Shown in pieces: positions 1 to 64,000 of a stretch of DNA of 64,000 bases. The stretch's first letter is position 1, and each line of letters begins with the position of its first letter. The DNA comes from a virus. A model generated the notes under the pieces. That model was not told the DNA's origin. It worked only from the letters and a program-made list of their open reading frames with translations, and did not search any database. Made by a program: the position numbers and the translations under genes. Location: positions 22,355 through 86,354 of the IMG/VR virus record IMGVR_UViG_3300044645_002359. One strand, given 5' to 3'.

Positions 1-181
1 TCCGGGTAGCTTATATTCCGGGACACGCTTTTGGAGACATGGCCCATCCAGACGTTGAACATGGTATTGTATCATCTAGCAATGGCAAATACGTGTTTGT
101 AAGGTTTGACAGAACAGTTTCACGATTCGGGTGGGACGGAGCTACATCACAATCTTGCTGCCCTGAGGATTTGGTAATCCT

Positions 182-439
182 ATGAATAAGCCCTACTTGT
201 TAATTGCCGGAGACTGCTATTACCCCCATGACACTTTAGATTGGGTAGGTTGTTTCTCAACCTACGAAGAAGCTCGAGAGCAAGTAGAACCCATTACTAC
301 ACATGATTACTACACTCAAGGGAAAAACAAGGGTGAAATTAAGTCTACTCGCACTACTTATGTTGTGAAAGGCGAAGAGTATGGAGCCCGGACTTGTGAT
401 TGGTACGAAATTGTTGACTTGAAGCGATGGACACAGTAA
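182..439 (+). CDS. hypothetical protein (85 aa)
   Basis: ORF in the co-oriented + strand array; no recognisable motif. Confidence 0.4.
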   Translation: MNKPYLLIAGDCYYPHDTLDWVGCFSTYEEAREQVEPITTHDYYTQGKNKGEIKSTRTTYVVKGEEYGARTCDWYEIVDLKRWTQ

Positions 440-454
440 ACACCTCCCTACAAG

Positions 455-522
455 GACCGGTCACCCGAACCGAACCGGTCGGTTTGCACCCTTGTTTCTG
501 CAGCGCAGAAACGGTTTAATAT
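455..522 (+). promoter_or_regulatory. hairpin-promoter cassette copy 1 (GACCGGT…ACCGGTC hairpin; -35 TTGTTT; palindromic spacer; -10 TTTAAT)
   Basis: Matches the recurrent cassette consensus; sits in an intergenic gap. Confidence 0.5.
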
Positions 523-583
523 TAGAGTGAAAGACTCCGAAGCCCTGTTGACACGACTCGTCGAGGGTAAATACTAAGTTCCT

Positions 584-1063
584 ATGTACTCAGCAATGAC
601 TATTGAAACTGAAGCCATCGATAAAATCGAACTGGTATTCAATCACATTCAAAATGTTCAAAGAAGTTGTTATAAGCTAGGGCTGAAACTTATGAAGCGT
701 GGAGATATTGAACTTGGTCGCAACCTAATTGCCAACGGACAAATCCACGACAACTCCAAATTTAAAGGCATTGAGTTTGCCCACCTTTTTCATTCAGACC
801 CTTTGCTTTCTGAAGTCGTCAAGCACCATCAATCTGTGAACCCTCATCACCCCGAATACTGGGGTAGCATCCACGATATGCCAAAAGTTTACGTTGCTGA
901 AATGGTGTGCGATTGGTATGCTCGGTCAACTGAGTTCGGTACCGGTATTCGAGAGTGGATTGATAGCAAAGCAACACAAAAATTCTCCTTCACTACTGAA
1001 GACCAGGTGTACAAAACCATTCAGGAAATGTTGTTCTTACTACTTGAGCCGAGCTTCAGCTAG
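584..1063 (+). CDS. hypothetical protein (159 aa)
   Basis: ORF downstream of cassette copy 1. Confidence 0.45.
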   Translation: MYSAMTIETEAIDKIELVFNHIQNVQRSCYKLGLKLMKRGDIELGRNLIANGQIHDNSKFKGIEFAHLFHSDPLLSEVVKHHQSVNPHHPEYWGSIHDMPKVYVAEMVCDWYARSTEFGTGIREWIDSKATQKFSFTTEDQVYKTIQEMLFLLLEPSFS

Positions 1064-1099
1064 CCTGGGTTATCTCTCTTTCGCACAGCGAAGGCTCGG

Positions 1100-1160
1100 G
1101 TAATCGACCGAAGACTTTCGGCTTGCACCCTTGTCTTTGCAACTCAAAACTACTATACTA
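1100..1160 (+). promoter_or_regulatory. hairpin-promoter cassette copy 2 (CCGAAgactTTCGG hairpin; -35 TTGTCT; -10 TATACT)
   Basis: Conserved cassette with the ATG at 1166, 6 nt after the -10. Confidence 0.5.
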
Positions 1161-1165
1161 TAAGT

Positions 1166-1405
1166 ATGAATTACAACGAGTTCCTCAAGCGTTTTTGGGA
1201 TAGTGCCGGAGAGGCGCGGCATAGTTTAAGGGTAGGGCAGCACCTTATGAATGAACTTGGCAAGGTGAGCCCCATTGCTTACAGCCGAATTCCCTCAGAG
1301 TTAGACCCGTTCTACAACGATCTTCTTCTCCCCAACTTCCTCAAATACCTGAAAGCAAACTGGAACGACCTGACCGATCCACTCAATTCTCCCGAACGCA
1401 AATGA
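1166..1405 (+). CDS. hypothetical protein (79 aa)
   Basis: ATG immediately after the cassette -10 (leaderless layout). Confidence 0.45.
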   Translation: MNYNEFLKRFWDSAGEARHSLRVGQHLMNELGKVSPIAYSRIPSELDPFYNDLLLPNFLKYLKANWNDLTDPLNSPERK

Positions 1406-1584
1406 CTCGTGTAGTGCCACTGTCTAACAAAGCTAAGAATCGTTTGGTCAACACCATGGAAAGTAACCCGGATATCCGCATTGAACAGCGGAAGGGTAAT
1501 AAGGTGTTTTTCATTTCAGCAAACGGAAAGTACTGTGCCTGGGTCGATCTTTCCGGCGACCCTAACTGGGTCATTGTTCTTTAA
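1402..1584 (+). CDS. hypothetical protein (60 aa)
   Basis: ATGA overlap with the upstream ORF. Confidence 0.35.
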   Translation: MTRVVPLSNKAKNRLVNTMESNPDIRIEQRKGNKVFFISANGKYCAWVDLSGDPNWVIVL

Positions 1585-1754
1585 CACACCTGTCTTTAAC
1601 CTTAACGTGACTCAACTAAAGACCGAAGTACCTTCCCAAACCATTAGCGATCCGATAGCCCTTAGCAACCCTGTTGTTGATAGTGTCCTTATTATAATAC
1701 TTTTCACCGCTCTCGTTTTCATGTTGAAACTCGCTGTGAAAGTCTCGAAAGTTC

Positions 1755-1816
1755 GGTAAACCGAACCGATCCGTTCGGTTCTCACCCTTGTTTCTGCAAG
1801 GCAGAAACGCTATGAT
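1755..1816 (+). promoter_or_regulatory. hairpin-promoter cassette copy 3 (GGTAAACCGAACcgatccGTTCGGTT; -35 TTGTTT; spacer CTGCAAGGCAGAAA; -10 TATGAT)
   Basis: Consensus copy; ATG at 1823. Confidence 0.55.
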
Positions 1817-1822
1817 TATTGT

Positions 1823-2065
1823 ATGAAACACTACCGGCTGTCCGTATCGGGTGAAGTGGTTACCAAGATCGTTGGTTTCGACTCACCCGACTCAGAACTT
1901 TACATTATCGCCCACGCTCACAATCTTTTGAAGTCGGGTGATTTTTTCTTCTTGGAGAAGGCAATTCTTGAGGAATGCCGTCCTAAAGATGAATCTGACG
2001 TCACTGTCGCAGAGTTTACTTTTAGCCGAGAAGGTTGGACTGCTTTCTACCCTGCGAGGGTCTAG
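1823..2065 (+). CDS. hypothetical protein (80 aa)
   Basis: Leaderless ATG after the cassette. Confidence 0.45.
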   Translation: MKHYRLSVSGEVVTKIVGFDSPDSELYIIAHAHNLLKSGDFFFLEKAILEECRPKDESDVTVAEFTFSREGWTAFYPARV

Positions 2066-2347
2066 GGTCTAAGGGCAAAGCCCTACCATACGGCTCAAAA
2101 CTGGGTGTAGCTCGGGCAGACGTTGCGGTGGACAAGGGGGCAGTACCCTTTAGCTCCACTTTCCCTTTACGGGGCTAATCTAGTTTCGACACCGTGAAAG
2201 TGTCACTTGAGTGAAAGCCGCTTGCATAAGCACAAAATAGACGCTAACAAAATCGTCAAATTCGAGAGGACTGCCGTAGCCGTTTGAGCTATAGCATTCT
2301 GACTCATTGCGGGGGCTTCGGCCCCCCTTAAACCAATTAGAAACAAA

Positions 2348-2740
2348 ATGTTGCAAATTACCTACGAGTCAGAACTAGACTCTGACTACAGGAAAGAACT
2401 TGATTCTTGCACAAGCGTTCAAGATTTGAAAGCCTTGATTGACAAGTACAAGGCAGTCTCCCCCGACTTAAAGGATGTTGTAATTGAGAGCGATGCCGAT
2501 TACAATGAGTTCAAGAAAGGCTTAGCCGTGGAACGAACTGGGCAATATGCTGGTGACGAATGGTGTGAAAGATTTGGCTCTTTGGCCCTTCCTGTCTACA
2601 TGCTTTACGCTTCACTTTTAGCCGGAGAGTATGGGGCACCTTGGGGAGTTGCTTACTTTAGAATGTGCGCGGAAGGGGCTGTCCCAGGTGTAGACCCTGA
2701 GCTTGCGAAACAAGAAATTTTCTCATTTCTGCCCAGTTAA
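2348..2740 (+). CDS. hypothetical protein (130 aa)
   Basis: ORF. Confidence 0.45.
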   Translation: MLQITYESELDSDYRKELDSCTSVQDLKALIDKYKAVSPDLKDVVIESDADYNEFKKGLAVERTGQYAGDEWCERFGSLALPVYMLYASLLAGEYGAPWGVAYFRMCAEGAVPGVDPELAKQEIFSFLPS

Positions 2741-2745
2741 ACAAA

Positions 2746-3096
2746 ATGGAAATCAACCCTAAATTATTGACCTCTTCCGGAAAGAAGAAAGTTAAGAAAA
2801 TCCTAGCAGAGTACAGTCCCCCAAACTATAACAGTCTAAATTGGAGTGACTTCCAAAGGGGGGAAGATTATTACAAGTTCCAATCTGAGTGGAATACCCA
2901 CAAGGTCCTCAGGGAAATTTTTGATGGGTCTGGAATTGAAGAGAATGATGAATACGAAAGCGGTTTTGAAGACCTTAGTTATAATGAAGGAATAATTTAC
3001 ACGAACATTGCCAACATTATAATCAGTTTAAGAAACCAAATTCAAAACACTGAAGAAACCGCCGATGAAGCTATCAGGCGATTGAATAATATCTGA
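2746..3096 (+). CDS. hypothetical protein (116 aa)
   Basis: ORF. Confidence 0.45.
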   Translation: MEINPKLLTSSGKKKVKKILAEYSPPNYNSLNWSDFQRGEDYYKFQSEWNTHKVLREIFDGSGIEENDEYESGFEDLSYNEGIIYTNIANIIISLRNQIQNTEETADEAIRRLNNI

Positions 3097-3104
3097 TTGG
3101 AAAA

Positions 3105-3338
3105 ATGACGCACTTACTTCTTGAAGGGCCAGACGGACGGTCTTATATTGCTAGGAAAGCAGAGCTTTCAAATGTTCCATGGGCATATGATAGGGAAAGC
3201 TGGTTGGTCACAGAATTTAACCACGGTACTAACCCGCCCACAGATTGGTGGATTGAAGAATCGGTGAACCAATGGGGTAGAAGCCAGACCTATGATAACC
3301 TGGACAAGTTTACCATCTTAGCAGCTCACTCAGACTAA
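3105..3338 (+). CDS. hypothetical protein (EGPDGR.YIA family, paralog A)
   Basis: Shares LEGPDGRSYIA with the next ORF's VEGPDGRHYIA. Confidence 0.45.
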   Translation: MTHLLLEGPDGRSYIARKAELSNVPWAYDRESWLVTEFNHGTNPPTDWWIEESVNQWGRSQTYDNLDKFTILAAHSD

Positions 3339-3359
3339 CCCTTGCACCTTTAAAACAAA

Positions 3360-3581
3360 ATGAACATTTACAATCAAGTTGCCTTAGTTGAAGGGCCTGA
3401 CGGAAGACATTATATCGCAGAATGGCACCCTAACTCTTACTGTATTATAGAAAACGAGGGAATTGGGTGGTGGTTGGGACCATTCGAGAAATTTGGATTA
3501 TTTGATGACAGGGAATGTCCGAAAGGTCCCCTACCTTCTTTGAAGGGTTACAAGATACTTGCACTTCCCCCGAAGCAATGA
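3360..3581 (+). CDS. hypothetical protein (EGPDGR.YIA family, paralog B)
   Basis: Tandem paralog of 3105..3338. Confidence 0.45.
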   Translation: MNIYNQVALVEGPDGRHYIAEWHPNSYCIIENEGIGWWLGPFEKFGLFDDRECPKGPLPSLKGYKILALPPKQ

Positions 3582-4285
3582 AAATCCTATCAAAATTCAA
3601 AGATTACTACGACTATGTAGAATACCTGTATAGCCAAGAAGGTGGAGACCCGGCTAACACTTATGTTCGTAGGGACGTGGAAGGTAGGGACGAGTATAGT
3701 TGTGGTTATTTTTCCATTGGTGCGAAAGGGGGAATTCCACCCAAACCGTTGCCAAAAGATGGCATATACTGGAAAAGAAACCCAGATGTATTCCCCTGGT
3801 CATATAAATGGTGCTCGGTATGTGGTAAGTTGTATCTATTGGTGGCTGAGGAACCTGGAGTGTGTCTCCCCAAATATAAACTAATTACCGAGGCTCACCC
3901 ATCCCTGGACTTAGTCTACAGCAGATCCCCTGGAGTTTGGTTCAAAGAACCGGACATTAAAAAGCTAATTGGAGTACCTAACCCAGCCTGCGTTGAAATA
4001 TCCAGAAAGCTACAAATTCCTGTCTTCATTTTGGAAGATTCCTACTACAAGAACCTTGGGGAACCATTTCATGTGACACTGAATCGAACGGTGCCAAACT
4101 TGGGGGAACTGGGGTTTGCGTCTATAATTTCTGCTGAGCAAATGTACCAGGAGATTGCAATGTTTTTGACTTCCCTTAGGGATAACCCCGACAGTTTGCC
4201 ACCAGTTAATATTTCGGACAAGGACCGATTGACACAAAAGGGGTTTGATTCTAAGATTTCTTTCCGCGGAAAACCACCTAAATAA
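3578..4285 (+). CDS. hypothetical protein (about 235 aa; start assigned at the ATGA-overlapping ATG)
   Basis: Long ORF; the ATG at 3578 overlaps the upstream TGA; the track alternative start is 3515. Confidence 0.45.
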   Translation: MKILSKFKDYYDYVEYLYSQEGGDPANTYVRRDVEGRDEYSCGYFSIGAKGGIPPKPLPKDGIYWKRNPDVFPWSYKWCSVCGKLYLLVAEEPGVCLPKYKLITEAHPSLDLVYSRSPGVWFKEPDIKKLIGVPNPACVEISRKLQIPVFILEDSYYKNLGEPFHVTLNRTVPNLGELGFASIISAEQMYQEIAMFLTSLRDNPDSLPPVNISDKDRLTQKGFDSKISFRGKPPK

Positions 4286-4313
4286 CCCACCGTAAATTCA
4301 ACAACAACAACAA

Positions 4314-4688
4314 ATGTATTTCTACGCTATCTCCCGCCGGGACCTTCCAACGCACCAACAAGCTATTCAGTCGGCCCATGCTCAGCTGGAGTATTGCCGT
4401 TTACGGGGAGTTCCTGAGGGCGAGCATCCCTCTTTCGTTTGGTTAACGGTGGAGGAGAGGTGGCACCTGATAGATTTACTCTTATCATTAGAGTATCACT
4501 CTATACCGGTAGTTAAGTTCCACGACCCAGACTACAAGGGCTATGACCCTAGCGCAATCGCTTGTTTGGTTAATGAGGAAAAACGATACTTGTTGTCTCA
4601 TCTTCCCCTCTGGAAGTGTGAAGCTCCTCGAAAGAAAAGTGGGCTGTTGAGCTGGTTTATCAGAAGAGGGGTAAGTTTAACTGAGTGA
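4314..4688 (+). CDS. hypothetical protein (124 aa)
   Basis: ORF. Confidence 0.45.
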   Translation: MYFYAISRRDLPTHQQAIQSAHAQLEYCRLRGVPEGEHPSFVWLTVEERWHLIDLLLSLEYHSIPVVKFHDPDYKGYDPSAIACLVNEEKRYLLSHLPLWKCEAPRKKSGLLSWFIRRGVSLTE

Positions 4689-4698
4689 ATGAGATACA

Positions 4699-6291
4699 AT
4701 GCAAGGTTCCTTTTCTGAACAGTCACTGAAGCAGTACGAAGAGTTAATCGGAGAAATAGCTTCTGTAAACTTTTCCGAATTAAATTCAGATGTGTACGAT
4801 TTCACACGTTGCGTTCGCGCGGACGGTACTGTCTACGGTTCACGAGGAAAGTGCCGCAAGGGACGTGAGGCTGCCGCAGGCGCTGGCCCTTCTCAAGCCC
4901 CGAGGAAGAGTACGGCAGCTCGAATGGCTGCTGCCGCTGAAAAGTTAGAAAGTCCTAAGCAAACTCCGGCCAAAGTTAAGGCACCGGTTCCCGCTCCCGT
5001 AGCAACTCCAGCAGTTAGAACCGTTAAAAAGCCCAGGGCAGCCCCACTCACCGCTGAGGGAAAGGCAGAGAAGAAGTGGCTCGCACAGAAAGATAAATTA
5101 GACGCGATAAAGGCAGAACACGCCAAGATGATTGCTGAGGTTGAAGCGCAGGGGCACAAAGTATACGCCACCGGTACGGGGGCCAGTATGCTTCATAGGC
5201 TGGCTAAAGAGAGGGGAATTGCTACACCGGCTCAGCTATCCAGTATGCGAATAAAACTCTTCCAACAAGAGCCTGAGCGCATCAAAAAAGAAAGGTTGGC
5301 GGAAGAAGAGAAGAAAAGACTGTCGGAAATTGCTGGAACCACTAGAGAACAGCGCAAGGGGATGGTCCGTGAGCGAATTGAGGAGCTGAAGAAGAGCAAA
5401 TATCTAGACACGTTGAAGGACGTTAATAACAACGTCGAAATGATGAAGAAGTGGATAGAAACAGACCCTTCCATGGATACCCTGAAAAACCGTGTTGCTT
5501 TGACGGCAATGCGGTCTTTCCGTGCGCAAATGGTGAGAGAAGCAAGGCTTAAGCGAGAAGAAAAGTACAGGAGCCTTGACGAATTCCTCAAAGAGTCGCC
5601 CAAGTATAACAGAACCCCTGGTTCCAGGGAGCCTATGAAAGCTAAGTATGATGACAGCGAAAGGGAGCAAAAAAGACTTGAAAAGATTTATGAAGCACAA
5701 GGGTTTAACGCTAGACCAGAACTTGTAAGGTCAAGATCTGACCTTGAGAAAAGGAAGGACATCCTAAGAGAGCCTGACGGAAGGCCACTAATTCTCTATC
5801 GAGGGGTATCGGAAGAAAGCTTAGCAAGACAGTTCCAAGGCTCTGGTCCAGACGGAGACAGACACTACCCTGGTCGGGGGGTGTATGGAAACGGGAGTTA
5901 CGCTGCTTCTGCGGGGGGAAATCCGGGTTCTTGGAACACGGACGGAAACTTTGACAAGACTGCACAAAGAACAGCTTCTTCGTATACGAGTAGTGGTGGA
6001 AACCCTAAGGATAAAGTTACAGCCTTCGCTCTTCGTTCGGACGCAAATGTGGTTCAGTTCGAAGGGACAAATCCTGCGCTAAGGGACTTAGAATACAGAA
6101 AATGGTCAAGAGAAATTAGGAAACAGGCGTCAGAGAAATTCGGGGCTGAGTTTAACGATCAGGGCGAAGCTGCCGCTGCTATGGGAATCCACGCCTATAG
6201 AGTTCCAATGAGTTCTGACGAAGACTACTGGATTATTCTAAATCGCGGTGCTGTCATCGCTGCACAAGATTCTCAACTACCAGACTTATGA
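4699..6291 (+). CDS. ADP-ribosyltransferase-like protein (R-S-E-type motifs), N-terminal DFTRCV…GKC module, K/E/A-rich central coiled coil
   Basis: C-terminal region carries LYRG…YTSSGG…QFEG, which resembles the Arg, STS and QxE motifs of ADP-ribosyltransferase toxins and T4 Alt. The N-terminal 45 aa are shared with the ORFs at 23382 and 29773. Confidence 0.5.
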   Translation: MQGSFSEQSLKQYEELIGEIASVNFSELNSDVYDFTRCVRADGTVYGSRGKCRKGREAAAGAGPSQAPRKSTAARMAAAAEKLESPKQTPAKVKAPVPAPVATPAVRTVKKPRAAPLTAEGKAEKKWLAQKDKLDAIKAEHAKMIAEVEAQGHKVYATGTGASMLHRLAKERGIATPAQLSSMRIKLFQQEPERIKKERLAEEEKKRLSEIAGTTREQRKGMVRERIEELKKSKYLDTLKDVNNNVEMMKKWIETDPSMDTLKNRVALTAMRSFRAQMVREARLKREEKYRSLDEFLKESPKYNRTPGSREPMKAKYDDSEREQKRLEKIYEAQGFNARPELVRSRSDLEKRKDILREPDGRPLILYRGVSEESLARQFQGSGPDGDRHYPGRGVYGNGSYAASAGGNPGSWNTDGNFDKTAQRTASSYTSSGGNPKDKVTAFALRSDANVVQFEGTNPALRDLEYRKWSREIRKQASEKFGAEFNDQGEAAAAMGIHAYRVPMSSDEDYWIILNRGAVIAAQDSQLPDL

Positions 6292-6437
6292 ACATTAACG
6301 AACCAAGCACCAGCCGTCAACTTGCTGCCCTGATTCAGGGTGTCAAAGGCGAGCACAGAGACCAATTTATTGAAGACGCTAAGAAAGCGAAAGACATGGG
6401 ATCTTTCATCAAGCACTTTCTGAAATCTTACGAATGA
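6288..6437 (+). CDS. small hypothetical protein (49 aa)
   Basis: ATGA-coupled small ORF, below the track cutoff. Confidence 0.3.
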   Translation: MNINEPSTSRQLAALIQGVKGEHRDQFIEDAKKAKDMGSFIKHFLKSYE

Positions 6438-6607
6438 CCGAAGAAGAGGAAACCTTCGAGGCCACAATGCAGAAACTATTCACTGCAAAGTGGAATATCC
6501 CTCAAGCAACCGCAGCTTTGGGCAAATCGGCGAATAAAGAAAACTGGGAAGAAACGAAAGATCTATTTCGGGAGTTTTGTGCTTTACACCCGCCTGCAAC
6601 CTTTTGA
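6434..6607 (+). CDS. small hypothetical protein (57 aa)
   Basis: ATGA-coupled small ORF. Confidence 0.3.
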   Translation: MTEEEETFEATMQKLFTAKWNIPQATAALGKSANKENWEETKDLFREFCALHPPATF

Positions 6608-6831
6608 GGTTGGCGGAAGGGGAGAAGTTTACCGGACCTTCGGCGAAGCTAAAATATGGGTGCCCTGAGACGTAAATACGTCGCCCATTATGAGAGGGTT
6701 CCCTGCCGAACTAGCAGGGTAGGACTCGGAGCCTAACATTGCGCTCTTAAACTTCTTGTGCCGTGGGAAAACGCACCTTGAAACAGGTGAGTGACCGTTT
6801 CCTATACGGATGTTGAATTCTATTTTACTGA

Positions 6832-7509
6832 ATGCTTGACCTCACTACACTTGTGGCCGTTTCCATCGTTGGAACTGCTGCAACCCCTCTGAGCGGATTC
6901 ACTGAGTTAAACAGACTGGAATACCCTGTCCCTCAGCAAGTCGCTATCAGAGTGATTGCCCCAGAAACGACCCTGGAATCGGGCCTCATTTGCACAGGCT
7001 GCGATCCCACAAAGTTTCTATCGGCTCCCGCTTACAAACTCACACCAGAGCGCAGAGCCCTTTTAAATACCATTCGCTTCGCTGAAGGAACCTGGAAAGA
7101 TGGCCACGAGGATGGCTACCGGGTTTTGTTCGGAGGTCGAATGGTTTCGTCTTTAGATAGACACCCGAACCAAATCCAATACTCCTCGCGCTACACCAGC
7201 GCAGCAGCCGGAGCTTACCAATTCCTTCCGGGAACTTGGGGAGAAGCCTCAAGAAAACTCAACCTTCTAAACTTCGGGCCTAAGAGCCAAGACCAAGCTG
7301 CTCTCTTTTTGATCGAACGGCGTAATGCCTTGAGCCTCGCAGATTCCGGGAAGATCACCCCAACGCTAATCGCAAAGCTAGCTCCTGAATGGGCCTCTCT
7401 TCCGACTTATGGCGGCAACAGCTACTATGGTCAGCCGGTCAAAAGGTATGAGGACCTGCGGCGCTTCTATGAGAGTAACTTGGCGATGCTCCGCCAGGAG
7501 GCAAGCTGA
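6832..7509 (+). CDS. lytic transglycosylase, lambda R-like (glycoside hydrolase family 104 (GH104)) with an about 70-aa N-terminal extension
   Basis: AEGTWKDGHEDGYRVLFGG…AAGAYQFLPGTW…FGPKSQDQAALFLI…WASLP aligns with lambda R over SEGT…GYDVIVGG…GAGRYQLL…FSPKSQDAVALQQI…WASLPG. Confidence 0.7.
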   Translation: MLDLTTLVAVSIVGTAATPLSGFTELNRLEYPVPQQVAIRVIAPETTLESGLICTGCDPTKFLSAPAYKLTPERRALLNTIRFAEGTWKDGHEDGYRVLFGGRMVSSLDRHPNQIQYSSRYTSAAAGAYQFLPGTWGEASRKLNLLNFGPKSQDQAALFLIERRNALSLADSGKITPTLIAKLAPEWASLPTYGGNSYYGQPVKRYEDLRRFYESNLAMLRQEAS

Positions 7510-7613
7510 TGAACGGTTTCCCGAACTTTACTTGCTCGTCGCAACAAGCTACAATGGTAGCGAGCCTGAGTAATCAGGCACTGAGCCGTGGTTGCCAACC
7601 GCAACAAACACGG

Positions 7614-7982
7614 ATGTCGAACTCTAATGTTTTCATGCGTTTTTCCAAATTAGCCTCATTCTTCCTCGTCGCAGGAATTCTTTCCGGAGTACCTGCACAA
7701 GCAAGGCAGTGTGGCCAAGCCAGTTGGTATGGCCCTGGCTTCTACGGGAACAAAACTGCCAACGGTGAAATTTACCGTCGTGGTACCATGACTGCAGCGC
7801 ACCCTTCACTCCCCCTTGGTAGCTGGGTAAGGGTTGTAAACCGAGATAATGGACTCATTGCCGATGTTCGTATTAACGACCGTGGTCCTTACTATGGTGG
7901 TCGAATTCTCGATCTCGGTCACGGTGCTGCAAGGAGCCTTGGAGTTAGTGGCGTGGCCAACGTTTGCATTTCTCGTCTCTGA
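7614..7982 (+). CDS. RlpA-like double-psi beta-barrel (DPBB) protein with a signal peptide
   Basis: ASWYGPGFYGNKTANGE…AAHPSLPLGSWVRVVN…NDRGPY…GRILDLGHGAARSLG matches the RlpA/3D-domain signature; the N-terminus MRFSKLASFFLVAGILSGVPAQA looks like a signal peptide. Confidence 0.6.
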   Translation: MSNSNVFMRFSKLASFFLVAGILSGVPAQARQCGQASWYGPGFYGNKTANGEIYRRGTMTAAHPSLPLGSWVRVVNRDNGLIADVRINDRGPYYGGRILDLGHGAARSLGVSGVANVCISRL

Positions 7983-8037
7983 TCGCCATGGGTGATGCCT
8001 TGCTGGTACTCACCCTTCTTTCCTATACTTCTTAAAA

Positions 8038-8256
8038 GTGACACGATTCAAATTTCGGACCCCTAACGGCTTGACCCGGATTGAGCTTTTAATCTGTGTG
8101 GCTATTTTTGGGATCCTTGCATCAATTGTTGCCGGGGAACTCTCTGGTAAAAGTCCGTACAGAATGAGTGACTGTGTTCGGTCCGGGGGAAATTGGACTG
8201 AAGGTTATGAACTCGGGCATGACACCGCACTTTGCATCTACGGCCCGAGAAAGTAA
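8038..8256 (+). CDS. membrane protein with a prepilin-type N-terminal segment (LTRIELLICVAIFGILASIVAG)
   Basis: Resembles the type IV pilin N-terminal methylation helix; sits downstream of the lysis genes, so it may instead be a holin-like transmembrane protein. Confidence 0.35.
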   Translation: MTRFKFRTPNGLTRIELLICVAIFGILASIVAGELSGKSPYRMSDCVRSGGNWTEGYELGHDTALCIYGPRK

Positions 8257-8276
8257 GTTCAACAACCTAAACTACA

Positions 8277-9248
8277 ATGTCCCAACTCAAAATAGAAACT
8301 CTTTTCAAGTACTTGAAAGTTACAGATTGGGGGGGAGAAGAGGTTTATTTCCCCTTTTACCATCAGAGGCCGTGCCCTCCGCCTGGGACTAGATGGCAAA
8401 AATTTGACCCAGTTGATCTAGGATTCAACACTGGAAATCACTTCCCCCACACCCAGATGTTTGTAGTAGGGAATCCGGATAGGGAAAGTACAAATATGTA
8501 TGTAGCTTTCCGTGAAAAGAGTTTACTAGAAAAGTTCATTTTCACGGTGAAGACACATTTCCACCCCTCAAGAGATGACTTTGTGTTGGTAGATGCAATT
8601 TTGTCTTTTATTAGAAAGTTTCCAGAATGTTGTTCCTCAGAAGCTTTCGAATTACAAAAAGAGATCCTACGGAAAAAAGGAAATTCCGAATTCAGCCGTT
8701 TCGATTTTTACGATAGAAGCCACATATACATTAACATAGTGAGTAAGTCCGAAGCTTCATACAAGGTCCATAACCTGAGGGATAGCTCCCGTTGTGTTAC
8801 AACACTTTCTCCTACAAGCCATTTCATGATTGAGCGGTCGGAGTCTAAAGCCAGGAAACAAAACCCTTTCTTCACGTCAGTGAATCGTAAAATCCTAGAG
8901 ATTACTAAAAAAGATGGGCAGACTTTGTTTTTTCCGATATTGCGAAATTATTTCATGGGAGTCGCAATGAACACTTTTCAAGACGCATTAGATTTTCTAG
9001 ACCTTGTCTCTCCCAATGTATATCCAGACTCGGACGTGCGTACAGTCGGGAAAGCTAAAAAAATCCTAGAAGATGTAACTAGAAGACTTTTTCAACTGAA
9101 AAACAGTTTAAATGCCCTCTCAGCCAACGAAGAGACAAGTAAATGGGTCGTCCAGGAAGTCCAAAAAGTCTATCCGAAGGGGAAAGTTTTTCATGGCTCA
9201 CGGACAACGGCCTATGAGTTCGGCCCTATAGGAGAAACTATGGTATAA
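8277..9248 (+). CDS. hypothetical protein (323 aa)
   Basis: Long ORF with no identifiable motif. Confidence 0.5.
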   Translation: MSQLKIETLFKYLKVTDWGGEEVYFPFYHQRPCPPPGTRWQKFDPVDLGFNTGNHFPHTQMFVVGNPDRESTNMYVAFREKSLLEKFIFTVKTHFHPSRDDFVLVDAILSFIRKFPECCSSEAFELQKEILRKKGNSEFSRFDFYDRSHIYINIVSKSEASYKVHNLRDSSRCVTTLSPTSHFMIERSESKARKQNPFFTSVNRKILEITKKDGQTLFFPILRNYFMGVAMNTFQDALDFLDLVSPNVYPDSDVRTVGKAKKILEDVTRRLFQLKNSLNALSANEETSKWVVQEVQKVYPKGKVFHGSRTTAYEFGPIGETMV

Positions 9249-9404
9249 TCCCCCATGGTAAATCTCCCAATAATCGACCCAATAGCAAGGTGATTGTAAC
9301 CCTGAGAGGGCAAAGTGCTATTTGCACCGGGGTTCATAACCCCACAATCACATTCCGGGATTTGTAACCCGGATCTGTACAGACAAAACATAAACAAAAA
9401 AAAA

Positions 9405-10253
9405 ATGAAAATTCGCATTATTGCTACCTCAGCAGCTATCGCTTCACTCGCCACTCCCGCGCTCGCCGCACCTCAATTTTCTGACGCTGCTCGGACAAAT
9501 TGGGCCTATGGCGCTCTTCAAAACCTCGCTGAAAAGTATGGTTGTGTTGCTGGTTATCCCGATGGTACTTTCCGTGGTAGCAATTCCACCACCCGTTACG
9601 AAAGCGTTGCTCTCGTGAGTGCCTGCATTGATCGGGTTTATGACACCCTGAGCCAAGCTGATCGTCGCATTGCAGACGAGGCTCGCATTGCAATCGTAGC
9701 GACTGATGCTCGTGTTTCTGCCCTTGAGAACACAGCAACTCGGAAAGCGGTTGGAGTCGGCAGTTACGTTGGTGCAGGCGTTAACCTGAATCGTCAAGGC
9801 GTTAGCAGCGATGCCTATGGAAACAATCGCACTGTTGTTGGAGCTACCCTTCAGGGACGTTTCCCCCTGGGTAACCTCTACGGAGTTTCCACTTCTGCCC
9901 GCCCCTATGTAAACTTTGCGGCTGGACCAGATAGCCAAATTGGTTCTGCCCTCGGTGTTCTGGGTACCGTTGACGTTTCCTTGGCTGGGCGTACCATTGG
10001 CGGTATCCTCGTTAGCAGCACTAACCTCTACTTCGGTGCCGGTGGCCAATGGGCTTTGACGAATAATGGTCAGGCCAACTATCAAACTAGCGTTGGTCAA
10101 GGTTCTCAGTTTGTATTTGTTGCCGGTGTTGAGCGTTCCTTCACTCCGTCCCTGGTTGGTTTCGCTGATCTGAAGTTCCCGACCCAGGAAAATGGTGTTG
10201 CTGGAACGGCTTACGCCCCAGTTGGCACTATCGGCCTCGGATTTAAGTTCTGA
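9405..10253 (+). CDS. SLH-domain outer-membrane beta-barrel protein (cyanobacterial Som/OprB-like mini-porin)
   Basis: Signal peptide, then the SLH motif FSDAARTNWAYGALQNLAEKYGCVAGYPDGTFRGSNSTTRYESVALV, then a Gly/Ser/Thr-rich region of alternating residues ending in …GLGFKF, the outer-membrane-protein C-terminal Phe. Confidence 0.6.
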   Translation: MKIRIIATSAAIASLATPALAAPQFSDAARTNWAYGALQNLAEKYGCVAGYPDGTFRGSNSTTRYESVALVSACIDRVYDTLSQADRRIADEARIAIVATDARVSALENTATRKAVGVGSYVGAGVNLNRQGVSSDAYGNNRTVVGATLQGRFPLGNLYGVSTSARPYVNFAAGPDSQIGSALGVLGTVDVSLAGRTIGGILVSSTNLYFGAGGQWALTNNGQANYQTSVGQGSQFVFVAGVERSFTPSLVGFADLKFPTQENGVAGTAYAPVGTIGLGFKF

Positions 10254-10258
10254 TTGCT

Positions 10259-10537
10259 GTGGGGGGTTTAACCCCCTCTTTCTTTTCATCCATTATTCCA
10301 AGCAAAATGACACCCGAAGATCAAACCAACGCAGTTATCAACCAAGTTAAAACTTCTTCGTTTTTCGTGGTTGCCGCACTGTCCCCCAGCTTCCTTATTT
10401 CTCTGCTTTGCGTTTTTGCTTACTTGGTTACGCAATTCCCCGAAATTAAGGAGCCAGTTTCTAACGTAATCAGCAACCTCCTGGCCCGTGCCGGAGTTAG
10501 GCCCAACCAACAAGACACTCACACCGATAGCAAATGA
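10259..10537 (+). CDS. small membrane protein (92 aa)
   Basis: Hydrophobic segment FVVAALSPSFLISLLCVFAYLV. Confidence 0.4.
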   Translation: MGGLTPSFFSSIIPSKMTPEDQTNAVINQVKTSSFFVVAALSPSFLISLLCVFAYLVTQFPEIKEPVSNVISNLLARAGVRPNQQDTHTDSK

Positions 10538-10673
10538 GTTCGATCCTTTCCCTTGAATTGATTTTCGCTCTGGTTATGTACGGGGCTGGTGTCATTACGG
10601 GGGCTTGGATTGTCGGAAAGCTTCGGCGCCAAAACCCTGTGACAACCAACAGGAATTAAAGTTGAGAGTATGG

Positions 10674-10738
10674 GGCGGAAAACCGAACGAAAACCTTCGG
10701 TTTTCACCCTTGTTTTCGCTCACCGAAAACGGTATGAT
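10674..10738 (+). promoter_or_regulatory. hairpin-promoter cassette copy 4
   Basis: AAAACCGAAcgaaaaccTTCGGTTTT hairpin; -35 TTGTTT; spacer TCGCTCACCGAAAA; -10 TATGAT. Confidence 0.55.
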
Positions 10739-10766
10739 TACTACATAAGCGAAACGAAACTCCCAG

Positions 10767-11018
10767 ATGACCATCAGCCAAATAGTTCACGAGCTATCCC
10801 TCGACAAGCTCAAAGAGCTCACTTCAGACTACGAACAGTTCGAGTGCGATGGTTCGATTCCCAACTGTTACCTTCGAAGGATGGCGGAACGGGCTCAACG
10901 AGAGCTGGGCCTGAACTCAGGCTTTCCTGTAATTCTTTGGGTGGAGAAGGTTGCGTTTGAAGCTTACCGTGAACTTTATAAGCGGTTGCAACACTTGCTT
11001 AGCGAAGAGGTCGGTTAA
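10767..11018 (+). CDS. hypothetical protein (83 aa)
   Basis: ORF downstream of the cassette. Confidence 0.4.
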   Translation: MTISQIVHELSLDKLKELTSDYEQFECDGSIPNCYLRRMAERAQRELGLNSGFPVILWVEKVAFEAYRELYKRLQHLLSEEVG

Positions 11019-11085
11019 CCGACCTTTACCTCCATCCTAAACAAGGCTATACTTAATTTAACAAGAAACTACGACGGAGCTGAAA

Positions 11086-12075
11086 ATGATCGCCCTACCC
11101 AACGTCAAGGAAGAAACGGTTATCGAGCCGTTAGTCAAAGAACTGATTCAGGTTACCGTTGAAACAGAAGGCGGTTTGGGTTACGTTCATAGGAAAACTT
11201 TTCAATTCAGTGCAGGAGAGACTCAAGTTCGCCTCAGTCCTTTGCCTACAGGAGTCAGGAAGATTCGAGTTAGGGCGGATATTGAGAGCAGCCAAACTTT
11301 GGTAGAACTTCTTCTGACTTTGGATGCTATTAACAATCTAGAGTACCAAGGTCCTGTCGGATTAACCCTCCCATACCTTCCTTACAGCCGTCAAGACCGC
11401 GCCTGCGCACCTGGCGAGGCTTTTGCCCTTTCTGTTCTTGTAAACTGCCTCGTCCCGTATCTCGGTGCCGACGACACTATCACAACTTGGGATGTTCACA
11501 GCAGTGTGGCACGAACCCTTTTCGATAGTAAATTCCAGGGAGTATTCTATAATGTCTCCGCAGCGAGTCTCTTGCAGAATTTTGAGCTTGAAAAAGATGT
11601 GGTATTCAATCCCTCAACCATTGTCATTGCCCCAGATAAGGGTGCTGTAGACCGGGCCACAGAAGTTCAAAATGTCCTGGGACTAGAACGGACCGTGTAC
11701 GCAACCAAAGTTCGCAATCCGGACGACGGCCAGATCCTAAGAACAGAAGTTCCCGAAGACGTGAATTACCGAGGCAAAAACCTTTTGATTGTAGACGACA
11801 TTTGTGATGGTGGCCGCACTTTCATCGAACTTGCCAAGGTTTTGCGAGAATACGAGCCGTCACGTATTGACCTTTATGTGACACATGGGATCTTCTCAAA
11901 AGGTTTCAAAGTTTTTGAGGGCTTTATTGACAACATCTACGTAGCCAACCTGTTGATGGAACTCATTGAGCACCGCGATGGACGAAAGTCGTTCCCATCA
12001 GGTTCTGACCTCTGTGAAAATGTGGGATGTTATAGAGAATTTCCGAGCAACGTGACTTATCTCCGAAACATTTAA
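11086..12075 (+). CDS. ribose-phosphate pyrophosphokinase (PRPP synthetase)-like; candidate ADPR-PP synthetase (Adps) of an NAD-reconstitution pathway
   Basis: 329 aa; PRPP/PRTase motif NLLIVDDICDGGRTF; Prs-like length; immediately upstream of the NAMPT-like gene. Confidence 0.65.
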   Translation: MIALPNVKEETVIEPLVKELIQVTVETEGGLGYVHRKTFQFSAGETQVRLSPLPTGVRKIRVRADIESSQTLVELLLTLDAINNLEYQGPVGLTLPYLPYSRQDRACAPGEAFALSVLVNCLVPYLGADDTITTWDVHSSVARTLFDSKFQGVFYNVSAASLLQNFELEKDVVFNPSTIVIAPDKGAVDRATEVQNVLGLERTVYATKVRNPDDGQILRTEVPEDVNYRGKNLLIVDDICDGGRTFIELAKVLREYEPSRIDLYVTHGIFSKGFKVFEGFIDNIYVANLLMELIEHRDGRKSFPSGSDLCENVGCYREFPSNVTYLRNI

Positions 12076-12113
12076 CCCTGCTCGACAACCCAAGTCAAAC
12101 CTCTTAACAAACA

Positions 12114-13616
12114 ATGAAACTCTTCGCCCCTAACCTTACAGACTTCTACAAGACGGGTCACTACCGCCAGTACCCTGAAAACACGGAGTTCATCTACTCG
12201 AACATGACCGCACGGTCGGACCGTCTCGCCAAGATGCTCCCCGACTACGACCACAAAGTAGTGGTAGCAGGTATTCTGGGCACAGCAGCTTGGTACCTTC
12301 GCGACCTTTGGAACGATACTTTCTTCAGTCAACCTAAAGACCGAGTACTTGAAAAGTACCGCAGGCGAATGGACTCGGCTCTCGGACCTGGCGCCGTGAG
12401 CACAGCCCACCTGGCCGAACTTCACGACCTCGGTTACCTTCCAATCCGAGTAAAGGCTCTCCCAGAAGGCACCCGTGTCAATCTGCGCGTCCCCTTCCTC
12501 ACGGTGGAGAACACACACCCCGACTTCTATTGGGTGACTAACTACATTGAAACTGCCCTGTCGGCTGAAGTTTGGAAGCATGTCAACAATGCAACCATCG
12601 CCTACGAGTTTCGCCGCCTACTTGACCGATACGCAGATCTAACAGGGACTGACCGGTCTTTTGTTGACTTCCAGGCGCACGACTTTTCCTTCCGAGGAGT
12701 TAGTGGTATTCACGATGCTGCTGCCCACGGGATTGGACACCTGTTCTCCTTCAAGGGTACGGACAACATCCCGGCAATTGACTTCTTGGAAGATTACTAC
12801 AACGTTGAAGGCGAATTTATCGCCGGTGGCGTCCCTGCTACCGAACACAGTGTTATGTGCACCGGGGGCCAAGATACTGAGATTGACACCTACAGGCGTC
12901 TGATTTCTGAAACTTACCCGACTGGTATTGTTAGCATTGTTAGCGACACTTGGGACTACTGGAACGTTCTCACGAACATTGCTGCCCAACTGGAGGAGAC
13001 GATCCTGAATCGCCAACCGGATGCCCTTGGCCTTGCCAAAGTTGTATTCCGCCCTGATAGTGGAGACCCCGAGAGAATCCTTTGCGGCGACCCGGACGCT
13101 GAACCCGGCAGTCCAGCCTTCAAAGGCTCTCTGCAGCTCCTCTGGGACCTCTTCGGAGGCACCGTAAACGAGCAGGGCTTCCGCGTCCTTAACCCTCGCG
13201 TGGGCCTCATCTACGGTGACTCGATCACCCTTCCTAGAGCTCTTTCCATTCTGGAGAACATGCACAGCAACGGATGGGCCAGCGGTAACGTTGTTTTCGG
13301 TGTGGGTTCGTACACTTACCAGTTCCACACTCGCGATACATTCGGCATCGCTTTCAAGACGACTTGGACTCAAATCAACGGTCAACCTGTCGAAGTTATG
13401 AAAGATCCGATTACCGACCGTGGAACTAAGAAGTCGGCCAAAGGGTTGCTTCGTGTTGAAGAAGAGAATGGCGAGTACGTTCTCTACGAGCAACAAAGTC
13501 GAGATGAAGAGAGTCGAGGAGAACTGCGAACCGTATTTATGAATAGCCAGGTCTTCGAAAGACCCGACGAGAGTTTGACGAACATTCGCAGTCGTCTTGT
13601 CTCGCCAAATTCCTAA
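12114..13616 (+). CDS. nicotinamide phosphoribosyltransferase (NAMPT/NadV)-like; candidate Namat
   Basis: 500 aa; the N-terminus NLTDFYKTGHYRQYPENTEFIYSNMTAR matches the NAMPT start (TDSYKVTHYKQYPPNT…); overall NAPRTase-family architecture. Confidence 0.75.
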   Translation: MKLFAPNLTDFYKTGHYRQYPENTEFIYSNMTARSDRLAKMLPDYDHKVVVAGILGTAAWYLRDLWNDTFFSQPKDRVLEKYRRRMDSALGPGAVSTAHLAELHDLGYLPIRVKALPEGTRVNLRVPFLTVENTHPDFYWVTNYIETALSAEVWKHVNNATIAYEFRRLLDRYADLTGTDRSFVDFQAHDFSFRGVSGIHDAAAHGIGHLFSFKGTDNIPAIDFLEDYYNVEGEFIAGGVPATEHSVMCTGGQDTEIDTYRRLISETYPTGIVSIVSDTWDYWNVLTNIAAQLEETILNRQPDALGLAKVVFRPDSGDPERILCGDPDAEPGSPAFKGSLQLLWDLFGGTVNEQGFRVLNPRVGLIYGDSITLPRALSILENMHSNGWASGNVVFGVGSYTYQFHTRDTFGIAFKTTWTQINGQPVEVMKDPITDRGTKKSAKGLLRVEEENGEYVLYEQQSRDEESRGELRTVFMNSQVFERPDESLTNIRSRLVSPNS

Positions 13617-13625
13617 ACTCAGGGC

Positions 13626-13645
13626 AAGGGAGAGTTTACTCTCCC
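13626..13645 (+). terminator. hairpin GGGAGAGTttaCTCTCCC after the NAMPT-like gene
   Basis: Perfect 8-bp stem directly after the stop codon. Confidence 0.4.
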
Positions 13646-13716
13646 TCTCCGGGGGGTATAATGATGAAAGAACTAACGTCCCCGTGCGATGGGGGAACAC
13701 CTAAATCACTAAGGTT

Positions 13717-14307
13717 ATGGACTACAAGACAATCGCATACAAAAAGACCATTCTGGTCCTCAATTCCACGTATGAACCACTCAATAGTACCTCATGGCGC
13801 AGGGCTAGAGTTCTAGTCTTGAAGGAAAAAGCTCATGTAGTTTCTAGTCGCACAATTCGCCTGAAAAACTACGTGAAGGTCCCCCAAGCCAAAATGGCTG
13901 CTGGAAAGCCTTCTCGCGCTCTCATTTTGAAGAGAGACGGACACACCTGCCAGTACTGTGAGTATTCCGGTCCCAACCTTACAATCGACCACGTAGTTCC
14001 GAAGTCTCGAGGCGGCCAAGACACTTGGCAGAACCTTGTTACTAGCTGCCTAGAATGTAACAACTGCAAGGACAATCGTACCCCAGAAGAATGGGCTATG
14101 GCCCTGAAGAAGGTGTTTGCCAAAGAAACTACGAATGTTTCCCCCTTGCCATTCACCTGGGATAGCTTCCAGGTCGGAATGATGGAGACCAGAGTAAACA
14201 GCCGGGGCACAACCTTAATTGGAAAGCCGAAGGCACCTTACAGCAAGATGTCTGTTACGATTAGCACTGCCGAAGTTGACGAGTGGCGCGAATACGTTTA
14301 CGTGTAA
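13717..14307 (+). CDS. HNH endonuclease
   Basis: CQYCEYSGPNLTIDHVVPKSRGGQDTWQNLVTSCLECNNCK is an HNH motif. Confidence 0.75.
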   Translation: MDYKTIAYKKTILVLNSTYEPLNSTSWRRARVLVLKEKAHVVSSRTIRLKNYVKVPQAKMAAGKPSRALILKRDGHTCQYCEYSGPNLTIDHVVPKSRGGQDTWQNLVTSCLECNNCKDNRTPEEWAMALKKVFAKETTNVSPLPFTWDSFQVGMMETRVNSRGTTLIGKPKAPYSKMSVTISTAEVDEWREYVYV

Positions 14308-14553
14308 CATCAACAGCCCTGTTTATCGGGGCTTTGCTTTTACAAACTTCCCCACTGAAACCTTACTGAAGTTTACAGAGAAAGTGAAAAAATCTAAGTT
14401 TAAGAAACTCATTCAGAAGCCACTAAGATTTCATCACCAGGACATTCACGAAGAGATTGAGGGTTTAACAGACCTTCTGCTTAACGTTTCCAACCGGCTG
14501 ATTCGAGTAGAGTCCTTGCTAGATAATCTAACTTCAAATAGCCCGAAGGGAGG

Positions 14554-14613
14554 GTAACCGAACGAAAGCCTTCGGTTCACACCCTTGTTTCTACGAGGCA
14601 GAAACGCTATACT
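14554..14613 (+). promoter_or_regulatory. hairpin-promoter cassette copy 5
   Basis: GGTAACCGAAcgaaagccTTCGGTT; -35 TTGTTT; spacer CTACGAGGCAGAAA; -10 TATACT; ATG at 14620. Confidence 0.55.
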
Positions 14614-14619
14614 TAGTTC

Positions 14620-15231
14620 ATGGAAAAGACCCCAACTACAACAAAAGAGCGGCCGATCTTTTTCAAAGGAGAAATGGTCCGAGCCATTTTGGACGGCAGC
14701 AAAACGCAGGAGCGGCGAATCGCTAAAGAGTTTGATGGCTTTCAAAATATGGATAAACTTTTGGCTCGGTTCCCTAATCAGGAAGGCTGCCCCTACGGCA
14801 AACCTGGCGATCGGTTGTGGATTCGCGAAACGTGGGCCGTTAGCAACATGTATGACAAACTCGCGCCATCGGCTATTTGCAAAGACTTGCCAAAGGGTCC
14901 TGGCCACGCACCAACCAAAGTCTTGTACCCATCAACCGACAGAATATCCGAAGGGATTAAACTTCGCCAATCTATCTTTATGCCCCGCTGGGCCAGCCGC
15001 ATCACTCTGGAGATCACTGCCATCAGGGTGGAGCAGCTGAATACAATCAGTGAGCCTGACGCAATGGCAGAAGGCGTAATTGAAGATTTCAGGCCACCTT
15101 TAGACAGGATGGGCATATGCAGCAACTACAGAGTTGCTTACCGAGATCTGTGGCAATCCATCCACGGCCCCGGATCATGGGCCGCCAACCCGTGGGTGTG
15201 GGTTGTGGAGTTTCGAAGGGTGCAGCTATGA
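14620..15231 (+). CDS. ASCH/PUA-like domain protein
   Basis: N-terminus RPIFFKGEMVRAILDGSKTQERR matches the PILF…MVRAIL.G.KTQTRR signature of phage ASCH-domain proteins. Confidence 0.5.
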   Translation: MEKTPTTTKERPIFFKGEMVRAILDGSKTQERRIAKEFDGFQNMDKLLARFPNQEGCPYGKPGDRLWIRETWAVSNMYDKLAPSAICKDLPKGPGHAPTKVLYPSTDRISEGIKLRQSIFMPRWASRITLEITAIRVEQLNTISEPDAMAEGVIEDFRPPLDRMGICSNYRVAYRDLWQSIHGPGSWAANPWVWVVEFRRVQL

Positions 15232-15824
15232 GCTACCCAATCCTGGGAAAAGGCGTGTCAAAACGACTAGGCCCAGCGGTAAACATCATTACTAGGTTTA
15301 ACACCTTTCGGCCAAGCGCACATTATCCATTGCGCGATGAGTTGGGTAGGGGTCGCTGGTATTATTCGAAAGAACTATTATCCATAGGCTATCGCCACAC
15401 CGGCAAAAACATTGTATGGGGTCAAACCATCAGCAGGGGGGAAGGTCTTCAGTTGCTTTTTGATGATCTTCTAGAACTAGAGTCCAATCTAAATCGCGAG
15501 TTGCCTTGGTTTCATCAGTGGCATTATTTGGTGCGTGCTGCTGTAATTTCAAGAGCCTTCCATGAAGGGTCCTATTTTTTCAGTAGCATGATGGGTATTG
15601 CAATGGGGAACGGCCCTTGGGGCACGCTTAACGGCTCGCATCGCCCTAGCTTATGCCTTGAAGAATGTCTTTCCTCGCAATGGGAGCACCTTGACGAACA
15701 ACAAAGAGAACTACGCATTGCTGAGCTTGATTTAGTGGACTTAAAAGACAAGCTTATGGAGCTGAAAGAAAAAGAAAAACCCCACGTAGGGCACTCGGGG
15801 AACGCTCGGAGGATACAACCATGA
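15228..15824 (+). CDS. hypothetical protein (about 198 aa)
   Basis: ATGA-coupled ORF. Confidence 0.4.
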   Translation: MSYPILGKGVSKRLGPAVNIITRFNTFRPSAHYPLRDELGRGRWYYSKELLSIGYRHTGKNIVWGQTISRGEGLQLLFDDLLELESNLNRELPWFHQWHYLVRAAVISRAFHEGSYFFSSMMGIAMGNGPWGTLNGSHRPSLCLEECLSSQWEHLDEQQRELRIAELDLVDLKDKLMELKEKEKPHVGHSGNARRIQP

Positions 15825-16060
15825 CTCGCCATATGGGCGGAAACTTTGATGATTTCCTTAGTGATGACGGTCTGTTGGAAGATTGCGAATTGATGGCCCT
15901 AGGACGGGTTTCAGGCCATGAAACTAGCCAGGGGTTGGATAGTAAAGTGATTGAGGAACTAAGGAATATCCACCACGAGCTGCTTGAAAAATCAAAGAAC
16001 CTCGACCCTGATTCCGAACGCATCCTTAGGGAAAATCTCTGGGACTTGTATGACTCTTGA
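15821..16060 (+). CDS. hypothetical protein (79 aa)
   Basis: ATGA overlap. Confidence 0.4.
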   Translation: MTRHMGGNFDDFLSDDGLLEDCELMALGRVSGHETSQGLDSKVIEELRNIHHELLEKSKNLDPDSERILRENLWDLYDS

Positions 16061-16277
16061 GATCAATATGGATGATTTCTGGTTGCATGAAGAAACCAAG
16101 CATGAACTCCTACTTATGAGAGCCCGTAAAAAGGTTTGCTCTTATAATCAGATTATACCGTCCGAGGATTTCACCACAGATAGCTACCTAGTTTTTCTAG
16201 AGTACGCTTCACCGAAGGAGCTGTCTGAGGATATTATAACAGAAGCTACATTTCAGAAAATTAACCCGATAGGGTGA
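16050..16277 (+). CDS. hypothetical protein (about 75 aa)
   Basis: ORF overlapping the upstream stop. Confidence 0.35.
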   Translation: MTLEINMDDFWLHEETKHELLLMRARKKVCSYNQIIPSEDFTTDSYLVFLEYASPKELSEDIITEATFQKINPIG

Positions 16278-16579
16278 GGACCATGAAAATTAAACACAAG
16301 GACATACTATCACGCGGGCGGTGGAGTGTAGGTGATTTACATCTCAATGAAGAACTAGATGAAGAATACAATGTAGACAAAACTTTTGACACCTCGAAAC
16401 GAGCCCGTTCTTATGCCAAGAGCCTCTTTCTCAGGAACCCTAGCCACACCATCTTCCTGACTGCCATCAAGCGAATAAAATTCGATGGTAAATACCTAAC
16501 TTGTACAAAGAAAGAGTGGGTTGTGACCTTGAAAAGTGGCAAAGTGAAGTTTAAAAGCAATGGTTTCTATTTTAGCTGA
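16274..16579 (+). CDS. hypothetical protein (101 aa)
   Basis: ORF. Confidence 0.4.
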   Translation: MRTMKIKHKDILSRGRWSVGDLHLNEELDEEYNVDKTFDTSKRARSYAKSLFLRNPSHTIFLTAIKRIKFDGKYLTCTKKEWVVTLKSGKVKFKSNGFYFS

Positions 16580-16687
16580 TTACCAAAACTAAACGGGCGG
16601 TTAACCGCCATAGCCCCCAGGTGACAGTCAGTGTAGGATGACCTTGGATTTGATCCCCCTTTTTTACAAACCCGTACCCCGGCAGCA

Positions 16688-16960
16688 ATGACATTTAAAG
16701 TTTTTACAGTCGAATACCGAGTTGGTGTAGTTTGTTATGATGCACTACCCCAAGTAGTATGCACAAGTATGGGCGATTTAAAATCTTTTTGCAGTCTTTT
16801 GGAGAGAGATAAAGACGTAATTGAGTATAAAATTACCTCTTGTGGTGTTACTTTCAGTAAAAAAACTTTAGATGCTGAGTATTTGATGACCAAACTTGTA
16901 GAAAAGTTCAATTGGAATTATGAAATTCCAGTGGTTCCATTTGTTTTTGAGGGTGATTAA
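16688..16960 (+). CDS. hypothetical protein (90 aa)
   Basis: ORF. Confidence 0.4.
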   Translation: MTFKVFTVEYRVGVVCYDALPQVVCTSMGDLKSFCSLLERDKDVIEYKITSCGVTFSKKTLDAEYLMTKLVEKFNWNYEIPVVPFVFEGD

Positions 16961-17065
16961 ATGTTGTAGACAAACTTCCAGATTTGGCATATTCTTGAAA
17001 TCAACTGGCTCGTCGTGAGCATCTGCCCCGTAATTGACCCATTCGCATTACTACCCCACAGCAAA

Positions 17066-17299
17066 ATGGCACGAATCACAGAAGAACAAATCCTGAGCAC
17101 AATCGGCGAACTTTGGCTTGTCGAGGTAAGAGAGTCTGAACGCGGGTGGGGAGGTGAGACCTGGAACGAACTTTTCACCACCTTCGGGGAAGCCCAGACT
17201 AGATTCATGGAAATTAACAAGGGTAATCCAACCGATCACGTTCCTGATTATTACATTGTTGCGTCCAAACCAAGGGTGGCCAAGATACACTTTAACTGA
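17066..17299 (+). CDS. hypothetical protein (77 aa)
   Basis: ORF; start chosen at an internal ATG (MARITEEQ…). Confidence 0.35.
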   Translation: MARITEEQILSTIGELWLVEVRESERGWGGETWNELFTTFGEAQTRFMEINKGNPTDHVPDYYIVASKPRVAKIHFN

Positions 17300-17366
17300 G
17301 GGGCGGTAAACCGCCCTACCCGGCTCGGTTTCCCGGCTTGTTTCTGCCACGCAGACACGGTATCAT
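17300..17366 (+). promoter_or_regulatory. hairpin-promoter cassette copy 6
   Basis: GGGCGGtaaaCCGCCC plus CCGGctcggtttcCCGG; -35 TTGTTT; spacer CTGCCACGCAGACA; -10 TATCAT; ATG at 17373. Confidence 0.55.
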
Positions 17367-17372
17367 TAGTTC

Positions 17373-18038
17373 ATGAACGAAGCTCCCTCGAAAACCATGA
17401 AACCGCTTCCTGAAGCTGTGACACAAGCTATCCTGTTGAAACCAGGGGACAGCGTCCAAGTCCCGGCTGTCGGCGTAAAAACAAAGGACGGTTGGAAGTA
17501 CGAGACCCAAGTCCCTTACCTCCACTTTCGGCAACAACCTGTAGAACCCGGTCTGTATCTAGTCACAGACATTTGGATGCACCCGAACGCGACAAATCCG
17601 GCTGACCCCTCTTCTTATTGTTACACTCTAAGGAGAATCCGTAGTAAGCGACGTCTTACTAGCTTAGAGTCAACCTGGAGGGAAAAGTACAAAAAGTCTG
17701 GATTTCAAGAGAAGTACTTTTCTTCCCAAAAAGTGAACTACAATTGCCTCGATTGGGATCAACTTATTAAGGAAGGTAAAGTTAAAACCGATGTGTACAA
17801 ACCGGGTGAGAAATTCAACCTAGACGAGTTCAAGAAGGATCTTGGTCAAGTGCTTTACAAGCACAAAGCAACTTTCCGACTTCGTCGCAGTTATGACGGG
17901 CCTTGGGATGCTGAGGGTTTTAATGTACTGATGGTATCTGTTCAAGGGGAAGATAAGGCCACACTTGCGACCGAGTGGCTGGACTTCCCTATCAGACGGT
18001 CGGAACCCACCTGGAAGGACGGTAAGCCGAACCGCTGA
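17373..18038 (+). CDS. hypothetical protein (221 aa)
   Basis: Leaderless ATG after the cassette; the C-terminal …DGKPNR is encoded by the downstream hairpin. Confidence 0.5.
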   Translation: MNEAPSKTMKPLPEAVTQAILLKPGDSVQVPAVGVKTKDGWKYETQVPYLHFRQQPVEPGLYLVTDIWMHPNATNPADPSSYCYTLRRIRSKRRLTSLESTWREKYKKSGFQEKYFSSQKVNYNCLDWDQLIKEGKVKTDVYKPGEKFNLDEFKKDLGQVLYKHKATFRLRRSYDGPWDAEGFNVLMVSVQGEDKATLATEWLDFPIRRSEPTWKDGKPNR

Positions 18039-18082
18039 GGGCGGTTAACCGCTCTTGTCCACACCCGAAAAACCTCTATAAT
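18029..18082 (+). promoter_or_regulatory. hairpin-promoter cassette copy 7 (-10 TATAAT)
   Basis: AACCGCtgagGGCGGTTAACCGC hairpins; -35 TTGTCC; -10 TATAAT; ATG at 18089. Confidence 0.5.
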
Positions 18083-18088
18083 GGAACC

Positions 18089-18496
18089 ATGGAACAAAAT
18101 CTGCGCCACTACCTGATCGACTGGCTTAACGAGTGGGGCTACAATGCCCTGGAAGAGTTGGCCGAATTTGACATCCGCGTTGCTCGCGATGAGCGTTACC
18201 CGAACCTCTTCAACCTGAAGTACGGCAGCGTGATGGCGGACAAGTCGCTGCCGATCGTTCGCGCTTGTCGTGGTGCTGTGGTTGAGCGTGTTGATAACGA
18301 TGGCGACCACTCGCCGTACTACCGCCTGGTAGCGTATGCTTTCGATCGTTTCTTCAACGTCGGCGAAGGTTATTGTCACGAACTAGATTGGTCGCATACC
18401 AAGGTTTATGAGAAGTACGATGGTTGCTTACATGCTGAGACTAAGGTAGAAACCTCAAAAGGTACAAACTATCAAAGAGATTTGCGAGAAGCCTGA
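18089..18496 (+). CDS. T4 Rnl1-like RNA ligase N-extein (motif I KYDG) fused to split-intein IntN; IntN is frameshifted and continues in another frame to about 18718
   Basis: DWLNEWGY…IVRACRGAVVERVD…DRFFNVGEG…KVYEKYDG tracks the T4 RnlA N-terminal region. This is followed by C|LHAETKVET (intein block A), and after a shift of one base by …YKITLENGNTIVLTGNHKVWD (block B, close to the gp41-1 IntN YKITLEDGKEIICSEEHLF). Confidence 0.6.
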   Translation: MEQNLRHYLIDWLNEWGYNALEELAEFDIRVARDERYPNLFNLKYGSVMADKSLPIVRACRGAVVERVDNDGDHSPYYRLVAYAFDRFFNVGEGYCHELDWSHTKVYEKYDGCLHAETKVETSKGTNYQRDLREA

Positions 18497-18688
18497 TGAA
18501 GTCAAAGTTTACGGCTTCGACCACAAATCTGAAGAGAAAGTAGAAGTTCCCATTGAGGCTGTCTCTGTCAAACAATGCAAGCCTGACACCCAGTGGTACA
18601 AAATCACATTGGAGAACGGAAACACCATCGTTCTAACAGGGAACCATAAAGTCTGGGATGAAGTGTCCCATTCCTACATCAGAGTAGA

Positions 18689-19789
18689 TCAACTTTCTGG
18701 AGAAGAGGAACTAAAGGAGTTTACTTGATACTTGACACTTTCACTAAGCTCATCTAGACTCATGTCCCGAATGTCTCTCTCCCAGATGTATATTACCGTA
18801 AACCCGTATTTCTCCGCAACTCCCTTCTTCTCTATATCCCTCTCCCAAATTTCTTCCACAAGGGTACTACCCCCTCCCGGAAGGTGAATACTGTCCCCAA
18901 ACGAATAGATTTCGGGGTTAGCGTGCCAATAGTCCCCCTGGACCTCTATTAGCACTTTGGTCCCCGTAATCAAAAAGTCAAATTGCCTTCTGGCAACAAA
19001 TCGAGAGAACTGAAATTTCAGACCCGCAAGTTCTAAAGCTTGAGACACCTTTTCTTCAACCTTGTTCATTTTCGTAAAAAACTTACCACTCAAGAAGTCA
19101 TCATTGACTTGCTTCCAGAATTTCCTTGTAAGCTCTCCTCTTCTTTCGGAGTACTCCTGCTTTCTTTCCTCGCCCCACCCCCTTCTCGTTTCCCTGAGTT
19201 TTTCTGCTATTGAACTCATCTTTTCCAAGGAAAAAGAAGCTCTAGTCAGAGAAATTGCCTCCGGGTTGGTAACCCTAAGCTTACCATAGCGCTCAAGATG
19301 AGTTTCGTTTATCTTTTCTTTGACATCTGAAAGTTGGAAAACATTGTCCACCCCGTACTTTGATCTAACTGTTTCATTTCTCTTGTGGTAAAATTCAGTT
19401 CCCTTACAGAGAACATTATTCACTCCGTACTTTTCTTGAGAAACTTTCACCATTTTACTTTTCTTTTGATTTGAACCATTAGCTTCTTTAATTTTTCTTA
19501 CAGGTATCTCAAAGTAGTCCATTAGAAAAGATAGTCTCCTGCCCGGTAATCCAAAAAGCTCTTTGAAGTCCGGGAAGCTGAACCCCTTAATCAGGTACAA
19601 GTGCTTTAGTTTTCTGCCACTCTCTAGTTTCAGCGCCGGGTAGCTAAGCTTCAAGGTGTTAAACCTGTACTCCTTTTCCGATAAACCAGGCCCCTTAAGA
19701 CAGGTTTTCAAATGAATCTTCCTTCCACACTCCTTAAGACAAACAAAGCAAACCAAACTCTTAACTAGAACCCCCATGAAAATCTCCAA
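18689..19789 (-). CDS. free-standing homing endonuclease (Vsr/DUF559-like PD-(D/E)xK C-terminal domain, repeated KYGVxNV N-terminal modules)
   Basis: The only − strand gene; C-terminal VLIEVQGDYWHANPE…ERDIEKK…GFTVIYIWERDI resembles a Vsr-like endonuclease domain; it sits between the IntN and IntC halves. Confidence 0.6.
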   Translation of the reverse strand: MEIFMGVLVKSLVCFVCLKECGRKIHLKTCLKGPGLSEKEYRFNTLKLSYPALKLESGRKLKHLYLIKGFSFPDFKELFGLPGRRLSFLMDYFEIPVRKIKEANGSNQKKSKMVKVSQEKYGVNNVLCKGTEFYHKRNETVRSKYGVDNVFQLSDVKEKINETHLERYGKLRVTNPEAISLTRASFSLEKMSSIAEKLRETRRGWGEERKQEYSERRGELTRKFWKQVNDDFLSGKFFTKMNKVEEKVSQALELAGLKFQFSRFVARRQFDFLITGTKVLIEVQGDYWHANPEIYSFGDSIHLPGGGSTLVEEIWERDIEKKGVAEKYGFTVIYIWERDIRDMSLDELSESVKYQVNSFSSSSPES

Positions 19790-20654
19790 AATAGAAAAGA
19801 TAGAAAGTGACTCCCACCTATATGATATACAAACTTTTACCCGTAACTTCTACGCTGAGGGGGTATTGGTACACAATAGCTTAATCAAGCTCTTCAACTA
19901 CAACGGGGACTGGATTGTTTCGACGTCCGGATCGGTGGCAGCAGCTTCGGAAGTTGGTTCCACTGGGCGTTCTTTTGAGGAACTGTTCTGGCTTGTCTTT
20001 GACGAAGTTGGTTATTCTCGGGAATGGCTCGATGAGGGTCTGTGCTATATCTTCGAACTGTGCCACCGCGATAACCGCATCGTTGTGGATTATGCAGAGC
20101 CTCAGTTACCGCTGCTGGCTGTGCGCGACCGTTCCAACGATTTCGAAGAGCTTGAACTTGTTTCGTTCTGCAACCTGTTCGGGTTCAAAGCTGCCAAGTC
20201 GTATGACCTGGGGAGCATGGAAGGCTTGATGGCAGTCGTGAACGATCGTGGCGCCGACCACGAAGGGTTTATCCTGTTTGACGGTGTTGGTCGTGCGAAA
20301 GCAAAGTCCGATGTGTACTGCCAAATGCACCGTGTTCGCGGAAACGGCGATCCGGACTTCTCCGAGCTTTTTCTGAACGACGATTTGGAAGAATTCCTAC
20401 TGCACTTCCCTGAGTACCGTGAGGGCTTCGACGTTCACCTGCGTTCCATCGACATAATGGAAGTTGCTGTGGAAGAGATCATGGGGGTTTACAACCACTT
20501 GAATCAGAAGGACTTTGCTCAAGTTGTAATTGCTAAGGAGAGGGAACTGTCGGGGGCTTGTTTTGCGATTCGCTCCGGTAAAGTTGGCTCCTTCGGTCAG
20601 TGGCTGGAAGGCTTGTCTCCGAAGAAGCTGGATGCCCTGCTGGGTATCAACTGA
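19776..20654 (+). CDS. split-intein IntC (…FYAEGVLVHN|S) fused to the RNA ligase 1 C-extein
   Basis: MKISKIEKIESDSHLYDIQTFTRNFYAEGVLVHNS gives intein blocks F and G with a +1 Ser. The extein SLIKLFNYNGDWIVSTSGS…EGFILFDGVGRAKAKSDVY matches T4 Rnl1 DGSLVST…KSKGS and motifs IV and V EGYVAV…KIKSDWY. Confidence 0.65.
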   Translation: MKISKIEKIESDSHLYDIQTFTRNFYAEGVLVHNSLIKLFNYNGDWIVSTSGSVAAASEVGSTGRSFEELFWLVFDEVGYSREWLDEGLCYIFELCHRDNRIVVDYAEPQLPLLAVRDRSNDFEELELVSFCNLFGFKAAKSYDLGSMEGLMAVVNDRGADHEGFILFDGVGRAKAKSDVYCQMHRVRGNGDPDFSELFLNDDLEEFLLHFPEYREGFDVHLRSIDIMEVAVEEIMGVYNHLNQKDFAQVVIAKERELSGACFAIRSGKVGSFGQWLEGLSPKKLDALLGIN

Positions 20655-20685
20655 CCTTAATTCCCTTTAGTAAAATCCAAACAAA

Positions 20686-20979
20686 ATGTCAATGTCAACC
20701 TACGTCTACGGTTATCGTTCCCCTGACGATGACGAACATCAAAAACATCTCAAAGTTCTAAGAGTTTGCCGCGAAGTTGGGGTTTCCCTTCCAGATGAAA
20801 CTTCGGACTATTTCGACGGTGTCAAACCAGAGTATATCGACCCAGATTGTACTCTGAAAGTGAGGATCCCGTTCATGAAGTCGTCCCCTGTCCTGGTTCC
20901 GCAGGCTATGAGATCATCCTTTCGGAGATTCCCCAAGGTGTCCATAAAATTCGATTTGAACATAGTTGGTAATCCCTAG
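20686..20979 (+). CDS. hypothetical protein (97 aa)
   Basis: ORF. Confidence 0.4.
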   Translation: MSMSTYVYGYRSPDDDEHQKHLKVLRVCREVGVSLPDETSDYFDGVKPEYIDPDCTLKVRIPFMKSSPVLVPQAMRSSFRRFPKVSIKFDLNIVGNP

Positions 20980-21011
20980 TTTTCTTTCTTACACATGCAC
21001 TCAACGAAACT

Positions 21012-21191
21012 ATGAACCCGAACAACGACGATCTGAACTATCTGCTTAGCCTACCCACCCCCAGACTGCTCAAGGTATTTCAAAGAGTGCGCGGCCAGTT
21101 GAGCGTGATAAATGAGTGTGACTGGGACAATTATAAACTTCAAGACGAGGAACTTAACTGGCTTCCTGAAAATGCGGATGTTTCGAGGTGA
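21012..21191 (+). CDS. small hypothetical protein (59 aa)
   Basis: ATG ORF below the track cutoff that fills an otherwise empty gap. Confidence 0.25.
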   Translation: MNPNNDDLNYLLSLPTPRLLKVFQRVRGQLSVINECDWDNYKLQDEELNWLPENADVSR

Positions 21192-21313
21192 GTTACAGAC
21201 GAACACGGTCACCCTAAGTTTAACCCAATATATGGGGCTTTGCAGATCAGAAATCTAGTGAATCTAAAAGAGAATCTTAAGGCAGAACTTGGCAAAAGGG
21301 AACATGTCACCCG

Positions 21314-21559
21314 TTGAATTCATTACAATTTCATCCTTTATATAAAATGATTTCAGTTCAATTTACAAACGCTGATTATGGCAATTCACCCATCGACCAT
21401 TACCCAGTGACACTTCCTTCAATTCCTGAGAGAGATAGTTTGGTGGAACTAGATGGAAAGTTACACCGTTTCAATGGCTCAACCTGGGAAGTCTGGTCCC
21501 ATAGCAATACACACGAGGTTAAGGTTGGCTTGTGTCCCATTTATTCCGAAAGTAATTAA
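21314..21559 (+). CDS. hypothetical protein (81 aa)
   Basis: ORF. Confidence 0.4.
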   Translation: MNSLQFHPLYKMISVQFTNADYGNSPIDHYPVTLPSIPERDSLVELDGKLHRFNGSTWEVWSHSNTHEVKVGLCPIYSESN

Positions 21560-21571
21560 CACGTCAGCAAA

Positions 21572-22045
21572 ATGGCAAAGTCTCAACATTATATCAATGC
21601 CCATGGTGAAGAAATTGACTTCACAGTTCAAGTGGCTACTCGTCCGAACCTTCGAGACAGTATTTCATACATGTTTCAATACCGTGGAATGAACATCCTT
21701 GAGCAGATGTTTGACAAGTGCGAAGTGGATCTCACCGTAGAAAAATTTGACCTTGAGTACCCCGAGCGATGGGCAAACTTGCTAGAGCTAAGAGCCATCC
21801 CTGAGAGAATGATGGTATGTTTTCCCAATCTAAAGACGGTATTCATTCAAACCCACTCTGTTTACCTTATTCAGAGCGTACATAATGGTCACGTATTTAT
21901 TGAGAAATTAATGGATGAAGAAGGTAACGAGGTGATCTACGATGAGGGAGACCCCAAAGATTTGACAAAACGCTATTGCCCACTTAATCGTGAGTTCAAG
22001 GGAATGTTCGTAGCCACTCCCAGTTCGATTCAACATATCCTTTAA
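21572..22045 (+). CDS. hypothetical protein (157 aa)
   Basis: ORF. Confidence 0.45.
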   Translation: MAKSQHYINAHGEEIDFTVQVATRPNLRDSISYMFQYRGMNILEQMFDKCEVDLTVEKFDLEYPERWANLLELRAIPERMMVCFPNLKTVFIQTHSVYLIQSVHNGHVFIEKLMDEEGNEVIYDEGDPKDLTKRYCPLNREFKGMFVATPSSIQHIL

Positions 22046-22405
22046 ATGGCCGAAATCAAAGTAGTCAACAAGTACCACATCGGCGGGAGGCCGATGAAGC
22101 CCCCGGAAGGAGTCATTCGTGCAGCAGTTTACCGCAGCACACCTTTAGGCAACCCTTTCAAAATGGTTAACTCTTCTATTGAGGAGAGGAACAGGGTGTG
22201 CGACGCTTACGAACAATGGTTACCAGCTAAGCTCCTGCAAGATGGAGCTGAGTTAGCCCAGTTCAACGAACTACTGAAACTAGCTCAAACACCGGGGTGC
22301 GAGGCACTAGAACTAATCTGCCATTGCGCCCCAAAACGTTGCCACGGAGACACCATTAAACGCTTACTCGAAACAGAACTTCAAAATGAAATTACCTTTG
22401 ACTAA
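22046..22405 (+). CDS. DUF4326-like protein
   Basis: GNPFKM…RVCDAYEQWL…CHCAPKRCHGD matches the DUF4326 pattern GNPF…Y..WL…C.C.P..CHGD. Confidence 0.45.
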   Translation: MAEIKVVNKYHIGGRPMKPPEGVIRAAVYRSTPLGNPFKMVNSSIEERNRVCDAYEQWLPAKLLQDGAELAQFNELLKLAQTPGCEALELICHCAPKRCHGDTIKRLLETELQNEITFD

Positions 22406-22625
22406 CGTCCTGTCAGAACTCTCTACTGAAGACAAGAATCTTTACACGGCACTTTTGAGTGTCGTCACAGTTGTAATTCTGCTCCTGCTGGGAATGACCT
22501 CTTGTGCTATCACGGAAAGTCGAGAGCGGATTAATAGAACAATCCTAGATTGCAGAAGTACAGCTGTTAATAGAGTCGAGTCAACAGATACACTCGACTT
22601 GATTTGTGGGAAACTGCCTCAGTGA
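22386..22625 (+). CDS. small membrane protein (79 aa)
   Basis: Transmembrane segment LLSVVTVVILLLLGMTSCAI. Confidence 0.35.
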   Translation: MKLPLTNVLSELSTEDKNLYTALLSVVTVVILLLLGMTSCAITESRERINRTILDCRSTAVNRVESTDTLDLICGKLPQ

Positions 22626-23362
22626 CACACTCCCGATATGCCATTATCGGAGACGTTCACTCTCAAGCATTCCCCTTGAAGAATGCCCTAGACTACTGTT
22701 ACGATAACAACTTAACTCCAATTATTCTTGGCGACCTTTTTGATTCGCAGTGTCAGGTTTCAGAGTCAGTTTCTGTTTACAACCTTGTAAGAAAGTCTCA
22801 GGGCGATCTTGGAGCGATTGTACTTCGCTCGAACCACCAGCACCTCCTTGAGAAACTTATCAAAAAAGAAGAGGTTTCCCTTAAAAAAGACTTGTGTAAA
22901 ACAGTCAGAGAGTTTCAAGAGGCAGGAATTTGTCTAACTGAGGTAGGGCAGTGGCTTGAAACTTTCCCTTACGTTTTCGCCTTCCGAGACTCTCGAGGAC
23001 AAGAGTACAGAGTCGCTCACGCGGAAATTCCTGCTTCAGTAAAGGTACCGAACTTCGATCAAACCTGGATGTATCTTCACCCCACGGAACAAGAGCTGCG
23101 ATGCCTGCTTTGGGGCGCCGATTACTCCCTGCCCAACCGTGACCGGTTCTGGTGGCTCGGGAAGCCCGAGAGGGACTGGGTAGCCGTCGCGGGCCATTAC
23201 CACAAGGTTGTCAACGATGGCCGCTCTCTCGTCCTCGACGCTGGGTGTGGAGGGAAGACCCGCGCCTGGTACGACAAGCGTCCCCCTGCGTTACTTCTCT
23301 ACGACGTTGAGGTCCAAAGCCTGATTGAATTCCCGGCTTTTGATAACTCGGTCGTAGGGTAA
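22622..23362 (+). CDS. metallophosphoesterase, PPP/ApaH-like (paralog 1)
   Basis: YAIIGDVHSQ…ILGDLFDS…LRSNHQHLL are PPP-family motifs; GTGA-coupled GTG start inferred. Confidence 0.6.
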   Translation: MTHSRYAIIGDVHSQAFPLKNALDYCYDNNLTPIILGDLFDSQCQVSESVSVYNLVRKSQGDLGAIVLRSNHQHLLEKLIKKEEVSLKKDLCKTVREFQEAGICLTEVGQWLETFPYVFAFRDSRGQEYRVAHAEIPASVKVPNFDQTWMYLHPTEQELRCLLWGADYSLPNRDRFWWLGKPERDWVAVAGHYHKVVNDGRSLVLDAGCGGKTRAWYDKRPPALLLYDVEVQSLIEFPAFDNSVVG

Positions 23363-23381
23363 GTTTCATCAGCGCAACTTC

Positions 23382-24032
23382 TTGATAATGAATCCTGGGT
23401 CAATCTCCGAAAGCACTCGCGAACTTGTATTTGACTTTACTCGGTGCGTCAAAGCCGACGGGAGCTTTTATGGTACGTCAGGTAAGTGCCGAAAAGGCTC
23501 CGAAGTTGATGCCAAGGAAAAACCCTATAAAGTAGGAGTAACTTGGGGCAAGTACAATATTCCAACCCCAGGCCACGCTCGCGTTGTCAAGAACCTGCTC
23601 AAGAAATCTCAGGTTGTGAACGTGATTATGAGCGGAGCGAAGACCAACGTCGACTGGAACTTGCGAAATCTAATGTTTCGCCGAGTGCTCAAGCAACAAG
23701 GGGTGGACGTTTCTCGTGTGAAATTCGTTCACGCCTCAAATACCTTTGAAGCTCTGACAAAGATCATTGATTCTCAAGGTTCGAAAAATGTTCTCCTTGC
23801 ACTTGGCGAAGATCGTAAGAACTACCTAGATGGACTGACCAAAAAGTTAGGGATCGGAGGGCAGTTAATCCCTCGTGCCGCTGGGTCGGAAAGTTCAACT
23901 ATGATGCGTGGGTTGATTGACTCCAAGGACTTCAAAAAGTTAGGAGAAATATACGGCAATGATCCTTATTTGGTGAAACTGGCTAGAATTATCCGGAACG
24001 AAGAGACGAAGAGGGACGGTAAACCGAACTGA
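23382..24032 (+). CDS. NMN/NaMN adenylyltransferase-like nucleotidyltransferase with the N-terminal DFTRCV…GKC module
   Basis: N-terminus LVFDFTRCVKADGSFYGTSGKCRKG is the shared module; then GKYNIPTPGHARVV (an HxGH-type motif) with cytidylyltransferase-fold similarity; paralog of 47873. Confidence 0.5.
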   Translation: MIMNPGSISESTRELVFDFTRCVKADGSFYGTSGKCRKGSEVDAKEKPYKVGVTWGKYNIPTPGHARVVKNLLKKSQVVNVIMSGAKTNVDWNLRNLMFRRVLKQQGVDVSRVKFVHASNTFEALTKIIDSQGSKNVLLALGEDRKNYLDGLTKKLGIGGQLIPRAAGSESSTMMRGLIDSKDFKKLGEIYGNDPYLVKLARIIRNEETKRDGKPN

Positions 24033-24079
24033 AGCCTTCGGCTTCCACCCTTGTTTTCGCTGAGCGAAAGCGGTATGAT
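24017..24079 (+). promoter_or_regulatory. hairpin-promoter cassette copy 8
   Basis: GGTAAACCGAActGAAGCCttcGGCTTC; -35 TTGTTT; spacer TCGCTGAGCGAAAG; -10 TATGAT; ATG at 24086. Confidence 0.55.
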
Positions 24080-24085
24080 TAATGT

Positions 24086-24409
24086 ATGAAAAGGAAAGTT
24101 AAAAAGAGAATCCAAAAACGGCTTCAGAAAAAAGTCTTTGATTTCGTACACCCGGTAGATCTGAACAAGGTTGTACCTCAAATTGAGAAAAACAAAAGGG
24201 CTATTCAGGCTCTTAGGGCTTTACACCTTGCTTACGATTCCGATCGACGGAGCGGTAGTGAGACCTACGGGTACTCTAGTTTAGAGAGTATCGAATCTAG
24301 CTTAGAGTACATCTGCGATCGCTGGGGCTGTGCATTCCGCTTAACTTGGCTTCTCGGAGTACCTGAAGCAGTGAGCAACCTGAAACAATTCAACTCATCT
24401 TCAAAATGA
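24086..24409 (+). CDS. hypothetical protein (107 aa)
   Basis: Leaderless ATG. Confidence 0.45.
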   Translation: MKRKVKKRIQKRLQKKVFDFVHPVDLNKVVPQIEKNKRAIQALRALHLAYDSDRRSGSETYGYSSLESIESSLEYICDRWGCAFRLTWLLGVPEAVSNLKQFNSSSK

Positions 24410-24711
24410 CCCTCAAGAATCTGAAAACTTTCCAGTCTGAAATCGAAAATCTTCTGAAGTTCGTGAAAAGAACTATTCAGTCTGATGACCGAGCTTGTGA
24501 AGATGACACCCTTCCTGGAATTCTGGTGACGGTTGGCGCCGGTGAGAACGATGACGGTTCTTTCTCTTGGAGTTACCAGACCGGTGACAACAGCTATACT
24601 GGAGGGGCATACGGCTTTCCCCACTGGGCCGTAATCAGCCTGCATCGCCGGAGCAACTGCCGCGCTCTTGCTCAGGATGCTGTGAACGAAATTCTCTACA
24701 GCCTAGTTTGA
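24406..24711 (+). CDS. hypothetical protein (101 aa)
   Basis: ATGA overlap. Confidence 0.4.
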   Translation: MTLKNLKTFQSEIENLLKFVKRTIQSDDRACEDDTLPGILVTVGAGENDDGSFSWSYQTGDNSYTGGAYGFPHWAVISLHRRSNCRALAQDAVNEILYSLV

Positions 24712-24746
24712 TACAGCGAATTCAACCCACTTAAACAACCGAAACC

Positions 24747-25127
24747 ATGCCTTGCAGTGACCCTTTCCCCTATGATCTCCCGGAGCCCCCTCCAAGGGAG
24801 CACACTCAACAAAAACTAAAATCAAACTCCTCTTACCAGAGAGCGAAGAATCTGGGACTTTACGGAGTCGAAACCACCGACGAAGAACTCCCTGGCAGAT
24901 TGATGGAAATTGCGTGCCAGGCGTTTCAAGAGTTGGATAATGCCCTCTCTGTGCTTATGTTTCCTGGGTTCGTGTACGAGTGTAAATTTCCAGAAAACCA
25001 CGAATGGTGGATCAACCATCAAGCGCGTGATGCAAAACGACTCGAAAGAGTTCTAGAGAATGCCCTAGCTAAACTAAGTGCTGAAGAGCAAGAGGTTCTC
25101 AAGGCTTTCTTCGGAGAGCAAAAATGA
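24747..25127 (+). CDS. hypothetical protein (126 aa)
   Basis: ORF. Confidence 0.4.
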   Translation: MPCSDPFPYDLPEPPPREHTQQKLKSNSSYQRAKNLGLYGVETTDEELPGRLMEIACQAFQELDNALSVLMFPGFVYECKFPENHEWWINHQARDAKRLERVLENALAKLSAEEQEVLKAFFGEQK

Positions 25128-25657
25128 ATACCATTGAACGAATTGCGGAGAACCTGGCTATATCTCTCTTAGAGTTTACGGGGAATTACTCAGGGTCTCC
25201 TTACAAAGAGAAGGCGGAGAAGGCTCTGGCAGAGTACAATATATGGGTGAGTAAAGGTTTGCAGTACGCTGCGGCGACCGGGTCTTTGAAGGACTTGGAG
25301 AAAGACATTTACTGGTTTCTCTGTGAGAACGAAGACAGCAGAACCGTTCAGTCTGCCGAGGTTGCAAGGATGGTTGAAGCCTTCCTAATCAGGCAGTCTG
25401 CTAAAGTAGACGCTGGCTCTCAAACACATGGAAAAACTTCCAGTGTAAGGGTGGATCCAGACAAAGTCATGCGATCTTTTCAAGAGGCCCTAGAGTCAGG
25501 ACTCTCGCAGGAAAGTGCGGTAGGGCAAGCAATCCTGTCGGCAACTCAGCAAATGTGGAGCCAATCTGATCTAGATGCCAATAGCGCTTCGATTCTATGC
25601 AGCTTTTCGGACCTGTGGAAAGAACTTTCCCTAAGCAAACCCTCTGAACAAACCTGA
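25124..25657 (+). CDS. hypothetical protein (177 aa)
   Basis: ATGA overlap. Confidence 0.45.
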   Translation: MNTIERIAENLAISLLEFTGNYSGSPYKEKAEKALAEYNIWVSKGLQYAAATGSLKDLEKDIYWFLCENEDSRTVQSAEVARMVEAFLIRQSAKVDAGSQTHGKTSSVRVDPDKVMRSFQEALESGLSQESAVGQAILSATQQMWSQSDLDANSASILCSFSDLWKELSLSKPSEQT

Positions 25658-25732
25658 ACAATGTCTTACCGCTCCCGTCGAAATTCAACCACCATGTCAT
25701 CTTCCTCATCTTCTGGATGAGGATTTTCCGGA

Positions 25733-25882
25733 TTGCTTACCGTCCTCTTCATCGGATTGAAACTCACCGGCCACATCACCTGGCCTTGGATTTGGGTTCT
25801 TTCCCCGTTGTGGATTTCCGCCCTGATCGCCATTGCTTTTATCGTCCTGTTCCTAGTTTTGGCTGTCCTCCTTAATAAGTGA
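25733..25882 (+). CDS. small membrane protein, paralog of 35765..35940 (TTG start; an in-frame TGA lies upstream)
   Basis: LLTVLFIGLKLTGHITWPWIWVLSPLWISALIAIAF aligns with GLLLGLKLTGQIAWSWLWVFSPILVV at 35765. Confidence 0.3.
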   Translation: MLTVLFIGLKLTGHITWPWIWVLSPLWISALIAIAFIVLFLVLAVLLNK

Positions 25883-26100
25883 CCCTTAGCACAACCAACA
25901 TCCGGAGAATCACCCCCGAGATCGCAGCCAAACTTGACATGCGACCGGGAGAGTGGTTTCGCAACTTGTTGCTGTGGGATTGCTATAAGGCAAGGCCCTT
26001 GGCTTTTAATCGTTGCACAGACCATCAGGAAGTTGTGGCCAAAGGGCTGTTGCCTGACGAGTTGTTGATTGGCGATTGCATTGACTTGGACTCTTCCTAG
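25879..26100 (+). CDS. hypothetical protein (73 aa, GTG start)
   Basis: GTGA-coupled ORF. Confidence 0.3.
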   Translation: MTLSTTNIRRITPEIAAKLDMRPGEWFRNLLLWDCYKARPLAFNRCTDHQEVVAKGLLPDELLIGDCIDLDSS

Positions 26101-26344
26101 TTACCAACATGTTTGAAAATTTAAAACAAAAATTCAGCGAGTGGCTCGAAGACACTACCCACTGGTTTAAAATCGGTGAGTCAACTATGTGGAGAGCTCG
26201 GAACAAACATTAAATTTAACAACCTGACACAAATGACAATACTACTCTCTTTTCTCCTAGTGGCAGCTACACTGGCTGTGAATCTTTCTATCTGGAGAGC
26301 TGCTGAGACTAAAGACGATCTCAAAAAGAATAAAACTAGTTTTT

Positions 26345-26426
26345 AGGGGGGACGGTTAACCGACTTTCTGCGGGGCGGAAAGGTTCGGTTCCCCCCCTTG
26401 TTTCTACTGTGCAGAAACGCTATGAT
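26345..26426 (+). promoter_or_regulatory. hairpin-promoter cassette copy 9 (long nested hairpin)
   Basis: GGGGGGAcggttaaccg…ggttcggtTCCCCCC; -35 TTGTTT; spacer CTACTGTGCAGAAA; -10 TATGAT. The conserved ATGAAC at 26433 opens only a 6-codon ORF. Confidence 0.5.
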
Positions 26427-26461
26427 TATTGCATGAACATGACACGAGCCTAATCTACAAA

Positions 26462-27586
26462 ATGGCAAACATCGAACGCAAACTTGCATCTGTCCGCAAA
26501 GTAACGGACATTCGCCCCATCCCCGACGCTGACGCCATCGAATGCGCCATTGTAGGTGGTGGTTGGCCCGTGGTAGTGAAAAAGGGAGAATTTCAGGTTG
26601 GCGACCTCGCCATCTACTTCGAGATTGATTCCTGGATTCCTCACGAACTTGCCCCATTCCTCTCCAAGGGGAAGAAACCAAGGGAGTATAATGGAGTGAA
26701 GGGGGAGAGGCTGAAAACTGTCAGGCTCCGTGGTCAAGTCTCCCAGGGTCTCCTGCTCCGCTTCTCGGACATCTCTCCAAGCTTCTACGTTGTCTCGCTA
26801 GCCGAACCTTACGGGGGGAGGGAATTTCTCCGAGTTGATCAGTGCGTGTGGGAGGAAGGTGAGGACTTCACTCTAGAGTTCGGAATTCAGAAATGGGAAG
26901 CTCCTGTCCCAGCTTGCTTGGCTGGTCAAGTTCGCGGGAACTTTCCTAGCTTCCTCGTGAAGACGGACCAGGAACGTTGTCAGAATGTTGTGGAGGAAAT
27001 CTTTGAGCGCCATAAGGGTGAAACCTACGAAGTTACTATCAAACTTGATGGGTCTTCCTGCACGGTCTACGTCAAGGACGGGGAAGTTGGGGTGTGCAGC
27101 CGTAACCTTGACCTCAAGGAAACCGAAGGCAATAGTTTCTGGAAGGCTGCTAGGGATCAGGGCATTATCGATGCTATGCTTGCATACAATGGGAAGACTG
27201 GTCACAGTATTGCCTTGCAGTCGGAAACCCTTGGAGAAGGCATCCAGGGCAACCAGGAAGGAATCAAGGGACAACGCCTATTCCTGTTTGACATCTTCGA
27301 TATCGACAGCCAAACTTACATGAAGCCAGGGGCCAGAATGAACCTCTTGGACAAGTACCTAGTTCCATTAGGCGCTGATTTAACCCATACCCCTGTCCTA
27401 CACCCCGCAATGTGTGTAACTGATAGTTCCGCCAACCTTGATGAGCTACTAGCGTACGCCGATGGCCCGTCCATGAACCCCAAAGTCAAACGCGAAGGCT
27501 TAGTATTCAAGTCCAATGACTCTGAGTTTTCCTTCAAGGCCATTAGTAATGAATGGCTCTTATCCAAGGGAAAGAAGGGTGGCTGA
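26462..27586 (+). CDS. ATP-dependent RNA ligase (KxDG nucleotidyltransferase with an N-terminal OB-like extension; DraRnl/Rnl5-like)
   Basis: Motif I IKLDGSS, motif IV EGLVFK, motif V FKAISNEWLLSKGKK; an N-terminal domain of about 170 aa precedes the nucleotidyltransferase. Confidence 0.65.
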   Translation: MANIERKLASVRKVTDIRPIPDADAIECAIVGGGWPVVVKKGEFQVGDLAIYFEIDSWIPHELAPFLSKGKKPREYNGVKGERLKTVRLRGQVSQGLLLRFSDISPSFYVVSLAEPYGGREFLRVDQCVWEEGEDFTLEFGIQKWEAPVPACLAGQVRGNFPSFLVKTDQERCQNVVEEIFERHKGETYEVTIKLDGSSCTVYVKDGEVGVCSRNLDLKETEGNSFWKAARDQGIIDAMLAYNGKTGHSIALQSETLGEGIQGNQEGIKGQRLFLFDIFDIDSQTYMKPGARMNLLDKYLVPLGADLTHTPVLHPAMCVTDSSANLDELLAYADGPSMNPKVKREGLVFKSNDSEFSFKAISNEWLLSKGKKGG

Positions 27587-27642
27587 TGCCAGTGCCCAAA
27601 GGACCCGTTGGCTGAATATTTAAAGTTTATCCACTCCGAAAA

Positions 27643-27864
27643 ATGCCCCCCCTAATCCGCTACGCAAACTGGCACATTCGCCGTTATAGGCAAAGAAATT
27701 CTACTCTGGAGCTAGCAATTATCTTTGCTTTTCATTGTTTGATTGCTTGTATTTCCTTGGCCGTAGGGGTCATGTCAACCCCTGTGAATCCCCTATTGGT
27801 GTCATGGGGCATCTCACTCCTTGCCGTTACCTGCTACATTCATCGCCCCATTCGCTACTACTGA
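27643..27864 (+). CDS. small membrane protein (73 aa)
   Basis: Two hydrophobic helices. Confidence 0.35.
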   Translation: MPPLIRYANWHIRRYRQRNSTLELAIIFAFHCLIACISLAVGVMSTPVNPLLVSWGISLLAVTCYIHRPIRYY

Positions 27865-27940
27865 CCGTCCCGCAACCCTTCACCGAAACATCCGACCCTC
27901 AACTACAAAAAGGGTATACCACCCGTACTCACACACCGCA

Positions 27941-28246
27941 ATGACTAAGCCCTTAGCCTACAACTACCCGCCCGGAACCACGCCGGAAGCAATCGAAGCC
28001 TTCCGCACCATGTGGGGACAAACCCCCGAAGATGACATTCGTTTGGGTTCAACCTTTGAGATTTTCCTGAAGGGTTATGTGTGCGGAAGAAATTTATCTA
28101 GGAATTTAGACCCTCAAGTAAGAGATAATGATAGTATACGAGATGAAATCAACGACTTGACTCAAAGGATTGAAGACTTGGAAAGATTCAAAGAAGCTAC
28201 AGTGAGTTATGATTCCCATGGCAATTATGCCAGACATGTTGGTTGA
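27941..28246 (+). CDS. hypothetical protein (101 aa)
   Basis: ORF from the first ATG. Confidence 0.4.
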   Translation: MTKPLAYNYPPGTTPEAIEAFRTMWGQTPEDDIRLGSTFEIFLKGYVCGRNLSRNLDPQVRDNDSIRDEINDLTQRIEDLERFKEATVSYDSHGNYARHVG

Positions 28247-28289
28247 TACTGTAATTAATTACCATGCAAACAAATAAACCACAACAACC

Positions 28290-28562
28290 ATGATCGACAC
28301 CATCCCGCCAACAACATTCGATACTCGAACAGATACCATTAGGTATCCGGACGGCGTTGAAGAAACCTTAGTCCAATACCAAAAACGCAACCGCCAATTT
28401 GAATATATCCGGGGCCTGCAAAATGCTTTAGAAAGAATGAAGGTCCTATATCAGAACCCCGGCTGCCTTACCGAAGGGGAGTATAACGCAGCGAAGGACG
28501 CCATCCAAGGGCAATTTGACTATTGGGAAATGAATCTGTTTATCGAATTCGGAGACAAATGA
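28290..28562 (+). CDS. hypothetical protein (90 aa)
   Basis: ORF. Confidence 0.4.
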   Translation: MIDTIPPTTFDTRTDTIRYPDGVEETLVQYQKRNRQFEYIRGLQNALERMKVLYQNPGCLTEGEYNAAKDAIQGQFDYWEMNLFIEFGDK

Positions 28563-29026
28563 CCATTACCAAATTCTCAGGCCAATTCAGTTTCCTGTCA
28601 AACTTTTATGAGAGCGTTCTAGAATACGAGGGGATCAAATACCCCACAGTCGAACACGCCTTTCAAGCAGCTAAGACTCAGGATCCCGAAGCTCGCCAGC
28701 AAATTGCAAATATGCAAAAGCCGAGCGAGGCCAAAGCTGCGGGAAACCGTAACGGCATTATCAGGGACTTTGACCCCGTAGAGTGGGAACTTAGAAAAAA
28801 CGGAGTCATGGAAGAGTTACTACGCATTAAATTTCAGAACCCAGATCTAAAAAACCTCCTAGCACAAACAGGAAACGCAAAACTAATCGAAGGCAACACT
28901 TGGGGAGACACTTATTGGGGAGTTGATGTTGTGACCGGCGAGGGCGCTAACAAACTTGGTGTCATCCTTGAGGGGATTCGCAACGAGATTGCTGAGGCAA
29001 TGGCAAAGAATAAGCGTCAATCTTGA
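28559..29026 (+). CDS. NADAR-domain protein (YbiA-like)
   Basis: FSGQFSFLSNFYESVLEYEGIKYPTVEHAFQAAK…GNTWGDTYWG matches the NADAR/DUF1768 signature F.G.Y.FLSNF…Y.T.EHAFQA.K. Confidence 0.7.
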   Translation: MTITKFSGQFSFLSNFYESVLEYEGIKYPTVEHAFQAAKTQDPEARQQIANMQKPSEAKAAGNRNGIIRDFDPVEWELRKNGVMEELLRIKFQNPDLKNLLAQTGNAKLIEGNTWGDTYWGVDVVTGEGANKLGVILEGIRNEIAEAMAKNKRQS

Positions 29027-29041
29027 ACATCCGCACAAACA

Positions 29042-29563
29042 ATGACTGCACTCAACAAAACCGAAGGCGACCTATTAGCAATGGCTCGCGAGGGCCAGTT
29101 TGACATAATCGTTCACGGGGCAAACTGCTTCAACAAAATGGCTTCTGGAATTGCCGGGCAAATCAGCCGTGAACACCCTGAGGCTGCTGAAGCCGACCGC
29201 GCCACAGAGTCTGGTGACAGGGGCAAGCTTGGCAACTATACTATGGCTCACGTGCGAGAGATATGGTTGATACAACGTGCCTTCACGATCGTTAACGCTT
29301 ACACTCAGTACACCTATGGGCGAGAAGGAGACTTGTTTGAGTACAACGCCTTTGAAAAGTTTCTGGCAAATTTTGAGACTTTTCTGAGAAAAGTGTACGT
29401 GTTGGCGGGTGCCGACAAGAAAACCAGGGTTGGCTTCCCTTACATCGGTTGTGGCCTTGCAGGTGGAGACGAGCAAAGAATAGTAGAGATGATCGAAAAC
29501 TTCTCTGTGTCTTGCCAAGACATTGCGGATGTCACTCTTGTTAGATTTGTCCGAGATACATGA
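29042..29563 (+). CDS. macro-domain protein (ADP-ribose binding or processing)
   Basis: FDIIVHGANCFNKMASGIAGQI matches the macro-domain core, with a phosphate-binding-loop-like GCGLAGGD. Confidence 0.55.
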   Translation: MTALNKTEGDLLAMAREGQFDIIVHGANCFNKMASGIAGQISREHPEAAEADRATESGDRGKLGNYTMAHVREIWLIQRAFTIVNAYTQYTYGREGDLFEYNAFEKFLANFETFLRKVYVLAGADKKTRVGFPYIGCGLAGGDEQRIVEMIENFSVSCQDIADVTLVRFVRDT

Positions 29564-29748
29564 ACTCACTACAATGGCTTAACGTTGCCAGTTGCTCTGC
29601 CCGCCGCTTATCAAGCCTTCGCTTCAGAGGTAGTTCCACATCGGAAACTAAGAAGGGAGAGAAAGAAACTCTCGATATGGCGCTCGCCAAGGTTAATACC
29701 ACTATCCTAAACCGTCTGAGGAAGCAACTCCCGAACCCTCAAGGGTAA
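29560..29748 (+). CDS. hypothetical protein (62 aa)
   Basis: ATGA overlap. Confidence 0.3.
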   Translation: MNSLQWLNVASCSARRLSSLRFRGSSTSETKKGEKETLDMALAKVNTTILNRLRKQLPNPQG

Positions 29749-29772
29749 AAGTAGTATAACTGCGGCTTCAAC

Positions 29773-30105
29773 ATGCAAGGTTCATTCTCTGAAGATTCTC
29801 TTAAAATCTTTCACAATTTGGCTTCACAGTCCCAAGGTTTAAGCTATAGTGAGTCTAGGGAAGATTCGTATGACTTTACACGCTGTGTAAGACCAAATGG
29901 GACCAGCTTTGGAACCTCAGGGAAATGCACACCACCGAATCGCCAAGCGGCGCCAAGTAATCTTGTAGCGGAAGTTAACCGCGAGGAAGTAGAGGCTCGG
30001 CAGTTAATGTCCGGTGGCCGCAGAAACAGCAGGGCTATGCAGCGCCGCGCAAAAGAACTACTTGAGAGTGCTCGAAGAAAGAGGAGCGGCAAGCCGACGG
30101 CATGA
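29773..30105 (+). CDS. small basic protein made of the shared N-terminal DFTRCV…GKC module plus an Arg-rich tail
   Basis: MQGSFSEDSLK…YDFTRCVRPNGTSFGTSGKC is near-identical to the N-terminus of 4699. Confidence 0.5.
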   Translation: MQGSFSEDSLKIFHNLASQSQGLSYSESREDSYDFTRCVRPNGTSFGTSGKCTPPNRQAAPSNLVAEVNREEVEARQLMSGGRRNSRAMQRRAKELLESARRKRSGKPTA

Positions 30106-30310
30106 GTTCGGTTCTCACGCTTCACTCCTACAGGTGAGGCACTATACTTGTAATACCCTTGTGGAAGCCCTTAGAGCGCACCAGGCGCTCCTAGAGGAGC
30201 CCGTTTCTCCTAACCCGGAGACCCCTGCCCCAATAGCGGCGGATGCTCTACAGGCGGTGTCCGTGCCCTCTGAGTTCATACACAAAGGCACCTCCACCCT
30301 GTGACGCAAA

Positions 30311-30376
30311 GGGCGGTAAACCGACCAAAAACTTTCGGTTCTCCCCCTTGTGCCTGCAGCGCAGAGACGCTATAGT
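30311..30376 (+). promoter_or_regulatory. hairpin-promoter cassette copy 10
   Basis: GGGCGGTAAACCGaccaaaaactttCGGTT; -35 TTGTGC; spacer CTGCAGCGCAGAGA; -10 TATAGT; ATG at 30383. Confidence 0.55.
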
Positions 30377-30382
30377 AATAAT

Positions 30383-31114
30383 ATGAAGAACGTCAATTAC
30401 GCCTTTATTGGCGACCTCCACTCTCAAATTTCGCCTTTGCGAAAAGCACTGAACTATTGCAACGAAAACGGATGCGTCCCTGTGCTTTTGGGCGACCTGT
30501 TTGACTCGCGCATGGAAACCAGCGATAGCGTAGCTGTCTACAACACTGTGCGTCAAGCTGTTGAAAACGGTGCGATTGCTCTGAGAAGCAATCACCAGAA
30601 CAAGCTGGAGCGTCACGCTCGCGGTAACAACGTTCTGTTGAAAGAAGGTTTTGATCGCACTGTCCGAGACTTTCAAGAAGCTGGTATCTGCTTGACTGAA
30701 GTAGGGCAATGGCTGGAAACTTTCCCGTATGGTATCGCCCTGAGGGACTCTCGAGGAGTCGAATACCGCTGCGCCCACGCAATGTTCCCCCGATGGGTTC
30801 TCGTTCCTGAAAACTACGATGGGGTTTACCGTGTGAACGAAGTGACTCGTAAAGCGAAAGATTACATGCTGTATGGGCCACGCCGTGCTGGTGCGGTCTG
30901 GCCTCAAGACCAAACTCGAGTGTTCTGGTGGGAAGAAGAATCGAATCGCGATTGGGTTCGTGTCGCGGGCCACTACCACCACATTCACGTGAGCGATAAG
31001 AGCCTTGTTCTCGACGGACAGATGGGTGGCAGCACCCAAGAAGGCTTCGACCCGGCGCAAGCTCGCCTCTGCGTCTGGAACCTCGAAGAGCAAACGCTTA
31101 CTCAATTCACCTGA
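30383..31114 (+). CDS. metallophosphoesterase, PPP/ApaH-like (paralog 2)
   Basis: YAFIGDLHSQ…LLGDLFDS…LRSNHQNKL; 50-60% similar to 22622..23362. Confidence 0.65.
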   Translation: MKNVNYAFIGDLHSQISPLRKALNYCNENGCVPVLLGDLFDSRMETSDSVAVYNTVRQAVENGAIALRSNHQNKLERHARGNNVLLKEGFDRTVRDFQEAGICLTEVGQWLETFPYGIALRDSRGVEYRCAHAMFPRWVLVPENYDGVYRVNEVTRKAKDYMLYGPRRAGAVWPQDQTRVFWWEEESNRDWVRVAGHYHHIHVSDKSLVLDGQMGGSTQEGFDPAQARLCVWNLEEQTLTQFT

Positions 31115-31121
31115 TTGCCTT

Positions 31122-31379
31122 ATGAACTATACTCCTGACCCCGGACCCACAGACAATGTCCTCCCGGAAGAAGTCGCTTTTCGAAGTACTGGTTTCTCCC
31201 TTGAGGACGCAGTCCAAATTCACTTGTGGGATTTGGTCGTTCAGTGCGAGAAACTTCGCAAACAGCGAAAGTTTAACCTTGTGAAGTTGCTTCAAACCGA
31301 GGGTGAGGATCTCGCCCTAGCTTACGAAAACAAAGAACTTTTCATCATTTCATACTTTCACCAAAACAAACAAGTTTGA
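31122..31379 (+). CDS. hypothetical protein (85 aa)
   Basis: ORF from the first ATG after the upstream stop. Confidence 0.35.
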   Translation: MNYTPDPGPTDNVLPEEVAFRSTGFSLEDAVQIHLWDLVVQCEKLRKQRKFNLVKLLQTEGEDLALAYENKELFIISYFHQNKQV

Positions 31380-31382
31380 TCT

Positions 31383-31544
31383 ATGCTTAGTCGTTTCTTA
31401 GGAGTTCTCTCTGGCCTTACCCTTATTTTGTTCGTCCTTCACTGGCGCGGTCTCCCCGTTCTCATCCTACTGAAGGCTATCCCCCTTCTACTTATTGTGG
31501 GTGCAGGGATTCTACTCATAGTAGCAGGTTTGTCCAAGGACTAA
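31383..31544 (+). CDS. small membrane protein (53 aa)
   Basis: Hydrophobic ORF below the track cutoff. Confidence 0.25.
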   Translation: MLSRFLGVLSGLTLILFVLHWRGLPVLILLKAIPLLLIVGAGILLIVAGLSKD

Positions 31545-31619
31545 CCCTTTACCCTCCTCTTCTGACTTAAGATAAAAGTCACAACCACGAAAACCAAACT
31601 TTCTCAAAAACAAAACCAA

Positions 31620-32438
31620 ATGTCTGTCACTAAAGTTGCAATCGGCTCTGGCGCCATTCTCCTTTCTCTGGTTCTAGCCGCAGGCCAATTTACCACAATT
31701 AGCACGGGTGAAAATGGTCTTTACATTGGCTTCGATGGCCAAGTCAAAAACGAAGTGCTGACCCCAGGCATCAAGTACGACGGGTTGGGCTCCATCAAGG
31801 TGTTTAACACTCGTAAGATCACTGTCACAGCGAACGACCTTCGTCCCAAGACTAAAGATAACACCATCATGAAAGAGATGGACGTCACGGTTACTTACAG
31901 CATTAATCCTAACTCCCTTTACGAGTTTTTCACCAACTACGACCTTACCAACCACGGTATTGCCGAAAACGGTCAGCTTCAACTGATGTCAAGTTACATC
32001 TCTCGTCTTATTACATCCGCTGTTAACCAGTCGGTAGACGAATTCCCTGCTTTGGCTGTTAACAGTAGTCTTGAGCAAATTCAAGACACAATTAAGGCCA
32101 ACCTTTCGGAAGCTTTACAGAAAAATGGTCTTGAAGGTAAGATCACCGTGGATTCAATCATAGTTGGCAAGGCAGACCTTCCTGACGACCTGGTTGCCTC
32201 GGTTAACCGTGTGGTTGCCGCTCAGTCGGGTTTGAAAGAACAACAAGTTAGGACAGAAACTGCCCAATTGAAGGCGGAAGAGAACAAAGCTCTGGCTTCT
32301 ACCGTTACCGCACAATCGTTGGAATACCAGCGAAATGAAATCCTGAAGGCTGCCTTTGCCAACGGATCCATTCAGAAGATGGTTATCATCAACGGTGCCA
32401 AGATGGACTTTCTGCCCGGTGGCTTGACCGATAAGTAA
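31620..32438 (+). CDS. SPFH/band-7 (prohibitin/HflC-like) membrane protein
   Basis: N-terminal transmembrane segment, then a beta-rich segment, then a coiled-coil segment, the pattern of SPFH domains. Confidence 0.5.
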   Translation: MSVTKVAIGSGAILLSLVLAAGQFTTISTGENGLYIGFDGQVKNEVLTPGIKYDGLGSIKVFNTRKITVTANDLRPKTKDNTIMKEMDVTVTYSINPNSLYEFFTNYDLTNHGIAENGQLQLMSSYISRLITSAVNQSVDEFPALAVNSSLEQIQDTIKANLSEALQKNGLEGKITVDSIIVGKADLPDDLVASVNRVVAAQSGLKEQQVRTETAQLKAEENKALASTVTAQSLEYQRNEILKAAFANGSIQKMVIINGAKMDFLPGGLTDK

Positions 32439-32455
32439 ACATAAGCTGAAGCAAC

Positions 32456-32523
32456 GGGGGACGGCTAACCGAACCGAAAGGGGCGGTTCCCTCCCTTGTT
32501 TCACTGAGAGAAAACGCTATAGT
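32456..32523 (+). promoter_or_regulatory. hairpin-promoter cassette copy 11
   Basis: GGGGGACGGCTAACCGAACCGaaaGGGGCGGTTCCCTCCC; -35 TTGTTT; spacer CACTGAGAGAAAA; -10 TATAGT; ATG at 32530. Confidence 0.55.
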
Positions 32524-32529
32524 AAGTTC

Positions 32530-32883
32530 ATGAAAACACAATCACTGGCACCAAAAACCAAAGAAATTCGCGGCGGCAAAGTTGCCGTCTTGTACAGCCC
32601 AGGCTTTGGCGCAGGTTGGAGCACCTGGAACTCAGACCCCGATAAAGGTCTCGAGCATTTCCTATTGTTTGACCCAACCTTGGTCCACATGGTGGAAAAC
32701 GACCAAAGGGAACGTATCCTCGCTTACGTTGAGTCCGTTTACCCTGATTCTGGCTTTTACGCAGGAGGGGCAGATAATCTCTCCATTCAGTGGATTCCAG
32801 AAGGTTGTCTGTTCAAAGTTACGGAGTACGATGGGGCAGAGTCCATTGAGTACCGTGATTACGATAACTGGAAAATTGCATGA
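32530..32883 (+). CDS. hypothetical protein (117 aa)
   Basis: Leaderless ATG. Confidence 0.45.
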   Translation: MKTQSLAPKTKEIRGGKVAVLYSPGFGAGWSTWNSDPDKGLEHFLLFDPTLVHMVENDQRERILAYVESVYPDSGFYAGGADNLSIQWIPEGCLFKVTEYDGAESIEYRDYDNWKIA

Positions 32884-32910
32884 ATCATAAATTTACAAAG
32901 AAGAATAAAT

Positions 32911-33111
32911 ATGGGTATGTACACTGAGATTTACGTGAATGTTGAGCTCAAGCGGGACACACCCGAGGAGGTACTCCATGTTCTCAAGGCAATGTGCGGC
33001 AAACTTGACCCCGAGGTGGAGAAAGAAGCACTGGAAGGTTACCCTGACAGGTGGTGCATGCTCTTCAGTGACTGCAGCTACTACACTCCAAAACTTACTG
33101 CAAGTATTTAG
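32911..33111 (+). CDS. hypothetical protein, apparently interrupted: a frame-shifted continuation, open from 33072, ends at 33285
   Basis: The downstream frame shifted by one base encodes a protein-like 57 aa with no start codon (…GDIKNYEGEIEKFFEWISPHVDAWDRDFMGYKRYEE…). Confidence 0.35.
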   Translation: MGMYTEIYVNVELKRDTPEEVLHVLKAMCGKLDPEVEKEALEGYPDRWCMLFSDCSYYTPKLTASI

Positions 33112-33364
33112 AGTGGGACACAATTTCAAAACAGTGGTCCCTCCTTGGCAAGGGAGACATTAAGAACTACGAAGGAGAGATTGAGAAGTTCTTTGAATGG
33201 ATCTCCCCACACGTGGATGCTTGGGATAGAGATTTTATGGGTTACAAACGATACGAGGAAAGTCAAATACCTCTTTTGTTCTAGAAGAAGGGCGACTCCT
33301 ACACGACTGAGCAACCCTCACCACAACTATACTAACACACCCTGACTTCAACCGAGAAGCAACA

Positions 33365-33565
33365 ATGAACTTCGAACAAATCTGGAATGAATCCCGTGGC
33401 CGTTTCACGAAAACCGGACGAGAGGCCATCCATAATGCTGATACCACCGATTGGGTGCAGAAAGGCATTGACCTAGCGTTCAACCACTCTTTCTGGGAAG
33501 ACATGGCTCGTGAAGCTGTTGAACGCCTTCAAGAAGAAATTGCAGGGGTAGACAACCTCCGCTGA
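33365..33565 (+). CDS. hypothetical protein (66 aa)
   Basis: ORF. Confidence 0.4.
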   Translation: MNFEQIWNESRGRFTKTGREAIHNADTTDWVQKGIDLAFNHSFWEDMAREAVERLQEEIAGVDNLR

Positions 33566-33599
33566 TTACTTCAACGAAACAACTATTCAAAACAAACAA

Positions 33600-33779
33600 T
33601 GGGACTCGACTCTCACCTCTACGCCGAAAAGTACGTCAGCAACTACGATCATTCCTCTCCTCAAGAGAGGGAAACTTACCACAAAATTGTGGAGGCCACG
33701 GGACTCTCATCCCTTGAATACCCTTTGCCTCGGAGCAACAGTGCAACGATCCGTGTGAAGGTTGCCTACTGGCGCTAAG
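33600..33779 (+). CDS. hypothetical protein (59 aa) that continues in frame beyond the TAA into 33803..34123
   Basis: ATG ORF; the same reading frame stays open for another 114 codons after the TAA at 33777. Confidence 0.3.
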
Positions 33780-33802
33780 CCAATCAGATTCATCAGTTCT
33801 TC

Positions 33803-34123
33803 GTGGAAGTTTCCAAAGAAGAGGACAACTGCCAAGACATTGAGGTTTCACGTGAAGATCTAGAGAATTTGCTGAACCTTGCAAAGCAAGCTCTAAAAAC
33901 TCGAGACAAGACTTTGGAGAACTTGAAAGAAGGAGAAGTTGTGGTAGGGCCGGAAGACATTCTTCCTACTCGATCAGGCTTTTTCTTCGGCTCCACAGAC
34001 TACGACGAGTATTACTACTCCGACCTTGAACACACGGTTAAAGTCCTGGAGAAAATACTCAACCATCCGGGTATCCCAAAAGAGGACTACAGCTGGAGCT
34101 TCATCTACCGAGCGTCCTGGTAA
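33803..34123 (+). CDS. hypothetical protein (GTG start, or a read-through continuation of 33600)
   Basis: ORF with no ATG. Confidence 0.35.
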   Translation: MEVSKEEDNCQDIEVSREDLENLLNLAKQALKTRDKTLENLKEGEVVVGPEDILPTRSGFFFGSTDYDEYYYSDLEHTVKVLEKILNHPGIPKEDYSWSFIYRASW

Positions 34124-34270
34124 TTGCCGAGAGTTTACCGTCTACCCCTGGCCCTATGTTAGGGCTGTCGGTGTCCACGCCGCCATTTCCCTAGGGTAAC
34201 CCCGGGAACAAAGTTGATACAGCCATCACTTGTATCCAAAACACAAAAACAATCAACTTGAGAGAAGAAA

Positions 34271-35764
34271 ATGACAACCTTTTTGAACGCACTCGAAAAC
34301 GAATTCAATACTACGACCACAGCCAACGGCGCAAAAGCCTATAAGTCCACAGGTTCCAAGAACCTGGACCTTTTCGGGAAGATTGCAGCCTGCCGCAACG
34401 ACGTTAGCGAAGCAACTCGCCTATTCAACCTTGCTTATGCTGAAGACCCTGAGACCGCAACCAGAATCCTGTTCTGGGCACGTGACATTCGCGGTGGCCA
34501 GGGTGAGCGTAAGATCTTCCGAGAAGTTTTCAAGGAGCTGGTTCGCAATGATGCTACAATCGGCGCGAAACTCATTAGTTTGATCCCGCAGTATGGACGC
34601 TGGGATGATGTGGTAGCCCTTGAAGGCACCCTAGTTTGGAATGTTGCACTCGAGGCAATCAAGGCACAGCTGAACGCTGACTTGAACACCGAAGTTGGAA
34701 ACTCCGTGTCATTGCTTGCGAAATGGCTCCCTTCCATTAACGCCTCTAGCAAGGAGTCTAAGAGGATTGGCCGCAAGATTGCCGAGGCAATGGGTTGGAA
34801 TGAGCGTCAATATCGCAAGGCTTTGACTGCTCTTAGGACACAAATCAAAATTGTCGAACAGGCAATGTGTGCCCGTGAGTGGGATGCCATTGATTATAGC
34901 AAGTTGCCTTCTCGTGCAGGCTTCATGTATCGGAAAGCTTTCGCAAATCGTGATGGCGACCGTTACCAGTCCTACCTGGATGCAGTTAAAAAAGGTGAAG
35001 CAAAGATCAATGCCGGTACTTTGTATCCGTATGACATCGTTGAGAAGTGTCTCTACAACCAAGAATCCAATGATACTCTAGAAGTAATGTGGAAAGCCCT
35101 GCCGAACTTCATGGAGGGCAAGGAATTGAATGGGCTTGTTGTTGCCGATGTTAGCCGTTCTATGTCAGGCCGTCCAATGGCAGTATCCATCTCTCTGGCG
35201 ATGTATATCGCAGAGCGTAATACCGGCATCTGGAAGGACAAGTTCCTAACATTCTCAGGGAATCCTTCTCTACAGACTGTGACTGGCAGTAGCCTTTCAA
35301 ACAAGGTTCGCAACCTTAGCCGAGCAGATTGGGGCGGTAACACTGATATTCAGAAGACGTTTGACCTTATTCTGGATACTGCAGTTCGGAACAACATTCC
35401 AGAGTCAGACATGCCCCGCAAACTGATTATTGTCTCAGACATGCAGTTTGATAACTGTGTTATCATGGGAGGTAATTACTCCGGTCGTATGAGTTATGGC
35501 GGAGCCCGAGTCACCAACTACGAAGCAATCCGCATCAAGTACGCTCAAGCTGGCTACAGCTTGCCCGAAGTTATCTTCTGGAATGTCGATTCCTCAGATA
35601 ACGTCCCGATGAAGGCACATGATTCCGGTACCGCTCTCGTTAGCGGTTGCTCTCCGTCAATCCTGACCGCAGTTCTTACCAGAAACGCAATCACCCCATT
35701 GTCCCTAATGAGAGATGCTGTTTATACTGAAAGGTATGACGCTGTGGGTGCGGTCTTTAACTGA
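34271..35764 (+). CDS. DUF2828 family protein with a C-terminal von Willebrand A domain with a metal-ion-dependent adhesion site (vWA/MIDAS) (Ro60/TROVE-like domain order)
   Basis: N-terminus LNALENEFNTTTTANGAKAYKSTGSKNLDLFGKIAACR…LFWARDIRGGQGERKIFR fits the DUF2828 signature; C-terminal VADVSRSMSG is a MIDAS DxSxS motif. Confidence 0.6.
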   Translation: MTTFLNALENEFNTTTTANGAKAYKSTGSKNLDLFGKIAACRNDVSEATRLFNLAYAEDPETATRILFWARDIRGGQGERKIFREVFKELVRNDATIGAKLISLIPQYGRWDDVVALEGTLVWNVALEAIKAQLNADLNTEVGNSVSLLAKWLPSINASSKESKRIGRKIAEAMGWNERQYRKALTALRTQIKIVEQAMCAREWDAIDYSKLPSRAGFMYRKAFANRDGDRYQSYLDAVKKGEAKINAGTLYPYDIVEKCLYNQESNDTLEVMWKALPNFMEGKELNGLVVADVSRSMSGRPMAVSISLAMYIAERNTGIWKDKFLTFSGNPSLQTVTGSSLSNKVRNLSRADWGGNTDIQKTFDLILDTAVRNNIPESDMPRKLIIVSDMQFDNCVIMGGNYSGRMSYGGARVTNYEAIRIKYAQAGYSLPEVIFWNVDSSDNVPMKAHDSGTALVSGCSPSILTAVLTRNAITPLSLMRDAVYTERYDAVGAVFN

Positions 35765-35940
35765 TGGAAAGGACCCTAGTAACTACGTTAATGTCAGCCC
35801 AGGGTCTTCTCCTTGGGTTGAAGTTAACAGGGCAAATAGCCTGGTCGTGGCTGTGGGTGTTTAGTCCTATTTTAGTTGTAAGCTGTGGGTTAGGGTTACT
35901 TATCCTCCTATTGATCCTAGGGTTGATGGGCGGTAAGTAA
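35765..35940 (+). CDS. small membrane protein (58 aa), paralog of 25733
   Basis: MERTLVTTLMSAQGLLLGLKLTGQIAWSWLWVFSPILVV…; ATGA-coupled. Confidence 0.35.
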
Positions 35941-36048
35941 GGCAGACCCGTAAGATGGTTCAGCAATCAAACCTTTCTTTGTAACAGAAAAAACCAACCA
36001 TCTTGTTTAAATAAAGTCAACTTCCCTGGTAGTTCACCGGGGCAACAA

Positions 36049-36166
36049 TGGGGAATGGTGCAATGGCAGCACACGTAATTAACGGTTACCTTGGATAAGG
36101 TACAGACAGCAATTACAAAAATTCCATTCCACGGACGTGACGGAGGTTCGATTCCTTCTTCCCCAT
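36049..36166 (+). ncRNA. tRNA-like RNA with a non-canonical insert of about 85 nt (acceptor TGGGGAA/TTCCCCA; D arm GTGC…GCAC; T arm GGAGGttcgattCCTTC)
   Basis: Canonical 7-bp acceptor, D and T arms, but no standard anticodon stem; the insert carries a TACCTTggatAAGGTA hairpin and a CAGACAGCAATTA motif. Confidence 0.4.
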
Positions 36167-36363
36167 TTTCGAAAATCAACTCAAGCAATCAACAATGAAG
36201 TCATCTCATCTTTACACTTTGATCGGTGTTGTAGCACTGTGGTTTGTATTGACCTTGACACTAATTCTCAAGGAAAACTATCAAGGTGCTATCGGAACCG
36301 GATTGGCCCTTTTCTTTTCCTCGGTTGGTACGATAGGTGTTGTTGCCCATTTTGAAGGGAACA

Positions 36364-36429
36364 GGCGGTAAACCGCCCCATGTGGTTCGGTTTGCACCCT
36401 TGTTTTCGCACCGCGAAAACGCTATGATT
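36364..36429 (+). promoter_or_regulatory. hairpin-promoter cassette copy 12
   Basis: GGCGGTAAACCGCC…GGTTCGGTTT; -35 TTGTTT; spacer TCGCACCGCGAAAA; -10 TATGAT; ATG at 36435. Confidence 0.55.
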
Positions 36430-36434
36430 ATAAC

Positions 36435-36878
36435 ATGAACCAAGAGACCTACTTCCCTTGCTCTCGCCAGATCGAGATCCTCGATCAGCACGAGAACGCC
36501 AACGAGATTCCTCCGTACGTTAATTATCTGGTGCGGTTTGAGAACCCCTACGGTGGAGAAAGTGTCGGAGTGGTAATTGAGCCCAACTCCGAAGGCGTCG
36601 AAGAAGTTTACACTAACCAGAAATTTCCGGTAGCTTCCATGCTTCCTGGCCAATCGGAAAATGACGAGCTTCTGCTCAACCTTTTCCGCACCTGGGTGTT
36701 GACTCCGCCGATGTTTACACAAGTCACTGTTCGTCAACAGACGGACAAGTTCTACACCTTGAGTTTTCACAATCAGCACTGGAATTTCCATGCCCGCTCT
36801 CGGAACCTCTCGTACATCAAAGGGAAGATTCGGAACCTAGCAAAGTCCCGTGATGTGAAGGTCACCTGGGAGGTTTGA
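36435..36878 (+). CDS. hypothetical protein (147 aa)
   Basis: Leaderless ATG. Confidence 0.45.
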   Translation: MNQETYFPCSRQIEILDQHENANEIPPYVNYLVRFENPYGGESVGVVIEPNSEGVEEVYTNQKFPVASMLPGQSENDELLLNLFRTWVLTPPMFTQVTVRQQTDKFYTLSFHNQHWNFHARSRNLSYIKGKIRNLAKSRDVKVTWEV

Positions 36879-37023
36879 CTCCAAGTTTACCTCCCTCCTT
36901 GAGGCCTATGCTGTTTTTGAGACGAGTCAGCGTTAACTAAAGGATAATGCGAGACAGTTAAAAACTTTTTCAGCTAGGTGGTTCAAATCCACTGTCAACA
37001 CTCATCTTGTTCACAAATAAAAC

Positions 37024-37147
37024 CGAAGAGTAGACAAGTGGTTAGGCAGCGGTAATGCAAAAAAGATTATCTAGTTTAGGTGATTCAGCAATACCCTAAT
37101 ACGCTAAAAGGAACCGCCATACGCAAGTTCGAATCTTGCCTCTTCGA
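37024..37147 (+). ncRNA. tRNA-like RNA with an insert of about 50 nt (acceptor CGAAGAG/CTCTTCG; T arm GCAAGttcgaatCTTGC)
   Basis: Perfect 7-bp acceptor and T arm; the middle carries a GGTAATGC…GCAATACC long stem and a GATTCAGCAATACC motif. Confidence 0.4.
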
Positions 37148-37255
37148 TTGTTTTTCTTTGAAAACGTAGATAGTTCAGCAATTCACCCTAACTCAATAAG
37201 GAAAACAACTATCTTGCTGAATCTAGTTTCAACAAACTATTTGCGAAGCAAATAA

Positions 37256-37373
37256 GGGACCGTAGCTCAACTGGTAGAGCGCTAAATAAAAGTTATCTTG
37301 TACAAGATACGTCAGCAATTAAAAAATACCTCGTTTAAAGGAGTGGTTGCAGGTTCGAGTCCTGCCGGTCCCA
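37256..37373 (+). ncRNA. tRNA-like RNA with a 46-nt insert (acceptor GGGACCG/CGGTCCC; D arm GCTCAACTGGTAGAGC; T arm GCAGGttcgagtCCTGC)
   Basis: Textbook tRNA 5' half and T arm; between them is a palindromic hairpin ATCTTgtacAAGAT plus ACGTCAGCAATTA; no well-paired anticodon stem. Confidence 0.45.
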
Positions 37374-37588
37374 TTTACCCCAAGTCTAGCCATGAAAATT
37401 TCACGGTTGTTACCCTGCTGGCCTGCACAGTGCTAACTCTCTCGCCAACGTGGGCAAAATACCAGAGTCTAATCACTGGCGCAAACCCGGAGGAAGTTCA
37501 AGAAAATGCCTTCAAGAAAAGTATGAGCTATCCGGTGGGCTCTCTCAAGTGTAGCCAGCGTTGTTCTCAGTGGTGGCATCACGACTGA
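37298..37588 (+). CDS. doubtful ORF overlapping the tRNA-like gene; possible small lipoprotein if it starts downstream (LLAC lipobox)
   Basis: The track ORF starts inside the tRNA-like element; no in-frame ATG lies after the RNA. Confidence 0.15.
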   Translation: MYKIRQQLKNTSFKGVVAGSSPAGPIYPKSSHENFTVVTLLACTVLTLSPTWAKYQSLITGANPEEVQENAFKKSMSYPVGSLKCSQRCSQWWHHD

Positions 37589-37616
37589 CTTAGCATCAAG
37601 AGTAAAAAAGTTTAAC

Positions 37617-37985
37617 ATGACAAATAGTACAACCCCGTTTCACTTGACCCAAAGTCACCTGAAACTGCTGAGGAGAATGCACGTAGGTTGGAGCGTCTGT
37701 GAGTTTGGTGCTCCCGAGATAGACCCAAAGAGACCATACGGCAACAGTTGGGTGCTTGGCGACATACACGAGATTTTGACAGGGGAAGACATAGACGAAC
37801 TAACTGAATCTCAGAAGGAGGAATACAGGCAGTTACACGAAGAAACTCAAACAGCCCTCCAGATTATCCTTTCCATGGGCAAGTTTGAGGAAGGCTTGTA
37901 CATACGGACTAACCCGTACTCTTCCACCTGGGTACCGTACCCACTCGCGGGCAGAATCGCGGAAAAATCACAAAACGCTACTTAG
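37617..37985 (+). CDS. hypothetical protein (122 aa)
   Basis: ORF. Confidence 0.45.
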   Translation: MTNSTTPFHLTQSHLKLLRRMHVGWSVCEFGAPEIDPKRPYGNSWVLGDIHEILTGEDIDELTESQKEEYRQLHEETQTALQIILSMGKFEEGLYIRTNPYSSTWVPYPLAGRIAEKSQNAT

Positions 37986-38133
37986 TGGGCCAAATCGTAA
38001 GACCTCTTTCAGATTTACACCAGACTCTACCAACGAAGCGGGGACAAGGGCTGCCTTGAACTGCCAGAAACACCGACTTTTTCGGTTTTTGGGGCGAGAA
38101 CCGGGGGTCAACCGGCTGAGACAGTTTCCAAGA

Positions 38134-38200
38134 GGTTCGGTTACCCGAACCGGGTGGTTCGGTTCCCCTCCTTGTTTTTGCAGCGCAAAAACGCTATAGT
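38134..38200 (+). promoter_or_regulatory. hairpin-promoter cassette copy 13
   Basis: GGTTCGGTTACCCGAACCgggtGGTTCGGTTCC; -35 TTGTTT; spacer TTGCAGCGCAAAAA; -10 TATAGT; ATG at 38207. Confidence 0.55.
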
Positions 38201-38206
38201 AAGAGT

Positions 38207-38410
38207 ATGAAAGTTGATCCCTCCACTCAAGTCTCCATCCGCTTTGACCCTGTGTCGGTCGAATGGTTTTTGCAAGAAACCGTGAAGGCAGGTGCCTTCA
38301 GTTTTCAAGCCACTAAGGTATCCCCGAATTTCTCGAGGCTCTCCGAGGCTGAAGCTGCTCTGGCTGCTCTGCTTGAAGTGTACGACGCTGCGATGAAAGC
38401 CTGCGCCTGA
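38207..38410 (+). CDS. hypothetical protein (67 aa)
   Basis: Leaderless ATG. Confidence 0.4.
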   Translation: MKVDPSTQVSIRFDPVSVEWFLQETVKAGAFSFQATKVSPNFSRLSEAEAALAALLEVYDAAMKACA

Positions 38411-38464
38411 GCTCAGTGAGTTCGGTAACCCAACCTTTTATTCTTTCTGAGAAACCGTCCCAGT

Positions 38465-38674
38465 ATGATTATGAAAACTACTAACGCCTCTGAGGAGGCT
38501 CTGCTCCTCGCTGGGTTAATGGCGGATTGCGCCATTCGTCTTGTCGGAGGACAAGACTTAAACGGCACGGTCCCCGCAGCGCACCCGGACGATTTTTCTT
38601 ACTTTGTCAAACACTTGCGTATTTCAGTAGAGCGGTACAACCGACACATCATGTCAATGAACAGCAATGACTAA
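38465..38674 (+). CDS. hypothetical protein (69 aa)
   Basis: ORF. Confidence 0.4.
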   Translation: MIMKTTNASEEALLLAGLMADCAIRLVGGQDLNGTVPAAHPDDFSYFVKHLRISVERYNRHIMSMNSND

Positions 38675-38912
38675 GCTCCTCTCCCTCGCCGCTCAAGCTA
38701 CGCTTGATGCTTTCACCGCCGGATGGCTAGACGAGCCCTTGGATCAGGATCGTTGTCAGTTGGCATCCTCTATTCGCGCCTTAGCAAATCAGCCCCAGGA
38801 AGTTCCTGTTCATATTCAGGGCGAGAGCTATTGGCCGTATGTGAACGGCATTGAGGCCATGCAAGTGTTCCTCGAGCGCATCGCCGACGAACTAGAGGGC
38901 CCCAATGGCTGA
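38667..38912 (+). CDS. hypothetical protein (81 aa)
   Basis: Overlapping ORF. Confidence 0.4.
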   Translation: MTKLLSLAAQATLDAFTAGWLDEPLDQDRCQLASSIRALANQPQEVPVHIQGESYWPYVNGIEAMQVFLERIADELEGPNG

Positions 38913-39156
38913 CTTATCCCCTGCCGCGCAAGCAGTGGTCAACAAAATTGCTGCCAGTGACTGCATTGATCGCGGGGATGTCTACTACCGCCAAGTCGCC
39001 ACCGTCACCATTCGCGCCGTGGCAGATCTGGTAGTTCCCCTTGAGCTAGGCCCCCCAGAGCAAGCGCCGATAGACAGCTTCCAGAGGCAAGACCAGCGCA
39101 GCAAGACCCGCCGCGAACTCCTTGCCCTAGCCACCGAGTTGGAGGGCTCCATTTAA
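38905..39156 (+). CDS. hypothetical protein (83 aa)
   Basis: Overlapping ORF. Confidence 0.4.
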   Translation: MADLSPAAQAVVNKIAASDCIDRGDVYYRQVATVTIRAVADLVVPLELGPPEQAPIDSFQRQDQRSKTRRELLALATELEGSI

Positions 39157-39578
39157 TGTCACCTTGTTCATCCTGCATCCACTATCGAGTGGCCATAGGC
39201 AGTCTTCACCCTATCGAAAGGTGGTGCGCTATTTCGGGAGAATGGTTAAGTGCCAGCGACGTATGGCACAATAATCCTGAGGCACATACCCGAGTTTGGG
39301 GAGTCAAAACAAACGACATCCCCGAGTGTAAGTTTACCATGTCTGCCCGAGAAGTTTGGGAGTTTGACGAATGGCGTGCTTCAAAAATGACTCTATACTA
39401 TCGGGAGAATCGCGGAGGGTACAAAGGCTTCCACAACGATTTGCGTAATAGCCACTGGATAGACGCTCTCAACGAAGAAAAAGAGGTGGAATTAAACAAC
39501 AGTAAGAGGTTCTGGCCCGGTGGTGATCTTCACCACTTTGTACAACGACAACCCCGCGCCATCGCCAACGAGCTATAG
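39156..39578 (+). CDS. hypothetical protein (140 aa)
   Basis: ORF. Confidence 0.45.
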   Translation: MSPCSSCIHYRVAIGSLHPIERWCAISGEWLSASDVWHNNPEAHTRVWGVKTNDIPECKFTMSAREVWEFDEWRASKMTLYYRENRGGYKGFHNDLRNSHWIDALNEEKEVELNNSKRFWPGGDLHHFVQRQPRAIANEL

Positions 39579-39579
39579 G

Positions 39580-39645
39580 GTCGGTAAGCCGCCCGTAAAC
39601 GTTCGGTTCTCCCCCCTTGTTTTCGCACCGCTAAAACGCTAAAAT
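39580..39645 (+). promoter_or_regulatory. hairpin-promoter cassette copy 14 (-10 TAAAAT, leader of about 27 nt)
   Basis: CGGTAAGCCGCCCGTAAACGTTCGGTT; -35 TTGTTT; spacer TCGCACCGCTAAAA. Confidence 0.45.
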
Positions 39646-39676
39646 ACTTACAGTTCAAACAACCCTAACAAACAAA

Positions 39677-40504
39677 ATGCCCGCATTTGCAGTCACAGAC
39701 AACCTCAACTGGGAAGTTGAGCAGCGTCCCGTTTTCTTCCCTGATTCCCAGGGTAATCCCGTCCGCTTCGAGGACCGGGTTGCTATTGTTCGCAGCGACA
39801 ATGAGTTCCCCCTGGGTATCGTGTCCGAGGATTACGAAACGGTCCAGAACAAAGACCTGCTTGGTCTCATCAACCCTATGGTTGAAGAAGGTCTGCTTAC
39901 CATTGAAAACATGGGTTATCTGGCCCACGGCGCCAAAGTGTTCGCCCAGGCTGAGATTAACCAAGAGTTCCGCGTGATCGGCGAAGATTACAAAGCTTTC
40001 ATCACCCTGCTGAACGGTCACGTGGGTAATGCCTCTGTGGCTATCGGTCCGGTGGCCACCCGCGTTATTTGCGGTAACACTTTCTCCATGGCATACTCTA
40101 ACATTGGAGAGAAGTTCCGCCACTCTCTGGGTGTGAATGAGCGCATTCTTGAGAGCACCGCAGTGCTTGACTTTGTGAATAGCGCCATGGAAAAGTATTC
40201 CAAAAACGTTGAAACCATCGCCTCGGCAACTTGCACTTCCGCTCAATTCCGCACCTTCCTGGAAGCAACCTATAAGAAGGAAGCGGATAAGATGCGCAAT
40301 GTGAACGTTCTCAACGATCTGTTCTACAACGGCGCTGGCAACGAAGGTCGTACCTTCTACGACGCCATGAATGCGGTCACGGACTTCAGCTCCAATCGCA
40401 GCCGGAAGACTTCCTCTGGCCGCTTCGGCTACGCCAACTTCGGTCAAGGTGCCTCCATCAACCAACGGGCGATGCGAGTGGCCCTGGAGATGGCGGCGGT
40501 CTGA
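39677..40504 (+). CDS. DUF932-like (phage/plasmid-like protein TIGR03299-like)
   Basis: 275 aa; the RVICGNTFS motif is typical of DUF932 proteins. Confidence 0.45.
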   Translation: MPAFAVTDNLNWEVEQRPVFFPDSQGNPVRFEDRVAIVRSDNEFPLGIVSEDYETVQNKDLLGLINPMVEEGLLTIENMGYLAHGAKVFAQAEINQEFRVIGEDYKAFITLLNGHVGNASVAIGPVATRVICGNTFSMAYSNIGEKFRHSLGVNERILESTAVLDFVNSAMEKYSKNVETIASATCTSAQFRTFLEATYKKEADKMRNVNVLNDLFYNGAGNEGRTFYDAMNAVTDFSSNRSRKTSSGRFGYANFGQGASINQRAMRVALEMAAV

Positions 40505-40571
40505 CCTGAGCTTACAAGGGTCACAGGGTTGTCCCTGTGGCCTTTTCACACTGGTACACACCCTGTAAACT

Positions 40572-41171
40572 ATGAATATCGAAACGCTAGAAAAGTTCTG
40601 TTCGTCTTGGAGAACAAACTTTGAGAAGCCCTTCGTCTACGATAAAAAAACTTATTCTACTGATGGGCACATTCTCCTCCGTATCGACAGGATGCTAGAA
40701 GGTGTTGAAGAGAATCCTGACTTTCCTTATGACAGGATTAAGGAAAACTTCGACGGATCTTTTTTGAACCCTGCTCCCTTGGCCGACTATCGCACTGAGG
40801 AGAAGACAGAGATCTGTCCCGAGTGTAATGGAAAAGGAATTGTGTCGACTTGCCCTGAATGTGCAGGAAGTAGGGAGGTAGAATGGGACTCCGGATGGAA
40901 CTACTACACTGCTGAATGCCAATCTTGTGAAGGTACAGGGACCCTAGCTGACGGAGATTCGGGGGATGAATGCGATAACTGCGATGGAAAGGGAGTAATT
41001 GCGGTGAGAGAGACAGTACAGATTGGAAACTCAACTTTCACTAATCTCCTAATCAACAAACTTCTAAACAATTTGCCCGAAGACCTTGAGATCTTCCCGA
41101 GCACCGAGAAGCGAAAGCCAGCACTCCTGCGTTGGAATGGTGGTGACGGTCTTCTTATGCCCCTCCTCTGA
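40572..41171 (+). CDS. Cys-rich protein with DnaJ-type CxxCxGxG zinc-finger repeats
   Basis: CPECNGKG…CPECAGSR…CQSCEGTG…CDNCDGKG. Confidence 0.5.
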   Translation: MNIETLEKFCSSWRTNFEKPFVYDKKTYSTDGHILLRIDRMLEGVEENPDFPYDRIKENFDGSFLNPAPLADYRTEEKTEICPECNGKGIVSTCPECAGSREVEWDSGWNYYTAECQSCEGTGTLADGDSGDECDNCDGKGVIAVRETVQIGNSTFTNLLINKLLNNLPEDLEIFPSTEKRKPALLRWNGGDGLLMPLL

Positions 41172-41203
41172 TTCACCTCGTAAACAACAAAACTCACAAA
41201 AAA

Positions 41204-41674
41204 ATGACAATCACCAACCTTGCACAATCCGCTCGCCTAAGCATTCAACTGGACACTTCCCCAGGTCTTCCAAAGCTGCCCCACATTCCCCGCAACATCC
41301 TCGCCGACAAACTGACTCCGGAACAGCAGGAGGCAAACCTCCTTCACGTGTCTCTCTGGATCGTTGAGCGCGACCAGGGAAACTTGAAGATGAACTCGTG
41401 GCATGATTCTTGGGCGAACAATTTTGGCTGTGATTTGGATGGCAAGTACTGGAAGTGGTGCGGTGAACCCTCCTATAAGGAAGGTTTCTACAGCTGCGGT
41501 ACCGTTCACTGCATTGCCGGTTTCGCCCAGGCAATGGCCGGAGAGGTGGCGTTTGCTACGTACCCGGCTGCTGCCGGTGAGCACCTGCTCGGAATAGAAG
41601 CTGCCTGCCACTTTAACGACAAAGAACACACAGCACTGCAATACCTGAATAAAGTCATCGCCCGCAACTCCTGA
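41204..41674 (+). CDS. hypothetical protein (156 aa)
   Basis: ORF. Confidence 0.45.
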   Translation: MTITNLAQSARLSIQLDTSPGLPKLPHIPRNILADKLTPEQQEANLLHVSLWIVERDQGNLKMNSWHDSWANNFGCDLDGKYWKWCGEPSYKEGFYSCGTVHCIAGFAQAMAGEVAFATYPAAAGEHLLGIEAACHFNDKEHTALQYLNKVIARNS

Positions 41675-41822
41675 ACTAACCTGAATCGAAAAACGTGAAC
41701 ATCCGCCCCCATGCCTTCCTGCAATCCGTCCGATTTATCGAGAGGGGTGGCACCATCTTAATGCCAAAAGACTTAACCCTGGCAACAAACGCAAACATTC
41801 GTTTCCTACTTAAAGACCAAAA

Positions 41823-42110
41823 ATGCAAATCACATACAAAGCCCCAACTGCCATTGAACGCACAGTCGAACTTGACGAGTCCGAGTTGCCGCCCCTATAT
41901 GCTGCAATCCGAGACTGCTTCCTACAACGTCTCAGAACTTTTGGATTGGCGGACCCTTACTTACCCTTCGAAGAGGCAGCGATTGAAGTCTGCCGTAAAG
42001 TTGGTGTGGACCCGTCTAATCGCTTCGATGTAGTTGCATTCTTTGATGGTTTTCTTATTGGCGGGGAACCTGAAAATTCTAGTGAGGTAGAAAACAATGG
42101 AAATGAATGA
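41823..42110 (+). CDS. hypothetical protein (95 aa)
   Basis: ORF. Confidence 0.4.
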   Translation: MQITYKAPTAIERTVELDESELPPLYAAIRDCFLQRLRTFGLADPYLPFEEAAIEVCRKVGVDPSNRFDVVAFFDGFLIGGEPENSSEVENNGNE

Positions 42111-42414
42111 CTTTTACGATTATATCGTTGAGTATGAGGTTGAAAGTATTGAAGAAGAGTTTTTCCTGAGGTCCATAAAGAACATTTGTGATTCAGTTCC
42201 TGCAGAACATACGCCACTACTGTTATGGAAATGCGTTCTAGATATGTACAGGTTTTCGGTCCAAAGTGGAGACGCAATGTCTGAAGCTAAGAGAGTAATT
42301 GACGGGCAGACTAGGCTTTTAGTGGAGAATGACAATGCAATGACTGAAGCACAAATAGTTTTTGAGAAAATTTCAAAACAGATGAAATCACAAGAAGTCG
42401 GCGATGGAAACTAA
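42097..42414 (+). CDS. hypothetical protein (105 aa)
   Basis: ORF. Confidence 0.4.
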   Translation: MEMNDFYDYIVEYEVESIEEEFFLRSIKNICDSVPAEHTPLLLWKCVLDMYRFSVQSGDAMSEAKRVIDGQTRLLVENDNAMTEAQIVFEKISKQMKSQEVGDGN

Positions 42415-42841
42415 AATAACTAGCTTGAGAGTAACTGAAAGGGTTACAAAATCCAAAGGCAACTACCCCGATATTCCATTCCTAATAGTCGATATAACTT
42501 GGAAAATCTCTGAAGGTGACTTTTATTTTTTCAGGTTTCTAAGGGATTCACACGATGTGATTGAAGGACTGGCAATTGATAACCCTTTATCTTACGGTCT
42601 GTGTGGAGTCCCGACAAAGTTCACGAAGGTTTGGACTCCCCATGACCAAAAGTGGGTGTATCTGGAGAAGTTCCAAACTTTTTGGATGAAAGCATGGGTT
42701 TCTGATTGCCCTGTAGTTAGGATAGTGCTAGATGAACTAAGGCATTTTCATCAAACTGGTGAGTTCTCGTCGGTTTACAGGTTCTACAAAGAATCCACTC
42801 TCTATGCCCATTTGTCTACGTTGGATTCTTTCATGGATTAA
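42404..42841 (+). CDS. hypothetical protein (145 aa)
   Basis: ORF. Confidence 0.4.
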   Translation: METKITSLRVTERVTKSKGNYPDIPFLIVDITWKISEGDFYFFRFLRDSHDVIEGLAIDNPLSYGLCGVPTKFTKVWTPHDQKWVYLEKFQTFWMKAWVSDCPVVRIVLDELRHFHQTGEFSSVYRFYKESTLYAHLSTLDSFMD

Positions 42842-42867
42842 ACAGGGTAAAATTAGCTAGGTCAACT

Positions 42868-43158
42868 ATGGAAAACTTGGAAAAGAACGACGAAAATCCA
42901 GAGTGTTGCCGCCGCAGTTTCGGTGCCTCTCTCAAAGATACCGCCGCTAGATTGCTGGCCGACCCTACAATTGCCCCTCGCCAAGTTGCGAAAGATAGGT
43001 TAGCAATTTGCGAAAGTAATGTTTGCGGAGCGTTTAACGAAAAGAGTTCAACTTGTGAGCAATGTGGATGCTATATGCCATTAAAAACGACGATGGCGAA
43101 CATGAGGTGCCCACGAGATTATTGGACTGAATGGAAGAGAGGGCAAAGTGAAGATTGA
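42868..43158 (+). CDS. Cys-rich putative zinc-binding protein (96 aa)
   Basis: Paired CxxC motifs (CESNVC…CEQCGC). Confidence 0.4.
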   Translation: MENLEKNDENPECCRRSFGASLKDTAARLLADPTIAPRQVAKDRLAICESNVCGAFNEKSSTCEQCGCYMPLKTTMANMRCPRDYWTEWKRGQSED

Positions 43159-43435
43159 TCGCCTAACCTTCAAAGTCTGGCCATCCGAGTTCGTTAAAGA
43201 CTTTTTGCAAGCTGACAACGAAGTGAGACTCCCATGGTTGCAAAGACAGCCCGGTTTCCTGAACAAAACTTCCGAGTTCAAAGCGAATGGTGAAGTTTCT
43301 ATCCTGATTTTCTGGAAAAGTGATTCAGATTGGTCCGAAGCTAAGAAAAAAGTTCTCGAGTTGGAAAACGTAGAGCGTTTACTGAAACAACGCTCTCCGG
43401 GTTCTTTTAGACTCATAAGTTCACTTTCTCTTTGA
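43148..43435 (+). CDS. hypothetical protein (95 aa)
   Basis: ORF. Confidence 0.4.
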   Translation: MKIDRLTFKVWPSEFVKDFLQADNEVRLPWLQRQPGFLNKTSEFKANGEVSILIFWKSDSDWSEAKKKVLELENVERLLKQRSPGSFRLISSLSL

Positions 43436-43480
43436 GAGAGAGTTTACCTCTTCTCAGTCAACGCTAGACTAAATGTGAAT

Positions 43481-43552
43481 GCCCTGGTAGCTCAGTGGAA
43501 GAGCAGCGACCTTCTAAGTCGTCGGTCGGGGGTTCGAATCCCTCTCAGGGTG
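43481..43552 (+). tRNA. tRNA-Arg (anticodon UCU)
   Basis: Cloverleaf: D arm GCTCagtggaaGAGC; anticodon stem GCGAC/GTCGT with loop CTTCTAA; T arm GGGGGttcgaatCCCTC; acceptor has two G-U pairs. Confidence 0.6.
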
Positions 43553-43592
43553 TCGGTTGCTTTCGCAACCCTATCAAACAACAACATATCAA

Positions 43593-43745
43593 ATGGCAAA
43601 TCTTTCTCTAACCGCGAGAGCAGCAAGGATCTCTACCAAGAGCCCTTCTGGAGCTAATCTCTTGCTGAAGCTTGGCGAAGCTAAGACTAAGTCAGAAGTC
43701 CAACTGGCTTTGGAAGAATACGACAGAGCTCTAACTTCGAACTGA
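43593..43745 (+). CDS. hypothetical protein (50 aa)
   Basis: ATG ORF downstream of the tRNA. Confidence 0.25.
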   Translation: MANLSLTARAARISTKSPSGANLLLKLGEAKTKSEVQLALEEYDRALTSN

Positions 43746-43797
43746 TTCACTTGTCAGGGTTGGCCTAAACGTGAACAACCCTGACGTTTCAACTCAT

Positions 43798-43887
43798 GGG
43801 CGTGTGGTGTACGGTAGCACAGGGTCCCTTATGAAGACCACTCCGGCAGATTACCGGCTAGTTAGGGTTCGACTCCCTACGCGCCTA
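43798..43887 (+). tRNA. type-II-like tRNA (long variable arm CCGGcagattaCCGG; anticodon loop CTTATGA, identity ambiguous)
   Basis: Acceptor GGGCGTG/CGCGCCT; T arm TAGGGttcgactCCCTA; weak anticodon stem. Confidence 0.4.
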
Positions 43888-43971
43888 TTTGATTTTGGGT
43901 AATAATGACCATGCTTTGTAACCAAAGCATTAACAACCTGCATTAGCAATCTACGCTAACAACGACAAAAA

Positions 43972-44208
43972 ATGGCAAACACCAATCTAATTAAAAAACT
44001 AACGGAAAAATGGTCTCAGCCTGATAGTATGCCTGGTAAAGGATACGAACTGGTTAAAGCCCTAAAGCAAGATTATTATGTACAGCCCTTATCATTTTGC
44101 AATCTAGAAAATTCATCTTCGAAAGAAGGGTCTGAATGGGCCATCTCAGGTGGGAGAGAAGAGAAGTTCAAGCCAAGATTCAACGCACCCAAAGGTTTCA
44201 ATTCATAA
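43972..44208 (+). CDS. hypothetical protein (78 aa)
   Basis: ORF. Confidence 0.4.
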   Translation: MANTNLIKKLTEKWSQPDSMPGKGYELVKALKQDYYVQPLSFCNLENSSSKEGSEWAISGGREEKFKPRFNAPKGFNS

Positions 44209-44211
44209 GCC

Positions 44212-44517
44212 ATGTCACTAATTTCCAAACAAGATAAAGAACTCGCAATCGAAGCCCTTGATTTTTACGCATCAGAGTTAATCTTAGAAAGGGAATTTCT
44301 CACCTCAGGGGTAGATTCCAAACTTGGATACGTCTCCGCAGGCTATGATTCTGCTCAAAACGATATTATTCTAAATGAGGTTGACTCCTTAGCCAAGGCT
44401 GGCATTCACTGCGAAAGTTCCAATGCTCGTGCAGTTTTGTCTAACAAGATTCGGAGCGTTCAAACCCTTAAAAACTGGATTGCATTGGACCTTGCCAAGT
44501 CTAATTTGAAAGGTTAG
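44212..44517 (+). CDS. hypothetical protein (101 aa)
   Basis: ORF. Confidence 0.4.
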   Translation: MSLISKQDKELAIEALDFYASELILEREFLTSGVDSKLGYVSAGYDSAQNDIILNEVDSLAKAGIHCESSNARAVLSNKIRSVQTLKNWIALDLAKSNLKG

Positions 44518-44566
44518 TGCGCCGGGGGAGGGTAAAATTGAGGGTAGGTCTACCCCCCCTTCAGCC

Positions 44567-45487
44567 GTGAAACTCGAAGCCGTTATTGTTTGCGTCAACT
44601 ACTCTGACTTTTTGGCGCATACCCTACCAAGTACCAGAAATCAATTCGATAAACTTGTAGTTGTTACCGATACTAAGGATAACGATACTAAGAAGCTATG
44701 CGAATACTACAATGTAGAATGTGTTCAAACAGACGTATTCTATGAGGGGGGAGACGCATTTAATAAAGGTAAGGGTATCAATGCCGGTTTAGAGCGATTG
44801 GACCTTGATGGCTGGGTTATTCACTTAGATTCAGACATTTACTTGCCACCTCAAACACGGTCGATTCTAGAGAATTTGCCTCTAGATAATGGGAAAATCT
44901 ACGGGGCTGACCGTCTAATGTGCCCTGGTTACGAAGAGTGGTTGAGATTCTTAGATAAACCCTCCCCTATTCAAGACTCTTGGATTTTCATCCACCCTAC
45001 AAGATTCCCGGTCGGAGTCCGAATCGCAGAGTATAAAACTTGGCACGGTGGCTATGAACCAATTGGCTACTTCCAGCTATGGAATCCAGAAGGGTCAGGT
45101 ATTCACCGTTACCCGAATGAACACGGGTTCGCCGACCGTACAGATGTTCTGCATTGCAAAAAATGGCCTAGAGAAAAAAGAGAATTGCTTCCTGAAATTC
45201 TCGTTATACACCTAGAAAGCGAAGCAGGAATAGGTCTAAATTGGAAAGGCAGAAAGACTCCAATGTTTGGGCCAAAAGCCACCTTGCCAACCCTATCTTG
45301 GCTGGACAAACTATTTTTATTCTTAAATAAATTAAGCAAGTGCGGTTACAAACCTAACCTTAAAGTCTCAAAGGAATCAAAGAAAGAAAAATTAAGTAAG
45401 TTAGAACAAGGTGAGATAAAAGTCATAGGTGCAGGCTCAATTGAAGGTCCATTAGATGACTCATTGGAAGAGTGGCTGAGAGGCTGA
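44567..45487 (+). CDS. putative GT-A-fold glycosyltransferase / nucleotide-sugar transferase (GTG start)
   Basis: N-terminus AVIVCVNYSDFLAHTLPS…KLVVVTDTKDND with the DxD-like HLDSDIY resembles family-2 glycosyltransferases. Confidence 0.35.
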   Translation: MKLEAVIVCVNYSDFLAHTLPSTRNQFDKLVVVTDTKDNDTKKLCEYYNVECVQTDVFYEGGDAFNKGKGINAGLERLDLDGWVIHLDSDIYLPPQTRSILENLPLDNGKIYGADRLMCPGYEEWLRFLDKPSPIQDSWIFIHPTRFPVGVRIAEYKTWHGGYEPIGYFQLWNPEGSGIHRYPNEHGFADRTDVLHCKKWPREKRELLPEILVIHLESEAGIGLNWKGRKTPMFGPKATLPTLSWLDKLFLFLNKLSKCGYKPNLKVSKESKKEKLSKLEQGEIKVIGAGSIEGPLDDSLEEWLRG

Positions 45488-45549
45488 TAGCAGCAGTTTC
45501 GAAAACTGCAGAGGGTTAAACCTCCGGGGGTTCAAATCCCTCCTCTTCC
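45465..45549 (+). tRNA. tRNA-Ser (anticodon CGA), type II
   Basis: Acceptor GGAAGAG/CTCTTCC; D stem GCTG/TAGC; anticodon stem GCAGT/ACTGC with loop TTCGAAA; variable arm AGAGGGttaaaCCTCC; T arm GGGGGttcaaatCCCTC; overlaps the last 8 codons of the upstream CDS. Confidence 0.7.
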
Positions 45550-45588
45550 GTTTACGGTTTTTTCCGATGAATAATAATAAGTTCAGCG

Positions 45589-45858
45589 GTGCTGAAGAAA
45601 CCGTCTTACACAAAATTTAACATGACAATTGAAAACAAAACAGACTTCGTGAACGAAGTTATTTCACGAGTGCTTAGCAATGCCCCTGTGAGCGAAGTTA
45701 TGAGAGTTTATTCTCTATCGGTCCAGGCAGCAATTGAAGAACTTGACGACGAAGGATTCCTTCAAGCTGTTCTTAACGCGGGGTACACAGACTTAATTGA
45801 AAAGTATGTCGAACCCGAAGACTTTTTCGAAGAGGGAGAGCTTGCAGAGGTTATCTGA
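45589..45858 (+). CDS. hypothetical protein (89 aa)
   Basis: ORF. Confidence 0.4.
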   Translation: MLKKPSYTKFNMTIENKTDFVNEVISRVLSNAPVSEVMRVYSLSVQAAIEELDDEGFLQAVLNAGYTDLIEKYVEPEDFFEEGELAEVI

Positions 45859-45861
45859 CGA

Positions 45862-45926
45862 AGACGGTTAACCGAACGGAAACTGACGGTTTCCTCCCTT
45901 GTTTTGCTCCGGCGAAACCGCTATAG
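45862..45926 (+). promoter_or_regulatory. hairpin-promoter cassette copy 15
   Basis: ACGGTTAACCGaacggaaactgACGGTTTCC; -35 TTGTTT; spacer TGCTCCGGCGAAAC; -10 TATAGT. The conserved ATGAAC at 45935 opens a 14-codon ORF before the real gene. Confidence 0.5.
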
Positions 45927-45955
45927 TAGGTTCATGAACGAGCCTACTTTTACGT

Positions 45956-46453
45956 ATGAAGAGAGCCATTCAAATTAAAGGAAGGGTTTCTCTGCCAGAG
46001 GACACTCTTCACCGATTGTTTAAGATTGCGAACAAAATTGTTGTTCCTTCCAGTTGGACCCTCGGTGAAGTGGGTTCCAGGGCTCAACCCCCTTGGCTTC
46101 TACCTCTAGTGGAAGAAGCTTTAGTAAGGTTAAACTCACAAGGATCCCGTAAGTTTCGGTTCCTGAGTAAGGACTCCCCGGCCATGAGGGAAATCTCGGC
46201 AATTGCTTATGGAAAAGGTTCCGTACCGACGCACACGGACCACGTCTCGGGGTTATCTCTGCTGACTTTCCTTGGTGGTTCTCTTGAAGATAGCGACGGA
46301 TGTCATCTTGTGGCAGAGGGAGAGTTCTACGCTGGAGGGCAAATGGTAACCCTTAACGCTGGACAGTCGCTTGTTTTCGACGACAGTGAGCCTCACTCTT
46401 GGATGCATAACGGTTACTGGTTTTTTGCTTGCAATGCGCTTGAGAAAGTTTAG
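45956..46453 (+). CDS. cupin / 2OG-Fe(II) oxygenase-like protein (HxD…H), paralog A
   Basis: PTHTDHVSG…PHSWMHNG; paralog of 47241. Confidence 0.4.
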   Translation: MKRAIQIKGRVSLPEDTLHRLFKIANKIVVPSSWTLGEVGSRAQPPWLLPLVEEALVRLNSQGSRKFRFLSKDSPAMREISAIAYGKGSVPTHTDHVSGLSLLTFLGGSLEDSDGCHLVAEGEFYAGGQMVTLNAGQSLVFDDSEPHSWMHNGYWFFACNALEKV

Positions 46454-46674
46454 CATGGCAAAATACTACCCCTGAAAGCTTTCGTTGAACTTGTGGCAGA
46501 AGCCACTTTGCATAACTATTTGAACAGTGGAACCGACCGAGTCACAGAGCCACACTGGCCATCCGTCATATACGAAATTTCCGAAGTTAAGCTAGAGAGG
46601 AAAGTCCGGCGAGGGCCGGAAAGAATGAAAGCAAAGCACTACGAAAGTTCCAACCAGTAACCAGATACCAATAA

Positions 46675-47256
46675 ATGAAAACGAACAGCGTTCTCTGTCA
46701 AATTGACCGGCGCGGTCGCTTGAGCAAGCCCGAAACTCTGAGGGATTATGGCAAACTTAGAGACCACATGATTCAGCGACCTTGGGAGTTGCTGAGCGAC
46801 GAGACTTTTATAGATTTAATTACCGAAAAGGGTTGTACCTTTCACGGGTGCTTGTTTAAGGGTCTTGATCTCATGGAGCTACAGTACCAGCGTCTTTGCT
46901 GGCACACTCAAACCCTCATCGGCGTAGACTTTGATAAGTGTAAAATTCACCCGGAGGAAATGACAGACCTTTACTCACACTTGGGCTACCGACCTTGGAT
47001 TGCCTATCGGACTTTCTCTGACGGGGAATTTCAGGGGAGGAATTCTTACCGACTGCTGTGGAAAGTCTGCGTCAATTTAAATGTTTCCTACGAACGAACC
47101 CATGCTTTCATCAAAGCCTTCGCAGCACTTGCCGGAGAAGGCATCGCCGACAAACACAGTATGGACCCCAGTCGAATGTGGCAGGGTAGCCGAAAAGGCT
47201 TCACCCATTACGACCCGGAATCCCCTTCACTAGACCTGCAATGCTCAGTACTTTGA
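46675..47256 (+). CDS. hypothetical protein (193 aa)
   Basis: ORF. Confidence 0.45.
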   Translation: MKTNSVLCQIDRRGRLSKPETLRDYGKLRDHMIQRPWELLSDETFIDLITEKGCTFHGCLFKGLDLMELQYQRLCWHTQTLIGVDFDKCKIHPEEMTDLYSHLGYRPWIAYRTFSDGEFQGRNSYRLLWKVCVNLNVSYERTHAFIKAFAALAGEGIADKHSMDPSRMWQGSRKGFTHYDPESPSLDLQCSVL

Positions 47257-47759
47257 CCGAAATTACTGTGGTTTCCCGGTACCTCTACGTCACAAGTGAG
47301 ATGGCAGAAGACCTTGTAAGAGAAGCAAGAAGTTACCCGGAAGAGTGGTCATTCGGTGCTGTCGACGTGGCGAAACTTCCGGAATCTTGTCAGCACTTGG
47401 GGCAACAAGCGATTGAGTCTTTGAACGAAGAGACAAGAGATTTCACATGGAGTCTCGGCGGTCAGTCACATGCAAAACCAGCAATGGCGTTTGGCCGTGG
47501 GAGCATCCCTTTCCATATTGACGAAATTACGGGGTTGACTTTGCTGATTCTCGTATATTGCCGCCCTTTGCAGTTTAACCAGGCTGCTCACGACAATTTA
47601 ACTTTGTCCGGTCAATTCTTATCGGAAGACGGGTACACCCCATTGACCCTGGGAAAAGCTCTAGTCTTTAACGATTGCAAACCCCACGCCTGGTTGACAA
47701 ACTCGGCCTGGGCCTTCGCTACGTTCCCTGTCGTAAAGGAGCGCAGGTACGCTCTCTGA
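47241..47759 (+). CDS. cupin / 2OG-Fe(II) oxygenase-like protein (HxD…H), paralog B
   Basis: PFHIDEITG…KPHAWLTN; same architecture as 45956. Confidence 0.4.
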   Translation: MLSTLTEITVVSRYLYVTSEMAEDLVREARSYPEEWSFGAVDVAKLPESCQHLGQQAIESLNEETRDFTWSLGGQSHAKPAMAFGRGSIPFHIDEITGLTLLILVYCRPLQFNQAAHDNLTLSGQFLSEDGYTPLTLGKALVFNDCKPHAWLTNSAWAFATFPVVKERRYAL

Positions 47760-47872
47760 GGCCCTGTAAGAGCCTTCGCTCCGCTCCGCCCCCCGACCCC
47801 CTGGCCCAGCTCTGAAGCTCCCCTCTCGGCCTTCTAGGCCCCCTTCACAAAGTTCACCCTATTGCCTTAAAA

Positions 47873-48394
47873 GTGAGAAGCAAAATTGCTTTAACGTTCG
47901 GCCGGTTCAATATCGGTCACTCAGGCCATGTTGAGCTGATTGAGAAATTGCTCATCCACGGCGATATTGCCAAAGTGTACGTATCGTCCGGTGGGAAGAA
48001 CAACGACTGGAACCTTCGCGTTCTCCTCCTGCGCACGTTGTGTCGCCAAGCGGGACTTGACCTAAACAGGGTATCATTTCTCAAGGCCATTAATCCTTTC
48101 AAGGCTCTCTCCGAGACTTTAGAAGGTTGTGACCCTGAGAACGTTTCTCTGGTTCTCGGCTCTGACCAAGTTACGATTGGAAGGGAACTTTCGCAAAGAT
48201 TCGACGTTTTCTTCTTTGAAAATGGAAGAAGTAGTTCAAGCACTGAAGTGAGAAAGATCCTAGACAGGGGTGCAACCTTAACCCTTTACTCCAATAACCG
48301 ATACGCCTTGAAACTTGCAAAACTCTTGAGACACGAGGAAACTTCAAATGAAAAGTTCAGAAAAACTCAAAGAAAAACTAAGAACCCTGCTTAA
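47873..48394 (+). CDS. NMN/NaMN adenylyltransferase-like nucleotidyltransferase (GTG start), paralog of 23382
   Basis: FGRFNIGHSGH (an HxGH-type motif); NDWNLRVLLLRTLCRQAGLDLNRVSF parallels VDWNLRNLMFRRVLKQQGVDVSRVKF of 23382. Confidence 0.5.
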   Translation: MRSKIALTFGRFNIGHSGHVELIEKLLIHGDIAKVYVSSGGKNNDWNLRVLLLRTLCRQAGLDLNRVSFLKAINPFKALSETLEGCDPENVSLVLGSDQVTIGRELSQRFDVFFFENGRSSSSTEVRKILDRGATLTLYSNNRYALKLAKLLRHEETSNEKFRKTQRKTKNPA

Positions 48395-48569
48395 GAACTA
48401 CCCTGGGCTTAAGGTCAGTGCTCGCTGGCCTTGGGAAGAACAAACCTTTCAGGAAATTGCCTGGGTGGTTCAAGACTACGTGAACAACAGTGGGGACGTA
48501 ATCAACGAGGATCCGCTGCAAGAGTGGATTGAAGAGTACAACTTTTTCCGGTTTGAAGTTGAAAAGTAA
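48348..48569 (+). CDS. hypothetical protein (73 aa)
   Basis: Overlapping ORF. Confidence 0.35.
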   Translation: MKSSEKLKEKLRTLLKNYPGLKVSARWPWEEQTFQEIAWVVQDYVNNSGDVINEDPLQEWIEEYNFFRFEVEK

Positions 48570-48573
48570 GCTC

Positions 48574-48638
48574 GGGCGGTAAACCGAACGGAAACTTTCG
48601 GCTTCCCACCTTGGCTCTGGCTCGCAAACCAGGTATAG
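48574..48638 (+). promoter_or_regulatory. hairpin-promoter cassette copy 16
   Basis: GGGCGGTAAACCGAACGGaaactttCGGCTTCCCACC; -35 TTGGCT; -10 TATAGT; ATG at 48646. Confidence 0.5.
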
Positions 48639-48645
48639 TTGTTGT

Positions 48646-49107
48646 ATGAACGAACTCGAAGCCTACGTGATGGTCGGTGCCCCTGGCTCTGGAAAGTCGA
48701 CCCAAGTTTCTAAGCTGGTCGCCAGCCACCCGGATGCCATTGTGATTTCCGGTGATGATATCCGCGCTGAACTCTACGGCGACGCAAACATCCAAGGCAA
48801 TTACGTCGAAATTCACGACCGTATGCTGGAAATTCTCGAAGAGAATGTCGGTCGCACCGTAATCATGGATGGCACCCACTACAGGGCCGCTTACCGCAAG
48901 GAAGCTATCGCTATGCTGAACTCATACGGGTACAACAAAGTTGTTGCTGTAGTAGTCGACAAACCTCTTGCTGTTTGCTTGCGACAGAACTCTTTGCGGG
49001 ACCGTAAAGTTCCCGAGCATGTGATTGAGCGCATGCACAACTCTTTGCAAGCTTCCCTCAAGAGCATCATCAACGAACCCTTCCACCGAATTGACTTTAT
49101 ATACTGA
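48646..49107 (+). CDS. P-loop polynucleotide 5'-kinase domain protein (T4 Pnk kinase-like)
   Basis: Walker A VMVGAPGSGKST, then …ISGDDIRAELYG, similar to the Pnk kinase N-domain. Confidence 0.6.
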   Translation: MNELEAYVMVGAPGSGKSTQVSKLVASHPDAIVISGDDIRAELYGDANIQGNYVEIHDRMLEILEENVGRTVIMDGTHYRAAYRKEAIAMLNSYGYNKVVAVVVDKPLAVCLRQNSLRDRKVPEHVIERMHNSLQASLKSIINEPFHRIDFIY

Positions 49108-49111
49108 CGCA

Positions 49112-49825
49112 ATGATCACCTACAGCAACAAATTACATCAAGGTGACGTAGTTGCCCTCGGGGATATTCACGCGACCTGGACTCTTTTTGGGCAATTTCT
49201 GAGTTGGGTGAAAGACTCTCGGGCTACAGTCATCCTTTTGGGGGATATGTGTGACCGTGGCGGTGGCGACCTGAAAGTTTTAGAGCAGGTGAAAAGGCTC
49301 CTTAACGGTCCGGAGGACTGGGGGCTTCAAGCCTTTTATGCCCTGATGGGAAACCATGAGAGAATGTTTCTTGATGCCATGTTGGGTGATCCTCATGGTC
49401 AAGGTTACCACTTGTGGATACAAAACGGGGGCAATTTTGATCAGGCACCTGAGATGGTGAAAGAGCACGCAGCCTGGATAAAAGAACTACCAATCTACAT
49501 GACCATCGGTGATACTTTATTTGTACACGGGGGTATTTACCCTGGTCACGACCCAGCTAAAGCTGTTGCGGAGAAACGAGGAGATGCTCTTCTGTGGATG
49601 CGCCAACCTTTCCTCACGTTTGGCCCTGAGTTCGAACTTTGGAACCCTAACTTAAAGAGGGTTGTTCACGGTCACACACCCACGGTTTTTGAAGAAGGTG
49701 GTCAAGATCGCGTGCCAATTCACAAAGGCGACAGGGTGAATATTGACACCGGTGCTTACGCTCGTAAAGGGTGCCTCACTGCCTACAACGTTACTCAAGA
49801 TACCTTTTGCCAGTTCTTCCGTTAG
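49112..49825 (+). CDS. metallophosphoesterase, PPP/ApaH-like (paralog 3; GDxHG, GDxxDRG, GNHE)
   Basis: VVALGDIHAT…LLGDMCDRGG…LMGNHE; adjacent to the Pnk-like kinase. Confidence 0.65.
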   Translation: MITYSNKLHQGDVVALGDIHATWTLFGQFLSWVKDSRATVILLGDMCDRGGGDLKVLEQVKRLLNGPEDWGLQAFYALMGNHERMFLDAMLGDPHGQGYHLWIQNGGNFDQAPEMVKEHAAWIKELPIYMTIGDTLFVHGGIYPGHDPAKAVAEKRGDALLWMRQPFLTFGPEFELWNPNLKRVVHGHTPTVFEEGGQDRVPIHKGDRVNIDTGAYARKGCLTAYNVTQDTFCQFFR

Positions 49826-49860
49826 GTTTAACTTTCAATCTAGACAACAATTTCTAAACC

Positions 49861-50757
49861 ATGAAACTTTTGCTCGTTGATACTTCGGCCCTCCTATACC
49901 GCTCTCGTTCAGCACTTTGCCGGGCCATGGGAGAAATGGTTACGAGTTTCGGGGTGCCTGTTACCGGCACCTACGGTTTTTGTAACGCCTTGTTCGCTGT
50001 CATGGCGGAGAACAACTACGACTGCGTAATCCCTTGTTTCGATAAAGGAGGAAACTTTCGTAAGAAAGAAGAAGGAACTTACAAAGCGAATCGGGAAAAG
50101 GCTAGCGTTGAGCATTACTCCGACCTTAGCCTTTTGCTTGAGGACGTTCTTCCTACTCTTGGTTTCTCCCCTGTCGGCGCCCAAGGATTTGAGGCTGACG
50201 ACGTTATCGCGCACATTTCTCGCAACTCTCCCGCTTATTCAGAAATCCATATTTTTTCTTGCGATAAAGACCTTTTACAACTTGTAACTGAACGTGTGAA
50301 AGTGCTTCTATTTAGCTCAACCAAGAAGATGGAACTTGTTGACGTAGAAGGGGTGAAGAAACACTTCGGAGTAATGCCTTCGGAAGTCAAATACTTCAAG
50401 GCATTGGCAGGTGATTCTTCCGACAATATCGCGGGTATTGCTGGCATCGGGCCGAAGACTGCTTTGAAAATTATTGAAGAGTGCCGAGCTGATAGCACCA
50501 GCGAAGGATTCTCGATTGCAGACCGGATCACCTTCCACCCAAAGGTTGTGTCTAAAGCCTCAACCTTCTTGGGGAATCTTCGCCTTGTAACTCTAGAAAA
50601 CGATGTCCCCGATCTGTCTTGGTATGCTTCTTCACCACCTATAGAATCACACGTGAAAACGTTGTTTGAAGGGCTTGAGTTCAAGTCATATTTGAAGCCT
50701 GCTCGGTTGGGTAAAGTCCTGAAAACTCTCAAAGTTCTACAAGTTAATGAAACTTGA
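49861..50757 (+). CDS. 5'-3' exonuclease / flap endonuclease (T4 RNase H / Pol I N-domain-like)
   Basis: LLLVDTSALLYRS…FDKGGNFRKKEEGTYKANR…GFEADDVIA…GIAGIGPKTALKIIEE (the helix-three-turn-helix (H3TH) motif). Confidence 0.7.
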   Translation: MKLLLVDTSALLYRSRSALCRAMGEMVTSFGVPVTGTYGFCNALFAVMAENNYDCVIPCFDKGGNFRKKEEGTYKANREKASVEHYSDLSLLLEDVLPTLGFSPVGAQGFEADDVIAHISRNSPAYSEIHIFSCDKDLLQLVTERVKVLLFSSTKKMELVDVEGVKKHFGVMPSEVKYFKALAGDSSDNIAGIAGIGPKTALKIIEECRADSTSEGFSIADRITFHPKVVSKASTFLGNLRLVTLENDVPDLSWYASSPPIESHVKTLFEGLEFKSYLKPARLGKVLKTLKVLQVNET

Positions 50758-51005
50758 AAATGATCTCCCTAAAGTGCAGATTCACAACAAGTCAGTTTAG
50801 AGTCTTAGGCAACTTTGCTTTAATTGTAGGCCAATTCATTCTTCTTTTCAAAAGCAGGCAGATCGGTCTCCTGACACTTCTTCTTGGAAGCAGCCTCAGC
50901 CTCCCTTACTTTCTAAAACAAAAACAATGGGATGTCGTTGCTGTGATCGTAATGGGAATTACCCTTAACCTTTCCGGCCTTTTCATAAACCCTTTTCTCA
51001 TGTGA
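50754..51005 (+). CDS. small membrane protein (83 aa)
   Basis: Hydrophobic helices. Confidence 0.35.
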   Translation: MKMISLKCRFTTSQFRVLGNFALIVGQFILLFKSRQIGLLTLLLGSSLSLPYFLKQKQWDVVAVIVMGITLNLSGLFINPFLM

Positions 51006-51014
51006 GTGTAGAGT

Positions 51015-51077
51015 CGGATAACCGAACCGCTGAAGGCGGTTCACCCCCTTGTCTCTGAAGAGATGGCACGCTATGAT
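51015..51077 (+). promoter_or_regulatory. hairpin-promoter cassette copy 17
   Basis: AACCGCtgaaGGCGGTT; -35 TTGTCT; -10 TATGAT; ATG at 51084. Confidence 0.5.
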
Positions 51078-51083
51078 TATAGT

Positions 51084-51221
51084 ATGAAAAACGACTCGAT
51101 TCGCTGCAAACTCGGACCCCGTGAGAAGGGCCGGAAACATAAGGGCAAGGCGAAGCCCCAAGCTCTGCGCCAGGCGAAATCCCGTCGTGCTAACCTCCTT
51201 CAAAAACTCGCTGCAAAATGA
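51084..51221 (+). CDS. small basic protein (45 aa, K/R-rich)
   Basis: Leaderless ATG directly after the cassette; ATGA-coupled to the next ORF; below the track cutoff. Confidence 0.35.
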   Translation: MKNDSIRCKLGPREKGRKHKGKAKPQALRQAKSRRANLLQKLAAK

Positions 51222-51475
51222 CAACCCTGCCCTGCATCCATCTTAACGGCACTGGTGCCGCTTCCCTTGCCGCGGAGTACGAGGAGGCCTACAGAGCCCT
51301 TCAGAATGCCCAGAGCAAGCTGGCTGAAGCCACCTGTCATCCCCGCGACTTCTACCCTCTTGGAGACCAAGCCTGGTCTCAAGCCCGTGAAGAACGCGAG
51401 AGTGCCCTGAAAAAACTTCGCGAAGTTAAAGAGTACTTGGCAGGTTGGGTGAATCACTGCTCTGATTATTCCTGA
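51218..51475 (+). CDS. hypothetical protein (85 aa)
   Basis: ORF. Confidence 0.4.
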   Translation: MTTLPCIHLNGTGAASLAAEYEEAYRALQNAQSKLAEATCHPRDFYPLGDQAWSQAREERESALKKLREVKEYLAGWVNHCSDYS

Positions 51476-51509
51476 ACTTTTCGATAAACACTGAACCCCG
51501 TGAGTTAAA

Positions 51510-51830
51510 ATGAAAGAAAAGTACGCCATCTTTCTGTTGTTAATTCCTGTTATTATCTTTTCTTTTCTGTTTTCTAAGAATCGAGGAGGTAGTGAAAGAT
51601 ACTATACTAAGAAAAGTCTCTCAACAAGGGGAATAGAAATCACTAAGTCTGAAAACGAAATAGGTGACGAAGCGTGCTCACATCTCTCTTACTGCAAACA
51701 ATCTAAACCGAGTGAATCACTGAAACCACCCGTGCCTTCAGTGCCAGGACCCTTACCAGTAGTAGGACTCTTTTCGGCTCTAGCCTACAGCCGCAAACTT
51801 CGACAGAGGATAAAAAATGAGCATCCATGA
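51510..51830 (+). CDS. secreted or membrane protein (106 aa)
   Basis: N-terminal hydrophobic segment. Confidence 0.35.
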   Translation: MKEKYAIFLLLIPVIIFSFLFSKNRGGSERYYTKKSLSTRGIEITKSENEIGDEACSHLSYCKQSKPSESLKPPVPSVPGPLPVVGLFSALAYSRKLRQRIKNEHP

Positions 51831-52038
51831 GTTCTGCGCTGAAGAAATGATACGGTTCGCTCAAGCTAATCCCCAAGTTCAAAAAGAAAAAGACCACGAA
51901 GGACGGAGTGAAATGATTTCTTTTATAGCTTTACAAAATTGTAACTATTTAGATTATCTCCAGGATAGAGAAGACAGCTTTTCTTTAAAGCCGAAAAATG
52001 TTTCTAATCCCTTAAGAAGTTCCAACCCGGCCTTCTAA
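51817..52038 (+). CDS. hypothetical protein (73 aa)
   Basis: ORF. Confidence 0.35.
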   Translation: MSIHEFCAEEMIRFAQANPQVQKEKDHEGRSEMISFIALQNCNYLDYLQDREDSFSLKPKNVSNPLRSSNPAF

Positions 52039-52041
52039 ACT

Positions 52042-52404
52042 GTGTCACTTAACAAGAAAAGTCTAATCACCGAAAAAATGAACGACAACTTAAGCAGGAT
52101 TAAGCCCAAGCTGAGAACCGAGGGTCGAGTCTCAGGCAACTTCGGCAGAAATAAAGTTGAGGGAAAAAGACAGACTCTGGATCTGAGCTCCAGCATATTG
52201 AACAAAGACATTTTGAGGATCCCCGATCCCCGAAAAGTTTACGAAAGGCTGGAACAAGCCTATACTATTACCACAGACCCCGAGCTGAAAGCTTTCCTAG
52301 CTGAAATGCTTAAGAAGCGTAAAGCAACGACCCAGACTAAAGTAGCCGAAAAAACTGCTCGTCCTCGGTCCGAATACTGGGAGGAAGTTAACCGTGTACG
52401 GTAA
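52042..52404 (+). CDS. hypothetical protein (120 aa)
   Basis: ORF. Confidence 0.4.
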   Translation: MSLNKKSLITEKMNDNLSRIKPKLRTEGRVSGNFGRNKVEGKRQTLDLSSSILNKDILRIPDPRKVYERLEQAYTITTDPELKAFLAEMLKKRKATTQTKVAEKTARPRSEYWEEVNRVR

Positions 52405-52633
52405 CCCTGTGACTTATAAATCGCCTCTTCGAATATACGAAAACCTACCATCACTTGTAGTTTACAAGTGCTCTCAAACAGAGACTGTGGTTGGTAAGGT
52501 TTACAAAACTCCCGAAGGGAAGTGGTTTTTAGCAACACGATATGTAAGCCATTGGCAACCTATTGAGGTATTTGCTAAGTACCAAGGTTTCCTTTTTCTA
52601 AACAAACTTCACAAACAACACACTCAAACTTGA
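52394..52633 (+). CDS. hypothetical protein (79 aa)
   Basis: ORF. Confidence 0.35.
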   Translation: MYGNPVTYKSPLRIYENLPSLVVYKCSQTETVVGKVYKTPEGKWFLATRYVSHWQPIEVFAKYQGFLFLNKLHKQHTQT

Positions 52634-52886
52634 GTCAAACGTTCAGGCTGCTTCGGCAGCCCGGAAGTAGGTGACAAAGGAACGCATTCGTTCAGTCTGT
52701 TTACAGGCCGGGATTGTCTCCAAAGGAACGCGCAAAGCAACCCTAGGAGAACACAATGATTAACACTTCAGACAATTCAACCAAAGGTCTCAACCCTCTG
52801 TTTCTTATCAAAAAAAGCCTTATCAAAGAAAGCAAACTCAAAGAAGCACAGCTTGAGATGGCCAAGAAACCCTAAATTCTATAAAA

Positions 52887-53147
52887 ATGAGCTATATCCC
52901 TGTTTTAGTATTGCTTCCAGAGCCAGAAGCCGAAGAAATTCACCGATCTGTAAACCTTTCTAACCATGAATGGCTTGTTCTTTCTCAATGCACAGAATCT
53001 TTTTCTGCTGCTTACCGGGAAAGTCACAGCCAAGTGATTGCAACTTATGTCACTCGTGGGCAGCTAGATTTAGCTGTTGAAGAGGCGGCGAAAATGAACG
53101 GTTTGCTACAGCAACTCGATAAAATTCAAGCCAAACTTGTATCCTGA
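52887..53147 (+). CDS. hypothetical protein (86 aa)
   Basis: ORF. Confidence 0.4.
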   Translation: MSYIPVLVLLPEPEAEEIHRSVNLSNHEWLVLSQCTESFSAAYRESHSQVIATYVTRGQLDLAVEEAAKMNGLLQQLDKIQAKLVS

Positions 53148-53155
53148 CGAATCAA

Positions 53156-53554
53156 ATGCTTAGCAATGTTCCCCCTGTCGTGTTTGACATTGACATGACA
53201 TTGACCAGCGAATGGTACTACAATGACAACGTCACTCGACTCCACGTGAACAAGCCGATCGTTCAACTTGCAAGAGCACTTGTTGATTCAGGAGTTCCAG
53301 TTGTGATTTCGACCGCTCGACCCGAACGATTGAGAATTGACTCTCAAATTTGGCTTCGAGGCATCGGGCTCAAATACGAAGCCTTGTATATGAGAGAAGA
53401 CGGGGACGACCGTCCAGATCACTACGTTAAAACCGAACAAGCACTTTCGATTATCGAAGATTTCGGACGCCCTATGTTGTGGTATGACGACAACGCGGAC
53501 AACTGCAAAGTTGTGAAAAACCTGGGAATCCCCTGCATACAAGTAATTCAATGA
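53156..53554 (+). CDS. HAD-superfamily phosphatase (DxDxT; Pnk 3'-phosphatase-like)
   Basis: VVFDIDMTLT motif I, followed by a small Rossmann-like core. Confidence 0.5.
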   Translation: MLSNVPPVVFDIDMTLTSEWYYNDNVTRLHVNKPIVQLARALVDSGVPVVISTARPERLRIDSQIWLRGIGLKYEALYMREDGDDRPDHYVKTEQALSIIEDFGRPMLWYDDNADNCKVVKNLGIPCIQVIQ

Positions 53555-53772
53555 AGAAGGATCAAAAAGAAATAAGTTTAAAACCTCCGATTAAAATTGG
53601 CCTAAAAGAGGCTCAAAACCGCAGGGATTTGATGGCGACTATGGCAGAGATGAGCCAGCACTTACCTAACGTTTCTTCGGAAAAGCAAGAGCTAGTGGCT
53701 CAGTTCATGGTAGAACAACTCCGTGGGGCGGCTAACCGAACCGAACCGTTCGGTTCTAACCCTGACTCCTAA
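53551..53772 (+). CDS. hypothetical protein (73 aa)
   Basis: ATGA overlap. Confidence 0.35.
   Translation: MKKDQKEISLKPPIKIGLKEAQNRRDLMATMAEMSQHLPNVSSEKQELVAQFMVEQLRGAANRTEPFGSNPDS
53728..53758 (+). terminator. cassette-type hairpin without a promoter half (CCGAACcgaaccGTTCGG)
   Basis: Hairpin only; the next ATG is at 53772. Confidence 0.4.
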
Positions 53773-54050
53773 TGGAGACCCAAGCTAAACTAAAATTACC
53801 GAAACAACTTCCAATGGTTACCGAATCCGAAATTTCCATTACGTTTAACAACGAATCTTGGAAGCTCTTGTACGACCTTTTAAAAGTGAGGCAATATTCT
53901 CTCGAGCGCGATGTTGCCCGGGCAGACGAAACTGGCTCAATGGACTTTGCGCAAATTCTCCTGGACGAAGCTGCTGAATGCAAGGAGATTTCCGATCTGA
54001 TCTCATTTAACATTACTCTCAACAACTTATCAGAAGCCTTTGTAGATTAA
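53772..54050 (+). CDS. hypothetical protein (92 aa)
   Basis: ORF. Confidence 0.4.
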   Translation: METQAKLKLPKQLPMVTESEISITFNNESWKLLYDLLKVRQYSLERDVARADETGSMDFAQILLDEAAECKEISDLISFNITLNNLSEAFVD

Positions 54051-54082
54051 AGTAAAGTTCACTGTTCACTCGCGAAGCTTTC

Positions 54083-54391
54083 ATGCTATCCCCGAATACA
54101 AGGCTACGGTTAGAAAACATTGCAGATAGGATTTCAAAAAACGAAGAGGTTTCATTCGAAGAAGCCTCGTTCATTCAAAAATGGGCGAACCATAACCGTC
54201 ACGCTTATGAGATCCTTCAGAGGGCTAGGCGGAGGGCAATATCGGGGGAGCCTGAGCCGGGGTCGCTTGACGATCTTATCGACGGTATGAACCTCGGCTT
54301 TGCAGATCCCTCCTCTCACCTAATCGGTCCTCAATCTCCAGACGACCTTGCAAACTTTTTCAAAGCACCACCCTGGCTCAAAAATGACTGA
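54083..54391 (+). CDS. hypothetical protein (102 aa)
   Basis: ORF. Confidence 0.4.
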   Translation: MLSPNTRLRLENIADRISKNEEVSFEEASFIQKWANHNRHAYEILQRARRRAISGEPEPGSLDDLIDGMNLGFADPSSHLIGPQSPDDLANFFKAPPWLKND

Positions 54392-54614
54392 TAAACTCCC
54401 TGAAGAAAGCCTTGAGCTGTACGACGATTGCTTTCACGTGAAAGAAAGTGCGTGTAAAACTTGGAATTCTTGTCAGACTGATGGAACCAAACTAGTCACT
54501 TCATTGTCAAAACAACTTTGCATTAACGCCACCCGCTTCTACCTGAAAAATAAACAGGAAACATCCTTAGAAAATGTCAGAACTTACGAAGGAACGGTCG
54601 GAGGGAAACTTTGA
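54384..54614 (+). CDS. hypothetical protein (76 aa)
   Basis: ATGA-coupled. Confidence 0.35.
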   Translation: MTDKLPEESLELYDDCFHVKESACKTWNSCQTDGTKLVTSLSKQLCINATRFYLKNKQETSLENVRTYEGTVGGKL

Positions 54615-54759
54615 CTGCCGAGAGTAAACTGGAAACCTTGGACCCCTTAACTCCTTGGTACGAGTTTCTTTCATACTGCGAAGTTTGTCGGAGTCTGGGT
54701 GTGACTCCTTCAGTGGGCCGTTTCACTCGCTATCAAAACTACCTGAAGACAATCAAACA

Positions 54760-55704
54760 ATGACAAACGAACTAACCAGCCCCATGTTAGATAGAGCCAA
54801 AGGCTGCTTAATCGGACTCGCAATCGGCGATGCCTTGGGTGCGCCAGTAGAATTTGGCAGTTACGGGTCTTTTGACCCTGTTGTTGGGTTCAGGGATGGA
54901 GGACCATTCAACCTTAAAGCGGGCCAATGGACCGATGATACTTCTCAGGCTTTGTGCTTGGCCGACTCCATTCTGTCCAACAAAGGGTTTAGCCAAGGCG
55001 ACTTCCTAAACAGGATGATTAATTGGAAGCAGTATGGACACAACAGCAGTACTGGGAAGTGTTTTGACATTGGAATCGGAACGGCCCATGCTCTCCAGTC
55101 TTATAGCAGCACAGGCAAGGTGCCAGTGAATACAAATTCAGGTGGTAACGGAAACATAATGAGGCTCGCACCGGTTGCTATAGCTTTCTTTAGGGATAAC
55201 TACAAAACCCAAGAGATTGCCAGCCTGTCGAGTCTAACTACCCATGGCCACATTTCAGCATTAACTTGCGCGGACTTCCTCAGTGTGATGCTAAGGTCTT
55301 ATATCGTAAGTAGTGATTGCGAAGGGGACATTACATATAACTGTCAAACTAACGAGGAAACTTATGAAATTGACCTGTGTAGTGTGACTCTGGAAAGAAT
55401 AGCGAATGCTGTGACTTCTGAGGAAAGTGAGTGGCATAATGTAAGCGGATTCTCAACCGACACTTTGTGTGCAGCTTTGTATTGTTTCTTCAACACGGAG
55501 TCCTTTGAAGAATGTGTATTGGCTGCGGTAAACCTTGGCGGAGACGCGGATAGCGTAGGCGCCGTAGCTGGACAAATTGCAGGAGCTTACTACGGGCTTT
55601 CCGGTATACCTCAAAGATTCATTGTTGGATTGCAGGACAGCGATAAGTTTCTGAATTTGGCAGAACAATTATTTAACTTGTATCGAAACAAAGATGAAAA
55701 CTAA
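54760..55704 (+). CDS. ADP-ribosylglycohydrolase (ARH/DraG family)
   Basis: LDRAKGCLIGLAIGDALGAPVEF…GQWTDDTSQAL is the ARH signature. Confidence 0.75.
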   Translation: MTNELTSPMLDRAKGCLIGLAIGDALGAPVEFGSYGSFDPVVGFRDGGPFNLKAGQWTDDTSQALCLADSILSNKGFSQGDFLNRMINWKQYGHNSSTGKCFDIGIGTAHALQSYSSTGKVPVNTNSGGNGNIMRLAPVAIAFFRDNYKTQEIASLSSLTTHGHISALTCADFLSVMLRSYIVSSDCEGDITYNCQTNEETYEIDLCSVTLERIANAVTSEESEWHNVSGFSTDTLCAALYCFFNTESFEECVLAAVNLGGDADSVGAVAGQIAGAYYGLSGIPQRFIVGLQDSDKFLNLAEQLFNLYRNKDEN

Positions 55705-56371
55705 AGCGGAAAAGGGCAAATTCATTGCCTTTGAAGGAATAGATGGATGCGGAAAGACAACTCAACTGGCAAGTATCGCCGATTGGCTGTGGTCAAGTGG
55801 ATTACTGCCGGAAGGGACTCACGTTGTAGAAACCAGAGAACCCGGTTGTTTGTCACAAGTTAGAGCCCTACTTAAAGATCCTGACACTACGTTGACTCCG
55901 AGAGCCGAACTCCTATTGTTAATGGCTGATCGAGCCCAACATGTAGAAACTGTAATTAAGCCCGAACTCGAAAGGGGCAATTGGGTACTATGCGATCGGT
56001 TCTACACCAGCACCATGGCATATCAAGGTTGGGGAAGAGCCCTAGGGTGGCAGGCTGTTAAGCAAGCCCACGAACTCGCTTGTGGTTTGTTTTATCCAGA
56101 CTTTGAGATCTACTTCGATGTCCCTGCTGATGAAGCTGCTTTGAGGATTGAAAGGAGGAATAAGCAACTGAGACGGGAGCATGGAAGGAACTTTGAGGTT
56201 AAAGACCGTTTTGAGGCACAGGGGTCCTCATTTATGAACAGGGTAATTGAGGGGTTCGATAATGCGATTAAGCTCCCTTTCCTTAAAGAGTACTCTCACG
56301 TTACGATCGACGGGTGTCGCAAACCTGAAGAGGTTACTGCCGAGTGCATTGAGAAAATTTCGAGGCTATGA
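55694..56371 (+). CDS. tmk: thymidylate kinase
   Basis: FIAFEGIDGCGKTTQ P-loop and DRF…S motif. Confidence 0.75.
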   Translation: MKTKAEKGKFIAFEGIDGCGKTTQLASIADWLWSSGLLPEGTHVVETREPGCLSQVRALLKDPDTTLTPRAELLLLMADRAQHVETVIKPELERGNWVLCDRFYTSTMAYQGWGRALGWQAVKQAHELACGLFYPDFEIYFDVPADEAALRIERRNKQLRREHGRNFEVKDRFEAQGSSFMNRVIEGFDNAIKLPFLKEYSHVTIDGCRKPEEVTAECIEKISRL

Positions 56372-56730
56372 AACCTTTTCTACATGGGCGAAAACACGCC
56401 AAGAAGTACGGTGGGTCACCAGATGATTATGCCGACATCGACGACTTCATTGACAGCAGCAAGATCGCGTTTCCCGACATACGCCACCGTGCTTTATTGC
56501 ATTCTTCTTTCGGCTGTTTCGTCGTCGAGCAAATGTTCGGACGCACTCGTGTAAACTCTGCGGGGTTTACTTACTCTCCGCGAGACATTGCCGAAGACCA
56601 TATAATTCAAGACCTAGGGTTTATCCCCACAGTCGAGAAATACTTGAACAACATGGAAATTCAGCCGTGGATGTCAGGTACCAACAAATCACCAAACAAA
56701 CAAAACAAATTCATTCCGATCGGAGACTAA
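56368..56730 (+). CDS. hypothetical protein (120 aa)
   Basis: ATGA overlap. Confidence 0.4.
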   Translation: MKPFLHGRKHAKKYGGSPDDYADIDDFIDSSKIAFPDIRHRALLHSSFGCFVVEQMFGRTRVNSAGFTYSPRDIAEDHIIQDLGFIPTVEKYLNNMEIQPWMSGTNKSPNKQNKFIPIGD

Positions 56731-56733
56731 ACC

Positions 56734-57210
56734 ATGTCACAATCCCTTGACTCTCTCATTCAAGACTTCATCTCTTACCAAGAGCAATTCGGGAAGGTAG
56801 CTACGGAAAAACTCAAAGAATTCTTCGTAGAATTCTGGGAAAAGAACCCTGCCATCAAAGCCGTAACTTGGAATCAATACGCACCTTACTTCAACGACGG
56901 AGATCCTTGTGAGTTTAGTGTAAATGACCCTTACTTCACGAACGCTGAAGGAGAAGACCTTGAGGAAATCACCCGGTGGGGTGAATACGAAGGGGAAAAA
57001 GAGGATATCTGGTCCGAGTACTCGTTCTCAGGTCGATACGGTGCTGTCGCACCTGAAGGAGTAGACCCCGTCTCAACAGACTCTCTTTCGACTCTTTTGA
57101 CCTCTGAGGTGATGGAATCAATCATGAAGACAACCTTCGGGTCAGACAACACCGTAATTGCAACACGAGAAGGGTTTCAGGTGGAGGACTTTTCGGGAGG
57201 GCATGACTGA
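56734..57210 (+). CDS. hypothetical acidic protein (158 aa)
   Basis: ORF. Confidence 0.4.
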   Translation: MSQSLDSLIQDFISYQEQFGKVATEKLKEFFVEFWEKNPAIKAVTWNQYAPYFNDGDPCEFSVNDPYFTNAEGEDLEEITRWGEYEGEKEDIWSEYSFSGRYGAVAPEGVDPVSTDSLSTLLTSEVMESIMKTTFGSDNTVIATREGFQVEDFSGGHD

Positions 57211-57237
57211 ACTTTCCAAGAGATAGGTTAAAAAAAA

Positions 57238-57303
57238 GGGGGGTTAACCGAACCGAAACGGTCGGTCTCCGCCCTTGTTTTCGCTCCGAGAAAACGCTAT
57301 AGT
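57238..57303 (+). promoter_or_regulatory. hairpin-promoter cassette copy 19
   Basis: GGGGGGTTAACCGAACCGaaacGGTCGGTCTCCGCCC; -35 TTGTTT; spacer TCGCTCCGAGAAAA; -10 TATAGT; ATG at 57310. Confidence 0.55.
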
Positions 57304-57309
57304 AAGAGC

Positions 57310-57915
57310 ATGGAACTCAAGTCTACCCTCTCCTCCTCGTTCTTCCGTCGGTTCTGCCCCGACCCCACCGTGATGTATGATCTTGGCGATCTCCACGCTG
57401 AGTTAAACGCTCGCTTCTTCAACGGTGAACTGCCTGTCCTTCCTTCCGACACTTACTCCGACAAGAACGGCGAGACTCGCACTCGCTTCGGCACCCTAAA
57501 GTGGGATGGCCGCATGGGACAGCGCACTCTGGGCACCTACAAGGCTTCGGCTCGCCGTGGACACGGAACCATCCGCCTGGCCCGCTCGATCGCCTCGGAC
57601 CCTGTGAAGACCCGCAGCGTTCTTCTGCACGAGATGCTCCACAAGTACCTTGACTTCAAAGGTATGGACGACGGTATTCTCGGACACGGCGAGAATTTCG
57701 TCACCGAAGCGAAACGCATCAATGAAAGCTGTCAAGCCGCTGGAGTTGACTACCGTATTCACTTCTACGATGAAGAAGTTACCAAGGACGAACCCTTCGT
57801 GATTTCCGAACTTGCTAAGAAAGAGATCTACTGCGGTAAAGACCTCGATGTAGCTCGCAACATGCAGGCTATTATGAGGGCAGCGTTCGACCAAAAGTTC
57901 GAATACTTCCAGTGA
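57310..57915 (+). CDS. HExxH zinc-metallopeptidase-like protein (SprT/Wss1-like)
   Basis: LLHEMLHKYLD motif in a 201-aa protein. Confidence 0.4.
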   Translation: MELKSTLSSSFFRRFCPDPTVMYDLGDLHAELNARFFNGELPVLPSDTYSDKNGETRTRFGTLKWDGRMGQRTLGTYKASARRGHGTIRLARSIASDPVKTRSVLLHEMLHKYLDFKGMDDGILGHGENFVTEAKRINESCQAAGVDYRIHFYDEEVTKDEPFVISELAKKEIYCGKDLDVARNMQAIMRAAFDQKFEYFQ

Positions 57916-57954
57916 GACCTTCGGGTCTCTTTTTATTTCACCTTGAGACAGTAA

Positions 57955-58317
57955 ATGAAACCTACACAAGAACAATTAAACGAATGGGCAGAGTGCTACT
58001 TTTCGTCTGGCGCCGGCATGTCTACTATTCGAGAAACCATTATGCCAAACTTAGTTCAAAATGTTGTAGAGTGGGCCACCGAAGAGATTGCACAGGTGTT
58101 CGATAGAAAAGAACAAGCAGGAGCGAAAGGTTACGGACCGAGTGTGCCAGCTAAGATAGTACGAGAGTTAGGAGCCCCTGCTGGGTTAACCCTGAAAGAA
58201 ATGTCTCTTCGTGCTCTTGAGGACTTGGTCCCCTTGGACCAAAGAAGAGGGAATTCTTACAAACTACTTGAAACAGTTCTGTCGAACATTCCTGAATCAC
58301 CAACCAACATCAGGTGA
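57955..58317 (+). CDS. hypothetical protein (120 aa)
   Basis: ORF. Confidence 0.4.
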   Translation: MKPTQEQLNEWAECYFSSGAGMSTIRETIMPNLVQNVVEWATEEIAQVFDRKEQAGAKGYGPSVPAKIVRELGAPAGLTLKEMSLRALEDLVPLDQRRGNSYKLLETVLSNIPESPTNIR

Positions 58318-58371
58318 AAGGGTGGGTAAATCTACTCTAGTTGGACACTGTTATACCAACCTACATACGAA

Positions 58372-59859
58372 ATGACTATGGCAATAGAAAGTACAAAGCA
58401 AGCCGCTGCGGCAGTCTGCGATAAAAATACCAAATGCGACAATAGCTGCTCCGTTGGTGAAACCGTTGTCTGTGACTTACGCTCTCGCTCTGCCCCACGC
58501 AGAATTGACCTCGATACACTTTACAAGTGCGACCCGAAAGATTACATCGGTTACTTCGCTGACGATTCCTCCTACGACAATCTTATTCAAGAAGACTGCG
58601 ACGTTTACGTTGCCGGTGTCAAAGTTGTCGCTTTTCGTAAGTCCCTGTTCCCAAAACTGAAGGAAGGTTCCAAGGGCGACCCAAAGACTTGGGAATACTT
58701 CCGCTGGGCAGCCCGCGATCTGTATTCTGACCAGCGCGGTCTGGTTGCCGGTCGGGAACTTACAACCGATCTCGAAATCAGAGTAACTAATGGTATTCTA
58801 AACTTCTTCAAAAAAGCCATTGCTGGGCAAGTCACAGAAGTTGAAGAGGCTCTTAAAATTGTTGCTCTTTCTCCAGATCATGGTAAGCTTACAGTAAGAA
58901 TCACCGAAGTCAAGAAAGACTATCCGGAAATTGCCAAAGCTCTTGAGCCCATCGAAGCCGAACTTCGTAAGAAAACGACGAGCGAAGAAAGAAAAGTAGA
59001 GCTGAAGAAAGCAAAGGGAGAAGAACTTGCGAAGTGGTTCCCGACCTGGTTGACACGAACTTGGGCTAAGGCTGAAAACAAAGTAGAGGCAGCTAAGCTA
59101 GGGGACGACAGGTATATCAGCAAGCAGCTGCGTTCAAACAAGTGCTATTCTAACGTTCTTGGTGCCTTCGATAGAGGGGCAAGAAATCCTTACGGTCGCT
59201 TAACCGCTACTACTCTTAAAAACTACGACGGTTTCGTGAGTCATACAGACATCTACCAAACCGCTTGTGCCGCTCTGAAAGAAACCCTAAACACACAAGA
59301 AAACCCCCGTTGGGATCGTCTTCACGACCGCTTCGGTAACGTGAAAGATCCACATTATAACCTTTTCGGTACGGTATTTACCGCCCTCACCTTAAACTGG
59401 AATTTCCGCTGTGCTATGCACTATGACGGGAACAATTGCGAAGGCGGTATTGCCGTTCTTACCGCAATGACTCAAGGCGAGTACGAAGGTCATTACCTTG
59501 TATTCCCAGAAATCCGGTGCGCCTTTGATCTTCGTGACGGGGACTTTATTGCAGGTGACAACCAGGGTTTGATTCATGGCAACACCGCTATGATTCCAAA
59601 GACTCCTGATGCGGAAAGAGTATCCTTCGTTTTCTATTCTCGCGAGCGTATGACCTTGCTTGATGACATGGAGTGCGAGGACTGCCGCCGCGATTTCATG
59701 AAATACGCAGCTGAGAACTACACTCAGTACGGTAAAGGTCACAAAACCTGGAATGGTGTGTGGCAGGGAATGTGGAAGTCTTCGGAATGGATGGACTTCA
59801 AAGAACTTAACGGTGCGGAGCGTTGCTCAAACACCAACTACTGGGGAACTGAAAATTAA
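58372..59859 (+). CDS. two-domain protein: unknown N-domain plus 2OG-Fe(II) dioxygenase-like double-stranded beta-helix (DSBH) domain (HxD…H…RxS); fused version of 60571 plus 61062
   Basis: MHYDGNN…LIHGN…RVSFVFYSRE facial triad with a 2OG-binding Arg-x-Ser; paralogous over its full length to the two following split ORFs. Confidence 0.5.
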   Translation: MTMAIESTKQAAAAVCDKNTKCDNSCSVGETVVCDLRSRSAPRRIDLDTLYKCDPKDYIGYFADDSSYDNLIQEDCDVYVAGVKVVAFRKSLFPKLKEGSKGDPKTWEYFRWAARDLYSDQRGLVAGRELTTDLEIRVTNGILNFFKKAIAGQVTEVEEALKIVALSPDHGKLTVRITEVKKDYPEIAKALEPIEAELRKKTTSEERKVELKKAKGEELAKWFPTWLTRTWAKAENKVEAAKLGDDRYISKQLRSNKCYSNVLGAFDRGARNPYGRLTATTLKNYDGFVSHTDIYQTACAALKETLNTQENPRWDRLHDRFGNVKDPHYNLFGTVFTALTLNWNFRCAMHYDGNNCEGGIAVLTAMTQGEYEGHYLVFPEIRCAFDLRDGDFIAGDNQGLIHGNTAMIPKTPDAERVSFVFYSRERMTLLDDMECEDCRRDFMKYAAENYTQYGKGHKTWNGVWQGMWKSSEWMDFKELNGAERCSNTNYWGTEN

Positions 59860-59883
59860 CCCTTAGGTCGGTTACCGGAGCGG

Positions 59884-59922
59884 AGTAGATTCAAATTTAC
59901 TCTGCTTTTATCCAGCTATATT
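59884..59922 (+). terminator. rho-independent terminator (GGAGTAGAttcaaattTACTCTGC plus TTTTAT)
   Basis: Stem-loop followed by a T-tract. Confidence 0.5.
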
Positions 59923-59947
59923 AGAACTGAAGTTTACCAAGAGAGAA

Positions 59948-60172
59948 ATGACAAACTTTGACGACCTCTTTGAAGCAGTAGAATCTTCTTCATACGACTT
60001 GTCCAGAAACCTGGACACCATACGTTATGAAATTGAAGGTCTCACTAGGGAATATGAGGAACTACTTAATCTGTTGCAAGTTTCTGACCATCAGTCAGCG
60101 GTAGAAGCAATTATTTCTCTTAAGTCTAAACGAGATCTTACTGCACCTCGGAGAGGATCGGAAACGCTTTAA
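59948..60172 (+). CDS. hypothetical protein (74 aa)
   Basis: ORF. Confidence 0.4.
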   Translation: MTNFDDLFEAVESSSYDLSRNLDTIRYEIEGLTREYEELLNLLQVSDHQSAVEAIISLKSKRDLTAPRRGSETL

Positions 60173-60262
60173 CGAAGTCCATATCAAAAGCTAATAACAC
60201 TTATAGAGACCTTGTGGATTTGAGCTAACTCTCTTTAATTTCACCACTATACGACAACAAAC

Positions 60263-60574
60263 ATGACGACTGAACCGCAAGCCGAAAGTGAAGAACAATC
60301 CTCTCAGGAAACTTTACAAACAACTGTTACTATCAATCTACCCCCAGATTTTGCAGAGGCTTTCAACTCTCTGGCAGAACGCGAAGGACTATCTCAAGAT
60401 GCGCTGGTTATGCGCTCTCTTGGCCTTTACTCCGTAGCATCGCAAGCTGAGAAGGGGGGTTACGCTTTGTCTTTCACCCGGATTGAAGGAACCAACGACC
60501 TGACTGCCAAGGAAGCTATTCGCATCGAAGACGAGCCAGAATCTAACTTGTTTATTCCAGGCAAGAGGCAATGA
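60263..60574 (+). CDS. hypothetical protein (103 aa)
   Basis: ORF. Confidence 0.4.
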   Translation: MTTEPQAESEEQSSQETLQTTVTINLPPDFAEAFNSLAEREGLSQDALVMRSLGLYSVASQAEKGGYALSFTRIEGTNDLTAKEAIRIEDEPESNLFIPGKRQ

Positions 60575-61065
60575 TTCGAGTAGCAATAGCGAAAGAATTG
60601 CAGTCTAGAGCTGAACCATTGCGGATCGATAGGGGAACCCTTGAAAACTGCCCTCGCAGTGAATACATTGGACAATTCCCCAAGACAACAGATTATGACA
60701 CTGTCATAGACAAAGACTGTGACGTTTACGTCTCAGGTGTGAAAGTCTTGTCCTTCCGAAAAGCTCTCTTTCCAATTCTTTCCGAGGGTTCTTCCAAACA
60801 GAAAGAAACTTGGGACTTTTTCCGAGCAGCTTCAAAAGAAGTTTATGGCACCCAAAGAGGTGTCGTTGCGGGCACAGAGTTTACAACTCGTCCCGAGTCA
60901 CGCTTAACTAAAGGCCAGGTTGCTTTCTTCGCCGGTGCTTCAGTGGGTTTGATTACAACGCTTCCTCAAGCGCGAGAGGCTCTGGAAAGTTCCAACGAAC
61001 TCACTAGCAAGACTCTCAAGATCAAGTATATAAAGAAAGACTACCCAGAACTTGCGGAAAAATGA
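60571..61065 (+). CDS. N-domain paralog (split copy) of the 58372 protein
   Basis: RIDRGTLENCPRSEYIGQFP…DCDVYVSGVKVLSFRKALFP parallels RIDLDTLYKCDPKDYIGYFA…DCDVYVAGVKVVAFRKSLFP. Confidence 0.5.
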   Translation: MIRVAIAKELQSRAEPLRIDRGTLENCPRSEYIGQFPKTTDYDTVIDKDCDVYVSGVKVLSFRKALFPILSEGSSKQKETWDFFRAASKEVYGTQRGVVAGTEFTTRPESRLTKGQVAFFAGASVGLITTLPQAREALESSNELTSKTLKIKYIKKDYPELAEK

Positions 61066-62057
61066 AGCCCTTGGAGGCAGAAATTCGCACACTGAGCCCC
61101 GAAGACCCGAAACTAGAAAGTCTGAGAAACCAGAGAAGGGAACTACTTTGGTGTTGGTTTGAACCTTGGTTACTGGAAGTTTGGTTGCCCTCTGAAAACA
61201 AAGTAGAAGAAGTCAAAAAAGTTTTAAACACTTACATTAGCTCTCAGTTAAATTTCAACCATTGCTACAGTAACGTCCTGGGGGCAATTGACCGTGGGGC
61301 AAGATTCCCCTATGGTCGTTTGAGCGGAACCACTCAGAGATACTATGAGCAGTTCTCTAAATACAGAGACATTTATTACGCGGCCTGCGAAGGTTTCAGG
61401 TACAATTTTCCGGAGACCTGGAGCAAAGTTAAAGAAGTAATTTCGAAGGCTAAAGACCCTAACTACAACTTGTTCGGCACTGCCTTTACGAGCGTAACTC
61501 TAAACTTCAATTTTAAGACTGCCTACCACGTTGACAAGAACAACTTGAAAGGGGGGCTGGCTGTCTTGACTGCGTTCACAAAGGGAGACTATGAGGGCCA
61601 CTACTTAGTGTTCCCCGAAGTTAAGCTAGCTTTCAACTTGAGAGACGGGGACTTTATCGTAGGAGACACTCAAGTCCTACTTCACGGGAACAGCCCCATG
61701 ACAAAACTCACTGAGGATGCTGAGCGGGTTTCTCTGGTTTTCTACTCTCGAGAGAATATGACCCGATTGGACGATCTTGATTGTGAAGAATGCCGAAAAC
61801 AATTCATGAAGTTTTCACTTCAGTCCCTGAAGGAACGGGGCAAAGATCACAAAGACTGGAGGGGCGTGTGGCAAGGAATGTGGACTTCTCAGGAGTGGTT
61901 AGACTTTCGAAAAGAAAGAAACTTGGAACACTGTTCAAACTCCAACTGGCAGCTTTCTTCGCCTTACGAGAATGAAGTTACGAAAGAGATGAAGCTGTTT
62001 AAGGACGATCCAGGTGAGGGATGGAAACTCGTACAAGTATTTACACAAGGTCGGTAA
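61062..62057 (+). CDS. 2OG-Fe(II) dioxygenase-like (HxD…H…RxS) paralog, ATGA-coupled to 60571
   Basis: AYHVDKNN…LLHGN…[10 protein letters not shown]; about 55% identical to the C-half of 58372. Confidence 0.5.
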
Positions 62058-62113
62058 CCGCCCGGAAGCCTTCGGCTTCCTCCCTTGTTTCTGATCCACA
62101 TAAACGCTATGAT
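62049..62113 (+). promoter_or_regulatory. hairpin-promoter cassette copy 20
   Basis: GGTCGGTAACCGCCCGGAAGCCttcGGCTTCC; -35 TTGTTT; spacer CTGATCCACATAAA; -10 TATGAT; ATG at 62120. Confidence 0.55.
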
Positions 62114-62119
62114 TGTTGT

Positions 62120-62704
62120 ATGGAAATCTACTTTAGCACAGACGTTGAAACTGACGGGCCGATTCCCGGCCCCAACAGCATGCTCTCCCTAGGGTCAGCT
62201 GCGTTCTCCTCTTCAGGAAAGCTGCTGGCTACCTTCTCGGTGAACCTGGAGACCCTCCCCGGAGCCGAGCCGGACCCCTCTACCCAAGCGTGGTGGGAGG
62301 CCCACCCAGAGGCTTACAGAGCCTCCAGAGAAGGGACCCTGGCCCCGGACCAAGCCATGCTTGCCTTTTCACAGTGGGTCACTGCTACGGTCAGCTCGTA
62401 CACTCAAGCGACTGTTAGAAAAGTTTCTCCAGTATTCGTCGGGTTCCCTGCAGGTTTTGACTTCCTCTTCGTGTATTGGTACCTTATTAAATTCACAGGG
62501 CAATCCCCGTTCAGCTTCTCCGCACTTGACGGTAAGACCTATGCCATGGCACTTCTTAAGAAAGGCTACCGGCAATCTACAAAAAAGAACTATCCGAAGG
62601 AATGGTTCCCCCCGACTGACAAACACACTCACATTGCTGTGGAAGATGCCATCGAGCAGGGTCGTATTTTCTGTAAGATGCTGGCCGCAAATGGACAATC
62701 TTGA
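62120..62704 (+). CDS. DEDDh (DnaQ-like) 3'-5' exonuclease
   Basis: [11 protein letters not shown] (Exo I) … [10 protein letters not shown] (Exo III, H-x4-D). Confidence 0.5.
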
Positions 62705-63038
62705 AATTTACAACCGTAAGCATAAGCTCGTGCTAGAACTGAGAGAACTAGGCGAAGAAGAAGCTGAAGATAGCCTGTTGGAGGAGTTGGACGATCTCTG
62801 GCATAAGATGAATGAATCAGACCGTCATAAGGCCCAAGCTTTCACCTATACTTTGCTTTACGGATCCTCCTTACCCCCTACAATCTCCCATTCAGAAAAG
62901 ATGAGAGAGTACTCTGGAAAAGTTAATGCATCTTTTAAGGCGCTACTGGAAGGGGATATCGAAACTAGTGATACTCTCCTAAAGGAAGTCAGATCGCTAT
63001 GGGAAGAATTAATCTCAGATGATTTCCCAGAAGAATGA
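62691..63038 (+). CDS. hypothetical protein (115 aa)
   Basis: ORF from the ATG; overlaps the upstream gene by 14 nt. Confidence 0.35.
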
Positions 63039-63112
63039 TTGAGATCCTAGCTGCATTCATAGCCTTCGGCTTGTTCATGTTTGTATTATCTGTCCTTTAA
63101 CTCTCAACCTTA

Positions 63113-63877
63113 ATGAAAGACCCACTCTTCCTTCTCCAAGCCGGAGGCCCGCTACCCACCGAGAAAATTGCCTGCAGCTTTTCGTGTTATCCAGTGAAGT
63201 ATTGTCCTTTTTCGGATATCAAGAAGTTAGACCCCAAGGAATCCTTAACTCAACTTGTCCCAGTAGGTTCCGTAGAGTTTGTTAAAGCTTATAGTGAGCA
63301 CGTGAGCATCGAGCTTCCCAGGGACTTTTCTTATGGCATTTGCGACGGTCAACTTGACCAGTTCCTGATGAGATCTATGCGAAAGGGGACTTACGGTGAG
63401 GCAACCCTTATTGATTTTGTCAAACCCATTGAGATAAAGTTTTTCACAGGAAATGTAAAAGGGCATCTTGAAATGGAGGCACCGGGGCTCATTCCGAATG
63501 ATACTCCAGTCTGGGTTACCGAAGCCGTACCCTTCGGAGCCGAATTTCGCTTCTATATTCACGACTTCATTGGTGGTGGTAAAATCCAAGGTTGGTCTCG
63601 ATACGATGATTCAAACATGCAATGTTCAGAGCCTGACTTTGGCCTGGTTGAAGCCGTAATGAAAGAGTTGGAGTACGGGGGTGCTCCAGGTGCCTATACA
63701 ATTGACATTGGGTGGAGGCCTGATTTAGAACGCTATTGCTTAGTTGAACTCAATGATGCATGGGCATTAGGATTATACGAAAATGCAGACCCTCAATCTA
63801 ATCCACCTACCCGACAGCAGTACGCCGATATGTTGGTCTCTCGCTGGAGACAAATTCTTTTCTGCAGTTTAGTATAA
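63113..63877 (+). CDS. ATP-grasp fold protein
   Basis: EFRFYIHDFIGGG…YTIDIGW…LVELNDAWALGLY matches ATP-grasp C-terminal motifs. Confidence 0.5.
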   Translation: MKDPLFLLQAGGPLPTEKIACSFSCYPVKYCPFSDIKKLDPKESLTQLVPVGSVEFVKAYSEHVSIELPRDFSYGICDGQLDQFLMRSMRKGTYGEATLIDFVKPIEIKFFTGNVKGHLEMEAPGLIPNDTPVWVTEAVPFGAEFRFYIHDFIGGGKIQGWSRYDDSNMQCSEPDFGLVEAVMKELEYGGAPGAYTIDIGWRPDLERYCLVELNDAWALGLYENADPQSNPPTRQQYADMLVSRWRQILFCSLV

Positions 63878-64000
63878 TGTGTGCTTTATTCGGATGTGAC
63901 CTAGAAGAAGTCACGCAAAACAACATCCAAACAATACAACGCATTGCTCTTGAATCACAGGTCAGAGGCAAACATGCTACTGGCATCTCCTACATTGGAA
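63877..64000 (+). CDS. class-II (Ntn) glutamine amidotransferase domain, asparagine-synthetase-like (partial; runs off the window)
   Basis: The MCALFGC N-terminus carries the catalytic Cys2 and an RGKHATGIS motif. Confidence 0.45.
   Translation, partial: MCALFGCDLEEVTQNNIQTIQRIALESQVRGKHATGISYIG

What the first reader, a model, noticed from the sequence alone, without database searches (positions are those of the whole stretch)
55694..64000. Candidate DNA base-hypermodification block: tmk, duplicated two-domain 2OG-Fe(II) dioxygenases, ATP-grasp and amidotransferase
A fused protein (58372) and a split copy of the same protein (60571 plus 61062, ATGA-coupled) each combine an unknown N-domain of about 165 aa with a DSBH oxygenase domain. 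The oxygenase domain carries HxD…H and a downstream RxS, which are the Fe(II) and 2-oxoglutarate ligands. They are followed by a DEDDh exonuclease, an ATP-grasp ligase and an Ntn glutamine amidotransferase, and preceded by thymidylate kinase and an HExxH protein. Phage TET/JBP-like dioxygenases that oxidise thymine or cytosine in DNA are commonly linked to kinases, ATP-grasp or amino-acid-ligating enzymes and glycosyltransferases. A GT-A-like gene sits at 44567. Together these generate hypermodified bases that block restriction. Fused and split versions of one two-domain gene sitting side by side is itself an unusual evolutionary snapshot.
Basis: inference. Interest (0 to 1): 0.65.

Follow-up and report, generated by a model that had tools for sequence, protein, structure and literature searches.

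The report
Phage thymine-hypermodification cluster, front half
This stretch of a cyanophage genome encodes two TET/JBP-type DNA dioxygenases and the first genes of a cassette that relatives use to decorate thymine in phage DNA; this kind of system has been noticed before, but its chemical product is unknown.

Summary
Both oxygenases belong to the TET/JBP family: they pass Pfam's cut-off, and all 26 best structural matches are DNA-acting TET/JBP enzymes. H350, D352, H402 and R424 are invariant in 53 homologues.

The window ends 41 codons into the amidotransferase. Four related contigs continue with amidoligase, amino-acid:DNA transferase (AADT) and the 5-hydroxymethyluracil DNA kinase family. 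Among 78 distant viral loci, 40 carry AADT, 39 the amidotransferase and 33 the kinase. None has a cytosine-5 methyltransferase motif. The best reading is therefore post-replicative thymine oxidation to 5hmU, followed by amino-acid-based hypermodification.

- tmk is an ordinary dTMP kinase.
- tmk, the exonuclease and the GT2 gene are not conserved partners. The SprT-like gene travels with the locus only within this lineage and two more distant loci.
- The R2K ATP-grasp occurs only in this lineage.
- The two oxygenases are old paralogues (49% identity).
- The "split" is a private one-base deletion. The nearest relative has an intact 495-aa gene, and both halves remain under purifying selection.

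The roughly 155-aa N-domain has no detectable fold relative. No ParB activator gene is present. This is a new variant of a known, chemically uncharacterised kind.

The parts
58372..59859 (+). TET-A: a two-domain TET/JBP dioxygenase of 495 aa. It has an orphan N-domain (about residues 35-190), a DSBH catalytic domain (about 200-430) and a C-terminal extension (about 430-495).
   Evidence: Pfam PF12851 scores 51.6 bits, above the 34.9 cut-off. The AF2 model has pLDDT 93.3 and pTM 0.86. The best Foldseek PDB matches are CcTet, CMD1, NgTET1 and TET2, down to E=2.6e-10. H350, D352, H402 and R424 are invariant in 53 homologues. dN/dS against L004 is 0.039.
60263..60574 (+). Small protein of 103 aa that weakly resembles a ribbon-helix-helix fold. 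Its stop overlaps the start of TET-B (ATGA). It may be a regulator.
   Evidence: RHH_1 E=0.012, below the cut-off. Orthologues sit in the same position in L004, and small ORFs of 93-110 aa occupy that position in L002, L006 and L007. dN/dS against L004 is 0.099.
60571..61065 (+). TET-B, N-terminal piece (164 aa): the orphan N-domain of the second paralogue, ended by a TGA that a 1-base deletion created.
   Evidence: 46% identical to TET-A residues 35-189 and 94% identical to the intact 495-aa orthologue P0030. dN/dS against L007 is 0.177.
61057..61065 (+). Frameshift site GAAAAATGA. One base is missing relative to L007 (GAGAAAATG) and L004 (GAAAGAATG). A -1 shift on the A5 run would restore ...[13 protein letters not shown]..., which is identical to L007.
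   Evidence: DNA alignments. The repaired translation gives 495 aa with no internal stop.
61062..62057 (+). TET-B, C-terminal piece (331 aa): the complete TET/JBP catalytic domain plus the C-terminal extension.
   Evidence: Pfam PF12851 scores 67.9 bits. It is 53% identical to TET-A residues 191-490. HVD, the distal HGN and RVS..YSR are retained. dN/dS is 0.035 against L007 and 0.037 against L004.
63113..63877 (+). R2K-clade ATP-grasp ligase (254 aa). It is a lineage-specific insertion between the oxygenases and the amidotransferase, and its stop overlaps the amidotransferase start (TAATG).
   Evidence: R2K_3 79.3 bits and R2K_2 67.3 bits. It lies directly downstream of the TET gene(s), or separated from them only by the exonuclease and one to three small ORFs, in L002-L006, L010, L011, L012 and L018. 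It is found in 0 of 78 distant loci.
63877..64000 (+). 5' end (41 codons) of a class-II (N-terminal Cys) glutamine amidotransferase. This is the first gene of the conserved GATase-amidoligase-AADT-kinase cassette, which runs off the window.
   Evidence: It matches the amidotransferase profile at E=8.5e-21 and is 40/41 identical to the L004 GATase_6 protein (35.5 bits against a cut-off of 27). In distant loci the amidotransferase start abuts or overlaps the TET stop.
55694..56371 (+). dTMP kinase. It is a neighbour and not a conserved member of the cassette. It probably supports dTTP supply.
   Evidence: TIGR00041 equivalog scores 133.3 bits against a cut-off of 83.25. No Tmk gene is called in the 10 kb upstream of the TET genes in L005, L010 or L011.
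57310..57915 (+). SprT-like Zn-metalloprotease-fold protein. It is a syntenic neighbour within the lineage, and its role in the pathway is unproven.
   Evidence: Pfam SprT-like scores 38.1 bits. It lies upstream of the TET gene in L001-L006, L010-L012, L014, L015 and L018, and in none of the loci with about 30% TET identity.
62120..62704 (+). DEDD-type exonuclease, Rv2179c-like. It is a lineage-specific neighbour.
   Evidence: Pfam scores 26.9 bits against a cut-off of 27, E=4.7e-6. It is 97% identical to the L004 196-aa protein, which starts MEIYFSTD. No such gene is called in L005 or L011, and none was found in the 78 distant loci. In L010 the profile hit falls on no called gene.

Best explanation
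The window comes from a cyanophage related to Synechococcus phage S-CBWM1. Positions 58372-64000 are the 5' half of a post-replicative thymidine-hypermodification gene cluster.

**Proposed pathway**
1. [quoted passage not shown] They are predicted to hydroxylate thymine in newly replicated phage DNA to 5-hydroxymethyluracil (5hmU). Family membership is shown; the substrate is inferred.
2. By analogy with the characterised M6, ViI and PaMx11 pathways, a P-loop 5hmU DNA kinase phosphorylates the hydroxyl. An amino-acid:DNA transferase (AADT) then displaces the phosphate with an amino acid.
3. Both of those genes, with one or two amidoligases, lie just beyond the window's 3' end in every sufficiently long relative. 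Their presence in this genome is inferred.
4. The Ntn glutamine amidotransferase, whose first 41 codons are in the window, is inferred to work with the glutamine-synthetase-like amidoligase. Together they would amidate or extend the carboxylate of the DNA-linked amino acid, with ATP activation and glutamine-derived ammonia.
5. The R2K ATP-grasp is translationally coupled to the amidotransferase. It may add a further amino acid or amine, but it is lineage-specific and its participation is the weakest link.

**Expected product.** An amidated or peptidyl aminoacyl-thymidine that shields phage DNA from nucleases.

**The split in TET-B.** It is a recent one-base deletion, or a base-calling error. 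It is not a stable gene architecture.
For: **Family**
- Pfam Tet_JBP is above the gathering score for both copies.
- A profile of 53 homologues hits human TET2 best in the PDB, E=2e-5, aligning HxD, the distal H and R-x-S-L-V-F-Y.
- Foldseek hits 1-26 are all TET/JBP DNA dioxygenases; FTO and AlkB follow.
- The Fe/2OG residues are invariant.

**Context in the lineage**
- L004 (TET-A 92% identical, same gene order as the window) continues: R2K, GATase_6, two Amidoligase_2-like genes, LMW phosphatase, ADDT PF18724 (65.4 bits), Ploopntkinase3 PF18751 (48.1 bits).
- The same cassette is in L005, L010 and L011.

**Context beyond the lineage**
- Of 78 IMG/VR loci with TET identity of about 30-40%, 40 have AADT, 33 the kinase, 39 the amidotransferase and 25 an amidoligase. 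These are lower bounds, because many contigs are truncated.
- The usual order is TET>GATase>amidoligase>AADT>kinase, with adjoining or overlapping gene ends in most.
- AADT and the alternative partner TAGT never co-occur: 0 of 78.

**Substrate**
- No C5-methyltransferase motif is found in any of the 91 loci searched or in the last 20 kb of the window.
- Pfam scans of about 55 window ORFs gave no methyltransferase hit.

**Literature**
- AADT and 5-HMUDK act on 5hmU in DNA. TET_JBP contigs carrying amidoligase and glutaminotransferase genes of unknown function were already noted (PMC8989533).
- Phage clade C1 5mYOX enzymes linked to GATase, P-loop kinase and AADT genes are T-dioxygenases (PMC13229309).

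**Selection**
- dN/dS is 0.04-0.08 for both paralogues.
Against: - The window itself contains no AADT, kinase, amidoligase or TAGT gene. Their presence downstream is inferred only from relatives.
- No biochemical data exist for this oxygenase subfamily. O'Toole et al. report that some clade C1 enzymes without ParB showed no activity on T or 5mC in E. coli.
- Their active C1 enzymes needed a ParB partner, and no ParB-like gene is detectable in the window or its lineage.
- Only 64 kb of a probably larger genome (139 kb in S-CBWM1) was searched for a C5-methyltransferase.
- R2K ATP-grasps were predicted by their discoverers to modify proteins (PMC4431377).
- R2K also accompanies the TAGT (glycosylation) version of the locus in L002, L003 and L018. 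That argues against a role specific to amino-acid chemistry.
Confidence: 0.68

Rival explanations
1. The oxygenases are 5-methylcytosine dioxygenases, like phage TET clades A/B. They would make 5hmC from 5mC installed by a methyltransferase encoded elsewhere in the phage or by the host.
For: The best solved structural neighbours (CcTet, NgTET1, TET2) are 5mC enzymes. Single-TET relatives carry the TET-associated glycosyltransferase TAGT, and that family is also used on 5hmC. Only 64 kb of the genome was examined.
Against: No C5-MTase motif or Pfam hit was found in the window or in 91 related loci. The conserved partners AADT and Ploopntkinase3 are characterised on 5hmU (PMC8989533). Only about 6% of phage 5mYOX pathways co-occur with a C5-MT (PMC13229309). 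No solved JBP-type T-dioxygenase appeared among the 50 matches listed, which biases the fold neighbours towards 5mC enzymes.
Confidence: 0.1
2. Only the oxygenases and the amidotransferase cassette modify DNA. The R2K ATP-grasp is an unrelated host-takeover enzyme that ligates amino acids to proteins. Like tmk, the SprT-like gene and the exonuclease, it merely sits in a syntenic early-gene region.
For: R2K is absent from all 78 distant cassettes. It is present next to both AADT-type and TAGT-type loci. Burroughs et al. predicted protein targets and noted linkage of R2K genes with ADP-ribosylglycohydrolase (PMC4431377). The window encodes an ADP-ribosylglycohydrolase at 54655-55704.
Against: The R2K stop overlaps the amidotransferase start in the window, L004 and L010. 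It always lies between the TET gene(s) and the downstream modification genes in this lineage.
Confidence: 0.35
3. The split of TET-B is not biological. It is a one-base sequencing or assembly error, and the real gene is an intact 495-aa paralogue.
For: A single missing base relative to two relatives. The repaired reading frame is 495 aa, and across the junction it is identical to L007. There is no sign of relaxed selection: dN/dS is 0.083 overall and 0.035 for the catalytic half.
Against: The missing base is a G flanked by A's, not a simple homopolymer-length change. The deletion creates a perfect ATGA stop-start overlap with an in-frame ATG. A close relative, L004, also carries an independent lesion (an in-frame TGA) in the same paralogue, and TET-B is missing altogether in L002, L003 and S-CBWM1. 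Loss or damage of this copy therefore does occur in nature.
Confidence: 0.35
4. The oxygenases act on RNA (tRNA or mRNA) or on a small molecule. They would belong with the RNA-repair genes of the region: two RNA ligases, a PNKP phosphatase and an Rv2179c-like exoribonuclease.
For: The surrounding window is rich in RNA-repair genes. The exonuclease family is named for an exoribonuclease.
Against: The tight operonic linkage with DNA-specific AADT and 5hmU DNA kinase genes in dozens of unrelated phage contigs. The fold neighbours are DNA enzymes.
Confidence: 0.04

Closest known systems
Phage clade C1 5-methylpyrimidine dioxygenases (5mYOX; T-dioxygenases such as 5mYOX176), O'Toole et al. PNAS 2026 (PMC13229309)
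   Same: TET/JBP catalytic domain. No neighbouring C5-methyltransferase. Linkage with amidotransferase, P-loop kinase and AADT genes. A C-terminal extension beyond the DSBH. Distant members of the present subfamily (about 30% identity) carry a ParB/Noc-like gene inside the cassette and an AAA ATPase nearby, as that paper describes.
   Different: No ParB-like gene in the window or in any locus of its lineage. A conserved orphan N-domain of about 155 aa precedes the catalytic domain. Two or three paralogous oxygenases occur per genome. An R2K ATP-grasp is inserted.
Thymidine hypermodification pathways of phages M6, ViI, PaMx11, SP10 and PhiW-14 (5-HMUDK plus AADT/aGPT-Pplase2), Lee et al. 2018 and 2021 (PMC5889632, PMC8989533)
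   Same: The same kinase (Ploopntkinase3) and transferase (ADDT, PF18724) families occur in orthologous loci. The logic is the same: 5hmU, then 5-phosphomethyl-U, then aminoacyl-T, then tailoring. Lee et al. 2021 already listed metavirome contigs combining these genes with TET_JBP, amidoligase and glutaminotransferase genes.
   Different: Here 5hmU is predicted to be made on the polymer by a dioxygenase rather than from a dUMP hydroxymethylase nucleotide pool. The tailoring enzymes are an amidotransferase, amidoligase(s) and an ATP-grasp, instead of PLP decarboxylase, radical-SAM, FAD or acetyltransferase enzymes. The product is unknown.
Phage TET clades A/B with a C5-methyltransferase and glycosyltransferases, Burke et al. 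2021 (PMC8256090)
   Same: The same superfamily, and post-replicative oxidation that starts a hypermodification. Single-TET relatives of this phage, including S-CBWM1, carry the TET-associated glycosyltransferase TAGT.
   Different: No C5-methyltransferase. The window's lineage pairs the enzymes with AADT-type rather than glycosyl-type chemistry. The protein is about 200 aa longer.
Trypanosomatid JBP1/2 and base J
   Same: Thymine in DNA is oxidised to 5hmU and then further derivatised.
   Different: JBPs carry a J-DNA-binding or SWI2/SNF2 domain and are followed by glucosylation. There is no homology outside the DSBH. The database label 'SNF2 DNA repair protein' on the phage homologues is unfounded: no SNF2 domain was found.

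Membership tests
TET/JBP 2OG-Fe(II) dioxygenases (PF12851; 5mYOX superfamily) | Match to the family model above the curated threshold | tested here: met
   51.6 bits (TET-A) and 67.9 bits (TET-B C-piece) against a gathering score of 34.9.
TET/JBP 2OG-Fe(II) dioxygenases (PF12851; 5mYOX superfamily) | DSBH fold whose nearest solved relatives are TET/JBP enzymes rather than other 2OG oxygenases | tested here: met
   The AF2 model has pLDDT 93.3. Foldseek PDB ranks 1-26 are CcTet, CMD1, NgTET1 and TET2 (E from 2.6e-10 to 1e-5), followed by FTO and AlkBH.
TET/JBP 2OG-Fe(II) dioxygenases (PF12851; 5mYOX superfamily) | HxD...H iron triad and a 2OG-binding arginine on the last strand | tested here: met
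   H350, D352, H402 and R424 are invariant in 53 sequences. R416, which aligns with TET2 R1896, is kept in 38 of 53 and is present in both window copies.
TET/JBP 2OG-Fe(II) dioxygenases (PF12851; 5mYOX superfamily) | Oxidation of the C5-methyl of T or 5mC in DNA | not testable with these tools
   Needs an enzyme assay or nucleoside LC-MS.
ParB-dependent clade C1 T-dioxygenases (O'Toole 2026) | Co-localised ParB-like activator gene | tested here: not met
   A profile built from the ParB/Noc-like genes of 10 distant cassettes finds nothing in the window or the lineage loci at E<0.01. No ParB Pfam hit was found among about 55 window ORFs.
ParB-dependent clade C1 T-dioxygenases (O'Toole 2026) | Linkage with amidotransferase, P-loop kinase and AADT genes | tested here: inconclusive
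   Only the amidotransferase start is in the window. All three genes are present in the orthologous loci L004, L005, L010 and L011 and in about half of 78 distant loci.
ParB-dependent clade C1 T-dioxygenases (O'Toole 2026) | Phylogenetic placement within clade C1, and homology of the C-terminal extension | not testable with these tools
   The sequences of 5mYOX176, 5mYOX97 and others are not held. A conserved extension of about 70 aa exists (E436, C438, R439, G462, W473).
5-HMUDK/AADT thymidine hypermodification pathway (Lee 2018, 2021) | 5hmU DNA kinase (Ploopntkinase3) and amino-acid:DNA transferase (ADDT, PF18724) genes | tested here: inconclusive
   Absent from the 64-kb window. Both are above the Pfam cut-offs in L004, whose gene order and 40/41-identical amidotransferase start match the window's end.
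Phage 5mC-TET clades A/B (Burke 2021) | Adjacent DNA cytosine-5 methyltransferase | tested here: not met
   No ORF with PCQxFS and ENV motifs in 91 related loci or in the last 20 kb of the window. No methyltransferase Pfam hit in the window.
R2K clade ATP-grasp (PF14243, PF18299) | Match above the curated threshold | tested here: met
   79.3 bits against 26.3, and 67.3 bits against 26.2.
Class-II (Ntn) glutamine amidotransferase | N-terminal catalytic Cys after Met1, and a GATase_6/7 domain | tested here: met
   The window ORF starts MCALFG. Its 40/41-identical L004 orthologue scores 35.5 bits on GATase_6 against a cut-off of 27. Only 41 codons lie in the window.
dTMP kinase (TIGR00041 equivalog) | Equivalog model above the trusted cut-off | tested here: met
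   133.3 bits against 83.25.

The most novel reading that the evidence does not exclude
The N-domain-bearing oxygenases of this cyanophage lineage may be a self-sufficient subclass of thymine dioxygenases. The orphan N-domain of about 155 aa packs its invariant QRGxVAG loop against the catalytic domain. In this reading it supplies the DNA-engagement or activation function that ParB provides in trans for other clade C1 enzymes. Paralogues A, B and C would differ in sequence context or in downstream pathway: A with TAGT glycosylation, B and C with the AADT cassette. The amidotransferase, amidoligase(s) and R2K ATP-grasp would then build an amidated or peptidyl aminoacyl-thymidine not yet seen in any DNA.
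Probability: 0.25. Interest if true: 0.7.

Novelty: new variant of a known kind. Interest (0 to 1): 0.5.

Why it matters
Post-replicative thymine hypermodification that starts from a TET/JBP dioxygenase has only just been shown experimentally. The amidotransferase/amidoligase branch of it has no known product.

This lineage offers a tractable entry point:
- It has a cultured relative, S-CBWM1, which carries the glycosyl version of the locus.
- Natural genomes carry one, two or three paralogous oxygenases.
- It has a variant without the ParB activator.
- It has an extra ATP-grasp ligase.

Finding the product would add a new DNA base chemistry. Comparing the paralogues could show how sequence or substrate specificity is set. 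Such enzymes are also of practical interest for enzymatic DNA labelling and for sequencing of modified bases.

The work also corrects a misleading label. 'SNF2 DNA repair protein' has spread across phage genomes for what are in fact TET/JBP homologues.

Tried and rejected
- **N-domain as an independent mobile module.** A phmmer search of 1.8 billion representatives gave 13 hits. Seven are TET fusions of 439-498 aa. The other six are 111-312 aa, and whether they are complete genes or fragments was not checked. No fusion to any other domain was seen.
- **Split as a conserved architecture.** Rejected.
- **TGA recoding or a suppressor tRNA to explain the TGA interruptions.** Rejected. tmk itself ends in a TGA that overlaps the next start. 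The window's tRNAs that ARAGORN calls are Arg-TCT, Ile-TAT and Ser-CGA.
- **Pseudogene decay of TET-B.** Not supported by dN/dS.
- **tmk as the pathway kinase.** Rejected.
- **Other cassette genes elsewhere in the window.** Searches for AADT, kinase, amidoligase, TAGT and GT1 found none.
- **Megablast of the block against GenBank phages.** No match.
- **Published 5mYOX sequences for clade placement.** Not available in the held supplements.
- **afdb50 fold library.** Unavailable.
- **Promoter and terminator scan.** Counts were not above the shuffled expectation. Only two well-placed hairpins are worth noting.
- **T4-like phages DLP_6 and Cr30.** Their annotated contexts were uninformative.

Full report
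**1. Observation**

- Pfam assigns 55694-56371 to thymidylate kinase, 56368-56730 to DUF6915 and 57310-57915 to the SprT-like family.
- The 495-aa protein (58372-59859) and the 331-aa protein (61062-62057) match Tet_JBP (PF12851), both above the gathering score.
- The 62021-62704 ORF is a borderline Rv2179c-like exonuclease.
- The 63113-63877 ORF is an R2K-clade ATP-grasp.
- The 164-aa and 331-aa ORFs align end-to-end with residues 35-189 and 191-490 of the 495-aa protein, at 46% and 53% identity.
- The last ORF starts MCALFG at 63877 and overlaps the ATP-grasp stop (TAATG). It runs off the window after 41 codons.

**2. The oxygenases**

I call the fused gene TET-A and the split one TET-B.
- A profile of 53 homologues finds human TET2 as its best solved relative (E=2e-5). 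The alignment covers the HxD motif, the distal His and the R-x-S-L-V-F-Y strand.
- An AlphaFold2 model of TET-A is confident (pLDDT 93.3, pTM 0.86).
- Its 26 best Foldseek matches in the PDB are all TET/JBP DNA dioxygenases: CcTet, CMD1, NgTET1 and TET2. FTO and AlkB homologues come only after them.
- H350, D352, H402 and R424 are invariant.

That criterion is not met.

**3. The N-domain**

- Residues of about 35-190 carry invariant G60, R122, G123 and G127 (motif QRGxVAG) across homologues down to 26% identity.
- The domain has no Pfam match.
- A search of 1.8 billion representative proteins returned 13 hits. Seven are full-length TET fusions. The other six are 111-312 aa, and I did not check whether they are complete genes or fragments.
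- The conserved loop is poorly predicted in the isolated domain (pLDDT below 50) but confident in the full-length model (94-97). This suggests it packs against the catalytic domain; that is inference.
- The architecture is not rare. At least 548 IMG/VR stretches encode relatives, and most align from residue 52 to about 480.
- GenBank phages (S-CBWM1, DLP_6, Cr30, HTVC112P) label their homologues 'SNF2 DNA repair protein'. No SNF2 domain is present.

**4. What the block belongs to**

The nearest cultured relative is Synechococcus phage S-CBWM1, at 57.6% identity for TET-A.

Metagenomic contigs of the same lineage keep the window's gene order (SprT-like, small ORF, TET-A, small ORFs, TET-B, and so on) and continue past the point where the window stops.
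- L004 (TET-A 92% identical) continues: exonuclease, R2K, GATase_6, two Amidoligase_2-like genes, an LMW phosphatase on the opposite strand, ADDT (amino-acid:DNA transferase, PF18724, 65.4 bits) and Ploopntkinase3 (the 5hmU DNA kinase family, 48.1 bits).
- L005, L010 and L011 show the same cassette.
- The window's 41 amidotransferase codons are 40/41 identical to L004's.

To see whether this is more than synteny among close kin, I fetched 80 IMG/VR loci and searched them with profiles of each cassette gene.
- Among the 78 loci outside the lineage (TET identity about 30-40%), 40 have AADT, 33 the kinase, 39 the amidotransferase and 25 an amidoligase.
- The usual order is TET>GATase>amidoligase>AADT>kinase, with adjoining or overlapping gene ends in most.
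- Eight loci instead carry the TET-associated glycosyltransferase TAGT. No locus has both AADT and TAGT.
- None has an R2K ATP-grasp.
- No ORF in any locus has C5-methyltransferase motifs.
- Many contigs are truncated, so these counts are lower bounds.

**5. Mechanism**

- AADT and 5-HMUDK have been shown to act on 5hmU in DNA. The kinase gives 5-phosphomethyl-dU, and the transferase replaces the phosphate with glycine, serine or putrescine (PMC8989533).
- That paper already noted metavirome contigs in which TET_JBP replaces the dUMP hydroxymethylase, and in which amidoligase and glutaminotransferase genes of unknown function accompany the core enzymes.
- O'Toole et al. (PMC13229309) showed that phage clade C1 and C2 5mYOX enzymes are post-replicative T-dioxygenases. 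They also showed that the ParB-dependent subset of clade C1 is linked to GATase, P-loop kinase and AADT genes.

The best-supported reading has four steps:
1. T is oxidised to 5hmU by TET-A and/or TET-B.
2. 5hmU is phosphorylated.
3. An amino acid is transferred onto the base.
4. The amidotransferase and amidoligase amidate or extend the carboxylate.

Family membership of each enzyme is shown. The substrate (T), the presence of the downstream genes in this particular genome and the chemistry of the tailoring steps are inferred.

**6. What does not belong**

- tmk passes the dTMP-kinase equivalog model, and no Tmk is called upstream of the TET genes in L005, L010 or L011. It is nucleotide metabolism, not the base kinase.
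- No exonuclease gene is called in L005 or L011, and none of the 78 distant loci has one.
- The SprT-like gene accompanies the TET gene in the lineage and in L014 and L015, but not in the loci with about 30% identity.
- The GT2 gene at 44567 is a real GT-A-fold family member. It lies about 13 kb upstream beside tRNA genes and has no conserved link to the block.
- The R2K ATP-grasp is translationally coupled to the amidotransferase in the window, L004 and L010. However, it also sits next to the TAGT-type loci (L002, L003, L018), it is absent outside the lineage, and its discoverers predicted protein targets (PMC4431377). Its membership is open.

**7. The 'fused plus split' pair**

TET-A and TET-B are 49% identical, and each has its own orthologues. 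A third type, C, occurs in L010, L014 and L016. They are therefore old paralogues, not a fresh duplication.
- Type A alone goes with TAGT (L002, L003, S-CBWM1).
- Type B or C sits next to the AADT cassette.
- L018 has A, B and TAGT.

The split itself is a one-base deletion.
- The window reads GCGGA-AAAATGAAG, where L007 has GCGGAGAAAATGAAG and L004 has GCGGAAAGAATGAAG.
- L007 (TET-A 98% identical) has an intact 495-aa TET-B. The orthologue cluster P0030 (495 aa, 30 member sequences) is 94% identical to the window's N-piece.
- Re-reading one A of the A5 run gives ...[13 protein letters not shown]..., which is identical to L007.
- dN/dS between the window and L007 is 0.083 for TET-B (N-piece 0.177, C-piece 0.035) against 0.057 for TET-A. 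Against L004, the C-piece is 0.037 and TET-A is 0.039. There is no sign of decay.
- L004 carries an independent in-frame TGA in the same paralogue, and some relatives lack TET-B entirely. This copy can therefore be lost.

I cannot tell a base-calling error from a very recent real frameshift. If it is real, ATGA coupling would yield a free N-domain plus a catalytic protein of 331 aa. Rare -1 slippage on A-AAA-A before the TGA could yield some full-length enzyme; that is speculation.

**8. Relation to ParB**

- Ten distant cassettes carry a gene of about 340-450 aa between the amidoligase and AADT genes (in two loci upstream of TET).
- Its profile hits only ParB/Noc N-terminal domains in the PDB, and weakly (E=0.0025-0.6). 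Pfam ParB_N gives E=0.005.
- An AAA_5 ATPase is also common nearby.
- This matches the published description of the ParB-dependent subclass.
- No homologue of that gene is found in the window or its lineage.

The window's enzymes thus look like ParB-less relatives of clade C1. O'Toole et al. say some ParB-less C1 enzymes were inactive in their assays, which is a caveat on the predicted activity.

**9. Verdict**

This is the front half of a thymidine, not cytosine, hypermodification cluster of a kind already recognised in metaviromes but not yet characterised chemically.

The lineage-specific features make it a new variant rather than a new kind:
- an orphan N-domain,
- two or three paralogous dioxygenases,
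- no ParB gene,
- an inserted R2K ATP-grasp.

The 'evolutionary snapshot' is a private one-base lesion.

Noticed in passing
window 2103-2287 (+): Permuted tmRNA gene. Rfam RF04321 scores 73 bits against a gathering score of 47. ARAGORN also calls a permuted tmRNA at 2069-2378 with tag peptide ANKIVKFERTAVAV.
   Followed up: no
window 11086-12075 and 12114-13616 (+): Adjacent ribose-phosphate-pyrophosphokinase-like and NAMPT/NAPRTase-like genes. This is an NAD+ salvage or reconstitution pair of the kind phages use against NAD-depleting defences. An HNH endonuclease gene follows at 13717-14307.
   Followed up: no
window 18089-18496 (+), 18689-19789 (-), 19776-20654 (+): The T4 Rnl1-type RNA ligase appears 'fractured'. 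The N-part matches profile positions 2-57. The C-part matches positions 106-208 and begins with an intein C-terminal splicing motif (E=0.003). An endonuclease-like ORF (DUF7487/DUF559) lies between them on the opposite strand. This may be a split-intein arrangement.
   Followed up: partly
window 28523-29026, 29042-29563, 54655-55704 (+): Three ADP-ribose-processing genes: NADAR (92 bits), a weak macro-domain hit, and an ADP-ribosylglycohydrolase (235 bits) immediately upstream of tmk. R2K ATP-grasps have been reported linked to ADP-ribosylglycohydrolases in Firmicutes (PMC4431377).
   Followed up: no
window 52638-52688 (+): Glutamine riboswitch aptamer (glnA RNA; Rfam RF01739, 41.3 bits against a gathering score of 35) upstream of small ORFs. 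It lies about 11 kb upstream of the glutamine amidotransferase.
   Followed up: no
window 36049-36166 and 37256-37373 (+): Two tRNA-model hits of 118 nt (41.5 and 50.1 bits) that ARAGORN did not call. They may be intron-containing or otherwise unusual tRNA genes.
   Followed up: no
L001 (S-CBWM1 NC_048106) 3729-7921: In the cultured phage S-CBWM1, the gene annotated 'SNF2 DNA repair protein' is a TET/JBP homologue. It is followed by a TAGT glycosyltransferase (40.6 bits), a phosphoheptose isomerase and a sugar-1-phosphate nucleotidyltransferase. This predicts a glycosylated, possibly heptosylated, hydroxymethyl base in an available isolate.
   Followed up: partly
L004 3529-3531 (window equivalent 60835-60837): The close relative L004 has an in-frame TGA in TET-B where the window has AAA (Lys). 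Third-position-only differences continue downstream of that stop. The lesion is therefore recent, an error, or read through.
   Followed up: partly
L029, L030, L032, L033, L035, L042, L047, L060, L066, L087: Distant cassettes carry a ParB/Noc-like gene of about 340-450 aa in which GNHT replaces the GERR motif. In eight loci it lies between the amidoligase and AADT genes; in L033 and L035 it lies upstream of TET. An AAA_5 (MoxR/CbbQ-like) ATPase gene lies upstream in four of these loci (19 loci overall) and a GNAT gene occurs in 13 loci.
   Followed up: partly
window 57914-57929 and 62064-62080 (+): Two GC-rich hairpins with TTCG-type loops followed by T-runs sit exactly after the SprT-like and TET-B stop codons. 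They suggest three transcription units: tmk to SprT, TET-A to TET-B, and the exonuclease onwards. Overall terminator counts are not above the shuffled expectation.
   Followed up: no
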